From positions 1-49,106 of the forward strand of contig JAMPXM010000001.1 of assembly GCA_023701225.1 (NCBI GenBank): 49,106 nt of DNA. Reading direction: 5' to 3'. This document shows positions 1 to 49,106 of the stretch, piece after piece. The number at the start of each line of letters is the position of its first letter. Position 1 is the stretch's first letter. The position numbers were made by a program, and so were the translations under genes. A model generated the notes under the pieces. The model saw nothing but the letters and a program-made list of their open reading frames with translations. It had not been told where the DNA came from and searched no databases. Source of the stretch: Pseudobdellovibrionaceae bacterium. Its GTDB lineage: Bacteria; Bdellovibrionota; Bdellovibrionia; Bdellovibrionales; JAMPXM01.

Positions 1-791
1 AAGCGACGATGGAGCATTATTGGAAGATTCTCGCGCTTGAAATGGGCGGCAAGAATGCGACAATCGTTTGGCATGATGCCGACATCAACAAAGCGCTGTT
101 TGAGACCATTCAAGGTGCGTTTCTAAGCGCGGGGCAGCGTTGTTCGGGCACTAGCCGCATCATACTTCACAAATCGATCGCCGAGCGATTCACAGAGAAA
201 TTTTACGAAACGGCCAAGAAGCTCACGATCGGATATTGGAAAGACAATCCCTTCATGGGACCCCTGATCAACGCGGATGCCGTCGAAAAATATTTTCGCT
301 TTCAAGAAATCGCGCAGCGTGAAGGCTGTGAGCGGTTGATGCGCGGCAAGGCGCTCGATATGGATCGCAATGGCTACTATGTCACGCCCAGCATCTGTTT
401 GGTCCAAGACGTTCGCGAGGACTCGGTTTACCAGAAGTCGGAGATCTTCGGACCAAACGTTGCGATTTATACCGTCGATGATTTTGATCAGGCGTTGGCG
501 ATCAATGATAGTACTGGCTTCGGACTTTCGATGGCCGTGTTTTCAAAAAATCGCGCGCTCTATGAGAAAGCTCTCGCGAGTTCGCGTGTGGGTCTGCTCA
601 ATTGGAACCGGACGACCAACGGAGCCAGTTCGCGTCTGCCGTTCGGAGGTCGCGGCAAATCGGGCAACGACCGACCGTCCGCTCATTTTGCGGTATATTA
701 CACGACCGTGCCCGTCGCAAGTTTGGAAGACACGACGGAATTTGATTTGAAAGGCATGCCTCCAGGCATGAACTTCGAGCCATTGAAATGA
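1..791 (+). CDS. astD: Aldehyde dehydrogenase family protein, 5'-truncated by the window edge; AstD-like (succinylglutamate-semialdehyde dehydrogenase type)
   Basis: The frame of ORF 9..791 stays open to base 3. It carries EMGGKN (ELGGKN-type) and GQRCSG catalytic-Cys motifs. The tail PFGGRGKSGNDRPSAHFAVYY..ASLE resembles AstD C-termini as I remember them, so the symbol is a family-level guess. Confidence 0.8.
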   Translation, partial: ATMEHYWKILALEMGGKNATIVWHDADINKALFETIQGAFLSAGQRCSGTSRIILHKSIAERFTEKFYETAKKLTIGYWKDNPFMGPLINADAVEKYFRFQEIAQREGCERLMRGKALDMDRNGYYVTPSICLVQDVREDSVYQKSEIFGPNVAIYTVDDFDQALAINDSTGFGLSMAVFSKNRALYEKALASSRVGLLNWNRTTNGASSRLPFGGRGKSGNDRPSAHFAVYYTTVPVASLEDTTEFDLKGMPPGMNFEPLK

Positions 792-815
792 AAAGACTGA
801 GACGAAAAAACTGAG

Positions 816-1856
816 ATGAAAAAACTGTTGTTGGCCCTCGTGGCTTTAAGTCTGGGTCTTGCGGTGCTTTCCCTGTCTCTGTTCAAGCAGTTCCTGGAAA
901 CGCCGCCAAACGCGCAAGGCAGTGATGTGATTTTGGAGATCGCTCCGGGCGAATCGCTGAAGTCCGTCGCGCGTCAGCTCGCGAAAACGGGTTTGGTCAC
1001 TAGCGCCGATAAATTCTATTGGTACGCACGGGCGCAAAAAGCCGAGAGTAAAATCCGAGTTGGCGAATACGCCATGCGCACGGATATGACCCCGCAAGAA
1101 GTTCTGCAGATCATTCTGGCGGGAAAGAGTATGGAGCGTCCGGTCACGATTCAGGAAGGTCTGAATATTTTCGAAGTGGCTGACATATTCGAAAGCGCCG
1201 GACTTGCGACGCGCAAAGATTTTCTCAGCCTGGTCCGTGATCCTTCTTTTGCGCATCAATTGTTGGGCGAGCGGTTGTCGAGTTTGGAAGGATATTTGTT
1301 TCCCGAAACCTACAAGGTCACGAAGTACACCGGTGCGCGTGGGTTGATCAAAATGATGGTCGATCGATTCATTGCCACGTACAAAGAGGTGCCGGAACAC
1401 CTAATGACGCGGCATCAACTGGTCACGCTCGCCAGCATTATCGAAAAAGAAACCGGAGCACCTGATGAAAGGCCGGTTATTTCCTCGGTGTTTCATAACC
1501 GCCTGACGAAAGGCATGCGCCTACAAACGGACCCGACCGTTATATATGGGTTGTTCGTATCCACCGGACAATGGAACAAAAATATTTCCAAGGCGGATTT
1601 ACTGCGGGATGCGCCCTACAATACCTACACGCGCGTAGGACTTCCGCCGGGGCCTATTGCGAATCCAGGTCGTCTGGCGCTGATGGCGGCCGCGCGCCCG
1701 GCCACGAGCGAATTTCTTTACTTCGTCAGCCGTAACGACGGCACGCATGTTTTTTCAAAAGATTACGACGCCCACAACCGGGCCGTGCGCGATTTTCAAC
1801 TCAATCGTAAAGCCCGCGAAGGCAAAAGCTGGCGGGATTTGCAGAAGAAAAAATAA
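816..1856 (+). CDS. mltG: Endolytic murein transglycosylase MltG (YceG-like)
   Basis: 346 aa with an N-terminal membrane anchor. YceG hallmarks are present: YLFPETY, ASIIEKE, LQTDPTVIYG and YNTYTRVGLPPGPIANPG. Confidence 0.93.
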   Translation: MKKLLLALVALSLGLAVLSLSLFKQFLETPPNAQGSDVILEIAPGESLKSVARQLAKTGLVTSADKFYWYARAQKAESKIRVGEYAMRTDMTPQEVLQIILAGKSMERPVTIQEGLNIFEVADIFESAGLATRKDFLSLVRDPSFAHQLLGERLSSLEGYLFPETYKVTKYTGARGLIKMMVDRFIATYKEVPEHLMTRHQLVTLASIIEKETGAPDERPVISSVFHNRLTKGMRLQTDPTVIYGLFVSTGQWNKNISKADLLRDAPYNTYTRVGLPPGPIANPGRLALMAAARPATSEFLYFVSRNDGTHVFSKDYDAHNRAVRDFQLNRKAREGKSWRDLQKKK

Positions 1857-1878
1857 GCGTCGCGTGAGGGGACTGACG

Positions 1879-2349
1879 TCATCTGACGACGCGTTCAAAG
1901 CCGTTCATGCCTTCGTTGTATTTGAAAATGCTCAACCGGCCCACGAGATCGCGGTCGAAGACAGGCACGAGAATTTCAGCTCTGCCATCGTCATCAATGT
2001 CCTCAAGAGCAAGGTTGGCGACGCGACCATTGAAGTTGAAGTAGCCGTCGCGAGCATCTGTGAGTTCGATTTTTTCCATGAGTTTTTGGCTACCGTCCGG
2101 TTCCGGGCGAAAGACTTCAAGGAAGATCGAGTCGCGTGTTTTGACCTTTGTGACGGTATAGGCGATTCCGTTGCCGATGAGGTCGGCACGAGCCGAAGAC
2201 ACGAGCACGCGATAATCTTTCACAAGGGCGGAACGCACGCCCGCGCGTGCATCCGGATGCAGAGCCGCCACCAAGCTGATTCCGAAAATGGCGACGAGAA
2301 CGGATTGGGCGGCGAACATCAGATGTTGCTGAACTTTATTTGCGGTCAT
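1879..2349 (-). CDS. Hypothetical membrane-anchored protein with one FG-GAP/VCBS-like segment
   Basis: ORF-track frame is 1879..2379. ATG 2349 (GGGGGA just upstream) is preferred because the sigma-54-like promoter at 2387-2402 predicts a transcript start near 2375. It has a TM helix FAAQSVLVAIFGISLVAAL and the segment DIDDDGRAEILV. No family call. Confidence 0.55.
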   Translation of the reverse strand: MTANKVQQHLMFAAQSVLVAIFGISLVAALHPDARAGVRSALVKDYRVLVSSARADLIGNGIAYTVTKVKTRDSIFLEVFRPEPDGSQKLMEKIELTDARDGYFNFNGRVANLALEDIDDDGRAEILVPVFDRDLVGRLSIFKYNEGMNGFERVVR

Positions 2350-2386
2350 ATTTCCCCCGATGCGAAGAGCCACACCCATTCTCCTT

Positions 2387-2402
2387 ACAAAGGAGGTGCC
2401 AA
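2387..2402 (-). promoter_or_regulatory. Sigma-54-type promoter candidate (minus strand TGGCAC-ctcct-TTGT)
   Basis: The reverse complement of 2387-2402 reads CTTTGGCACCTCCTTTGTAAGG. The GG-N10-GT spacing matches the -24/-12 architecture, and it points into the gene at 1879-2349. Confidence 0.45.
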
Positions 2403-2586
2403 AGATCGTTCAAAAAATCGTGGAAACTCAATGCTTTAAAGACAGGGGGGTGTCCATAGGCTCGACACCTGTCGGAGTGAGTGCTAGCGTTCGCAAGCAG
2501 GAGGCATCCACGAAAAATCCGGACACGAGGTGTCAGCTTCTCAAATTGAGACATGTCCGAGGTTCTTTTTTAGGAGATCCATAGCC

Positions 2587-3210
2587 ATGACACTGTCCTT
2601 GAGCCCCGAATTCAAGACGCAGTTCTATCATCTTCTGGAGTCACGCAAGTCGATTCGCAAGTTCAAACCGCATCCGATTCCTCGAGAGACGATAGAACGA
2701 ATTCTCGCGGCCGGAATGCACGCGCCTTCGGGAAAAAACCGACAGAACTGGCGATTTTTCGTTCTGACCGGGCCCAAGCGCGATGAGTACGTGTTGCTTT
2801 CACAAAAGTCGTGGCTGGGGATCAAAGATGTTCTTGAAAGGCGCTTGAAGCCTTCTCTGTACCAATTCACGGAAAGATTCTTTTATTCCCTCGGCGACGC
2901 GCCTGTCGTGATTCTTTGTTATTCCATGAATGACGCAGAGGAGCGCTACCACACCAGTATCGGCTCTGTGTATATGGCTGTGGAAAACATGAATCTGGCC
3001 GCTTTGGCCGCAGGCCTCGGCTCTTGCACAATGGGAGCGCCTCTTGAGATTCGCCAAGAGGTCGACAGATTCATCGGCGTTGATCAGTGGCCGGAATATA
3101 AAGATGATAAACTCGAATTGTTGTGTGCGCTGGTCCTGGGCGTACCGGACCATGACCCGCCCAAGGCGGTTCGCCAGACCGAAGGACGCGTCTACTGGCT
3201 CGAAAAATAG
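2587..3210 (+). CDS. Nitroreductase family protein
   Basis: The ORF track starts at GTG 2530, but ATG 2587 has AGGAG about 10 nt upstream. Nitroreductase-fold motifs are RKSIRKF and HAPSGKNRQNWRF. Length is 207 aa. Confidence 0.88.
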   Translation: MTLSLSPEFKTQFYHLLESRKSIRKFKPHPIPRETIERILAAGMHAPSGKNRQNWRFFVLTGPKRDEYVLLSQKSWLGIKDVLERRLKPSLYQFTERFFYSLGDAPVVILCYSMNDAEERYHTSIGSVYMAVENMNLAALAAGLGSCTMGAPLEIRQEVDRFIGVDQWPEYKDDKLELLCALVLGVPDHDPPKAVRQTEGRVYWLEK

Positions 3211-3225
3211 GAGTCCCTGTGGCGG

Positions 3226-3981
3226 TTAACCCGAAGTCTGCGAAGGCGTGAGCAGAATGCAGCTGATCTGTCGACCGGGACCACGATCGCGACGGAAGGA
3301 ATGGAAATCAGGAGACGCAAGCGTGTCCGCCCTGAGCAAGGTGACGGAATGTTCATGGACACCACCCTGTACGAGTTGTGCGTGCGCGAGCGTGGAAAGA
3401 TCAACGAGGCGTTTGGTGGCGACAGTGGGATGGGGGTAGGAAATGGGCGCAGGATTGAAACGCAGCTTGCGAAAGACGACATTGAGTTTTTCGGCGACAT
3501 CGCGGTCGACTTCGAAGCTGTTTTTTTCGATGTGAGGGCCGATAACGGCAAGCATATCATTGGGGTTCGCGCCGAGCTCCCGCATTTTTAAAACTGTTTT
3601 GAATATGATTTCCGACTCCACGCCTCGCCAACCGGCATGGATTGCGGCAATCATCTTTCCGGAAGTGATCAAGACAGGCAGGCAGTCCGCGGTGCGAACG
3701 CAAAGCGCGACCTGGCTTTCCGTCGTGATATGTGCGTCGCCTTCGGGCCAATCCGACGCGGAGAACTCGTTGCGGGCGTTGTCAGAGGGGTGAACTTGCG
3801 CATGAACGCGGTCGGAGTGGACCTGGTTTAAAAATGCCAATTGTGCGCTCGGGAACTGCGCTCGCAAACTCGCAACGCTTGAGGTTTTGTCTCCAAAGAA
3901 AAGAAGTGCACGCCCGATCTTTCCGATCCATCCGCTTTCCGTGCGTAAAAATGACGTCGCTCCATCTGTTTTCATAGTCAT
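3226..3981 (-). CDS. pgeF: Purine nucleoside phosphorylase / polyphenol-oxidase-like protein PgeF (YfiH, DUF152)
   Basis: Motifs LNQVHSDRV, DAHITT, RTADCLPVL, IHAGWRG and HSFRRD. The start overlaps the rluD stop (ATGA). Confidence 0.9.
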   Translation of the reverse strand: MTMKTDGATSFLRTESGWIGKIGRALLFFGDKTSSVASLRAQFPSAQLAFLNQVHSDRVHAQVHPSDNARNEFSASDWPEGDAHITTESQVALCVRTADCLPVLITSGKMIAAIHAGWRGVESEIIFKTVLKMRELGANPNDMLAVIGPHIEKNSFEVDRDVAEKLNVVFRKLRFNPAPISYPHPTVATKRLVDLSTLAHAQLVQGGVHEHSVTLLRADTLASPDFHSFRRDRGPGRQISCILLTPSQTSG

Positions 3982-4988
3982 TTTGTCTCAAACCCCAAAT
4001 GTTCGACCAATGGACGTAGATCTTCAGGCCAACTCACTTTGAACGACATTCGTTGGTGTGTCGTGGGATGTGTGAAACCAAGCTCTGCGGCATGCAACGC
4101 GAATCGCGCGCTTGCCGTCACGAGTTCACGGATCTTGGGAGATTTCACGTTCTTCAATCTCTTGATGCCGCCGTACGTATCGTCCCCCACGATCGGCGTA
4201 CCGCCTTCAGAGAGATGGACGCGGATTTGATGTGTCCGACCCGTTTCTAATTTGAGCTCCACGAGCGCGAGGCCGGCAGGGTGTTGCTCGAGAACACGGT
4301 AGTGTGTGATGGCGAGTTTGCCGAGTTGTTCCATGCCCGGCGGAGCGGTGGGTACTGACGCGACTCGCTTACGATCCTCCGGATGACGACGCAGATGGCT
4401 CCGGAGCGTACCACCGAGCGGCTTCGGAACCCCGATGGTGATCGCCCAATACACACGGTGCGTGGTTTTTCGTTGAAACTGCATCGCGAGATAGCGTTGG
4501 GCTTCATCGTTTTTGGCGATCACCAAAAGTCCGCTTGTGCCCTTGTCGATCCGGTGAACGAGACCCGGGCGCTGTTCGTTGAACCCCATCGAAAGATCGT
4601 CGGTATGATGGAGAAGAGCATTGACGAGTGTGTCGTCGAGGTGCCCGCACGCCGGATGGACGACCAAGCCTGCTGGCTTGTTGACGACGATGAGTTGGTC
4701 GTCTTCAAAAACGATATCGAGCGGAAAGTCATAGGGAACCAACTCGCTTTTTTCGATAACAGGAATCGCGAGCTCGTACACTTCCCCCGGCTCCGTGGGA
4801 TGCGATGCCTTCACGATGCGCCCGCCGAGACGGACGCGTCCGAGCGCGATCAGGCGCGAAGCCTGTGAGCGTGTCGCCACTTCGGGGCAGGCGACGAGAG
4901 CTTTATCGATACGTTGTCCAGCGAGTTCGGGAGAAATTTCAAAGCGGATATTCTGAAACTTTTCGTCCGGCATTTCTGCGGCGCTCAC
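3978..4988 (-). CDS. rluD: 23S rRNA pseudouridine synthase, RluA family (RluD-like)
   Basis: S4-like N-terminus, catalytic block HRIDKGTSGLLVIAKN and GDDTYGG tail. GTG 4988 overlaps the upstream stop (GTGA); ATG 4973 is the alternative start. Confidence 0.9.
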   Translation of the reverse strand: MSAAEMPDEKFQNIRFEISPELAGQRIDKALVACPEVATRSQASRLIALGRVRLGGRIVKASHPTEPGEVYELAIPVIEKSELVPYDFPLDIVFEDDQLIVVNKPAGLVVHPACGHLDDTLVNALLHHTDDLSMGFNEQRPGLVHRIDKGTSGLLVIAKNDEAQRYLAMQFQRKTTHRVYWAITIGVPKPLGGTLRSHLRRHPEDRKRVASVPTAPPGMEQLGKLAITHYRVLEQHPAGLALVELKLETGRTHQIRVHLSEGGTPIVGDDTYGGIKRLKNVKSPKIRELVTASARFALHAAELGFTHPTTHQRMSFKVSWPEDLRPLVEHLGFETK

Positions 4989-5704
4989 TTCCCCGACTTG
5001 GCGCGGAAGTACTTCATATAGCTTGTCGCCACCTTGTTTTCATCCAAACCAAGGACGCGTGAAATTTGCACGACGAAGCCGCGAACAAAGACCGCCGCCG
5101 GCAAAGCGGCGAAGTCGTCATTTTCAACCGCGTTCAGATATGTGCGGCTGATGCGAGAGGCCTCGCTGATCTGATCGACATTGACGTTTTTGTAGGTGCG
5201 GACTTTTTGCAAGAGCGGTCCGGTCCACTCTGTGATCGCGTTGATTTCCGCTTCGAAACTGTCATCCACTTTATATGTGCTGACCGAAGTGCGAGCCATT
5301 CCAGGGGCGAGCGTGCTTTTCGGCTTTTCTTTTGTGCGCATCATGTACACGTCTCCGGAGGGGCCAGGCTCGGACGCGGCGATATCCGGCAACTGTTCAT
5401 GTGTCAGCTTGCTGGGCTCGGCGTTGCCTGATTTGGCGGCAGACGCGGGCATGACCCCGCCATCCGCGAGCGATTGATCGTAGATTTTACGTTGGGATTG
5501 ATTACCTAATACAGAATAAGCCTCTTCAATCATCCGCAGAAGCTCTTTGGCTTCTTCCTTGCTGAACATGCTGTAGAGAGCCGGATTTTCAGTCGAATAC
5601 GTCGACTTGGCCCGTTGATAGGCACGGTGAATCTCGTTCTGGGGAGCGTTCCTCTCGACTTCCAGGATTTCGTAGTAGTTGGAACCTTGACGATGATTCG
5701 ACAT
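4985..5704 (-). CDS. J-like domain protein with C-terminal RodZ-type helix-turn-helix
   Basis: The N-terminus NYYEILEV..IHRAYQRAKSTYS..EEAYSVLGNQSQRKIYD looks like J-domain helices, but no HPD tripeptide is visible. The C-terminus VNVDQISEASRISRTYLNAVENDDFAALPAAVFVRGFVVQISRVLGLD resembles the RodZ/HTH_25 module. Confidence 0.8.
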   Translation of the reverse strand: MSNHRQGSNYYEILEVERNAPQNEIHRAYQRAKSTYSTENPALYSMFSKEEAKELLRMIEEAYSVLGNQSQRKIYDQSLADGGVMPASAAKSGNAEPSKLTHEQLPDIAASEPGPSGDVYMMRTKEKPKSTLAPGMARTSVSTYKVDDSFEAEINAITEWTGPLLQKVRTYKNVNVDQISEASRISRTYLNAVENDDFAALPAAVFVRGFVVQISRVLGLDENKVATSYMKYFRAKSGK

Positions 5705-5711
5705 AACGACG

Positions 5712-6641
5712 TTATACCACGGCTCGTACGGAATGGGGATTTAAGAGATTCTTGGTCATATTCAAAAACTGCCCCACAATGCTTGAGTAGGGATGTTCCA
5801 GCACAAGCGGACGTCTCTTTCGCAACGCCTGCCACACAGCATTATCATGATCGATATACCCGAGGTAGTCACACTCAATTCCAAAATATTTCTGACAAAC
5901 GCTTTTGATTGAGTGTCCCAGTTCGACGTCGGCGCGGGTCCGAACTTGATTGAGAATGATGTGGAGATGAAGTTCGGAGATGAGGTTGCTCAAGTCTGCG
6001 CCCGCCGCTGGATCACGTTCGGTGACATAGCGGAGCAAATCCGCGGGCGACCGAATACCGAGTTGATTGCGGGCATCCATGGCGTTCTCAAAGACATCTT
6101 GCATACCGAGTTGCACTTCGGCGGTGCGTAGTTTGCGGTAATAGCTCGATTTGATGAAACGATATGCATTTTCGATACTGGTCGGCTCAGGCGTGACGGC
6201 AATGAGCTTTTCATCGGCGGACAAGAAAAAGTCGAGCGTGTTCTCCGTCGTACCGGCTCCCAAGTCTAATATCACATAGGGCGTACGGATAGTGCGCAGA
6301 GCTTGGATCAGGCGAGTTTTGTGCTGAACTCCGAGATCTGCGATGTTCAAAGCGTCGTTGAAGCCGCTGATGAAGCGCATGTTTTGAAATTCCGTGGCGG
6401 TGCTGACCTGATTCAGGTCATCCACGCGACCACTGATGAAGTCCGAAAGACTCAGCTTTGGTTCCTTCATGCCCAAATAGGTGTGGAGATTGGCGCTTCC
6501 AAGATCAAGATCGACGAGTGTGACTTCTTTCGCCATGCGCGCCAGGCAAATGGCAAACGTCGAGCTGATAAAGCTCTTGCCGATACCGCCTTTGCCTCCA
6601 CCGATCGCCCATATGCGATTCGGTCGTTGTATCTTGGACAT
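5712..6641 (-). CDS. MinD/ParA-family P-loop ATPase
   Basis: Deviant Walker A IGGGKGGIGKS, then VTLVDLDLGSANLH and ILDLGAG. Length is 309 aa. GGAAGG lies upstream of ATG 6641. Confidence 0.85.
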   Translation of the reverse strand: MSKIQRPNRIWAIGGGKGGIGKSFISSTFAICLARMAKEVTLVDLDLGSANLHTYLGMKEPKLSLSDFISGRVDDLNQVSTATEFQNMRFISGFNDALNIADLGVQHKTRLIQALRTIRTPYVILDLGAGTTENTLDFFLSADEKLIAVTPEPTSIENAYRFIKSSYYRKLRTAEVQLGMQDVFENAMDARNQLGIRSPADLLRYVTERDPAAGADLSNLISELHLHIILNQVRTRADVELGHSIKSVCQKYFGIECDYLGYIDHDNAVWQALRKRRPLVLEHPYSSIVGQFLNMTKNLLNPHSVRAVV

Positions 6642-6668
6642 CCGGAACCTTCCGCGGCCCCGGAATCA

Positions 6669-7430
6669 TCAGTGATCGGGGCGGTTCTTCAGTGTTTCTT
6701 GCAGTTTCTCTTCGGCTTCTGACGCTCTGATATATAGGGCTTGCAGTTCATTCCAGACCAAGGGCTTGGCTGCGCTTGCAAGAGCCATGCGACCGAGAAC
6801 TTCCGGGCATGGAAAATCAGAAAATGATGTGTCACGAACGAGTTGTGACTTCAACCCCGCTGGGAACGTGCTCTCGAATTCTATGTAAGCATCCCCCAGA
6901 CAAAGGTGTGGCACCTGGACGATGCGGTTGACCTCATCACTGGTCAACGCGTCCGGTCCGAGCGTGCGCGACCAACGTCCAGCCTCACTCGTGAAGCGGC
7001 TGACATAGATGAGGTTTTTATGCGCATTCACCATGGTCAGGACCGGCAAAGGTGAAGGCAGGGAAATGGACCCCGCAAGAATTTCGGTCGTGTCGAACGC
7101 GAAAATCGGCAGCGATCGCGCATAGGCCAGCGTGCGAGCGGCGTTAATCGCAATGCGAATACCTGTGAAGCTTCCGGGCCCCTGACCAACGGCCAATCGT
7201 GTGATGTCATGCAATTCCAACCGCGCGGCATGTAGACACGCTTCGATTTCGGCGGTCAGCATTTCGCTATGCGACTTTTCTCTCGTCCAAACTCGCTTCG
7301 CGAGGACGCCGCGATCGTTGAGGATCGCGACGCCACCTTGATTGGTACTTGTGTCGAAAGCGAGAACGTTCACGGTGGAATCCCGCGGCCGCTCAATTGA
7401 AAAGGCGGCCGATATCGTTGAAGAGAGCAA
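6669..7430 (-). CDS. tsaB: tRNA threonylcarbamoyladenosine biosynthesis protein TsaB (YeaZ)
   Basis: Motifs LAFDTSTNQGGVAIL and GQGPGSFTGIRIAINAARTLAYA. ATG 7430 overlaps the rseP 3' end by 38 nt. GTG 7373 is a plausible shorter start. Confidence 0.85.
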   Translation of the reverse strand: MLSSTISAAFSIERPRDSTVNVLAFDTSTNQGGVAILNDRGVLAKRVWTREKSHSEMLTAEIEACLHAARLELHDITRLAVGQGPGSFTGIRIAINAARTLAYARSLPIFAFDTTEILAGSISLPSPLPVLTMVNAHKNLIYVSRFTSEAGRWSRTLGPDALTSDEVNRIVQVPHLCLGDAYIEFESTFPAGLKSQLVRDTSFSDFPCPEVLGRMALASAAKPLVWNELQALYIRASEAEEKLQETLKNRPDH

Positions 7431-9114
7431 ATACCATCAGACCGAGAAGCAAAATCAAACCGACTTGTTGCGCGATCTCCAGTTTACGCATGCTCAAGGG
7501 AGCTCCGCGCAGCGCCTCGATTCCGAAGAAGACGAGGTGCCCACCGTCCAAAACGGGTACCGGCAACAGATTCAAAATGAACAAGTTGATCGAAATGATG
7601 GCCATGACGTTCATGAATTGAGCGGCGCCGATCTGCCAGGATTTTTTAGCCATCGTGCCGATGGAGATGAAGCCACCGATATTTTTTGCCGACACTTCCG
7701 CTTGAAACAAACGGACGAAGCTCAAGATCGTGACATTCGTCCATTTCATCGTCTGATCCCAGCCGCGAATCGCAGCGGCGATCGGATTCGACGTGCTTTT
7801 CTTGAACATCGTCGGCGGAGCATCGATCAGCATCGGCTTGATACCAATTTCAAAGCGCGCTTCTTCGCGACCCATGTTGTTCATGCGCTCTTTGAAGTGC
7901 GGGACGACCGAGAACTCTTGCTCTTGGCCTTCGCGAACGGCGCGCACAACGATGGGTCGGGATGATTCTTTCTCTTCGCTCGCCTCGGTGCCATAGGCGC
8001 GAATGATTTTCGCGATTTCTTCGAACGTCGTGACGGCCTTGCCGTCGATTGCGACGATTTTGTCTCCAGCGCGAAGACCAGCTTGTGCCGCCGGCGACTT
8101 TTTGTCGAATGCCGCCAAGTAGGTTTCTGGGAATTCAAGCCCCAGCTCCCGGGCGAGCTGGTCGGCCGGCGCGGATTTGAGAGTTTCTGGTACCGTGATC
8201 GCGATCTCGAGCGGCGGGCTTTCGGCTGCGACATCACCTTCCAATTCGAAGTTGGGTCGGCGAAGCGCGAGCTTCAGAGTTCCGTCTTGAGCCTGCGCTC
8301 CGAGAGTGGTGACGAAGTCGCGCCACTTGTCCACAGCGACGCCATCGACCGCGGAGATGATGTCACCCGGTTTCAGGCCGGCTTGGCCCGCCGCAGTGGT
8401 GGGTGACATGACACCGACGATGCTGGCACGAGATGCGAATTCCAATCCTTCGACAGAGCCGACATGCTTTTTCCAGCTAAGAACATTCTTGTTGTCGACG
8501 GTTTTCGGCGTGACTTCCAGAGCCAACGGCTGCGCTTCTCCGGAGCGATCGATCGTGAAGCGCACCGTTTGGTCGCCCTTTTCTTCAATGATCGACATCA
8601 TTCCGTCCCAGGAGTCGACCGTATCGCCATTGATCTGACGGATCGTATCCCCTGAACGGAAGCCAGCGGCATACGCTTCCGACTGAGGCTCGATATCGCC
8701 GAGACGTGGGGCGAGAGTTTGTTCCCCGATGAGCGCGACCAGAGCAAAGATCAAGATCGCGAAGCCGAAGTTCATGAGCGGGCCCGCAAGGACGACGGCG
8801 ATTCGTTGACCTACGGGTTTATGCGTGAAAGAGACCGCTTTCTGGTCTTCTGGTACATCCGTCGTCGGATCGTCGCCAAACATTTTCACGTAGCCGCCAA
8901 GCGGGATGGCGGAGATCGCGTACGTCGTCTCGCCCCTCTTGACGGTGAAAATTTTCGGTCCGAAGCCCAGGCTGAAAACCTCGACGCGAACTTTGTAGTA
9001 TTTCGCGACCAGGAAGTGGCCGAGTTCGTGGACGAAGATGAGGAGCCCGAGCAAAACGACCATCGGGACCAGATATGCGACGCTACTTTGAAGAACAGAG
9101 ATCAGTTGATCCAT
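7393..9114 (-). CDS. rseP: RIP zinc metalloprotease RseP (site-2 protease)
   Basis: HELGHF (HExxH) near the N-terminus, PDZ-like repeats (GLKPGDIISAVDG, GLRAGDKIVAIDG) and C-terminal NLLPVPVLDGGH. At 573 aa it is longer than the E. coli type. Confidence 0.92.
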   Translation of the reverse strand: MDQLISVLQSSVAYLVPMVVLLGLLIFVHELGHFLVAKYYKVRVEVFSLGFGPKIFTVKRGETTYAISAIPLGGYVKMFGDDPTTDVPEDQKAVSFTHKPVGQRIAVVLAGPLMNFGFAILIFALVALIGEQTLAPRLGDIEPQSEAYAAGFRSGDTIRQINGDTVDSWDGMMSIIEEKGDQTVRFTIDRSGEAQPLALEVTPKTVDNKNVLSWKKHVGSVEGLEFASRASIVGVMSPTTAAGQAGLKPGDIISAVDGVAVDKWRDFVTTLGAQAQDGTLKLALRRPNFELEGDVAAESPPLEIAITVPETLKSAPADQLARELGLEFPETYLAAFDKKSPAAQAGLRAGDKIVAIDGKAVTTFEEIAKIIRAYGTEASEEKESSRPIVVRAVREGQEQEFSVVPHFKERMNNMGREEARFEIGIKPMLIDAPPTMFKKSTSNPIAAAIRGWDQTMKWTNVTILSFVRLFQAEVSAKNIGGFISIGTMAKKSWQIGAAQFMNVMAIISINLFILNLLPVPVLDGGHLVFFGIEALRGAPLSMRKLEIAQQVGLILLLGLMVFALFNDIGRLFN

Positions 9115-9162
9115 AGATTTCGATTGTAGAATCCCTTGTCGGGGACGCCTACTGTTTTCTTC

Positions 9163-9981
9163 TTAAGACGCCAATGTATTGGTCAGAAACCGTATCAAAA
9201 CGTAAAAAACTGGCGCGGCAAAAAAGACGCCGTCACAGCGATCGAGAATACCGCCATGACCTGGCATGATGGAGCCGGAGTCTTTGACCTGGGCGACGCG
9301 TTTGAGGAGGGATTCAAAAAGATCGCCGACCTGCGCAAAAATCCCGGTCACGACGGCGATACCCACCATCGGCAGAGGGGATTGCTGGGGAATCACATAG
9401 CTCATGGCAAGTCCCGCCAGACCTGAGCCGATTAAGCCACCGACGGCACCTTCAATGGATTTTTTCGGAGAGACTGCCTCGAGAAGTCGGTTTTTCCCCA
9501 ACTTTTGGCCAACCAAATAGGCCATTGTGTCACCCGCGAAGACGATCACCAGTAAACAGAACAGCCATAAATCGCCATTCGCATTTTCCAATAACCGGGT
9601 GGCCAAGGCCGGCATGAGGCCGACATATAAGAAACCGAGTAGGCCGAGGCTTTGCAGCCGTAACGCTCGACTCAGGTCGTCTATGTTTTTGACGTCCATG
9701 AGCGTGGTGGTAAAAAACACGATCGCGCAAATGATGAGAGCGGTCAGGCCGGAGGTATCACCGACAAGTGCGCTGAAATAGATCACGAGCGTGAGTGCAT
9801 GGAATGTCCAAAGGCGCATGCCGAACGTGCGTTCAATGGAAAAAGCGAGGCGGCCGTATTCCCGCAGGCAACCAACGGTCACCAGCGCACAAATCAAAAA
9901 CAGCCCTTTGGTTTCGAAGAAAAAATAAATCGCAAAGCAGAGCGAGAGAGCGATGAGTGCGGAAATAACTCGTGTCTTCAT
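9163..9981 (-). CDS. cdsA: Phosphatidate cytidylyltransferase
   Basis: Polytopic membrane protein with the CDS signature KRVAQVKDSGSIMPGHGGILDRCDG. The start overlaps the uppS stop (ATGA). Confidence 0.9.
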   Translation of the reverse strand: MKTRVISALIALSLCFAIYFFFETKGLFLICALVTVGCLREYGRLAFSIERTFGMRLWTFHALTLVIYFSALVGDTSGLTALIICAIVFFTTTLMDVKNIDDLSRALRLQSLGLLGFLYVGLMPALATRLLENANGDLWLFCLLVIVFAGDTMAYLVGQKLGKNRLLEAVSPKKSIEGAVGGLIGSGLAGLAMSYVIPQQSPLPMVGIAVVTGIFAQVGDLFESLLKRVAQVKDSGSIMPGHGGILDRCDGVFFAAPVFYVLIRFLTNTLAS

Positions 9982-10829
9982 CCGATGGGGGCGGCCTTAA
10001 GCACTGATTCCGTAGGGAAGGCGGCGTCGCTGTCCCCATTGAGATCCGTGTCCAATTCCGAGTCGAAATCATCAAGCGAAGGGTCAACCCAATCGGATTC
10101 ATCGGAAACGCTTCCTTGGGGGAGCGAAGCGTGGGTGCGACCAAAGCGCCGTTCGCGCTGAGAGTAACTTTGCAGAGCGTGTTCTAACTCTTGGATCGTG
10201 AAGTCTGGCCAGAGAGTATTTGTGATGTACAGTTCACTGTACGCCGCCTGCCACAACAAGAAGTTCGAGAGCCGATATTCGCCGCTCGTGCGGATGATGA
10301 GATCCGGGTCGGGCATATCCGACGTTTCAAGACGGTTTTGCACCAGAGTCTCGTTGATGGCCTCTGGCTTCAAGCGACCTTCCGCTACCTCTTGCGCTAA
10401 TGCACGCACGGCGGCCGTGATTTCCTGGCGGGCGCCGTAGCTCAGAGCGAAGACGAGGTGCATACCGGTGTTTGCGGCGGTCGCGGCCTCGGTTTTGCGG
10501 ACTTCCGCCTGTACGGCATGAGGCAAGCGCTGAAGTTCGCCGATCGTGGTAAAGCGAATGTTGTTTTTGACGAGATTGTCCCGCTCCTTGCGCATGTGGC
10601 GCGCCAGAAGACGCATCAAGAAGAACACCTCAGGCTTCGGGCGCAGCCAGTTTTCAGTGCTGAATGCGTAGAGCGTCAGATGTCGCACCCCGAGATCGGC
10701 ACAATGCTCGATCATCGTTTTCGCGACACGTGCGCCACGGAGATGACCAAACGTACGTTCGCGGCCATGGACTTTCGCCCACCGACCGTTGCCATCCATA
10801 ATAATTGCCAAATGAGAGGGGACCTTCAA
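9978..10829 (-). CDS. uppS: Isoprenyl transferase (undecaprenyl-diphosphate synthase) with an acidic C-terminal tail
   Basis: Motifs HLAIIMDGNGRWA and RTSGEYRLSNFLLWQAAYSELY. The start is TTG 10829 with GAGGAG 9 nt upstream. It carries an extra Asp/Ser-rich tail of about 45 aa. Confidence 0.93.
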   Translation of the reverse strand: MKVPSHLAIIMDGNGRWAKVHGRERTFGHLRGARVAKTMIEHCADLGVRHLTLYAFSTENWLRPKPEVFFLMRLLARHMRKERDNLVKNNIRFTTIGELQRLPHAVQAEVRKTEAATAANTGMHLVFALSYGARQEITAAVRALAQEVAEGRLKPEAINETLVQNRLETSDMPDPDLIIRTSGEYRLSNFLLWQAAYSELYITNTLWPDFTIQELEHALQSYSQRERRFGRTHASLPQGSVSDESDWVDPSLDDFDSELDTDLNGDSDAAFPTESVLKAAPIG

Positions 10830-10843
10830 GGAAACGCGTCTCC

Positions 10844-11401
10844 TCAGATCGTCATGATTTCTTTTTCTTTGTCAGCCGCCATCTTATCGACTTTTTCGAT
10901 ATACTGGTCGGTGACTTTTTGGATCTCGTCTTGCGCGCGCTTGTTTTCGTCTTCGCTGATCGCCTTATCTTTCAGAAGCTTTTTGGCGGCTTCGTTGGCG
11001 TCGCGGCGAGCCATGCGAACGGCGACCTTGGCGTCTTCCACCATTTTCTTGGTTTGCTTGACGAGATCTTTGCGGCGCTCTTCCGTCAGATCCGGGACTT
11101 TGAGGCGAATGACTTTACCGTCGTTGATCGGCGCAAGTCCGATGTCGCTCTTGATGATCGACTGTTCGATCTCCTTGAGCATCGGCTGCTCCCATGGCGC
11201 GATCAAAAAACTTTTCGCATCGGGAGTCGAAATCGCGCTGACCTGGTTCAGGGGGGTCAGCTGACCGTAGTAGTTCACCTTGATGTTATCCAGCATCGAA
11301 ACCTGAGCGCGCCCGGTACGGACTTTCTTGAGTTCGTTCACGAGTGCCTGGATGGCCTTTTCCATGCTGTTCTTGGCGTCGGATTTCATTTTGTCGAGCA
11401 T
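10844..11401 (-). CDS. frr: Ribosome recycling factor
   Basis: 185 aa and colinear with RRF (VRTGRAQVSMLDNIKVNYYGQLTPLNQVSAIS..., EERRKDLVK). Confidence 0.96.
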   Translation of the reverse strand: MLDKMKSDAKNSMEKAIQALVNELKKVRTGRAQVSMLDNIKVNYYGQLTPLNQVSAISTPDAKSFLIAPWEQPMLKEIEQSIIKSDIGLAPINDGKVIRLKVPDLTEERRKDLVKQTKKMVEDAKVAVRMARRDANEAAKKLLKDKAISEDENKRAQDEIQKVTDQYIEKVDKMAADKEKEIMTI

Positions 11402-11431
11402 GCTGTTCGCCCCCTTGTTGCGATGGGATGA

Positions 11432-12800
<1,369 letters not shown>

Positions 12801-12821
12801 AAGATACTTACCTCTGAATAG

Positions 12822-12849
12822 GAGAGAGATCGAAAAACAGGGCACTTGA
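12822..12849 (-). terminator. Intrinsic terminator/attenuator hairpin between rpsB and tsf
   Basis: The perfect 9-bp stem CAGGGCACT/AGTGCCCTG with a 4-nt loop (12828-12849) is followed on the minus strand by TTTTTC (12827-12822). Confidence 0.6.
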
Positions 12850-12876
12850 AAGTGCCCTGAGAGAAAAACGAGGGAA

Positions 12877-13851
12877 TTAGCTTTCCGAAGAGTCGTCAGC
12901 AGCCTTCGGCTTCGTCGACTCTTCTTCGAGTTCCTGCTGGATCTCGACTTCGTCTGCAAGACCAGCGGCGACGAGCTTGCGAGTCTTGTTGGCTTTCACG
13001 ACCGACGGTCCCGATTTCTCGGCACCAGCTGCGGCTGCAGCCGCCGGCTTGCGTCCGCCACCAGGACGACGCTCGCGGCGCTCGCTCGGGGGAGCTGCCG
13101 CTGCGGGTGCTGCCATTTCTTTCTCGAGATCCGATTCTTTGTCCGTCTGCGTGCGGAGTTTGGATTCGTACATCTTTGCGCCTTCGAGGTAGCTGTCCGC
13201 GACCAGGTTGGCGAACAATTTGATCGAGCGGATCGCATCGTCGTTACCGGGAATCGGATATTCGATCGCTTCCGGGTCGACGTTGGTGTCGGCGATGCCG
13301 ACAACCGGGATGCCAAGGCGGCGTGCTTCAGCAACCGCAATGTGCTCTTTGTTGAGGTCGACGACGAACATCATGTGCGGGGGGCCCTGCATTTCGCGGA
13401 TACCTTCGAGGTATTCGACGAGGCGGAGATATTCTTTTTCAATGCCCGAGCGCTCTTTCTTGGAGAAGTACTCGAGTTCGCCCTTTTCGCGCATTTGGTC
13501 GATTTTACGCAGGCGATCGATCGAAGCTTTGATGGTTGCAAAGTTCGTCAGCATGCCACCCAGCCAACGTTTCGTGACGTAGTACTGATTGCAGCGCTTG
13601 GCGGCCTCTTGGATCGGCTCGATCGCTTGCTTCTTGGTGCCGACGAACACCAGGCGTCCGCCTTGTGCTGCCAACGCCTTCACGGCGTCCGCCGCTTTCT
13701 TGGCTTTGTCGACCGATTTGTGCAGGTCGATGATGTGGATCCCGCCACGTGCCGTGAAAACATACGGCTTCATCTTGGGGTTCCAACGCTGCGTCTGGTG
13801 ACCGAAGTGCACGCCCGCGTCGAGCATGTCCTTCATATTGATCTGGGCCAT
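12877..13851 (-). CDS. rpsB: 30S ribosomal protein S2 with a long low-complexity C-terminal tail
   Basis: MLDAGVHFGHQTQRWNPKM... is colinear with S2, and GGGAGG lies upstream of ATG 13851. Length is 324 aa. The last 85 aa or so are Ala/Pro/Glu/Lys-rich. Confidence 0.96.
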   Translation of the reverse strand: MAQINMKDMLDAGVHFGHQTQRWNPKMKPYVFTARGGIHIIDLHKSVDKAKKAADAVKALAAQGGRLVFVGTKKQAIEPIQEAAKRCNQYYVTKRWLGGMLTNFATIKASIDRLRKIDQMREKGELEYFSKKERSGIEKEYLRLVEYLEGIREMQGPPHMMFVVDLNKEHIAVAEARRLGIPVVGIADTNVDPEAIEYPIPGNDDAIRSIKLFANLVADSYLEGAKMYESKLRTQTDKESDLEKEMAAPAAAAPPSERRERRPGGGRKPAAAAAAGAEKSGPSVVKANKTRKLVAAGLADEVEIQQELEEESTKPKAADDSSES

Positions 13852-14097
13852 GAGTTCCTCCCGATTCTGGTTTGGCCTCCGTTCTGCTGGTGGAACCGCA
13901 ACCGCGATTCACCCCCCCGTATTTCGGGGACCAGTGAGAGTGCAGAACGTGTGTAATTAGAACGCTTCTAAAAGTGCTTCGTCGGGGATAGCACGCGGAG
14001 CGGCGTTAGCGCAACCTTTTGGTGGGATAGGTCAGCCAGCAATGATGGCCCGGAAGCGGGTCTGAGCAAACGGGCTGCCGCTAGGCGTCGCTAGTTC

Positions 14098-15273
14098 TTA
14101 GACCGTCAGATTGGAACCGGGAGCGGCGTTTTCCTCAAGGTCAGTTTCCAGGTGGGGAGACCGGAAGTTTTCCAAAACCAGGCGGGCCTGATCGAGAGTT
14201 CCAATCAGGTCGCGATGGGGGTTGAAAAAGTGGCTGGCCACCCAGAGATTTTCGATTTTTGGCCAGCGCTGATCCTCGCTGAGCAATCCCTCCACTTCGC
14301 CATGGCTTTGCGGCGAAACGACGATGCGTTCGCTCACGAGGCCGTCCAAAGCGGTTTCATAAGCTCGCTTCACCTGGCGCTTGATGCGCTTAAGGGCGTT
14401 GGCCGTCTCCTCGGCATCATCCGTGAGATCGGCGCGGAGGAACGTGCACCATTGCGAAAGCTGAACGGTCTCGCCGCTGGACAGGGTCATGGCCGGATGG
14501 AACAAGCCCGCCAAGGGTTCCTCGTTCGCGCTCTTCAGCATATGCAGCTGACGTGACTCGCTGACGGCCTTGCCGTGAATCAAATCCAAGTACACGGCCG
14601 TGAAAAACTTGCCTTTGGACAGTCGATGTTTCTGGCGTGCGGACGCGGTGTTTTCGGGGATCAGGGGAGCCAGGTCCCGGGGCGAAGCGCAGAAAATGTA
14701 CTCACGCGCCGAGAGCTTTTTCGTGCCGTTGACCAGAATTTCGATGATGAAACCATCATCGTATTGGAGCTTGGTCACGTGCGACTGCAGGAAGGTGGTG
14801 CCCGTGAAGCTTCCCGCTAAAGTTTTGACCCAGTCTTTCGGCGTCGCTGTCGTGACGAAGCGCCGCGGAGTTGAAAACGGAGCCAATTCCGCTGCGGCTT
14901 CCGGCTCGAAAGCTCCAAAACCGACAAAGGGTTGGAACTTGCCGTTGTCATATGTCACGGGCGGTTCGTCGATTTCCTCAATGGACAACGACGTGCCCAA
15001 CACGGTTTCCAACCACTCCAAGTTGGCGCGTGCCGCGGGTGTGGCCGGCATGAACTTCATGCCATTGTCGATCGGGCCCAATACGCTATTTTGCGGACGG
15101 CTGGTGCCCCCGAGGACATCCAGGGCTTCAACGAGAGCGACTTTGCGTCCCGTGCCTTCGAGTTGATGGGCGACCAAGAGACCAGAAAGGCCGCCTCCGA
15201 TAACGATACTGTCGAATTCTTGTGATTTGCCGGTTTTGACTTGAGCCATCGACTCGAAGAATTGACGATTCAA
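14098..15273 (-). CDS. NAD(P)/FAD-dependent oxidoreductase (amine-oxidase / phytoene-desaturase-like fold)
   Basis: Dinucleotide-binding motif DSIVIGGGLSGLLVAHQL..KVALVEALDVLGG. The start is uncertain: TTG 15273 overlaps the upstream stop, and ATG 15249 is the alternative. Confidence 0.8.
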   Translation of the reverse strand: MNRQFFESMAQVKTGKSQEFDSIVIGGGLSGLLVAHQLEGTGRKVALVEALDVLGGTSRPQNSVLGPIDNGMKFMPATPAARANLEWLETVLGTSLSIEEIDEPPVTYDNGKFQPFVGFGAFEPEAAAELAPFSTPRRFVTTATPKDWVKTLAGSFTGTTFLQSHVTKLQYDDGFIIEILVNGTKKLSAREYIFCASPRDLAPLIPENTASARQKHRLSKGKFFTAVYLDLIHGKAVSESRQLHMLKSANEEPLAGLFHPAMTLSSGETVQLSQWCTFLRADLTDDAEETANALKRIKRQVKRAYETALDGLVSERIVVSPQSHGEVEGLLSEDQRWPKIENLWVASHFFNPHRDLIGTLDQARLVLENFRSPHLETDLEENAAPGSNLTV

Positions 15274-16220
15274 ACGGATCCATCAAGGGATTTCTGCCGG
15301 AATGCCTTTCGTCTGAGCACGAGCCGCGGCCCCATCCAAAGCGAGAGCGTTCGGGCCAGCCATGTCAGTGCTTTCCGCGTCGGGGGCTTGAATCCGGGGT
15401 GCGCATCGAGAAAATCCGCGACGGGCGGGGAAAAACGGTAATAGAGCAGGGTCAGGCGCCGTCCGATCGCCGTGGAGCGCAGCACTTCGTCTCGAAAGCG
15501 GCACAAGATCATCACCTCGGGGGAGTGGCCTTCAAAGGCGGCCGTGGCGATGAAGCATCGCGCCCGCTTGGCGTTGATGAGTTTCAGGAAATGCTTATAA
15601 GCATCCGGGTTTTTCGCCTGGCGTGTTTGCGCTTCCGCTTTTTTGATCAAGTTTGGCAGCACGGGTGTGAAGCGGCTGAACTCGGCGAGTTTTTCCGCCG
15701 CTTTCAACTGTCGATCTCGATAGCGGGGATTGACGTCATAGATGCGCATCAAGTCCCAGTACACCGATGAGATCACGGTTAGCTCTTGTTTGCGCGCGCC
15801 ATTCGAAAACAAATCCGGACTCAGCTCACCTGGTTTGCGTTCGTAGACGACTTCCAGAATTCGCAGATATTTTTCGTAGGAGACGGCCGCGTCAGAAAAC
15901 AGCTTCGAGACCATGAGTTGCTTGGCCTGTTTGATCAAGGCGACACGATTGCGCCAAAGCTGAAGGCGGTTTTCCGCCTTTTTGGCCTCTTCCACGCGAA
16001 GCGTGGCGCCCGCCGACACCTGATTGGCGAACTCGCGCATGCAATTCGGGCATGCTTCGCTGGGAACGTTCGTCAAACCGACGACTTCGACCAGGCGAAG
16101 TTTCATGCCGGCCTCCATGCGGGAGAGTTCGACGTTTTCCGTTCCGCAGTTCGGGCAAATTGAGGGTGTCGTAGAAGGTGCGTTCACGTATTTGATTTTA
16201 TGAGAGCTTCGCTTGGGCAC
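15270..16220 (-). CDS. Hypothetical protein: N-terminal zinc ribbon, helical middle, C-terminal CFIATAA..FRD..YY..SP module
   Basis: Two CPNC pairs (CPNCGTE ... CPNCMREF). The C-terminus is CFIATAAFEGHSPEVMILCRFRDEVLRSTAIGRRLTLLYYRFSPPVADFL. GTG start, no clear RBS. Confidence 0.65.
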   Translation of the reverse strand: MPKRSSHKIKYVNAPSTTPSICPNCGTENVELSRMEAGMKLRLVEVVGLTNVPSEACPNCMREFANQVSAGATLRVEEAKKAENRLQLWRNRVALIKQAKQLMVSKLFSDAAVSYEKYLRILEVVYERKPGELSPDLFSNGARKQELTVISSVYWDLMRIYDVNPRYRDRQLKAAEKLAEFSRFTPVLPNLIKKAEAQTRQAKNPDAYKHFLKLINAKRARCFIATAAFEGHSPEVMILCRFRDEVLRSTAIGRRLTLLYYRFSPPVADFLDAHPGFKPPTRKALTWLARTLSLWMGPRLVLRRKAFRQKSLDGSV

Positions 16221-16262
16221 GAAGCACTGATTGCGGGTCAGGCCTTAGGGCGGGGCGCCCGC

Positions 16263-18308
16263 TCAAAGCAAATTCATAGCGTCGATGTCGACGGAGACTT
16301 TCACCGCGGAGGGAATCCAATCGCCATCGGCGAGGAGTTGTTTGCAGAACCGCCCCATATTGGCGGCATCCGCGCTTTTGACCAGAAATTGAAAACGAAA
16401 ATTGTTTCGTAATTTCCCCAGCGGGCAAGGAGCTGGACCCAGTAATTCGATTTTCTGATAAGCGATTTGCTGGGCCTGTAGGAGTTCGGCGCGTGTGCGC
16501 AGCAAAGAAGCCGTGCGTTGCGTTTTTTCAAAATCCAATCCCACGATGCGGAACGCGGCTAGGCGCCAAAACGGAGGATACTGGAGTTGTTCGCGGAAAC
16601 TCATCTCAAAGCGCGCAAAGCCCGCGTAGTCATGCGCTTGCGTAAATTGGATGCTGGGGTGGTCGGGGTTGTAGGTTTGAATCAACACGCGTCCCGGCTT
16701 GTCCTCGACGTGGCGACCGGAGCGTCCAGCGACCTGCGTGAGCAGCTGAAAGGCGCGTTCGGACGCCCGGAAGTCCGGCAGGTTGAACGCGATATCCGCC
16801 ATCACCAGGCCGACGAGGATGAGATTGGGGAAATCCAATCCCTTGGCGATCATTTGTGTGCCGACGATAAAATCAACTTCGCCGCTTTCGATTTGAGCGA
16901 TCGCGTCTTCGAGCTCTTCGCGTGTGGAGATCTCGTCGCGGTCCATGCGTGCGACACGCGCTCCCGGGAAAAGACGAATGAGATCGCTTTCGACCAGCTC
17001 GGTGCCCAAACCCAACGGCCGAGGCTCGCCTTCGCGACAGTCCGAGCAAACCGGACCCAGGGTTTGATGAAATTCACAGTAATGGCAGAGGAGATGGTTT
17101 TTTCCGTGCAGGGTCAGGCTGACCTCGCAGTTCGGACACTCCGGCACGAAGCCACAGGCGGGACACACGACGCTTTGAGCGACTCCGCGCCGATTCAGAA
17201 AAAGCGCGGACTGCTTTTTAGACTCATGGGTTTCGCGCAACGCCGAGTACAGAGTGCCGCTTAGCCAGAACGGGAGATCGTGGTTGGCTTCAGCTTGCTT
17301 GCGCTCATCGCGTTCCGTGCGCAGGTCGATGATTTCAATGGTCGGCATCGGTCTGTCTTCCACGCGCTTTTTCATTTCATGCAACCGATAGCGTCCGCTC
17401 GTCGCGTTCGTCCAGGTTTCCAAGCTCGGTGTCGCGGAGCCCAGGACGATCGGACAGGCGTATTGTTTGGCCAGGACCACGGCCGCGTCGCGCGCGTGAT
17501 ACTTGAGCTTCTCGTCTTGCTTGAAGCTGCCCTCGTGCTCTTCGTCGATGATGATCAGGCCTAAATTTTCGACCGGGCAAAAGAGCGCCGAGCGTGCGCC
17601 GATGAGGACTTTCTTTTCGCCTTCGACCATGGCCCACCACTGATCGGTTTTTTCCCGAGGCGTGAGTCCGGAATGAATCACTGCGACCGCATCGCCCAGG
17701 CGTCGGACGAAACGTTGGGTGAGCTGTGGCGTGAGCGAGATTTCGGGAACGAGCACGATGCCTTGGCGGCCTTCGGCAATGAGGTTCTCCAGCAGTCGAA
17801 TGTAGACTTCGGTTTTACCGGAGCCCGTCACCCCATGGAGAAGATGCGCGCCGAAGCCGGGCTGAGACAAAATCGCTTGGACCACCTGGTTTTGTTCCGC
17901 GGTCAGCGAAGGAGGCGCGACGGCATCCAGTCGTGGCGTCACTGGTCCTTTGCGTGATTTTTGGCGCGCTGATTCGGCTTTTTTCAAGGGCGGAAAGGCG
18001 CATTCGACGACTTGCCCGATCGGATGAAGGTAATAGCGGCTCACCCACTCGAGCCATTTGAGAAACGGCTCGGGAAGACGGGGGCGCGTGCCTTCGAGAA
18101 TTTCGGTGATGTCCTTGATTTGAAACGGGACATCACTCTCCGCCTCATCGCTCAGCAATACGCCAAGCGCGCTCCGCCTACCCAGAGGTACGCGGACACT
18201 CATGCCTCGTTTGAGAAGAGGGTGGCCTTCGAGCTGCGACGGGATTCGGTACGTCAGCGGTTCAGGCAGGGGCGCATCGACGGCCACCTTCCAGAACGTA
18301 CCACTCAT
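16263..18308 (-). CDS. priA: Primosomal protein N' (replication restart helicase PriA)
   Basis: Walker A GVTGSGKTEVY, DEEHE box and a Cys-rich zinc module (CPACG..CPNC..CHYC..CSDC). Length is 681 aa. ATGA overlap with the upstream gene. Confidence 0.94.
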   Translation of the reverse strand: MSGTFWKVAVDAPLPEPLTYRIPSQLEGHPLLKRGMSVRVPLGRRSALGVLLSDEAESDVPFQIKDITEILEGTRPRLPEPFLKWLEWVSRYYLHPIGQVVECAFPPLKKAESARQKSRKGPVTPRLDAVAPPSLTAEQNQVVQAILSQPGFGAHLLHGVTGSGKTEVYIRLLENLIAEGRQGIVLVPEISLTPQLTQRFVRRLGDAVAVIHSGLTPREKTDQWWAMVEGEKKVLIGARSALFCPVENLGLIIIDEEHEGSFKQDEKLKYHARDAAVVLAKQYACPIVLGSATPSLETWTNATSGRYRLHEMKKRVEDRPMPTIEIIDLRTERDERKQAEANHDLPFWLSGTLYSALRETHESKKQSALFLNRRGVAQSVVCPACGFVPECPNCEVSLTLHGKNHLLCHYCEFHQTLGPVCSDCREGEPRPLGLGTELVESDLIRLFPGARVARMDRDEISTREELEDAIAQIESGEVDFIVGTQMIAKGLDFPNLILVGLVMADIAFNLPDFRASERAFQLLTQVAGRSGRHVEDKPGRVLIQTYNPDHPSIQFTQAHDYAGFARFEMSFREQLQYPPFWRLAAFRIVGLDFEKTQRTASLLRTRAELLQAQQIAYQKIELLGPAPCPLGKLRNNFRFQFLVKSADAANMGRFCKQLLADGDWIPSAVKVSVDIDAMNLL

Positions 18309-19183
18309 CGAAACCTCTGGTAGAACTCACGCACCTGCGGATGGTCGGGCAATTTGGAGGGCGACGCCTTGCCAACGTTCGCCAGCTGCGCTTTGACCTG
18401 AGGATTGGAGCTGACGCTCTTCACCGAAATCACTCGGATCGAAACCGAGTTCGCGTCCCAGCTGATCGTGCGATCGCGCGGAATCCGTAAACCCGAAGAG
18501 GCATAAAAGTGATTGCTCGCTTCGACCTCCGCGGCCGAAGGCAGACGGAGGCGACGAAACTGGAATGCGTCCTGATCCACCCAGAATCCGGGAGGCACTT
18601 TGGGCCCGTTCGGCGCGGCCGGGGGACCGAACGCATACGTGATGACACCGCCGGTGCGGGCTAGGCGGACGAAAGTTTCATATTGAAAATTCACGCCATT
18701 GACGCTCTTGGCGCGTTTTTGCATCGAGGTCAGATTTGTCGGAAGAACACGTTGGCGGATCAAAGACTCGAGGACGCCCTTGCCGCTGCGAAAATGGAGG
18801 TACGGTTCAATAAATTCAAGACTCACCGCCGCCGCCTTCCACTGCCCCGTGGGTTCCGCGATCCAGCGCTTTCCATCTTTGTAACGAACTTCGTGCGACC
18901 AATTTTCCATGGACCCTTTGACGCTGCTGACGGTGAGATGCATGGAGTCGCCATTTTCCACCAACCAACGCTCACGCAAGACGATCGGATCTCCTTCCGT
19001 ACGGAATTGCACGTCTTGCTCGATCTGAAAAATGCCCCGGCCCGAGGTGCGCGCCATTCGATTTAAGATCGTGCGCGTGCTCGGAATATAAGCCAGCGAC
19101 GGCTCTGGAACGAGAAACACGGACACGAACAGCATGGCGAGAGACGCGATCCAAGTCAGGGGGGCAAACGTACAGGTGCTCAT
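18305..19183 (-). CDS. Hypothetical exported protein
   Basis: 292 aa with an N-terminal hydrophobic signal/anchor (WIASLAMLFVSVFLV). It is sandwiched in an operon-like arrangement between galU and priA. No motif recognised. Confidence 0.65.
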   Translation of the reverse strand: MSTCTFAPLTWIASLAMLFVSVFLVPEPSLAYIPSTRTILNRMARTSGRGIFQIEQDVQFRTEGDPIVLRERWLVENGDSMHLTVSSVKGSMENWSHEVRYKDGKRWIAEPTGQWKAAAVSLEFIEPYLHFRSGKGVLESLIRQRVLPTNLTSMQKRAKSVNGVNFQYETFVRLARTGGVITYAFGPPAAPNGPKVPPGFWVDQDAFQFRRLRLPSAAEVEASNHFYASSGLRIPRDRTISWDANSVSIRVISVKSVSSNPQVKAQLANVGKASPSKLPDHPQVREFYQRFR

Positions 19184-19187
19184 GGCG

Positions 19188-20069
19188 TCAGATCCTTTGC
19201 AGCAAGCCCTTTAAGTATTCACGCAGTCGGGGAGCGACCTCGGGATGCTCCAGACCCATTTCGATGTTGGCCTGAAGGTAACCGAACTTATCTCCGGCGT
19301 CATAGCGTCGCGCGAGGAGCGGAGCACCCAAGAGGCCATGCGCCTTCGCCACTTCGACCATCGCGTCCGTGAGCTGAATCTCACCGTTCTTTCCGGGTTT
19401 GGTTTTCTCAAGATACTGGAAAATTTCGGCCGAGAAAACATATCTTCCGGGCAATGCCCATCGACTCGGCGCTTGCGTGGGCGCCGGCTTTTCCACGACC
19501 GCTTGGATACGCAGCCGGCCATCGCCTTGCATCGTGCCCCCGACGATGCCGTATTTGGAGACTTCGTTTTCAGGAACCTCCATGATGGCAACCGTTGAAA
19601 GGCCCGTCGCCACGTAGGACTTCGCCAGAGTTTCAGTCACGGTTTGCTGTTGGGGTCCGGAAATCATGATCTCGTCACCCAACAGGACCGCGCAAGGTTC
19701 GTCACCGACGATCGGTCGGCCGCAAAGAACCGCGTGTCCGAGGCCGATGGCTTGTTTTTGGCGGATGCTGATGATGTTGGCCATGTTCTGGATTTTGATC
19801 AGCATCTCCACGGTCTCATGTTTACCGTCTTTGGCGAGTTTGTCTTGGAGCTCGTAGCTGCAATCGAAGAAATCCTCGATCGCCTCTTTGTTGCGGCCCG
19901 CGATGAGCACGATGTCCTCAATTCCGGCGCGCACGGCCTCCTCTACGATGTAGAGCAGAGTCGGGCGGTCGATGATCGGCAACATTTCCTTCGGTACGGT
20001 CTTTGTTGCCGGCAAGAAGCGAGTTCCTAGGCCGGCGGCGGGAATGATGGCTTTGCGTACGCGTTTCAT
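19188..20069 (-). CDS. galU: UTP--glucose-1-phosphate uridylyltransferase
   Basis: From ATG 20069 it reads MKRVRKAIIPAAGLGTRFLPATKTVPKEMLPI, the canonical GalU N-terminus, and VEKP is present. The ORF-track start 20105 adds 12 unmatched residues. Confidence 0.92.
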   Translation of the reverse strand: MKRVRKAIIPAAGLGTRFLPATKTVPKEMLPIIDRPTLLYIVEEAVRAGIEDIVLIAGRNKEAIEDFFDCSYELQDKLAKDGKHETVEMLIKIQNMANIISIRQKQAIGLGHAVLCGRPIVGDEPCAVLLGDEIMISGPQQQTVTETLAKSYVATGLSTVAIMEVPENEVSKYGIVGGTMQGDGRLRIQAVVEKPAPTQAPSRWALPGRYVFSAEIFQYLEKTKPGKNGEIQLTDAMVEVAKAHGLLGAPLLARRYDAGDKFGYLQANIEMGLEHPEVAPRLREYLKGLLQRI

Positions 20070-20417
20070 GCTTTGAAAAAGACCATGCGCGGGCAGGCAA
20101 GACAAGCCGCCACGCGAAGCGAGGATGGCTTTTTTTAGAAACTAAACACAGTCATCTGTGAAATGGCGCATGAAAGGCTCAGGTTCCGTCGCGAGGAACA
20201 CCCGGAGCGTCTCGTGTTGAGACGGTTCCCTGTTCTCCCGCTCGTCTCATTCAAAGATCTGATCCCACTGGGCTTTCGTCGCGCGTGTCAAAACGATGGT
20301 CATCGAAGTGTGCGGGAAAACGGGGTTTTTATCAAAAAAGCGAAAGATTCTCTCGCTCTGAGCCGATAGGAGTACCATGCGCGGCGCGACTCACTCCTGA
20401 GCGCGCGAAAGGGGTCC

Positions 20418-21575
20418 ATGAGGAAGATGGTTCGCGCCATCCAATTCGCGATCGGGCTCGCGATTCCAGTTGTGGCATTCAATAACTGTTCGCAGCCGCA
20501 TGTCGAAAAAAAGTCCGACATCAGCGCGCTCGCGGAAAAAGCGCAGCATGCTTATGACGCGCATTTCGATCAACTCGCGTACATGTCATGCTCGGAGATG
20601 CCCTCGAAAACATTCGACTCAAGCGCGTACTTTACATTTCGCGCCGGCGCCTATCGGACAGGCGGTTTGAAAATTCGCGATGGATACTTGGCGTCCATCG
20701 AACAAGATTTTCGATTGCCTGAAGATCAAGTCGATCTGATTTCGACGAGCCCGATCAATTCCAACTCGTTCTTGCAGATGTCCATTCGGAGTCGGGCGAA
20801 TTTCCAAGCCGTCTTTTCGCAAAGCGGTTCACCGGAGGCGAACGAGGACTTTGCCAATTTCTTTACGGAATTGGGCAAGCCCGAGCTGGTAGAGACACTC
20901 TACGGTCTCCTGCCAGGCGCTCGCGCGCGTTATATGCGGAACGGGTATCCGACAGGTAACCGCTTCGAAGGTTCGCTGCATTTCGGTGACTCCACGGCGC
21001 TCGCGGACAGCGTGCGCACGATGCTCTCGTCGGAAGGCATGTTGGCGCTCACGTACAGTGATGCGCAGATCAGCCCAAGTTATGCTCGCGGTCCGGCCGA
21101 TCTTGCGGGCGGCGATGCCAGCAACTCCGCGTTCGGCAAAGGGCTGATCTTGAGTTTCCGGCAACCGACGTCCCCCTCGGGCGCTGTGTACGGACAGTAC
21201 CCGAACTACGCTTTGCGGGAGATCACCGAACTCAATTTGGAAAACCGCACCGACACCTCCAATATTCGGCCATGGTCTTGTCCGGTTTCTATGCAGTTCC
21301 GCATCGTACGGCCGGGCGATGACCCCGTGGTTCCATGCCAGGCGGGTCCGGATCCGGCGGTGATGAGCGCTGAACTGGCGATCGTGCGTCGCTCGCTGCG
21401 CGTGGAAGATTGGTACGTGGATATGGCGAATCGTTGTATCACTCCGAAAAAACAGATGGGCCGTAATTGTTACGGCACGATTCAAACCGTGCAGTACAAT
21501 CTGGCCAACGCGTGCACCCCAGGAACCAATACTCAAGACTGCGTTCATTGGGCGAGTATCTGCGTCCGCCAGTGA
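20418..21575 (+). CDS. Hypothetical exported protein (possible lipoprotein)
   Basis: 385 aa with signal-like MRKMVRAIQFAIGLAIPVVAFNNCSQ and several Cys near the C-terminus. No family recognised. Confidence 0.65.
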   Translation: MRKMVRAIQFAIGLAIPVVAFNNCSQPHVEKKSDISALAEKAQHAYDAHFDQLAYMSCSEMPSKTFDSSAYFTFRAGAYRTGGLKIRDGYLASIEQDFRLPEDQVDLISTSPINSNSFLQMSIRSRANFQAVFSQSGSPEANEDFANFFTELGKPELVETLYGLLPGARARYMRNGYPTGNRFEGSLHFGDSTALADSVRTMLSSEGMLALTYSDAQISPSYARGPADLAGGDASNSAFGKGLILSFRQPTSPSGAVYGQYPNYALREITELNLENRTDTSNIRPWSCPVSMQFRIVRPGDDPVVPCQAGPDPAVMSAELAIVRRSLRVEDWYVDMANRCITPKKQMGRNCYGTIQTVQYNLANACTPGTNTQDCVHWASICVRQ

Positions 21576-21614
21576 ACTTGACCCTCGCCGGGAAGTCTGT
21601 TGCGATGGCGAGTG

Positions 21615-22484
21615 ATGAAAGCTCGTCATTGGCTCCTGACCGCGCTGTGTTTCTCTCTCACCACCCCGGCACATGCTCAACGCTTTCATGGGCCCGTGAG
21701 CCGTGCGCTCGGGGAAACGGGTCGTGCATCCGCAGATCCCGCGGAATCCATGTTTCTCAATCCGGCGGCGACCGGCTTTTTGCCGCCGACACTGGTGGTC
21801 GGCGCCCATGGACTTTTGGGTGAGAGCGCGCGCACCGGCGATGAGCACACCTGGGGCGTGGTCTTGGCCGATGGCAGCACCGACAAATGGATGCCAGGCG
21901 CCTTTTCCTATATCCGGGAGAAGACCGAGAGCGCGACCGGAACCTTGTCTCGGGATCATGAGTTTCGTTTATCGATCGCAAAGTTGGCCTATCCCGGCTT
22001 CAGCGTGGGCTTCGGGGCCCACTACCGAGAGCATGAAATCCAAGGCGGAGCGAACCACTTTCAGGCCAATGCGGATTTCGGCGTGCTTTGGCAACCAGTG
22101 CCGATGTTCAGCCTCGGGTTTTCGGCGCAAAACGTGTTGTCCACCGATGCCGAAATTCCAGAAAACATACGCGACACCCCGACGCTTGGGCTCGGAGTGA
22201 GCTCGAACTACAACGAGCGACTCGTCGCCCGTTTGGATATCGTTAGGCCCGAGCGCCAGAATCCAGACCGGCGCATCGATGTTGGGGCCGGCCTGGAGAC
22301 CATATTTAGCTCGGGCCTGTCTCTGCGGTTGGGCTGCAATTGGAAAGAAAGCGCGGGGCAGACGCTGTTTGGGTCCGGAATCGGATATCGAGGCCCTCGG
22401 TTACAGGTGGATTACGCCTATCAGACGGATGCCCGCTTGGACCGTGAGGACCGGCATCTCATTGACTTGTGGATACCGTTTTGA
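21615..22484 (+). CDS. Outer-membrane beta-barrel protein candidate
   Basis: Signal peptide MKARHWLLTALCFSLTTPAHA, alternating beta-strand-like pattern and C-terminal ...DLWIPF (terminal Phe). The N-terminal GxxG..A..D....NPA pattern recalls PorV/TraF/FadL-like barrels (memory-based). Confidence 0.7.
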   Translation: MKARHWLLTALCFSLTTPAHAQRFHGPVSRALGETGRASADPAESMFLNPAATGFLPPTLVVGAHGLLGESARTGDEHTWGVVLADGSTDKWMPGAFSYIREKTESATGTLSRDHEFRLSIAKLAYPGFSVGFGAHYREHEIQGGANHFQANADFGVLWQPVPMFSLGFSAQNVLSTDAEIPENIRDTPTLGLGVSSNYNERLVARLDIVRPERQNPDRRIDVGAGLETIFSSGLSLRLGCNWKESAGQTLFGSGIGYRGPRLQVDYAYQTDARLDREDRHLIDLWIPF

Positions 22485-22526
22485 TAACCCGTGTCGAACC
22501 TGATCACTTTCGACATGGAGACACTC

Positions 22527-22655
22527 ATGGCTTCTAAGACGACTCGCACGGAAACGATCCGTCGCCGTAAGCGCACGACCAGCGGCAAGAAAACCAAAGC
22601 TGCGAAGCGGAACAAAGGCACTACGAAGTCCCAGAAAGAACTGTTCGGCGACTGA
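22527..22655 (+). CDS. Candidate small, highly basic protein (42 aa)
   Basis: Too short to appear in the ORF track. ATG 22527 has GGAG 6 nt upstream. Product: MASKTTRTETIRRRKRTTSGKKTKAAKRNKGTTKSQKELFGD. It lies 42 nt after the barrel gene on the same strand. Confidence 0.35.
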   Translation: MASKTTRTETIRRRKRTTSGKKTKAAKRNKGTTKSQKELFGD

Positions 22656-22681
22656 TTTCTTCCGCCATCGGTTCTCGAAAC

Positions 22682-23821
22682 TTACCGGCGCAGGCGCGCC
22701 GGTAGTTCTTCTGCGTCGCCTTCCAAGCTAAATGTAAAGCCTTTACGGACTAAACCTTGCTGTCCCGGCAAAAAGCGCCACTTCTTCATGGCGTCCAGGG
22801 CCGCGACGTCCAGCGACCTTGAGTTCGCGCTTCTTTCCATCCGAATATCCGTCACCGTTCCATCAGGCCGAACACGGGCGATAAACACCGTTGTGCCTTG
22901 ATTGCGCATCAAGCGATCACGTTCTGGGTACTGTGGGACACGGTTACCGGGTGCCGCATGTAGCTCGCTGGCATCGCGTATCCCATACGGTTGCGTGCTG
23001 CCGGTTCCTCCCGGGCCTTTTTGCGTGCCCGTGCCAGATCGCACGCTTTGCGCGTATTGGGGTGCGGTTCGAGGCGCGGGTTGAGATACGGGCTGCGTGA
23101 GGGTTGGCGGGGAAGATGGCGGCGTTTGCGGGCGATCGGGTTCGGATTCGGATTTGATCTCTGCCTGGAGGGGAGCCACGGGCGACTCCTCATGCTCGAC
23201 GGTCGATGCCTCTTCCTCTGATTCTTCTGATGTGTCGTCACGATCCGCATTCGCGCTGGCGAGCGCGGTGGGTTCGGTCGGCTCGCTCGGGCTTTCGCGT
23301 TCGTTGTTCTCATCTGCTGTATCGGACTCGATGCCTTCAAGATCCGTGGTTTTGGCTTTTCGCGCTTGTTCAACTGCCGAGCGCACGCTGAGTTCGGAAT
23401 CATCTGACGTTATGACCTCGGGAGCTTGGGTTTCGCTCGCAGCTGAGGCAGCGGGTGGGTTCGGACTCGCACTGGGAGCGGCTTTGTGAACAGCAGCTTT
23501 TACGGGGAGTGTGCGTGGTGGCTCCGGTTTTTGGACCTCGGGTGGGCTCTGGGCACGTGGAGTTTCGACTGGAGCCTCGACTTGGGCAGCGACCGGTGGC
23601 GTCGCCTCAGCTGCGGGCAATGCGGCAATCTGTTCGCCTTGTGGAAGGCCCTCGGTGCTGTCGATGTACACCGCTTCGGCCAAGCTTTGCACGTTTTGTA
23701 GAACGGGTGCGGGCGCGAGCGCGATGGCAATTCCGGCACTTCCATGCAGGAAGAGGGAAAGGCTCAGGCCGGTGATGTGCCGTTTCTTGGTGTGATGAGG
23801 GGCAATTGGGGTAGAAGACAT
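22682..23821 (-). CDS. Energy transducer TonB family protein
   Basis: ATG 23821 has GGAG 6 nt upstream; the ORF track starts at 23890. It has a TM anchor, a long Pro/Ala/Glu/Ser-rich linker and a C-terminal TonB domain (YPERDRLMRNQGTTVFIARVRPDGTV...ALDAMKKWRFLPG). Confidence 0.82.
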   Translation of the reverse strand: MSSTPIAPHHTKKRHITGLSLSLFLHGSAGIAIALAPAPVLQNVQSLAEAVYIDSTEGLPQGEQIAALPAAEATPPVAAQVEAPVETPRAQSPPEVQKPEPPRTLPVKAAVHKAAPSASPNPPAASAASETQAPEVITSDDSELSVRSAVEQARKAKTTDLEGIESDTADENNERESPSEPTEPTALASANADRDDTSEESEEEASTVEHEESPVAPLQAEIKSESEPDRPQTPPSSPPTLTQPVSQPAPRTAPQYAQSVRSGTGTQKGPGGTGSTQPYGIRDASELHAAPGNRVPQYPERDRLMRNQGTTVFIARVRPDGTVTDIRMERSANSRSLDVAALDAMKKWRFLPGQQGLVRKGFTFSLEGDAEELPARLRR

Positions 23822-24008
23822 GCGTGCTCCTTCGAGTTCCCGGACGAAATCCACGGAACCATCCCAGATGCCAATCAATTCCGAGGCCACCGGGGAAGTG
23901 GCAAAATCCAGCGCCGGAAGGCTGTCATTCTCAAATGGCCTGGCCGATCCGTAATCAGCCCTGCAAGATTTGCAAAAGGTGTTGCCAGAAATGGTACCTG
24001 CGCATCGT

Positions 24009-24037
24009 CACACAGTCGTACACACAGTCGGCACACA
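24009..24037. repeat. Tandem direct repeat CACACAGTCG (two full copies plus a partial, period 12 then 11)
   Basis: Copies at 24009-24018, 24021-24030 and a partial at 24032-24037, in the TonB/vWA divergent intergenic region. Confidence 0.8.
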
Positions 24038-24122
24038 TATGCTGGCATGCGATCACGGTCGACCATCTGATTGGCAGGTGTCTAAATCTAGAACGTAGGA
24101 ATCAATTGAGACAGAGGTGAAG

Positions 24123-24137
24123 TGGCACTGCGATTGA
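24123..24137 (+). promoter_or_regulatory. Sigma-54-type promoter candidate (TGGCAC-tgcga-TTGA)
   Basis: TGGCAC at 24123-24128 and TTGA at 24134-24137, about 27 nt upstream of ATG 24164 of the vWA lipoprotein gene, with GGGGAGGG RBS in between. Confidence 0.5.
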
Positions 24138-24163
24138 ATTCATTGGTGAATGGGGAGGGTGAT

Positions 24164-25303
24164 ATGAACGTACCCATCGTCCATCCGCTTGTCGCTGTCT
24201 CATTCCGAGGCTTCAGCTACTTTCTTCTGATGGTTTTGCTGTGCTCTTGCGGCAAAGTTCAGTTTTCGACACCCACGACAGCTACGGCGGCGAACCTTTG
24301 TGTTCCAAGTGAAAATGGCGACTGCGGCGTAACTCCGGCGGATCCCGGGACTTCGGATCCATCCACGAATCCCAACTCACCACCGGCAATTCCGGTGTCC
24401 GAAACATTCACCATGCGTCTGACCACGAAAGTCGACGTGCTCTTCGTCATCGACTCCTCGGGCTCCATGAACACGGAACGCGCCGAGCTCGGACGGCGCC
24501 TCGCAAACTTCACCTCCAGCCTGAGTGGACTCGATTGGCAGCTCTGTGTGACCACGACGGACATCAACCAAGAAAAGGGCGACCTCCTGAACTTCACGGT
24601 GACGGAAGCGAACGGAACCAAGCGGTTGACGAAAGTATTAACCGCAGCAGACCCGAATTATACGAATTCGTTCTTGGATCGCATTGTCAACGTGCCATCG
24701 GGCAGTGGCGATGAGCAGGGAATTCGGGCGTTGAATATGGCGGTGAGTAAGCGCCATCCGGAGTGTTTCCGAACGGATGCGGCGCTAGCCGCGATCATTT
24801 TGTCGGACGAAGACGAGCGTAGCGTCGGCGGGTACGAGATCTATAAGACAGATTCCCAGTACGCTCCGCTCAATCCGGAAAACATGCCGGTGAATCTTCT
24901 CACCAGCGTCCGCACGAGCTTCGGGGCAGACAAGATCTTCACCGGCCATTCGATTGTCGTGCAGTCGAACGACACGACTTGTTTGGCGGCACAGCGTATC
25001 GATGGTCGCGGCTTTTACGGAACTTGGTATGAGGAGCTGACGCGACTCACAGGCGGTCAAAAGGGCAGTATCTGCTCGGCTGACTATTCGGCGTCACTCG
25101 GTCGTTTCGCTGAGAACATTCGCCAAGCATTGGACTCGGTTACATTGCGTTGTGTTCCGCTCGATAAGCCGCAAGTCACGCTTGCGCCGGCGCAGCCGAA
25201 CGTGACCATCAGTACCTCGGGTAACAAAGTGCTCTTCTCGCCGGCTCTCCAGCCGGATACGAGCGTCACAGTGAGTTATCGTTGCGCGGGCGGCACGATC
25301 TAA
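24164..25303 (+). CDS. von Willebrand factor A domain lipoprotein
   Basis: ATG 24164 has GGGGAGGG upstream; the ORF track starts at GTG 24122. Lipobox-like LLCSCGK and MIDAS motif VDVLFVIDSSGSMN. Confidence 0.82.
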   Translation: MNVPIVHPLVAVSFRGFSYFLLMVLLCSCGKVQFSTPTTATAANLCVPSENGDCGVTPADPGTSDPSTNPNSPPAIPVSETFTMRLTTKVDVLFVIDSSGSMNTERAELGRRLANFTSSLSGLDWQLCVTTTDINQEKGDLLNFTVTEANGTKRLTKVLTAADPNYTNSFLDRIVNVPSGSGDEQGIRALNMAVSKRHPECFRTDAALAAIILSDEDERSVGGYEIYKTDSQYAPLNPENMPVNLLTSVRTSFGADKIFTGHSIVVQSNDTTCLAAQRIDGRGFYGTWYEELTRLTGGQKGSICSADYSASLGRFAENIRQALDSVTLRCVPLDKPQVTLAPAQPNVTISTSGNKVLFSPALQPDTSVTVSYRCAGGTI

Positions 25304-25351
25304 ACTTTTCAAAGCGACGCTGTCTGTATCCAAATTGGCTCTATCGGCAAT

Positions 25352-26461
25352 TTAATCGACGGAACTGGATTGCGAGGAAACTGGCTTTTCACTGCCCACG
25401 ACGGGCTGTTCGCCACGCGCTTTCTCGAGCGCGGCGAGATTTTCTTTTTCTCGCAGGTCTCTCTGTTTCTTGGCTTCTGCGGACTTCCATGCCACCTGAG
25501 CGGCCTTGAATTTCTCAAGCTTCGGATCGAGTTCGCATTGCTTCATGAGAATGGAAGCGCCCATTGTGCTTTCAACTCGATCGTCAAACGACTGCTCGTC
25601 AGGTGCACCATATGGACAACTCCTTCCAGTGTTTTGGTAAGAGCCATTCACGAGGCGCTGCGTGACGCAGTCGAGTTTGCTGAAGCTGGTCAGAACGCCT
25701 TCAGCATTGTAGGTGAAGTCATACCTTCCGCCGCGTAAATGCTTTCCATCTAATCCTTTACCGTGATGGCTGATGACCACGGTCGTCGGCCGAGAAGACA
25801 GACCGTTCTTGGTTCTGAATTGCCCGCACTTCAGGGTTGAGACCTGCATTGTGCCAATCAAAAACTCTTCGCGCTTGATCCCGTTGAGTACGGTCACGTT
25901 TTGATAGAGTTGTTTCAAAATGGACTTGCCATCGTTCAGACCCCAAATCAGATCTCCAGCCAATACTACACCGGCGACGGCCGCCGCGGGCACCAAGGCG
26001 TTGGCTCTGGGGACGAGCATCTCCAGGATAAGGTGGTCGGCGGTTTTGTTCGCCGCAAGTTTTTCGATTTCAGAAAACAAAGTCTCCGGACTTTGATAGG
26101 CGCGGCGGTCGAGTCTGGTGTGATGGATCCAGAGTGAGCGGTCATTTGATTTGATCAGCACGGATTTTTCGCTGTTTAAATAAAACTGCGCGACGCGCTG
26201 ACCGTCCTTGGACTCCAGCTCGACGCGGACTCCTGAAAGATCCGCATCCGCCCACTTCTTGCGTTGTATTTGGCGTAAAAGATCCGCTTTGGCATCGACA
26301 CTCAGATCAGTGGTGAGCAGAAAATTCTGCAGAGTGCCCGCTCTGGCCAGAGAGAGTCCCGTGTAGGCCATGCTCTCGGAAAAATCGTCTGTCGCCTGAG
26401 CGGGGACAACGAACGAGAGAAGCAGCAAAGGACAAAGCAGGAAAAATAGATATCTTTTCAT
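25352..26461 (-). CDS. Hypothetical secreted protein
   Basis: Signal peptide MKRYLFFLLCPLLLLSFVVPAQA, GAAGGAA upstream, 369 aa with a charged coiled-like C-terminus. No family recognised. Confidence 0.65.
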   Translation of the reverse strand: MKRYLFFLLCPLLLLSFVVPAQATDDFSESMAYTGLSLARAGTLQNFLLTTDLSVDAKADLLRQIQRKKWADADLSGVRVELESKDGQRVAQFYLNSEKSVLIKSNDRSLWIHHTRLDRRAYQSPETLFSEIEKLAANKTADHLILEMLVPRANALVPAAAVAGVVLAGDLIWGLNDGKSILKQLYQNVTVLNGIKREEFLIGTMQVSTLKCGQFRTKNGLSSRPTTVVISHHGKGLDGKHLRGGRYDFTYNAEGVLTSFSKLDCVTQRLVNGSYQNTGRSCPYGAPDEQSFDDRVESTMGASILMKQCELDPKLEKFKAAQVAWKSAEAKKQRDLREKENLAALEKARGEQPVVGSEKPVSSQSSSVD

Positions 26462-26497
26462 TTCGTTTCCTTCGGCAATTGAGAACGTCAGTTGCGT

Positions 26498-27604
26498 TTA
26501 TGTCGTGAGCAAGTCTTGGGGAACCGCGCCGGCCACGATCGCCTTGGAAAGGCGGACATGGTCGGGATGTCCGACGATGCGACCGACTTCTTCCATGGGC
26601 AGAGGGTCCGGATGCGCGAGTTTTTCTTTTTTGAGTGCGAGAATCCGCTTGTGATTGTCTTCGACGACCTTCGCGTCGAGCTTTTTATCTTGAATCGCGG
26701 CGGCGATGGCCTCGACGGCGATCTTATGGCTTTCCGGTTCATTGCAGTAGAGCAAGATGTTCGCGCCGGCTTGGAGGGCGCGAACCGGAATCAGCGCTTT
26801 GTCGAAGTGTTTGGTCAGCGCTTTCATATCGAGGTCGTCGGTGATCACCAGATTGCGGTAGCGCAGCTGCGTGCGAAGCAGATCCGTGAGGATTTTTTGC
26901 GATAAGGTCGCAGGCCAATCCGGATCGAGCTTGGGAAACTTCACGTGCGTGGTCATGACCATATCCAGGCGCGCCCGGAAGACTTTCTTAAATGGCACGA
27001 GCTCGATCGCGTCCAGCTCGGCGAGGCTCTTTTCTTCGACTGGCAGCTCGAAGTGCGAATCGACGGGTGTATTGCCGTGGCCTGGAAAGTGCTTCGCGCA
27101 AGGAATGATGTCCGATTTGATATAGCCGCGCACGAGCGCGGAGCCTATACGACTCACAAGCTCCGGATCACTGCCCGCGGAGCGGTCGCCGATCGCCGGA
27201 TTGTCTTTGTTGGTCAGAACATCGATACAGGGTGCGAAATCGAGATTGATACCGACGGCGCGCAGCTCAGCTCCCATGAAGGACGCGAATTTGAACGCGA
27301 CCGAAGTCGAGTCCAGTTTACCAAGCTCAGCCACGGGTGGCCATTGCGTGAACGGCGCGCTCAGCCGTGCGACGCGTCCACCTTCCATGTCGATCGAAAT
27401 AAAAAGCGGGGCTTTGTCAGGTTGTTTGTGACGCAGGTTTTGCAGTTCAGCGACCAACTCGCGCACCTGCTGCGGGGATTCGCAGTTGCGCTTCATCAGG
27501 ATGATGCCGCCGATGTTGTTTTGGACGATGAAGTCGCTTTCGTCCTTGGTCAGCTTCGTGCCCTGCAGACCGATCACCAGCTGTTGTCCGATATACTGTT
27601 TCAA
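26498..27604 (-). CDS. nagZ: Beta-N-acetylhexosaminidase (GH3, NagZ-like)
   Basis: Motifs GGIILMKRN, SIDMEGGRVARL and KHFPGHG. TTG start at 27604 (no nearby in-frame ATG). Confidence 0.9.
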   Translation of the reverse strand: MKQYIGQQLVIGLQGTKLTKDESDFIVQNNIGGIILMKRNCESPQQVRELVAELQNLRHKQPDKAPLFISIDMEGGRVARLSAPFTQWPPVAELGKLDSTSVAFKFASFMGAELRAVGINLDFAPCIDVLTNKDNPAIGDRSAGSDPELVSRIGSALVRGYIKSDIIPCAKHFPGHGNTPVDSHFELPVEEKSLAELDAIELVPFKKVFRARLDMVMTTHVKFPKLDPDWPATLSQKILTDLLRTQLRYRNLVITDDLDMKALTKHFDKALIPVRALQAGANILLYCNEPESHKIAVEAIAAAIQDKKLDAKVVEDNHKRILALKKEKLAHPDPLPMEEVGRIVGHPDHVRLSKAIVAGAVPQDLLTT

Positions 27605-27735
27605 ATCGCACCCGTTTCCGATGTCCGATGATGAACTATTGCATCACGAGGGTTCCACACTGGCAAGATGGTGAATGTGGATAAGATTCTGAGTTCATGT
27701 GGATTCCCACGTCGCACGTCGAACTCCATAGCTAT

Positions 27736-27758
27736 CGTTTAGACACCCGTTTAGACAC
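27736..27758. repeat. Tandem direct repeat CGTTTAGACAC x2 (period 12)
   Basis: Copies at 27736-27746 and 27748-27758, in the spacer between the permease stop (27775) and the nagZ start (27604). Confidence 0.8.
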
Positions 27759-27774
27759 AATCGACGTGAAGTTG

Positions 27775-28584
27775 TCAGCGCCGGGGATTGAGCCAGTCGC
27801 GTAGCCCGTCTCCCAGCAAGTTAAAACCAAAGACTAGGCACAGAATCGCGAGGCCAGGAAACAAACTGATATGTGGCGCTTCGATCAGGGACCGACGCCC
27901 TGCATTTAGTAAGGAGCCCCATGTCGGAACGGAGGGTGGTGCTCCGAGTCCGAGAAAACTGAGACCTGACTCCGTGATGATCGTGCCGGCCATACCAAAG
28001 GTGGCCTGCACGACGACCAACCCGATCAAGTTCGGCCAGATATGCCGAGTGAGAATTCGAACCGGACCCGCCCCCATCGCGACAGCGCCCATAACATATT
28101 CGCGCGTGCGCAAATGAAGAACTTCGCCTCGAACGAGGCGCGCGTATGCGGTCCAGCTAGTGACGCCCATGGCAAGAATCAAATTGTTTACGGACGGTCC
28201 GAGGACCGCGACCAAGGCGAGCGCCAATAAAAAACCGGGGAACGCATAGAGCATATCGATGAAGCGCATCAGTATCTGGTCAGCCCATCCACCCTTGTAG
28301 CCAGCGATCGAACCGACGATGAGACCGATCGAAACGCTGATGGCGATCACGGTCACGGAAACATACAGACTGATGCGCGCACCGTAGACGACCTGAGCGA
28401 AGACATCGGCTCCGTTTTGATCCAGCCCAAATGGATGTGCGAGTGACGGCGGGGAATAGCGTTGCGCCAAGGCCATGAGCGAGGGGTCGCTTTCGGAGAG
28501 CGCCGGTGCGAACAACGCGGCGACTGCGATGAGTCCGACCAGCAAGCCGCCGAGACTCAGGCGAACTTTCGTGCCGAGTTTCAT
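27775..28584 (-). CDS. ABC transporter permease, DppC/OppC type
   Basis: 269 aa and about 6 TM segments. BPD-transporter EAA-like region (REYVMGAVAMGAGPVRILTRHIWPN). ATGA overlap with the upstream permease. Confidence 0.9.
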   Translation of the reverse strand: MKLGTKVRLSLGGLLVGLIAVAALFAPALSESDPSLMALAQRYSPPSLAHPFGLDQNGADVFAQVVYGARISLYVSVTVIAISVSIGLIVGSIAGYKGGWADQILMRFIDMLYAFPGFLLALALVAVLGPSVNNLILAMGVTSWTAYARLVRGEVLHLRTREYVMGAVAMGAGPVRILTRHIWPNLIGLVVVQATFGMAGTIITESGLSFLGLGAPPSVPTWGSLLNAGRRSLIEAPHISLFPGLAILCLVFGFNLLGDGLRDWLNPRR

Positions 28585-29498
28585 GACAGCCTCACTTTCG
28601 GGTTGGCGGCGGCGTAAGCGAGATCGGTAGCGACGTTCACGAGCACATAAATACAGGCGGTGAAAAGGACACAGCCTTGTACGAGCGGATAATTACGCTG
28701 TTGGATTCCTTGGAACAGGAGAGTACCCAGGCCCGGCCAATCATAGATGGTTTCAATGATAACGGTGCCCGTCAGGAGTGCTCCGAATTGGAGGCCGAGC
28801 ACGGTGATGATTGGCATCAGTGCGTTTCCGAGTGCGTGTTTGAACCAGACGCGAAAGGGACTCGCACCTTTTGCGCGCGCGGTATTGAGATAATCTTCCT
28901 TCGCCACTTCGATCATGGACGCGCGCGTGGTTTGCATCAAAACGGAAGAAAGGCTCCACGCGAGAGTCACGGCGGGCAAGATCAAATGTTCCAAACCACC
29001 GCGTTCGCTGACAGGGAACAGATCGAGTTCGATCGCGAAGACTAAGATCAACATTGGACCAAGAAAAAAACCAGGCGTGGACATCGCAAGCCATCCCCAA
29101 AAGAGGATCAATCGATCCACCCAGCCGCGTCGCCGCACGGCTGCGATCACTCCCAGCGGAAGTCCGATCAAGCTCGCCAAAAGCATGGCGGCAAAGGTGA
29201 GCTCAACAGTGGCCGGCAGACGTTCCGCGACTTCTTCCAAAACTGGCCGCTTGCTCTGCATCGATCGGCCGAGGTCCAGGCGCAAAAGACCTGACCAGAA
29301 GTTTCCGTATTGCGCCGCGAGTGGTTGGTCGAGACCGAGTTCCTGCCGCAGGGCTTGTTTATCCATCGCCGAAGCCTGGTCGCCTAACATGATATCCACT
29401 GGGTCGCCAGGGACAAAGTGGATCAGCAAAAACGTCATGGTAATGACTCCGAAGAGCACGGGTAAGGTCATCACCAATCTTCGCAAGAGATATGTCAT
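28581..29498 (-). CDS. ABC transporter permease, DppB/OppB type
   Basis: From ATG 29498 (GAGGA upstream) it reads MTYLLRRLVMTLPVLFGVITMTFLLIHFVPGDPV, the canonical DppB/OppB N-terminus. The ORF-track extension is an Arg/Lys-rich read-through of the spacer. Confidence 0.9.
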   Translation of the reverse strand: MTYLLRRLVMTLPVLFGVITMTFLLIHFVPGDPVDIMLGDQASAMDKQALRQELGLDQPLAAQYGNFWSGLLRLDLGRSMQSKRPVLEEVAERLPATVELTFAAMLLASLIGLPLGVIAAVRRRGWVDRLILFWGWLAMSTPGFFLGPMLILVFAIELDLFPVSERGGLEHLILPAVTLAWSLSSVLMQTTRASMIEVAKEDYLNTARAKGASPFRVWFKHALGNALMPIITVLGLQFGALLTGTVIIETIYDWPGLGTLLFQGIQQRNYPLVQGCVLFTACIYVLVNVATDLAYAAANPKVRLS

Positions 29499-29505
29499 CT
29501 CATCC

Positions 29506-30630
29506 TCATTGCTTTTCGGGCGTGGCGCTCTTTTCGACTTTCGCTGGCGCCTCTGCTGACGTTTCCGCGGGGGCGGCATCCGGAGTTGAAGCTTGTGTGG
29601 GAGCCGGCGATGTATCGGCGGTCGCGGCCGGAGGTGTTATTGTCGGGGTCGTCTTGATCATCGCCTCTTGGCGTACCAACGCGTTTTGCTTTCCTTCCGG
29701 GATTTGGCCAAAAAGCGTGACGAGCATCGAGGGATTGAACGACTGTCCTGCGGTCGCTTCTTGCAGGGTAGGAACAAGTTCTGTCGCCAGTCCTTGGATC
29801 GTGGACCGCGTCGCAAGGACATCGCCTTTTTGCGTGACGAAGCTGGCGAAGCGCACGCCCTTGAATGTCATGAAGACCTTGAAGGCGGCGATTCCATTTT
29901 GCGCTTCCGGACTGACGATCTGCGCCTCGCCCGGATAAACAGCCGCATCCTCTTCGGCGATCGCGACGAAGGCATAACGTAAGCCCGGCTTAATACCGTC
30001 TTTGCTGTTGAGCATCATATAAACAAGAAAAGTAGATGGAAACGCGGTCTTGGGAATGGTCTTTCGTACGGTCGTGGACTTTCCGTCTTCGTTCACCACC
30101 GCTGTCATATTGTCACCGCGAAAGGACGCATCGATGGTTTTCGTTTTGCCGCCGACGATCGTGGTGTACTGGTAGCTGACGGGGCGGAAGCCGCTGGTCG
30201 CTCGCGCTTTGAGGCTCTCGGTGACGTGATTTCCGAGCGCGCCGGTTTTCAGAAAATACGTGGAGACGAATTCTTTCTTGGCCGCGTCAAATTCGTAGCG
30301 CGAAACCGTAAAGCCGATATGCACGCCGCCAAGCAGGACTTTGGAATAGCCTTCGAACAAGACTGCGTTCGCAGAAGCGATAGCTGCCGCTTTCGCGGCC
30401 GATTTTGCTTCCAGGCGAGGCGGCTTTTTGCCCGACTTCGCCGCTGGCGGAGCATTCGGAGTTTTCGCGGGTGTGGCCTTTGTCTCTGAGGATTTCGGAG
30501 CGGTCGTGACAGGTACGGTTTGCGTGGGAATCCCTTGTGCCTGAGCAGGTCCTGGTATGAGGCAGAGTGCACAAGCAGCGGAACAACCCATCACGAAGTA
30601 AGCCGCGACGCGGATACGAAGCCCGACCAT
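29506..30630 (-). CDS. Hypothetical secreted protein with low-complexity Pro/Ala/Lys and Thr/Pro/Ala termini
   Basis: ATG 30630 (AGGA 8 nt upstream) gives the signal peptide MVGLRIRVAAYFVMGCSAACALCLIPGPAQA. The ORF track starts at 30777. The central domain of about 230 aa is unrecognised. Confidence 0.65.
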   Translation of the reverse strand: MVGLRIRVAAYFVMGCSAACALCLIPGPAQAQGIPTQTVPVTTAPKSSETKATPAKTPNAPPAAKSGKKPPRLEAKSAAKAAAIASANAVLFEGYSKVLLGGVHIGFTVSRYEFDAAKKEFVSTYFLKTGALGNHVTESLKARATSGFRPVSYQYTTIVGGKTKTIDASFRGDNMTAVVNEDGKSTTVRKTIPKTAFPSTFLVYMMLNSKDGIKPGLRYAFVAIAEEDAAVYPGEAQIVSPEAQNGIAAFKVFMTFKGVRFASFVTQKGDVLATRSTIQGLATELVPTLQEATAGQSFNPSMLVTLFGQIPEGKQNALVRQEAMIKTTPTITPPAATADTSPAPTQASTPDAAPAETSAEAPAKVEKSATPEKQ

Positions 30631-30767
30631 AGTCCGATTCCTTTCGGTGGCCTTCCTTCCGCGCAGCCTCGGTTGGGATGCGTGTGAGTGGAGGCCTGCA
30701 GACGCGGCGTCGTGCCGCTCTTGCAGAGGATACCAAGCATCAATTCCCCGAAGCAACATGCGAGGGT

Positions 30768-30831
30768 GTTTCCTCAATTCGACATCGTGCTCAAGTCTAG
30801 ACGAATGAGCACTATTTCAAATTGAGGAAAC
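30768..30831. repeat. 64-nt near-perfect palindrome (long imperfect hairpin)
   Basis: GTTTCCTCAATT (30768-30779) pairs with AATTGAGGAAAC (30820-30831). Pairing continues inward with 3 mismatches through GTGCTCA/TGAGCAC, giving 23 of 26 stem positions paired. The element lies 31 nt upstream of the TadG-like start. Confidence 0.8.
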
Positions 30832-30862
30832 GCCCTACACTGAAGTGCCACGGGAGTCTGGG

Positions 30863-32950
30863 ATGAATCCGTTTACGCCAGCGAAGCGCTGCGGTGTCGC
30901 TTGCAATGAAAGCGGTCAGATGGCCGTGTTTATCGCGCTCATCTTTCAAGTGCTCTTCGTATTTTTCGCGATGGTGATCAACATCGGCTTGATCATCCAC
31001 GACAAAATCAATTTGCAGAACTCCGTCGATCTGGGTGCGTACTACGCGGCTCAGCGACAGGCGGAGATGCTCAACGAAATCGGCCACGTGAATTATCAAA
31101 TCCGTCAGGATTATAAGCTGCTCAGTTGGCGCTTGCGCGTGCTTGGCAATTTTGGCCGGAACAATCACCCAGCCTATCCGGAGCGTGCGGGATTGCCGGC
31201 AGCCGATGTTGCGAACCGGGATATGGAAGTCGCGGATTTTCCCGGCTTCTGTGTTTCACATCCCTACTGGCACGAATCGCGGCGCATATCCCCCCGGGAG
31301 AACATTTGCACGCAAAAACCGGAATCCACCATTCCGCAGATTCCTTCGATTCCGATCATTATCGATACCGGTGGTTTCAATGCGCCTGTTGCCTCGATCA
31401 TCGAGGGATACCGCGAAAGTTTCATGCGTGCTTGCGATGGAAAAGGCGCCTTCAATTGGCTCTTCGGTGCCAATTCGTTGATGGCTTTCCGAAAGTCCGT
31501 CGCCGCGCGCAAATCGATGATCCGCGCATTAGCGGAAAACCTGTCGCATCCGATCGCTCCTGACGGAAACACCATGCGCGATCTGAAGTTTGGGACCGTA
31601 TTCACCGGCGTATATCAAACTGTGAAAAAAAACATGACTCAGGCGAATCGGTCGTCGTTCGAAGATCCGACGCAGTTGACGATCGTGAACGGCTTATCTT
31701 TGCCCGGCTGTGGTGAGCACGTCGCGCAATTTCCCAACTGGCTCAAGGAGATCACGATCGATCCGGTTTTGACCTACACCAACATGATCGATATTCCGGG
31801 TGGGTGTAAAACGAGAATCGAATCTCTGTTCCGAGTTCCCGGCGTGGATGTGCCGGGCAATCTTCGTTACGTCGATCTTGGTGATCCTACGCGCGAACTT
31901 CGTTACTACGCTAAAAGCGAGCCGAATTTACCTGGGGATCCGCTGCGTTCATCCCGGGGCTTTGAGAAAAACCCATGGTGCATGGCGTATGTCGGCGTGA
32001 AAGCCGTCTCGCGCCCTCGTAAGCCGTTCAGTCCGTTCGGCTCGCCGATTCAGCTGACGGCGCGAGCGTTTGCTTCGCCTTTTGGCGGGCGGATCGGGCC
32101 TTGGGATAAAAAATCTTGGTCGCCGGGAGCTGACTTCTCCGGCGGAGAAATGACGGATCCTCTGGTGGTTCCGCGCACGGATCCAGGAAGACCGGTCGCC
32201 GATCGACAGGGCCGCCCGGAGTTTGTTCCCAACTATTCGCGTTTTCCAGGCGACAATCTGGGACTTAAATCCAACGCTGCGATGGCGGCGACGCGACCCG
32301 CGTTGATGGGAGCTATCGCCGAGGGTGGAGGTGCACTGACGGCGCAGTTCTACAGTCATCTGCCGTTCTTGGCGCAAACGGCGAACCCGATCGCCTGGAA
32401 CTCGCAGGCGGGGACACGCCCGAAGCTGGGTGCGGCGGAGATCGCGGCCGTTGCTCCTGACCTGTTCGATGTCACCTACTACTCCGTCGAAGCGGATTAT
32501 TTTGGAAACTACTATTGGTTGAGTTTAACGCCCGATCGGCGTCGCTATCGGCAAGAGGCGTTGCCCAATCAATTTTCAGATCTCGGCGCGGATGTCTCCG
32601 TGCCTGGGTTTCAGGCATTCAACGTGAAAAACCAAGTCGAAGTCGCGGTTCCGAACATTGAGCAAGGCGCGTATTGGATGGTGAGGGACCCCGCGCATAC
32701 GCTCACCGCTTGGACTCAAAAAGGCGCGGTCGATTTCGGATTCCCGAACAATCATTTTGGCCGGTGCCATGCCGCGCCGAACAAACAAGTGGGTCAGCCT
32801 CCGACGCTGGGCGACTGCATCGCCGGCGGTCGCACGGGGTATTCCGTGCGTCTCGTGCATCGTGAGTTTTTGATGTTCGGCGCGCACCGTCTCGGTGGAG
32901 CGGACGGCGCTTCTGCGCCTTTGAGAAACCCGCCGCCTTCGGATTTCTAG
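30863..32950 (+). CDS. TadE/TadG-like (Flp pilus assembly N-terminal domain) large exported protein
   Basis: ATG 30863 has GGGAG 6 nt upstream. The N-terminal SGQMAVFIALIFQVLFVFFAMVINIGLIIHDKINLQNSVDLGAYYAA matches the TadE/G-like membrane-anchor module. Length is 695 aa. No MIDAS motif seen. Confidence 0.75.
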   Translation: MNPFTPAKRCGVACNESGQMAVFIALIFQVLFVFFAMVINIGLIIHDKINLQNSVDLGAYYAAQRQAEMLNEIGHVNYQIRQDYKLLSWRLRVLGNFGRNNHPAYPERAGLPAADVANRDMEVADFPGFCVSHPYWHESRRISPRENICTQKPESTIPQIPSIPIIIDTGGFNAPVASIIEGYRESFMRACDGKGAFNWLFGANSLMAFRKSVAARKSMIRALAENLSHPIAPDGNTMRDLKFGTVFTGVYQTVKKNMTQANRSSFEDPTQLTIVNGLSLPGCGEHVAQFPNWLKEITIDPVLTYTNMIDIPGGCKTRIESLFRVPGVDVPGNLRYVDLGDPTRELRYYAKSEPNLPGDPLRSSRGFEKNPWCMAYVGVKAVSRPRKPFSPFGSPIQLTARAFASPFGGRIGPWDKKSWSPGADFSGGEMTDPLVVPRTDPGRPVADRQGRPEFVPNYSRFPGDNLGLKSNAAMAATRPALMGAIAEGGGALTAQFYSHLPFLAQTANPIAWNSQAGTRPKLGAAEIAAVAPDLFDVTYYSVEADYFGNYYWLSLTPDRRRYRQEALPNQFSDLGADVSVPGFQAFNVKNQVEVAVPNIEQGAYWMVRDPAHTLTAWTQKGAVDFGFPNNHFGRCHAAPNKQVGQPPTLGDCIAGGRTGYSVRLVHREFLMFGAHRLGGADGASAPLRNPPPSDF

Positions 32951-33039
32951 CCCAAAGTTGGGCGGTCTCAAAATGAGAAACGCGGAAGTGTCGAGTGCGT
33001 AGACAGCTGTTCAGCGTTCTTCGGCCATTTAAGCTGAGC

Positions 33040-33054
33040 TGGCACGTCAGTTGG
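33040..33054 (+). promoter_or_regulatory. Sigma-54-type promoter candidate (CTGGCACG-tcag-TTGG)
   Basis: TGGCAC at 33040-33045 and TTGG at 33051-33054, about 110 nt upstream of GTG 33164. Confidence 0.45.
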
Positions 33055-33163
33055 CGTAGAACATGAAGCGAATTCGAAGGCGGATGCATGCGGCGGAAAC
33101 ACCCCTTGTTCTTAAGCGATACAAAGCGCGTTCCGATAAGAAAAGAGAGTGGAGGGTTCGAAA

Positions 33164-34585
33164 GTGAAGACCAACACCCTGATTGTGACGGCACTGGTAT
33201 GGAGCGCGGGAAGCCTGGCGTACGCCGAAGGCGGGCAGTCGTTTCGCACCAACGGTTCGAGCTTTCTTCCATCCGCTGAAGAGTTGCAGCAACAGTGTTT
33301 ACGTTCCGGCGGTGTTTGGGGCGTAGGCGATTCTTGCGTGCGCGGCGAGGGCGGCGGTGGGGACACGAGTAACTCCGGCGCGAACGCGGCGCCGTCGGAG
33401 CCAGGCGGAATTGAGTCCGAGGGCGAAACAGGTGTGTGCGAGTCCGCGTACGACCGAGCCCGGCTGGCATGTGATCCGCTATCCGGCGCTGGCTTAAGTG
33501 CTGATCAGAGCGCTTTGGTCGAGGCTGCCGTCCAAGGAACCGCGATGGCCGCGGGCAGTATGGCCAATGCGGGCAAGAGCCCGCATGAGATGTGCTCGGC
33601 GGCCGAAGGGTTGACGAAAGTGATGATGGGGATTCAGGGTTCGCGCGCGGTCGCGTGCAAGGCCATGCAGAGTCGCTGTCTCAGTGTGTGCGAAGGTGAA
33701 ATTACCACTTACACTAACGCGCTCAGCACGTCCCAGCTCCAAGCAGCTGGAGCCGAAACTGTTCGCGCGCAGTACGAAGAGCAACTACGCAAAAGCAAAT
33801 CACATCGCCGCGCGTGCAATGCCTATGAAGAGAGTTTCGCTCGCCAGCTGATGCAAGCGCAGCAATATGCGAACAGCATGTTGCAATCACGCACCTGTGC
33901 GGAAATGACAAAGAACCAGGCGGTCGTGGCACAAAGCGGAACTCCGAACTGCGCCGACGAAACCGTTAAGCGCACCAATCCTTATTGCATCTGTCAGTCC
34001 AATCCGCGCGACGCGCGTTGCGGTTACAATCCGGGAGCATCAGGCACGTTGGGCGGTGGTGGTGGCGCCGCAGGCGGTATCGATGGCACTGCGGGACTCA
34101 CGTCTCTCGGTGACTCCGCTCTCGATGGCGAAGGCATGGGACCTGGTGGAATCGGATCGCGCAATGGCGCAAACGGGTCGGGTAGTAATAACGGCATGGG
34201 TGCGGGCGGCGGCGGAGGCGGCGGTCCTTCGTTGATCGGTGGCAGTGGCTTTGGCGGCGGCGCTGGCGGCGGTGGAGCCGGAGGCGTTCGCGCGGGTACG
34301 CAAGTGATCCAAGGTGTTTCTGGCGGCGGTAGTTTTGCCGGCTACGGTCGCCCCGGCGGCAATGGCGAGGGTTCCGGTGGCAACAGTTCGTGGATGAGCA
34401 AACTCAAGGCGAAGTTCAATATCAAGGATGCTCTACCTGACAAGAACAAGCTGGCGCGAGGTTTGGCGGGCATGGGTGCCAACGCGGCTGCGGACGGCAT
34501 CACGGGCGCCATGGGCGAATCGATTTGGCAAAAGGCTTCTCGTCAGTACCGCAGCCAAGAGCGCGGTGGCGGCTTCTTGAAATGA
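33164..34585 (+). CDS. Hypothetical secreted Cys-containing, poly-Gly protein (paralog A)
   Basis: GTG 33164 has GGAGGG 7 nt upstream. Signal peptide (M)KTNTLIVTALVWSAGSLAYA, a helical Cys-bearing middle, long Gly runs (GAGGGGGGGPSLIGGSGFGGGAGGGGAGG) and the C-terminal motif IWQKASRQYRSQ. Confidence 0.7.
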   Translation: MKTNTLIVTALVWSAGSLAYAEGGQSFRTNGSSFLPSAEELQQQCLRSGGVWGVGDSCVRGEGGGGDTSNSGANAAPSEPGGIESEGETGVCESAYDRARLACDPLSGAGLSADQSALVEAAVQGTAMAAGSMANAGKSPHEMCSAAEGLTKVMMGIQGSRAVACKAMQSRCLSVCEGEITTYTNALSTSQLQAAGAETVRAQYEEQLRKSKSHRRACNAYEESFARQLMQAQQYANSMLQSRTCAEMTKNQAVVAQSGTPNCADETVKRTNPYCICQSNPRDARCGYNPGASGTLGGGGGAAGGIDGTAGLTSLGDSALDGEGMGPGGIGSRNGANGSGSNNGMGAGGGGGGGPSLIGGSGFGGGAGGGGAGGVRAGTQVIQGVSGGGSFAGYGRPGGNGEGSGGNSSWMSKLKAKFNIKDALPDKNKLARGLAGMGANAAADGITGAMGESIWQKASRQYRSQERGGGFLK

Positions 34586-34596
34586 GCGGGGGACGG

Positions 34597-35706
34597 ATGA
34601 GCTTCAGCGCGAAAGCGGCGAAGGTAGGGATCGTTTCGTTTGCGGCGTTTACGCTTCTTGTGCCATTGGCAACCAGGGCTCAGAGCTCCGCGGCACGGGG
34701 TACAACGACGACGACGGCCGGGTCTACGACGACCGCGACGGCACCGACGAAGACCACTTCGACGACAACCACATCAAACACGACGCAGACGACATCGCCG
34801 ACGAGCACTAACCAGTACGGATATGGCCCTAGTTCCGGCAATATGAATTCAGGCGCCAAAGACTCGAAGAACCAAGCGATAATGGGTGTTGCACTTAACG
34901 GCGTGACCGCCGCGATGTGGTTTGGGAAGTGTTCAAGTAACAACTATTACGCCTGTGTCCTGGGTGCCATGCATGTCGTCCAGGCGGGAATGATGCTTCA
35001 AGGAGCGAAGGGCGCGGGCAAGACGCAGGCGGCAACGATGTATGGTGCCGCTGGAAGTTTTGGTTATGATCAGTATGGTGATTACGGTGCGGATGGCGCA
35101 GGAGCCGGCGCGGACATGGATGGTAATGGGATTCCGGATGCCCAAGAGATGCGTGCGTACAATGCACAGCTCAATCGAGAAGAGCAGAAACTCAATGATC
35201 TGCGCTCTAAGTTCGCCAACTTAGGCTACACCGTCAGCGCGGATGGAAAGTCGGTTACTTTGCCGAACGGCAAAACAGTGCCGACCTCTGCTTTTACGAG
35301 CAAGCAAGGTCTGATGGGTCTCGGACTGACGGCGGACCAGATTGCGAGTTACGAACAGGACAAGGCCGCGATCGCGGCCTCGCTCAAAGAAAAGGCCAAG
35401 GCGCTCACTGCCGATGAAGGTGGGGGCGGTGGCGGTGGAGCCGGTGGTGGTGGTGCGTTCGGACGTCGCGGGCGTGGCGCGGGTGACGAAAACCAGGGTT
35501 TCAATTACGGCAGTCTGTTTGGCGATAAAAAAGACCGCAAAACCGCGAGCGTCAAAGGACTGTCCAAGCAGTTGGGCAATGATCGGATTGGGGTCCAAGC
35601 GGACAACATCTTCGAGATGATGACTCGTCAGTACAAGAAAGAAGAAGGCAAGCAGAGCTTCATCGCGCCCGTCGGCGCCGCAGTTCCAGCTACGGTCGGC
35701 CCGTAA
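34597..35706 (+). CDS. Hypothetical secreted Thr-rich, poly-Gly protein (paralog B)
   Basis: ATG 34597 has GGGGGA upstream; ATG 34582, overlapping the upstream stop as ATGA, is the alternative. Signal peptide, Thr-rich tract, GGGGGGGAGGGGAFG run and the C-terminal motif IFEMMTRQYKKE. Confidence 0.7.
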   Translation: MSFSAKAAKVGIVSFAAFTLLVPLATRAQSSAARGTTTTTAGSTTTATAPTKTTSTTTTSNTTQTTSPTSTNQYGYGPSSGNMNSGAKDSKNQAIMGVALNGVTAAMWFGKCSSNNYYACVLGAMHVVQAGMMLQGAKGAGKTQAATMYGAAGSFGYDQYGDYGADGAGAGADMDGNGIPDAQEMRAYNAQLNREEQKLNDLRSKFANLGYTVSADGKSVTLPNGKTVPTSAFTSKQGLMGLGLTADQIASYEQDKAAIAASLKEKAKALTADEGGGGGGGAGGGGAFGRRGRGAGDENQGFNYGSLFGDKKDRKTASVKGLSKQLGNDRIGVQADNIFEMMTRQYKKEEGKQSFIAPVGAAVPATVGP

Positions 35707-35729
35707 CTCTCGCCTCGTCATCGACCCAT

Positions 35730-36719
35730 CTAAACAAGGATTTGGTTCTGGATCGCGGCTCCATCCGCGAGCTGAGACATCGGCAGCAGAATGCTGTTCT
35801 CGATGCGGCAGCGGGATCCAATTTGGCAATGATCTCCGAGGACCGCGAATCCCCGGAATTCGGAATGTGTGGACGTGTCAGGTGGCACCGGACTCCAAAC
35901 GCGCGCTTGTGGCGTCAGGTGGAGGCCGTCTTGCGGTCGAAAGCGCTCACGAAGCACACGGAAAAAAGGTGACTCCTGCGCGGTCCCGAGAGATTGCATC
36001 ATTTGCCTCGTGGCTGAGAGAAAATCCGGAACATTGCCGGTTTCAAACCAAGTGCAAGTGTCTTCGAAAACCCGCACGCGCTCACCAGCCTTGATGCCGG
36101 CCATGAGCGCGTCATAAAGAAGATTGCTCTCGCCTTCGGGCAGGAAGCGAAAAATCCGGCCCGAGAGCGCGAGAACGCCGACGTAATGAAAGCCAATCGT
36201 GTCAGACGGAACGCCTTGTGGGCGCTGTTTACCGAAACCCAGGACCGCGCCATCGGCACGTGTCCAAACACCGCCGAACCGTGTGCCGACGTCTGCATGG
36301 CGAGTGACGTAAATCGTGGCCAGCGCGCCGGAGGCCCGATGTGCATGCATCAGATCACCCGCGATGGACGCGCGCGACGGAAAAATCACCTCATCACCGT
36401 TGGCAACGAAGAAATCCGTCTCGCGTTCCAAGTGCGCACGCGCATTCCAAACTCCGCCACCGCTGCCGAGCGGTTGGCCATCTTCGTGCGTGATCTGGAC
36501 TTGGCCACGATAGCCGGGAATCGAGTGTACGAGCCGCTCGATTTGTTCCGGCTTGTAATGAGTATTGACCACCAGGCACGAAAGTCCGGCGGGCTCCAAT
36601 AGAGTGAACGGGTAATAGAGCAAAGGGATATTCATAAATGGCACGGCAGGCTTGGCGTACCGGTCCGTGACCGGACGTAGGCGAGTGCCAAGGCCTGCGG
36701 CGAGCAGCATCAGCTTCAT
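35730..36719 (-). CDS. Sugar-phosphate nucleotidyltransferase (MurU-like by context)
   Basis: N-terminal MKLMLLAAGLGTRLRPVTDRYAKPAVPF (GxGTRL NTP-transferase motif). Length is 329 aa. ATGA overlap with the upstream kinase-like gene. Confidence 0.8.
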   Translation of the reverse strand: MKLMLLAAGLGTRLRPVTDRYAKPAVPFMNIPLLYYPFTLLEPAGLSCLVVNTHYKPEQIERLVHSIPGYRGQVQITHEDGQPLGSGGGVWNARAHLERETDFFVANGDEVIFPSRASIAGDLMHAHRASGALATIYVTRHADVGTRFGGVWTRADGAVLGFGKQRPQGVPSDTIGFHYVGVLALSGRIFRFLPEGESNLLYDALMAGIKAGERVRVFEDTCTWFETGNVPDFLSATRQMMQSLGTAQESPFFRVLRERFRPQDGLHLTPQARVWSPVPPDTSTHSEFRGFAVLGDHCQIGSRCRIENSILLPMSQLADGAAIQNQILV

Positions 36720-37762
36720 GGGGAGTCGAACTTTCGCGCGAAAATGCCGTGGCCTTCCATGATGTCGAGGAAGGCTTTGTATTCCGGGAAATAGCCAAGG
36801 CTTTTACGCACCGTCTGCAGTGTGTGCGCGATATATTTCAAATAGCGCGTGTCCTGCCGGAGATTGAAAAAGCTCGCGAAGCTGCCGCAAGCTTTAAAGC
36901 AGCGCTGAATCGTCTGCGTTTCGTAGATTTCATCGAAATGATCGCGGCTGATCGCGGGCAGTTGAAGCGGGGCCTCAAACTCCTGGCGGCGTTCGAGATA
37001 GTACGACAAAAGTTCGCGTGCAACGCCATCATCGATCCGGACGTACGAATCTCGCAACAGACTGACGAGATCGTACTGAACTGCGCCCATGCGTGCGTCT
37101 TGAAAGTCGATCACGCGCATCTTACCGAGCTTGATCATCACATTGCGGGAATGGTAATCCCGGTGCGCGATGAATTTGGGCTCTTCGTGCAAGCGGGTGC
37201 AGACCTTTAAAAACACCTCGTCCAGTGCCTTGGATTGTGATTCGGTCAGACGCAGACCACATAATCCCGCTAAAAGGTGTTCACGCCCATAGTTCATTTC
37301 CCAGAGAAGCTTGTCGACATCGAACGCGACCTTGAACGCGACGCAATCTGTTTCGTCCGCGGACGCAGGGTAGTGAATCTTGATCAATTCATCGATGGCC
37401 TGTTGATACGCCGGAATGATGAGTTGCTGATTCTGATTTTCCCAGAACTTGCGCTCCAAAGTCAGATCGCCGAGATCTTCGAGTAGGATCAAGCCTTGAC
37501 TCGGAGATTTCGCGAGGACGCGTGGAACATGAACATCGTGTTTCGCGAAATGGTCGAGGACGCTGAGAAACGGGTAGCGGTGATTGTCCGTGAAGGGCTC
37601 CCACACCATGAGCACGGAGCTCTCTTCACCGGCCACGACCCGAAAGTAGCGGCGTGAAGAGGCGTCGCCAGCCAGCTGGAAGATTTCGAAGCTCTCGCTC
37701 TGGAGCGCTTCCGCTAAGAAGTTTTGAAACGTCGCATGGATTTGCGGCGAAACCAAGTTCAT
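36716..37762 (-). CDS. Aminoglycoside-phosphotransferase-fold kinase (AmgK-like anomeric sugar kinase by context)
   Basis: APH/ChoK-fold catalytic motifs HRDYHSRNVMI and VIDFQDA. Length is 348 aa. Confidence 0.8.
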   Translation of the reverse strand: MNLVSPQIHATFQNFLAEALQSESFEIFQLAGDASSRRYFRVVAGEESSVLMVWEPFTDNHRYPFLSVLDHFAKHDVHVPRVLAKSPSQGLILLEDLGDLTLERKFWENQNQQLIIPAYQQAIDELIKIHYPASADETDCVAFKVAFDVDKLLWEMNYGREHLLAGLCGLRLTESQSKALDEVFLKVCTRLHEEPKFIAHRDYHSRNVMIKLGKMRVIDFQDARMGAVQYDLVSLLRDSYVRIDDGVARELLSYYLERRQEFEAPLQLPAISRDHFDEIYETQTIQRCFKACGSFASFFNLRQDTRYLKYIAHTLQTVRKSLGYFPEYKAFLDIMEGHGIFARKFDSP

Positions 37763-37957
37763 GCCCGTCGTCCTTGTCGTTAGGCCCTTATCGTTCGGTC
37801 CCTATAGTGCGGCCTTGTTCGTACGCCCTTGGTCCAGTCGTGTGGCTCCTGTCACGTGGTGGTGACTCCCGGGAGCATGCGCTTTGAGCCGGACCTTCTA
37901 AAATGCTGCCAAAGAATCTGGCAGGGGGCAACAAAAGGAACTTGGCGAACAGACGAT

Positions 37958-37985
37958 CGTGTCCTGAGCTCGAGGTCAGGACACG
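37958..37985 (-). terminator. Stem-loop downstream of the 38020-38979 gene (terminator-like, no clear U-tract)
   Basis: Perfect 10-bp stem CGTGTCCTGA/TCAGGACACG with an 8-nt loop, 35 nt after the stop. Confidence 0.4.
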
Positions 37986-38006
37986 GTCGGTGCGGCGTTC
38001 GTGCTT

Positions 38007-38027
38007 GGTTAGTGCAGGGTTAGTGCA
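38007..38027. repeat. Tandem 10-mer GGTTAGTGCA x2 (period 11) spanning a stop codon
   Basis: Copies at 38007-38016 and 38018-38027. The TAA stop of the 38020-38979 gene lies inside the second copy. Confidence 0.8.
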
Positions 38028-38979
38028 TAGTCGGCTGATCGTCGTCGATGAGACTTTTGTGGAAGGGCACGAAGCGAGTTTCTTGCTCCGGAGCGCGTCC
38101 ATCGATGAGCAGGCGCATGCTTTTGCGGATCGTGAGAGAGTCGTTGTCTTGCGGATTCCAAGGCATCCGCGCATATGTCAGTGCCGCACGCAGTCCCGCA
38201 TCAAGATCACCACGTTCTTCGAGAACGTCCGGATCCTCGTGAATCGCGGCGAGAATGAGCGGTGTTTCCTCACTGGGCAAAGAGCGAACGAAGGCGGCGA
38301 GCTGCGCTTGGCGTTCCAGCGAGAGCTGAGTCAGATCCTCGATGAACAATGTGATCGCACCGAGCTGTTTCCAGGTTTCGCGTGAATCCAAGGAATCGTG
38401 CGGAAGATCCGTCCATGCGACGAATGCCCAGCGTTCGGTGCGCGAGTGAACTTCGCTCGCGAATTGTTGCACGGGGAAGCCGGGCTTGACTTGAATCATC
38501 AATGACGGCGCATTGATCTTGGGAGGCGGCGGAACCGGCCAAAGATGTTCCGACTGCGGCAGTCGATTGCGGCGCAAAGGAATCACGTTTTTCGGCATCG
38601 TTTGCATTTGCAGATGCTCTTCCGTTCGGCGCAACACTTCACCTTGGTCGTTCGTGCCTGACAAACGGCGCTCGATCAAAGCTGCGGCGAAATCCGCCAA
38701 ATCAAACACGCGCCGGGAATCGGCTAATCGCCATTCGCTGACAATGGCGAGGCCAGCCAGCGCGTTTTGCGGATCGCGAACCGGAAAGCCGATACTGCGT
38801 CCTTGTTGATCTGTCAGGTAAGGGGGAGCACCACTCGCACGACCGGCGATGGCGGCCAATTCATCCGCGCCCCAGGTTTCGACATCGATCTGCGCTAATG
38901 GAACGTAGGTCAGCCGGCTGCCAACTAAGCTGGAAAAGATCTGATTGAGTCGTACAAGAAGTGCATCCATATCGTTCAC
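38020..38979 (-). CDS. Degenerate sigma-54 activator-like protein (AAA+ remnant lacking Walker A and GAFTGA)
   Basis: GAITLFIEDLTQLSLERQAQLAAFVRS and PLILAAIHEDPDVLEERGDLDAGLRAAL align by eye to the Walker-B/sensor segments of sigma-54 activators. The Walker-A position reads LMIQVKPGFPVQQFASEVH. GTG 38979 has GGAGG upstream; ATG 38970 is the alternative. Confidence 0.65.
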   Translation of the reverse strand: MNDMDALLVRLNQIFSSLVGSRLTYVPLAQIDVETWGADELAAIAGRASGAPPYLTDQQGRSIGFPVRDPQNALAGLAIVSEWRLADSRRVFDLADFAAALIERRLSGTNDQGEVLRRTEEHLQMQTMPKNVIPLRRNRLPQSEHLWPVPPPPKINAPSLMIQVKPGFPVQQFASEVHSRTERWAFVAWTDLPHDSLDSRETWKQLGAITLFIEDLTQLSLERQAQLAAFVRSLPSEETPLILAAIHEDPDVLEERGDLDAGLRAALTYARMPWNPQDNDSLTIRKSMRLLIDGRAPEQETRFVPFHKSLIDDDQPTMH

Positions 38980-39318
38980 GGTCCTCCAAAGACCCTACTG
39001 ACGTTCAGAAACTGGAGTCGATACGACGCTTATCCAAGACCTGTGCCGAATTCTGATCGGTCAGGAACCGCGAGATGTCGATGAGTTCGACATCGTGAAT
39101 TTTCACCGGGCTGGGTAGTAACCTGTCGGAACGACAGCGGAATGCTCCACATACCCACGGGGGAAGAGCCCAACCGCCGTGATGTCTAAAGGTTTCGCCA
39201 CTTTTCTACAGGGTCCTCGCTCGCGAGCAAGTCTGTCAGACCCTTGGCGAATCGGAACAATTTACCAACCTGGGGGATTCCGGTGGAGGATGTCGGCCAG
39301 GCGTATCTTCGCCAGGGT

Positions 39319-40503
39319 TCAAGCGTGAGGACGAGAAGAGGTCGTCCCCGCCTGGTGCCAAGCCTGATGATGCGCCCGACAAAGTGTGAGGAGATTGTCC
39401 ACAGCATCGGTCCCACCTTCTGAGCGCGGGGTGAGGTGATGAACCTCGAGCCAAACGCGTGAGCCACAGACAGCACCATCCGGAAGTCGCGCCTGACATG
39501 AGCCCTGATCACGTAGATGGACGTGATGCTGACTGGCCGCAGGCAAGGGACGACGCCGAGATTGTGGCGTCGTTCGAAGACTGGGTCTGCACGAGGTGTG
39601 GAGCGAAAATTCGGGAGAACCCTGATGTGCCTGCTTTTCTAGGAATGACAAAGCAACCTCCGAGGTCCTTGCCCGGGCAAGTTTTTCGTCTGAAGGCGAG
39701 GGCGTTACAAAGCCTGGAGCTTGGTCGTGCGTATTTGTTGCTGCATTGCCTAGCACTGGAGTCTGACTCGCCTCTGTGGTTTCGGTCGCCCCAAAGTTCG
39801 CTATAGAAGTCGCTACAGTTACGTCATGTCCGAAGCCGGAGATAGAATCCGTTCTTCGCCGCCTCCGTTCTGCCCGCTCAGCTCGCCGAACAGGATCTTT
39901 TCTCTGCAAATAAAACTCAGCCAGAGATTCAATAGCGTGCTCCAAAGACACCCATTCCCTTTGCGAAGAGGACATCAGCTCCCGCACCCGCTCCAGTTTC
40001 CTATAGCCTGATTCCGAGAGCGGAGTACTGAGCTCCAAGGTGTGCGCATCCAGAAACCGAGCTTGCTCGGGCCGAGCCGCTCGCGGATTGACGCGTGCAA
40101 CTTCGCGCTCCAAATCCCGCTTGGGCAACTCGAGCGCAAGCCCGATCCATTTCCGCTGATTCTCTCCGTTGATCACTGAAGTGATCCGAACGGCTTTCGA
40201 AACGGTGAGTTCGCCAGCCGTAATGGCTTGCTGCAACAGCGGCAACTCACGTGCTTTTCTCGCGACGGTGATATAGGCATAGCTTTGCGCTTCAGAAAGT
40301 TTCAGCGCTCGCATGGCATACTGGTGTAAATTGTTATAGCCGAGAAATCGATGCACCAGAAACCGATCGACCTCCTGCAGACAAAGAATAAGTTCCGCTT
40401 CACAGGACTTGAGTTTCGCGACGACCTCACAGGTGCGTGAGTGAATGGCGCGGAGGGATTTTTCGTTCTGCGTTTTCTGAACTTCATTGAGGCGTGTGAA
40501 CAT
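39319..40503 (-). CDS. HNH endonuclease (DUF222-type architecture)
   Basis: ATG 40503 has AGGAG 5 nt upstream; the ORF track starts at 40560. The C-terminal HNH motif is CGSRVWLEVHHLTPRSEGGTDAVDNLLTLCRAHHQAWH, preceded by a helical N-terminal region and a low-complexity linker. Confidence 0.85.
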   Translation of the reverse strand: MFTRLNEVQKTQNEKSLRAIHSRTCEVVAKLKSCEAELILCLQEVDRFLVHRFLGYNNLHQYAMRALKLSEAQSYAYITVARKARELPLLQQAITAGELTVSKAVRITSVINGENQRKWIGLALELPKRDLEREVARVNPRAARPEQARFLDAHTLELSTPLSESGYRKLERVRELMSSSQREWVSLEHAIESLAEFYLQRKDPVRRAERAERRRRRTDSISGFGHDVTVATSIANFGATETTEASQTPVLGNAATNTHDQAPGFVTPSPSDEKLARARTSEVALSFLEKQAHQGSPEFSLHTSCRPSLRTTPQSRRRPLPAASQHHVHLRDQGSCQARLPDGAVCGSRVWLEVHHLTPRSEGGTDAVDNLLTLCRAHHQAWHQAGTTSSRPHA

Positions 40504-40919
40504 GCGCTCTCCTGGTTCTGCGACCGGACTCTGTCGCCCACGGCGAGAGCACCTTAACACGGGTTTTTGAGATCAAAATCTTCGCTCACATTCTCGCTTG
40601 ATGGTATCAAGCCAGGAGACCCTGCGAAACGCGACTCGCACATAAAAAACACCTCACAGAGGCCGTATACGTGCGTATAAGTACGACGCCCGCGAACGAA
40701 CCGAAATCCCCTTTTGCGTGGGCAAATCTCTCAAAACGCCTTGTCAAACAAATTTTCATCGATAACGGAAAAAGTTCGGATTTGGGCGGTTGGACATAAA
40801 CAGAATCAAATTATAAAATTTGATCTAACCACAAGTCGATTTCTTCAATGTCTGCATCATATTGAGCATCATTCTGCTCTCCAAAGGAGGGGTCGCGCGT
40901 CGGAACTACAAGGCTTGAG

Positions 40920-40980
40920 TAAAACTTGCCCGGGCAAGGCTGCTCGGATATCGATTCACATCGATGTCCTTCGCGCGCAA
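40920..40980 (-). ncRNA. Candidate sigma-54-dependent small RNA (about 60 nt)
   Basis: The predicted start is about 12 nt below the promoter-like element at 40992-41006. The 5' hairpin is GGAcATCGAT-gtga-ATCGATaTCC (40969-40946). Then comes the hairpin CTTGCCCGGGCAAG followed by TTTTA (40938-40920). No ORF with a start codon fits. Confidence 0.3.
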
Positions 40981-40991
40981 GCGTAGCGAGG

Positions 40992-41006
40992 ACAAGCTAA
41001 GTGCCA
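40992..41006 (-). promoter_or_regulatory. Sigma-54-type promoter candidate (minus strand CTGGCAC-ttagc-TTGT)
   Basis: The reverse complement of 40992-41007 reads CTGGCACTTAGCTTGT. It lies about 100 nt downstream of the activator gene stop. Confidence 0.4.
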
Positions 41007-41041
41007 GGTATAGAGGAGTGTTCGGAAACCGGCGCGCCCCT

Positions 41042-41069
41042 CAGCGACCGGGGATTACGCCGGTCGCTG
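41042..41069 (-). terminator. GC-rich stem-loop after the sigma-54 activator gene
   Basis: Perfect 10-bp stem CAGCGACCGG/CCGGTCGCTG with an 8-nt loop, 38 nt after the stop. It is preceded by a second hairpin GTTTCT/AGAAAC (41079-41098). No clear U-tract. Confidence 0.4.
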
Positions 41070-41106
41070 CACGCATGTGTTTCTACAAAAGAAGAAACTT
41101 CGAAAC

Positions 41107-42663
41107 TTAAGGCTTCAAAAGCCGGCGTTTATCCAGCCCGTACTTTTCTACCTTCATGATCAGGCCCGCGCGGCTGATGCCGAGTTCTTTGGCGAGTTTG
41201 GACTTGTTCCAACCGGTGCGGCGCAAGCCTTCCTTGATCAATTCGCGTTCCAGATCTTCGAGCGCGTCCTTGAGTTTGCCGTGGACGCGAGCGCCTTGGA
41301 CTTTGCCCTTTTCCGAAGCTTCAAGAATCTTCGGCGAGAGCATGTCGGCCGTGAGTTTCGTTTCCACGCCTGAAAGAACGACGAGTCTTTCCATTTCGTT
41401 CTGCAGCTCGCGGACGTTACCAGGGAACGGATAGTCGTACAGTTTCTCAAGTGCCCGCTTGGTGAGAATCTTCTTGGGCGCGCCTTTCTCGGCGGCTTTA
41501 TTCAAGAAAAATTCTGCGAGTAGCGGAATATCTTCTTTGCGCTCGCGGAGCGGGGGAACACGAATGTTGATGACGTTCAGGCGATAGTACAAGTCTTCGC
41601 GGAAAGTGCCCTGCTCCACCATCTCTTTGAGGTGGCGGTTGGTCGCCGCGATGATGCGGACATCAATTTTTCGTGTTTCGAGGCCGCCGACCGGCATGAA
41701 CGTGCCTTCCTGAAGAACGCGCAGGAGTTTCACCTGCATTTGCGGTGATGTGTCGCCGATTTCGTCGAGGAAGAACGTACCCTTGTCCGCGATTTCGAAG
41801 AGACCTTTTTTGTCGCGGTTTGCGCCGGTGAATGAGCCCTTCATGTGACCGAAGAGTTCCGACTCCAAGAGGTTGTCGTTGAACGCCGAACAGTTTTGAA
41901 TCACGAATGGCTTATCTTTGCGGGCTGAGTTGTAGTGAATCGCCTTGGCGATCAATTCCTTACCCGTTCCGTTTTCACCTTGCACCAGAACCGTGGAATC
42001 GGCGCCCTTGATTTTGTCGAGCAGTGCGTAGAGCGACTGCATCGGTTTGGACTTACCGATCATGTTGTCATACTTGTAGCGCGAACCGAGTTCTTTATTG
42101 AGTTCGCGGATGCGGTTCTCGCGCGTCGTGATCTCGACGTGCAGAGTGACCACCTCTTGAGCCACCAATTCGACAAGCTCCACGAAGTGATCGCGGTCGC
42201 TGTCGTCGAGGAATTTCACCTTCGAGAGAGACTGTTCGATCGTGTCGCCCGAGGCGCCGAATGCGGCAAGACGCTCGCGCATTTCTTGCAGTCGGTTGCC
42301 TGCGCCGGAATCCTTCATGAAGCCCGTCGCGACGACCGTGCCCATGAAGTCGTTGTCGATCATGATCGGAAAGATCGCCACATCGAATCCGGCCATGTCC
42401 CATTTGCGGACCGAGTAGCGGTTTTCGGATAAGCGGAGATCGTCAATGCTCTTCGTGACCATTTCGGCCAAGCTCTCCAGTGCCGCTTCTTTGTTGAGAA
42501 ACGCATTGACCGCAGGATTGCAAAGTGGGGTTTTCGTGCGGTCGAATCCGCGCAGGTGACCACGCTCATCCGTGAACACGACATCGATGTTCCACCAAGC
42601 GGCGAGGATCTGCTTGAGCTTCTTGATGACGTGTATATGTTCGAACTCATCCCAATTGATCAT
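41107..42663 (-). CDS. Sigma-54-dependent Fis-family transcriptional activator with a non-receiver sensory N-terminus
   Basis: Walker A VLVQGENGTGKELIAKAIH, ESELFGH, GSFTGA (GAFTGA loop), TFFLDEIGD and the C-terminal Fis-type HTH SKLAKELGISRAGLIMKVEKYGL. GAGGAG is the RBS. The N-terminal 170 aa or so look like a PocR-type sensor (memory-based). Confidence 0.93.
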   Translation of the reverse strand: MINWDEFEHIHVIKKLKQILAAWWNIDVVFTDERGHLRGFDRTKTPLCNPAVNAFLNKEAALESLAEMVTKSIDDLRLSENRYSVRKWDMAGFDVAIFPIMIDNDFMGTVVATGFMKDSGAGNRLQEMRERLAAFGASGDTIEQSLSKVKFLDDSDRDHFVELVELVAQEVVTLHVEITTRENRIRELNKELGSRYKYDNMIGKSKPMQSLYALLDKIKGADSTVLVQGENGTGKELIAKAIHYNSARKDKPFVIQNCSAFNDNLLESELFGHMKGSFTGANRDKKGLFEIADKGTFFLDEIGDTSPQMQVKLLRVLQEGTFMPVGGLETRKIDVRIIAATNRHLKEMVEQGTFREDLYYRLNVINIRVPPLRERKEDIPLLAEFFLNKAAEKGAPKKILTKRALEKLYDYPFPGNVRELQNEMERLVVLSGVETKLTADMLSPKILEASEKGKVQGARVHGKLKDALEDLERELIKEGLRRTGWNKSKLAKELGISRAGLIMKVEKYGLDKRRLLKP

Positions 42664-42755
42664 GAAATCTCCTCTGAGTCGCGATCTCTGAAAAACTGCT
42701 CAATCTCTTATCGTCAAAACTTTGGACAACTTTATGGTCGGTGTAGAAACTCTGG

Positions 42756-44057
42756 TCAGTGCTGGTCCAACGTCTTGATAGGAGGGGAGTGCTGTGTGCT
42801 TTCGTCTCGGTTCGAGGCGTCTGCAGAATGGCCAGCCGGTCTTCGATTGGGGGCCTGTCGCAATTCCGACGACGATTGGGTTTTCAGTGAATTCAAACCA
42901 TCGAGAAGCGTGGCGAGCTCTCCCCAGGTTGACGAGCCATCGGAAGAGGGTTCGGTGATGACGCCTGTTGCGGAGACGCCGCGACCTTCGATCGTGAGCG
43001 CGCGGTATGCGTTCAGCCTTGTTTTGTACTTGGTCTTCCCAATGAGCCGCGTGTCGACATCTCCGGTCAGCGTCAGTGTTGATACGAGGTGTTCGGGCCT
43101 TCGTTGCAATCCGTATTTGGCCATCGCTAGGGCCGCGACGCCGCTGGCAAAAGCCGTGGCCTGTGAGGTGCCCGTGAGTTGACCATATCGTCCTCCCGGA
43201 AGCGTGGAGTAAATGTCTTTGCCGGGCGCGGCCAAATCAACGGTCTGTGCGCCGTAATTCGCGCTGGGCAAAAGGACGCGCTTTTGATCGAAGGCCGTCA
43301 CGGAAAGGATATTGTTGAGATCGTAGTCGGCCGGGTAGTACGGAAGTCGATCCGAGTTGGACTTTTCATTTCCGGCAGCCGCGATCAGGAGAACTCCTTT
43401 TTCGCCCGCCTCACGGATTGCCGCCTGCTCTTCGTCGCTCGGCGCGGGGCCGCCGGCAGAGTAATTGATGATGTGTGCGCCCATACGAGTCGCGTAGCGG
43501 ATCGCCGCGACGGTATTGGCAACCGGATTTCCGGATTCGCCTGCGGGTTCGATATACTTCAATGGCATCAAAGTCACTTGTGGACACACACCGCGAACAC
43601 CTCGCCCAGCGACACCGTCCGCTCCGATGATACCGGCGATATGCGTTCCATGACCATGTCGGTCCGAGACGTCTGGAGAATGGGCCGCGAAATTCCAACC
43701 GTTCACGTCGTCGATATATCCGTTGCGGTCGTCGTCCACTCCGTTGGATTCCTTCTTGCGACCATTTCGATCGATTCCCGATTCTCCGGGGTTGGTCCAA
43801 ATATTGGCCTTTAAGTCCGGATGCTGAATATCGATGCCGGTGTCGATGACCGCGACAATCACAGTGCGCGCGCCGCTGGTGATACGCCACGCCCGCATGG
43901 CTTCGGTTGTCTCCTGTCCCCAATAGCGTGCCGCGGCTTGGTCGCGCTGTAAAACATCATACTTCTCTGTCGGCTGTGTCTCTCCGGTGGCAACTTGGCG
44001 TGAGGGTGTGTGCATCATCCAAAATAGGAGCGCCGGGAAAATCAAAACGGATTTCAT
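42756..44057 (-). CDS. S8 family (subtilisin-like) serine peptidase, secreted
   Basis: Catalytic triad contexts VAVIDTGIDIQHPDL, HGHGTHIAGIIG and GTSQATAFASGVAAL. Signal peptide MKSVLIFPALLFWMM. About 100 aa of C-terminal extension. Confidence 0.92.
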   Translation of the reverse strand: MKSVLIFPALLFWMMHTPSRQVATGETQPTEKYDVLQRDQAAARYWGQETTEAMRAWRITSGARTVIVAVIDTGIDIQHPDLKANIWTNPGESGIDRNGRKKESNGVDDDRNGYIDDVNGWNFAAHSPDVSDRHGHGTHIAGIIGADGVAGRGVRGVCPQVTLMPLKYIEPAGESGNPVANTVAAIRYATRMGAHIINYSAGGPAPSDEEQAAIREAGEKGVLLIAAAGNEKSNSDRLPYYPADYDLNNILSVTAFDQKRVLLPSANYGAQTVDLAAPGKDIYSTLPGGRYGQLTGTSQATAFASGVAALAMAKYGLQRRPEHLVSTLTLTGDVDTRLIGKTKYKTRLNAYRALTIEGRGVSATGVITEPSSDGSSTWGELATLLDGLNSLKTQSSSELRQAPNRRPAGHSADASNRDESTQHSPPIKTLDQH

Positions 44058-45316
44058 GATCCCGCCATTCTGTTCGGGGTGAGAAGTGATTGCAGCGTGA
44101 TGGCGACTTCAGACAAAAGGGTCGCGTCTCGGAGGGATGAGTGGACTTGCATGCGCCCCTGGGCGTCGTAGCGGAGGAGGATGCGGCCGAAGCCAGGACG
44201 TAAAATTTGTGCCGGTCGCCGCGTCTCGCGTTCGTAAATCAACCGTAATTGCTCGCGACCGGACTCGAAAATCGAGATCAGGCGTCCACGCGCGTCGTAA
44301 AACAAATGATAGGTTTGCCCAGCACCCGTCGTGACTTGAGCCGGGAGACCATGGCGTGGATCCAACGAAGTTTCCGTGACCGACTTGAAACTGACATCGC
44401 GAGTACGAATCAGAGCAAGAGAGCCGTCCGCATCGCGCCGCCACCAATACTCGAATTTGCGTCGTTGAGTCGGCGCACCCTTACATCGGAATTGACTCTC
44501 TGTCGTCTGTCCCACTTCGCCCTGTGCGGAGAGGGACGAGTAGGTGTATTCCGTCACGCAGCCTTCGGAGTCTTTCCAGCGCATCACACGGTCATGTTCT
44601 GTATCGTAAGTGAGCTCCTCAGAGAGGCCGTCAGCGGATTGAATTCGACTGAGGTTATGGAGCTGGTCGTACCGGTACGCATGGACATGGCCTTTGGAAG
44701 AGCGCGCTCGGATGAGATCGGGTCCGGAGTATTCGTACCATGCGATGGAGCCGTTCGAAGAAATCACGCGCGTGATCTTTTGAGTCTTTTCGTCGTAAAC
44801 GAGGCGCAGTTTCGTAGGGCCGGCGCGAAGTTCTTCGAGTCGGCCGAGTGATGAGTAGCTGGTCTCGATCGGCCACCTCCCTGTGCGGATCCATGTCCGC
44901 AACCGACCCGAGCTTGCAAACACTTGCCGATCTCCCGAGGTGAGAAACCGAATGTGTTGTTCACGAGAAATGATGATTTTTTCACCGGGGCGCCGAGGGT
45001 GCAGGTATTCACCGGTCGGACTGAGCGCATAGACCAAATCTCCAGATTCGCAATCACGCAAAAGGAGCCGACGATCATCGAGCCGTTCCAAAAGGATTTC
45101 AAAACGGGTGCACCATCCGAAACCGAACAGCCCGTTGTACTGGGTGCGGCTCCTGTAAACACGCGAGAGCGCGAGTGCGCCCGGCGGGCCGGTCTCGATA
45201 TCCGTCCACTCATTGGAGTAGCCGGCGTCTTTGAGATCCACACCGGCGGATGCGGGAAGAGCGAGGGCGAAGTGAAATGCGACTTGAAAAAGAAAGCAAA
45301 AGAGAGGCGTCTTCAT
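44054..45316 (-). CDS. Short secreted YD/RHS-repeat protein
   Basis: ATG 45316 gives the signal peptide MKTPLFCFLFQVAFHFALALPASA; the ORF track starts at TTG 45361. YD-type repeats: YRYDQLHNLSRIQSADG, LTYDTEHDRVMRW, LFYDARGRLISI and LRYDAQGRM. The stop overlaps the S8 start (ATGA). Confidence 0.8.
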   Translation of the reverse strand: MKTPLFCFLFQVAFHFALALPASAGVDLKDAGYSNEWTDIETGPPGALALSRVYRSRTQYNGLFGFGWCTRFEILLERLDDRRLLLRDCESGDLVYALSPTGEYLHPRRPGEKIIISREQHIRFLTSGDRQVFASSGRLRTWIRTGRWPIETSYSSLGRLEELRAGPTKLRLVYDEKTQKITRVISSNGSIAWYEYSGPDLIRARSSKGHVHAYRYDQLHNLSRIQSADGLSEELTYDTEHDRVMRWKDSEGCVTEYTYSSLSAQGEVGQTTESQFRCKGAPTQRRKFEYWWRRDADGSLALIRTRDVSFKSVTETSLDPRHGLPAQVTTGAGQTYHLFYDARGRLISIFESGREQLRLIYERETRRPAQILRPGFGRILLRYDAQGRMQVHSSLRDATLLSEVAITLQSLLTPNRMAGS

Positions 45317-45543
45317 GCCCGACGGTTTTGCAAACGCGTGCCCGCGCCAAAAGCCATTCAAACGGAGGTTGGCGCTTGCGACCTCGACGTCTGCCGATCA
45401 AATTCTATGCATAGTGAGTGAGCGGACGCTTGTCGCCAAGATCGGCGTACGTCCGCTCGTGAGATCAACTGTCAGTTCGCACTGCGGATGTCGAAGGTCA
45501 GCGAACCTGAGCGAATCTTTGACAGGCGAAAATCATAAGTAGT

Positions 45544-46653
45544 TCAAGCTACTTGACCAAGCGACTTGGAGTCCGCAGCGACCGTATAGCGATTGCGGCC
45601 GCCATGCTTGGACTGATACAGAGCCTGATCTGCACGTTTGAGCCATTGTTCGCCACTTTCGCCGGGCTGCAACTGCGCGATCCCCATGGATATCGTGAAG
45701 CGCAGTTCTTTGTCTTGAACAAGCCAAACTTCCTTGCGGATTTTAGCCATGGTGTCTTCGGCGCGTTTGATTGCGTGTTCGACTGTGTGCTCGGGAAGGA
45801 GAACGGCAAACTCCTCGCCGCCGATACGGGCGACGAAATCGTGCTCGCGTGAGAATGACTCATGGAGCATGCGTACGCATTCCTTCAACGCGAAGTCACC
45901 GACGTCATGTCCGAAGCCATCGTTGATTTTTTTGAAGTGGTCGATGTCCAAAAGAATTATCGTGACCGGGACTTTCGACATCGTGAACAGATTGATCTGT
46001 TCTTTCAATGCCTCATCGAAGCTCTTGCGATTCCACGCGCCAGTGAGATGATCCTGGCGTGCGGATTTGTAGGCTTCGTCGAGTTTCTTTTTGACGGAAT
46101 CCAGATTTTTTTTGATTCCGCGGATCCGTTTCTCGCGGCGCACGTCTTTTCGCGATTGCTTTTCGACATAGTTATCGATGAATTCCCGCGATTTCGCGCG
46201 GAGCACTTCGATAGAGTCCGCCTGCACGGCCTCGCGCAAGGCTTCGAGATTGGATGCGATTTCGCTGTCATCGATTTGCTCGTGGCGAACATCTTCAGCG
46301 AGTTGATCCACGAAGTCCCAGATGATTCCCTTAAAGTCCTCAAAGGTCTTACGGACATAGGTGTATTCATCGACACGGTAGTGCGAGAAGAACTGCCGCA
46401 ATCGGAACAAGACTTTTTCGGAATCGGCCTCCGGATTGACGAGTTCCTTCGCGAATTCGTCGAGGATCGCGCGAACCTTACGCACCGGGTGGGTGTCGAT
46501 CTCAAAAAGGTGCTTGTTGTACAGGTCGATCACGTAGAGCAGTGTCGCACGGTCCTCGGAGATTTCATGCTTCGGCTTGGAATGGTCCTTCTCAGGGTTC
46601 CCGTTGAATCCATAGTCGAGTTGTTCGATGAGCTTTTGAACCCACTGTTTCAA
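45544..46653 (-). CDS. Diguanylate cyclase (GGDEF domain) with an I-site
   Basis: REHDFVARIGGEEFAVLL carries RxxD and GGEEF at canonical spacing. TTG 46653 has GGAGG 6 nt upstream. The ORF-track GTG 46731 lacks an RBS and adds an Arg-rich extension. Confidence 0.88.
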   Translation of the reverse strand: MKQWVQKLIEQLDYGFNGNPEKDHSKPKHEISEDRATLLYVIDLYNKHLFEIDTHPVRKVRAILDEFAKELVNPEADSEKVLFRLRQFFSHYRVDEYTYVRKTFEDFKGIIWDFVDQLAEDVRHEQIDDSEIASNLEALREAVQADSIEVLRAKSREFIDNYVEKQSRKDVRREKRIRGIKKNLDSVKKKLDEAYKSARQDHLTGAWNRKSFDEALKEQINLFTMSKVPVTIILLDIDHFKKINDGFGHDVGDFALKECVRMLHESFSREHDFVARIGGEEFAVLLPEHTVEHAIKRAEDTMAKIRKEVWLVQDKELRFTISMGIAQLQPGESGEQWLKRADQALYQSKHGGRNRYTVAADSKSLGQVA

Positions 46654-46799
46654 CGTCCGCCTCCGCGCCCGTGGCCTCAGGTCTCTTCGGTCGAGGAATG
46701 ATTTTGGTAAATAGGAAATCCAAAAAACCACAATTGAGAGCCGTCATCCAGGACCCCGAGAAACGTCCGGCGTCAGGACTTTCGGCCGTCATTCGTGCT

Positions 46800-47891
46800 T
46801 CAGAAATTCTCTCCGCGCTTTTTGCGTTTGATGTGATCGTGAATTTCGACGCTGATTTTTTTCCACTTCTTCTTTTCGGCTGCTGCGGCGACTTTATCGG
46901 TTTTGCGGCGCTGCGCTTCTGTCTCACGTTGCAGCTTCCGGTAGTTTTCCAGTCGATCTGGAGTCAGGGTACCGGAGGCGAGCGCCTCGCGAACGCGGCA
47001 GCCGGGCTCGCTGTTGTGAAGACAATCGGTGAATTTGCACTGCAGCGCCAGCGATTCAATGTCTTGAAAAACAGCCTCGATGCCTTGTCCGTCGTCCCAG
47101 ACCTGCAGCTCTCGCATCCCGGGCGTATCGATCATGAGGGCGCCGGTCGGAGACCGGAGCAAGTGACGCGCAGTCGTCGTGTGTCGACCTTTGTCATCGT
47201 CATCGCGAATTTCGCCGGTCTTGGCGACCTCTGCGCCAAAAAGCGCGTTAATCAATGTGGATTTACCGACGCCAGACGATCCGAGCAGCACTGAGGTGGA
47301 GCCAGGATTCAGATAAGCGCGAACCGCATCCAGGCCTTGCCCCGTCCGGCTGGATACGGGCAATGCGACGAGTTCCTGGGCAAGTGTCTGGACCTCGGCG
47401 ACCATCGGTTCAGGGTCAGCGCAAAGATCCGCCTTCGTCAGCAAGACGACGGGACGCGCGCCGCTGAGCAAAATGAGTGTCAGGTAGCGTTCGATTCTGC
47501 GCAGATTGAAGTCCTGATTGAGCGAACTCACGATAAACGCAGTGTCAACGTTCGCCGCCAGAACTTGCTCTTTGAGCTCCGCGCCGGCGACTTTTCGCAC
47601 GAGTAATGTTTTTCGATCGAGCAGTCGGTGAATAATGCCTCGACTGGTGTCGAGAGCCTCCACCATGACCCAGTCGCCTACGGATGGAAAGTCGCTTGCT
47701 GATGCGGCGACGTGGGCGAAACGCCCGCTGACTTCCGCCCGTAGAACCTGATCTGGACCAACTAAGACCTGAAACAAACGTTTGGCCGTCGAGATCACGC
47801 GACCTGGCTGTCCAGGCTCATCGCTTGCGAGTTGAATGCTGAAGTGCGGATCCCATCCGAGGTCCGTCAAAAATTCGAAATCTATCGGCAT
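46800..47891 (-). CDS. rsgA: Ribosome small-subunit-dependent GTPase A
   Basis: Circularly permuted GTPase motifs (LTKADL, GSSGVGKSTLINAL) and a zinc knuckle CKFTDCLHNSEPGC. Lys-rich C-terminal tail. Confidence 0.92.
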   Translation of the reverse strand: MPIDFEFLTDLGWDPHFSIQLASDEPGQPGRVISTAKRLFQVLVGPDQVLRAEVSGRFAHVAASASDFPSVGDWVMVEALDTSRGIIHRLLDRKTLLVRKVAGAELKEQVLAANVDTAFIVSSLNQDFNLRRIERYLTLILLSGARPVVLLTKADLCADPEPMVAEVQTLAQELVALPVSSRTGQGLDAVRAYLNPGSTSVLLGSSGVGKSTLINALFGAEVAKTGEIRDDDDKGRHTTTARHLLRSPTGALMIDTPGMRELQVWDDGQGIEAVFQDIESLALQCKFTDCLHNSEPGCRVREALASGTLTPDRLENYRKLQRETEAQRRKTDKVAAAAEKKKWKKISVEIHDHIKRKKRGENF

Positions 47892-47980
47892 TGAGGTAGA
47901 TGCAGGTTAACTGATACCCTGAAGCATATCAATGGAATCTCAATCAACCCCTACAAACGGGGCGAATCCAAATCTGTCAG

Positions 47981-48973
47981 ATGACAAAGAGGCGGAGTAT
48001 GAATCGGATGCCATCGGAAAACGTTCAGACTTTCGCGAAGGGTGAGATTCTCATCCGTGAGAATGAAATTTCGCGAAAGATGTTCGTCATCACGTCGGGC
48101 AAGGTACGTGTGACGAAAGCGTACATGAATCAAAAAATCACGCTGGCGATTTTAGGAGAGGGCGAGATTTTTGGTGAAATGAGCTTTGTCGACGGTCAGC
48201 CACGCTCGGCAACGATCGAGGCACTGACGCCCGTCGAGTGTTTTGTTTTGGACAGCGCCGAAGCGGAACAACAATTCAAGGGCTTGCCGGAATGGCTCAT
48301 GCCGATCGTCAGGACCGTCTTCAGCCGTCTACGATCCGCCGATACGCGGACCACGGTTTTGGCGAGCATGAACGAAATCGAGAAGCGACACTTCAAACGA
48401 GATTCCGTCGCGGAAGATCTTTACCGCGAGTTGCTCCGGTTGAACCGCGTTTTCCTGCTTGTCTATGAGCGATCCGGCACCACAGGAGGAAAGCCTCAGG
48501 CGAAAAACGTGTTGCGTGAATTGGATGAGGTGCTGGGTGACCACACGCTGAATTTGCAAACGTATTGGAAGCTTTTGTGCGAATGTGACTTTCTCGATGA
48601 GGCCGAGTCCGGCGATCTCACCTTGCAGCGAGTGAATTTCGATAAATGGACAGAAGAGCTGAAGTCCGAGATCGCCGCGCAAACGTACACACTCCTCAGT
48701 CATACCAGTGTTGCTTTGTTGAGGCGTATCATCGGCCATCTGCACGCTGATGACGAGTCCTACTCCGGAACGCCGAAGGTGAAGGTGCTTCATTCCGAGT
48801 TGAATCTTGAGCACATGCCTCTGGCGGATGAAGCCCTTGCAGAAATGGCGAAACGCGAGATCATTCATCGCATCGATAATGAAACGATCGAAGTGGATGT
48901 TCCGAAGGCCTTCAACGCCTTCATGTACCAAAGCCTATTGAAGTACTTCGAGCACCGGGTCCACGGCATTTAA
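47981..48973 (+). CDS. Cyclic-nucleotide-binding domain protein with an uncharacterised C-terminal half
   Basis: cNMP-binding signature GEGEIFGEMSFVDGQPRSATIEAL. ATG 47999 (AAGAGG 6 nt upstream) is an alternative start. Confidence 0.8.
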   Translation: MTKRRSMNRMPSENVQTFAKGEILIRENEISRKMFVITSGKVRVTKAYMNQKITLAILGEGEIFGEMSFVDGQPRSATIEALTPVECFVLDSAEAEQQFKGLPEWLMPIVRTVFSRLRSADTRTTVLASMNEIEKRHFKRDSVAEDLYRELLRLNRVFLLVYERSGTTGGKPQAKNVLRELDEVLGDHTLNLQTYWKLLCECDFLDEAESGDLTLQRVNFDKWTEELKSEIAAQTYTLLSHTSVALLRRIIGHLHADDESYSGTPKVKVLHSELNLEHMPLADEALAEMAKREIIHRIDNETIEVDVPKAFNAFMYQSLLKYFEHRVHGI

Positions 48974-49106
48974 CGAAAAGCATTCGCCCTTACGAGTTGG
49001 CCTATGCGGCGAGCCCGTGACACGACGAGGCGCGGTGATCGTCATAGCTCAAGCGTATCAACTGGCGTCTCGCACCGGAAAGACCAGATCGGTTTATTTT
49101 TTGCGG

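Follow-up and report, generated by a model that had tools for sequence, protein, structure and literature searches.

Gene Content of the Locus

We examined a 49,106-nt stretch of DNA, referred to throughout as the window, from an uncultured Bdellovibrio-like predatory bacterium. It holds two adjacent open reading frames on the same strand, genes A and B (table 1), exactly where a sequence-only reading had proposed two neighboring exported poly-glycine proteins; the frames are present, and both products combine a signal-like N-terminus with runs of seven glycines. The GTG start of gene A has GGAGGG located 7 nt upstream. The spacing given in that reading, 11 nt or an ATGA overlap depending on the start chosen for gene B, is exact: the first applies to the ATG at 34597 and the second to another possible ATG at 34582, which overlaps the stop of gene A. 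The database call for gene B (P0010) comprises 274 aa and begins at the internal Met96, but comparison with homologues favors the longer version.

Upstream, on the same strand, lies a TadG-like gene, described earlier as an orphan. Its product carries a Pfam Tad domain (PF13400; E 6.6e-7, 30 bits vs. a cut-off of 22.3), an N-terminal hydrophobic helix (ESGQMAVFIALI) and a large C-terminal part without known domain, and other tad genes are absent from the window, so the description stands. The ATG at 30863, behind GGGAG, is a more likely start than the GTG at 30845.

Table 1. Coordinates of the Features at the Gene A–Gene B Locus
Feature	Position	Strand	Remarks
TadG-like gene	30845..32950	+	701 aa from GTG 30845
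Palindrome TCTCAAAATGAGA	32966..32978	.	Candidate operator
Sigma-54-like site TGGCACGTCAGTTGGC	33040..33055	+	Promoter of the sequence-only reading, judged not functional
Sigma-28 (FliA)-type promoter	33112..33138	+	TTAAG-N16-CCGATA, 0 mismatches
Gene A	33164..34585	+	GTG start 33164, TGA stop 34585, 473 aa
A signal peptide	aa 1-21		Predicted from sequence features; cleavage between AYA and EG
A variable region	aa 22-87		
A Cys-rich long-helix core	aa 88-290		AF2 pLDDT 75-97
A Gly-rich disordered linker	aa 291-408		AF2 pLDDT below 50 for 289-408
A C-terminal module	34409..34582	+	aa 416-473; A4 tail profile E 5.8e-24
Gene B	34597..35706	+	ATG start 34597, 369 aa
B signal peptide	aa 1-28		Predicted from sequence features
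B Thr-rich region	aa 29-82		
B helical core	aa 83-274		AF2 pLDDT 75-90 for 90-140 and 190-270
B Gly-rich linker	aa 275-300		
B C-terminal module	35497..35670	+	aa 301-358; A4 tail profile E 2e-25

A Common C-Terminal Module

The tails of A and B share a module of ~55 residues, with the signature G[LM]S ... D-x-I-(T)-G ... I-[FW]-x-x-[AVM]-x-x-x-Y, that ends in an amphipathic helix; the tail sequences and the I[WF]xxxxRQY[RK] motif previously read from the two proteins are present in both. The possibility that this similarity would dissolve on proper alignment, raised with the original observation, did not materialize: the Smith–Waterman score of the two window tails was equaled by 1 in 5000 shuffles, and hhalign comparison of the family tail profiles gave a probability of 95% (E 3.7e-8), or 97.5% (E 6.3e-12) with larger alignments. 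By these measures the two modules are homologous, not alike by chance. The term "paralogous," formerly applied to the pair, holds for the tails but neither for the cores, to which hhalign assigns a probability of 0.5% (E 0.12), nor for the whole proteins, between which BLASTP found nothing significant; judged by such comparisons, A and B are not paralogues as whole proteins and their helical cores are unrelated. The similarity between them is visible only when tails or family profiles are compared.

Searched against a library of 1.84 billion sequences, with clusters at 50% identity, the tail profile matched 1036 protein clusters at E<=1e-3, a number that falls to 207 at E<=1e-10; the clusters looked up bore no informative name, and among the best 150 matches the module-bearing architectures are A-like and B-like only. 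A homologue search with the tail alignment returned short fragments only. Across 165 sequences the module sits at the very end of the protein, the median distance to the C-terminus being 1 residue; in B, the last 11 aa lie beyond it and are variable. In both families it is the most conserved region, with linkers that vary in length (commonest-residue frequency in the A-family, 0.69 for the module vs. 0.40 for the core). AF2 models it with low confidence (pLDDT 45-68), so its fold is not assignable from the model. Neither the module nor A nor B has a relative above threshold in Pfam, NCBIfam, PDB, or Foldseek, and the tail profile found nothing among PDB sequences; the earlier impression that no recognized family is involved is thereby borne out, and the Pfam search suggested at that time returned no family match above cut-off.

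Domain Architecture and Export

Both proteins are predicted to be Sec-exported. Signal-like N-terminal hydrophobic segments, called from sequence features alone, occur in 116 of the 125 family members (25/29 in the A-family and 91/96 in the B-family), in keeping with the signal peptides formerly ascribed to A and B. Beyond the N-terminus neither family has a strong transmembrane segment, nor is there a hydrophobic C-terminal segment; once the signal peptide is cleaved, A and B appear soluble. In the AF2 models of both, the helical cores are confident and the linkers disordered. Proteins of the A-like architecture (homologues of A, P0002-P0009) have 12-18 cysteines, and across 26 sequences 10 cysteines are invariant and 2 near-invariant; the invariant set fits an oxidizing compartment, and the conserved cysteines are presumably disulfide-bonded. 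In protein B (homologues P0011-P0019), the core includes a moderately hydrophobic helical hairpin (83-148) with a Cys-x7-Cys cap, as well as a small beta-hairpin. When compared with PDB structures by Foldseek, the models of A and of B returned generic helical bundles only (E>0.4). The Thr-rich stretch of B gave a sub-threshold, low-complexity match to Pfam "New_glue," the sole A/B match in the Pfam and NCBIfam scans.

The uninterrupted glycine runs noted earlier are real, with runs of 7 in both proteins, and 90% of the A-family and 70% of the B-family have runs of 5 or more. These Gly regions are nevertheless the least alignable parts, variable in length and set between conserved domains, and contain short GGC/GGT tracts only, with no periodic or amyloid-like repeats and no 9-residue (27-nt) periodicity; we infer that they act as tethers. 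Such properties bear on the fiber or matrix role first suggested for the pair, taken here as a self-assembling extracellular Gly-rich polymer with major and minor subunits like curli CsgA/CsgB. The two genes are adjacent and co-conserved, their products exported and of low complexity, and the tails could mediate head-to-tail polymerization; yet what is conserved are the helical globular cores and the tail, the Gly stretches behave as variable linkers, and no curlin or other fiber family matches, which makes a polymer improbable. Curli-type pairs are built of imperfect Q/N/G-rich repeats and come with csg-like genes for export; a curli-type amyloid was rejected on the lack of repeat units, the lack of a Pfam match, and neighbors unrelated to csg genes. 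Substrates of RTX/type I secretion carry GGxGxD nonapeptide repeats and an uncleaved C-terminal signal, have no Sec signal peptide, and are encoded beside an ABC/MFP transporter; this candidate was also discarded, given the Sec-type N-termini of A and B, the absence of Pfam RTX repeats, and the absence of an adjoining transporter. An analogy in layout may be offered by TolA and filamentous-phage pIII, in which helical or globular domains, poly-glycine linkers, and a small C-terminal docking or anchoring domain follow one another as they do in A and B. The likeness does not extend to sequence or detectable fold and, unlike TolA, whose anchor is a transmembrane helix at the N-terminus, A and B would be soluble after signal-peptide cleavage.

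An invariably C-terminal tag, preceded by a disordered linker and borne by unrelated passengers, also resembles a secretion or sorting signal, as do the conserved tags that T9SS CTD, PEP-CTERM, and LPXTG proteins carry behind a linker. Read in this manner, the module would, after Sec export, direct A and B to a specialized machinery for translocation across, or attachment to, the outer membrane, much as the T9SS CTD does for its cargo, and the two would be released or surface-attached effectors, the semi-hydrophobic hairpin of B being one that could insert into prey membranes. Foldseek does pair B with the alpha-pore-forming toxins AhlB, SmhB, and ClyA, but these matches are very weak (all E>5) and not significant. 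Genuine sorting tags are usually found on many kinds of cargo, whereas here the best 150 matches comprise two passenger architectures only; moreover, no transporter or cognate machinery is conserved beside A and B. The NCBIfam sorting-signal models (T9SS CTD, PEP-CTERM, GlyGly-CTERM, and others) are without match, and the C-terminal transmembrane segment is missing. We thus consider sorting an unlikely function for the module.

Promoter and Upstream Elements

The putative promoter in front of gene A, TTAAG-N16-CCGATA, is the sole match in the window and is identical to the attack-phase FliA/sigma-28 consensus reported for B. bacteriovorus (Karunker et al. 2013, PMC3627812). From it, transcription is predicted to start at ~33146, leaving a 5'UTR of ~17 nt. 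In 13 loci, and in L027 as well, the motif sits no more than ~70 nt from where the first A/B gene is predicted to start. In B. bacteriovorus, promoters of this type drive most attack-phase genes, and the FliA regulon includes cell-surface proteins and many uncharacterized ones (PMC3627812). By analogy, A and B would be expressed in attack phase. In contrast to the B. bacteriovorus genes, the A/B loci carry an additional conserved palindrome (TCTCA-N3-TGAGA) upstream. In 10 of 13 loci its strict form precedes the -35 box of the sigma-28-type promoter by 46-172 nt, with 7 other matches in 303 kb; it is also found in L025, and relaxed variants occur in L021 and L027. Its conservation suggests a second regulatory input.

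The sequence-only reading had instead placed a sigma-54-type promoter at 33040. That site has TTGG in place of the consensus TTGC, was not recovered by a scan for TGGCAC-N5-TTGCW with up to 1 mismatch, and is absent from the orthologous upstream regions; the conserved sigma-28-type promoter takes its place. The region yielded no sigma-70-like promoter and no Rfam element.

Conservation of the Gene Pair and Its Neighbors

The pair is kept in about 16 loci, with A followed by B in the window, L001, L005, L006, L007, L010, L011, L015, L017, L018, L021, L023, L024, L025, and L029, and with the two genes divergent in L027. The homologues are therefore not scattered, as had been allowed for, but adjoin in many genomes, and together with the statistics of the tails this sustains the idea of a dedicated, co-inherited exported pair with a common C-terminal module. 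Other arrangements exist (B-only, B-B, A-A-B, and A-only), which points to a common partner rather than an obligate A-B dimer. Given that promoter and palindrome stay with the A-B unit in loci with different flanking genes, we regard the unit as autonomous.

On the downstream side, MurU-like and AmgK-like genes follow immediately in most loci, convergent with B, and a NagZ-like gene also belongs to the surroundings. Since the DG[IV]xG of the tail, with the helix that follows, resembles PG_binding_1, the tail might be a divergent peptidoglycan-binding motif anchoring A and B to the cell wall. We hold this to be slightly less probable even than the polymer discussed above: PG_binding_1 (PF01471) was not matched by the full proteins at E<=0.1 nor by any of 19 isolated tails (0/19) at E<=10, no PDB sequence was retrieved with the tail profile, and murU/amgK are absent beside the unit in L011 and L017. 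A functional tie to these peptidoglycan-recycling neighbors was likewise set aside, the connection being one of synteny, with convergent genes that are missing from the same two loci.

On the upstream side, TadG-like orthologues lie directly ahead of A in L001, L005, L006, L010, L021, L022, L025, and L029, and ahead of B in L020; this direct adjacency (9 loci) is confined to one clade. Elsewhere (L007, L011, L017, L027, and L002) unrelated genes surround the A-B unit or an A-like gene, with no TadG-like gene within 5-10 kb upstream. The TadG-like gene is, on the other hand, always paired, divergently, with a DUF3108-like gene, and in L013 and L014 a block inversion has turned both of these genes away from B. 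Thus, the link with TadG claimed earlier is upheld as direct adjacency in the nine loci but not as a tight association, and we treat the gene as a neighbor, not demonstrably part of the A-B unit. The palindrome occurs upstream of the TadG-like gene only in the window (a weak copy), L010, and L025, too few loci to establish that TadG and A/B are co-regulated.

Tad tip complexes are described as having TadG for their backbone (PMC12075869). B. bacteriovorus has a lone tadG, separate from its other tad genes, just as the TadG-like neighbor of A and B is a lone gene, and a TadG-class protein was recently implicated in prey invasion (bioRxiv 10.64898/2026.07.08.737194). A and B could accordingly be non-pilin accessories of a Tad-pilus tip, their tails docking on the adjacent TadG-like minor pilin for prey recognition or invasion. 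The TadG-type N-terminus (PF13400) of that neighbor, its position directly upstream in the window and eight further loci and upstream of B in L020, and the lack of a clear terminator after it speak for such an arrangement; against it stand the conserved promoter owned by the A-B unit, the loci with no TadG-like gene within 5-10 kb upstream, the block inversions, and the linkage limited to one clade. A and B, moreover, have Sec-type signal peptides and no prepilin-type N-terminus (no match to TadE, PF07811, or Tad, PF13400, in Pfam). Overall, we judge a place at the pilus tip doubtful, and a shade more so the bolder version in which the module plugs into a lone TadG tip pilin and the heads form the prey-contacting end of an invasion machine. 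If the latter were true, losing A and B as partners might account for part of the tadG depletion phenotype that has been published.

Proposed Model

The reading that we prefer, with a rough probability of 0.45, is that of an autonomous attack-phase operon whose two products, located in the envelope or at the surface, are each linked through a glycine tether to a common docking tail. A and B would constitute a two-gene Bdellovibrionales operon with a FliA (sigma-28)-type promoter driving its transcription, and both products, once Sec-exported, would consist of head, tether, and C-terminal module. The head of A would be a bundle of long helices holding 10-12 conserved cysteines, and that of B a helical domain that includes a semi-hydrophobic hairpin capped by cysteines; a flexible Gly-rich tether of variable length would connect each to the module, whose most likely role is docking or anchoring, fixing two unlike heads to one partner in the envelope or at the surface.

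The molecular basis of prey recognition, attachment, and entry by Bdellovibrio-like predators is poorly resolved, and most of their attack-phase genes are labeled "hypothetical." Should A and B be merely structural periplasmic proteins, they would represent a modest new domain family. In one clade the pair stands beside a lone TadG-like gene, which makes its products reasonable candidates for accessory factors of the envelope or the pilus tip, and the FliA-type promoter and the operator-like palindrome give the pair a putative regulatory assignment. What is new is an exported pair, lineage-restricted yet widespread, with a C-terminal module that has no database model. All taxonomically named module loci belong to Bdellovibrionales MAGs; one MAG contig is labeled Pseudomonas, and mis-binning is suspected.

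Two Modular, Putatively Exported Proteins Sharing a Tail

A and B, two adjacent genes of the window (table below), encode modular exported proteins that bear a small C-terminal domain. Judged from the sequence, the most plausible start of A is a GTG with GGAGGG 7 nt 5′ of it (Shine-Dalgarno at 33151-33156). The ATG of B lies 11 nt past the stop of A, and an alternative ATG at 34582 would overlap that stop as ATGA; both spacings put forward by the sequence-only reading are thus found, as are seven-glycine runs in A and also in B, 14 cysteines in A, a Thr-rich stretch in B, and the two tails as it quoted them, each with the I[WF]xxxxRQY[RK] motif. Both N-termini resemble Sec signal peptides (MKTNTLIVTALVWSAGSLAYA before EG in A; a segment ending in LVPLATRA before QS in B). 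In the two families, 25/29 A-like and 91/96 B-like sequences have a hydrophobic segment at the N-terminus, and none shows transmembrane-like hydropathy elsewhere. The public gene call for B (database protein P0010, 274 aa) begins at the internal Met96 and lacks both signal peptide and Thr-rich stretch; since B homologues of 340-362 aa carry signal peptides, the longer open reading frame (34597-35706) is supported.

Features of the A/B locus, in order along the window
Feature	Position	Strand	Remarks
GH3/NagZ-like gene	26498-27604	-	
Two ABC permease genes	between GH3/NagZ-like and DUF3108-like	-	
DUF3108-like gene	29506-30777	-	
TadG-like gene	30845-32950	+	
Palindrome (G)TCTCA-N3-TGAGA(C)	32966-32978		candidate operator
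Sigma-28 (FliA)-type promoter	33112-33138	+	TTAAGCGATACAAAGCGCGTTCCGATA; exact TTAAG-N16-CCGATA
Gene A	33164-34585	+	start GTG 33164, stop TGA 34585; 473 aa
Gene B	34597-35706	+	start ATG 34597; 369 aa
MurU-like nucleotidyltransferase gene	35730-36719	-	
AmgK-like kinase gene	36716-37762	-	
Degenerate sigma-54-activator-like gene	38020-38979	-	319 aa; weak Sigma54_activ_2 match, E 0.003
HNH endonuclease gene	39319-40560	-	window only
NtrC-type sigma-54 activator gene	41107-42663	-	

The two proteins had been regarded as paralogues. Whole-protein BLASTP with composition adjustment reported nothing between the tails; aligned alone by Smith-Waterman, they score 50, a value reached by 1 of 5000 shuffles (mean 23.8, sd 4.5). 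A first homologue search gave A 8 homologues of its own and B 9, and in profile-profile comparison of the A and B family alignments only the last 59 columns align (95% probability, E 3.7e-8). With enlarged alignments (29 A-like, 96 B-like), tail against tail reaches 97.5% (E 6.3e-12), whereas core against core yields 0.5%. The C-terminal similarity thus survives statistical scrutiny, and paralogy holds for the module and the overall layout but not for the cores: with homologous tails and unrelated cores, A and B share a C-terminal module and are not whole-protein paralogues. That the shared part is the tail alone is a main correction to the first reading.

When a 63-position tail profile was searched against 1.84 billion representative proteins, 1036 clusters matched at E<=1e-3, 207 of them also at E<=1e-10. 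Between the end of the module and the C-terminus there is a median of 1 residue (maximum 33; n=165 sequences), and two architectures make up the best 150 of the 1036 matches, A-like (12-18 Cys, 390-640 aa) and B-like (2-5 Cys, 270-410 aa). Conservation peaks in the module in both families, the commonest-residue frequency being 0.69 against 0.40 in the core for A and 0.53 against 0.33 for B, while N-terminal regions and glycine linkers vary. Searches of A, B or the tail against Pfam, NCBIfam and PDB sequences gave no match, and all 16 loci from species-representative genomes belong to MAGs of Bdellovibrionales, Bdellovibrionaceae or Pseudobdellovibrionaceae; the module and both families are undescribed in the libraries searched, lineage-restricted, and common across metagenomes. 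The positional hallmarks would suit a C-terminal sorting signal, a role that we nevertheless find improbable given only two cargo types among the best 150 of 1036 matches and no machinery seen. Peptidoglycan anchoring by the module, which lacks HMM support, appears very improbable.

In an AlphaFold2 model built on the A-family alignment, the core of A forms long helices (residues 88-290, pLDDT 75-97; helices 113-134, 140-188, and 197-255), followed by a disordered linker (289-408) and a low-confidence tail that contains a helix. Ten cysteines are strictly conserved and two more almost strictly (n=26 sequences), a pattern that would suit a protein stapled by disulfides and located in an oxidising compartment. 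B is predicted to contain a confident, moderately hydrophobic helical hairpin (83-148), whose connecting loop holds two near-invariant cysteines, followed by more helices and a small beta-hairpin (182-274), a disordered glycine stretch, and a tail of low confidence. Foldseek searches of both models against the PDB returned generic helical matches, none significant. The surface or extracellular fibre or matrix pair envisaged earlier finds neither a repeat nor an amyloid signature, and we consider it very improbable.

Genomic Context and Promoter

Context was compared across 29 related loci. A directly precedes B in the window and in 14 of these (L001, L005, L006, L007, L010, L011, L015, L017, L018, L021, L023, L024, L025, and L029); homologues do adjoin one another. 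The order is A-A-B in L021, L002 has an A-like gene alone, L022 reads TadG-like, A, MurU-like, B occurs without A in L003, L004, and L020, and L013 and L014 have two B-like genes. The pair had also been placed directly behind a TadG-like gene, which is true of the window and nine other loci but not of L007, L011, L017, and L027, where the examined flanks contain no such gene and A-B is surrounded by unrelated ones (e.g. Ddl, trypsin-like protease, UDG). Since A-B is kept where the TadG-like gene is absent, it is the stable unit, and the TadG and MurU/AmgK surroundings reflect synteny at the clade level. Docking of A and B to a TadG-like tip pilin, attractive in light of recent work on TadG in predation, seems unlikely given this clade-specific linkage. 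The DUF3108-like and TadG-like genes form a divergent pair in every locus with either gene (inverted as a block in L013 and L014), a tighter linkage than that of TadG-like to A/B. No further tad genes occur in the rest of the window, which is housekeeping.

The proposed sigma-54-type promoter did not hold: the site, TGGCACGTCAGTTGGC (position 33040), diverges from the GG-N10-GC core, a search with one mismatch allowed does not recover it, and the orthologous regions contain nothing equivalent. Reassignment of the regulation from sigma-54 to sigma-28 is a main correction. The TTAAG-N16-CCGATA element, matched only once in the window, is a consensus of 140 mapped B. bacteriovorus attack-phase promoters and was ascribed to FliA/sigma-28 (PMC3627812), and close variants lie <= ~70 nt from the predicted start of the first A/B gene in 13 loci. 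The geometry at A (-10 box ending at 33138, Shine-Dalgarno from 33151, GTG at 33164) fits. In 10 of the 13 loci the palindrome, probably a regulator's operator, stands 46-172 nt upstream of the promoter; it occurs in L001, L006, L007, L010, L011, L013, L014, L017, and L025, and its strict form has only 7 other matches in 303 kb. A second window copy (2539-2551) precedes a nitroreductase gene, ~50 nt from its likely ATG (2588).

A Proposed Tethered Docking Model

Overall, we tentatively favour, at a probability of about 0.45, a tethered-docking reading, the best supported of those considered: A and B would form an autonomous operon, itself probably attack-phase-specific, with exported modular products in which a shared C-terminal docking module would hold a different helical head in each protein on a flexible glycine tether. 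Loci of B-only, B-B, A-A-B, and A-only type favour a common partner or self-association over an obligate A-B heterodimer. For predation biology the pair offers a solid lead, with a proposed role.

Divergent Loci and Neighbouring Genes

In L027 (5864-9149), a divergent B-like protein is preceded by a 707-aa protein whose layout, judged by eye, is A-like (signal peptide, Cys-rich helical region, Gly/Ser-rich stretch, degenerate tail SNWEKVKRMY); neither the A HMM nor the tail HMM picks it up. An exact TTAAG-N16-CCGATA and a palindrome variant lie upstream of this pair. The two tandem A-like genes between TadG-like and B in the metagenomic locus L021 (4890-8758) show that the A/B unit expands by duplication. 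Upstream of the lone A-like gene of L002 (P0008), a 549-aa protein (6269-7918) has ~7 Cys-rich repeats of ~50 aa each (C.FNGQT..HG.SV.AY...); flagellar rod genes are clustered 2.5 kb downstream.

Genes of peptidoglycan-recycling type flank the A/B locus on both sides (GH3/NagZ-like; MurU-like and AmgK-like), the latter two directly downstream of B and convergent with it in most loci. The 319-aa activator-like gene, whose product may be a degenerate paralogue, keeps synteny beside the full NtrC-type activator, the HNH gene separating them in the window only. Further along, a subtilase (S8) gene followed by one for an RHS-repeat/DUF6531 protein (42756-45361, - strand) could be a polymorphic-toxin-type locus.
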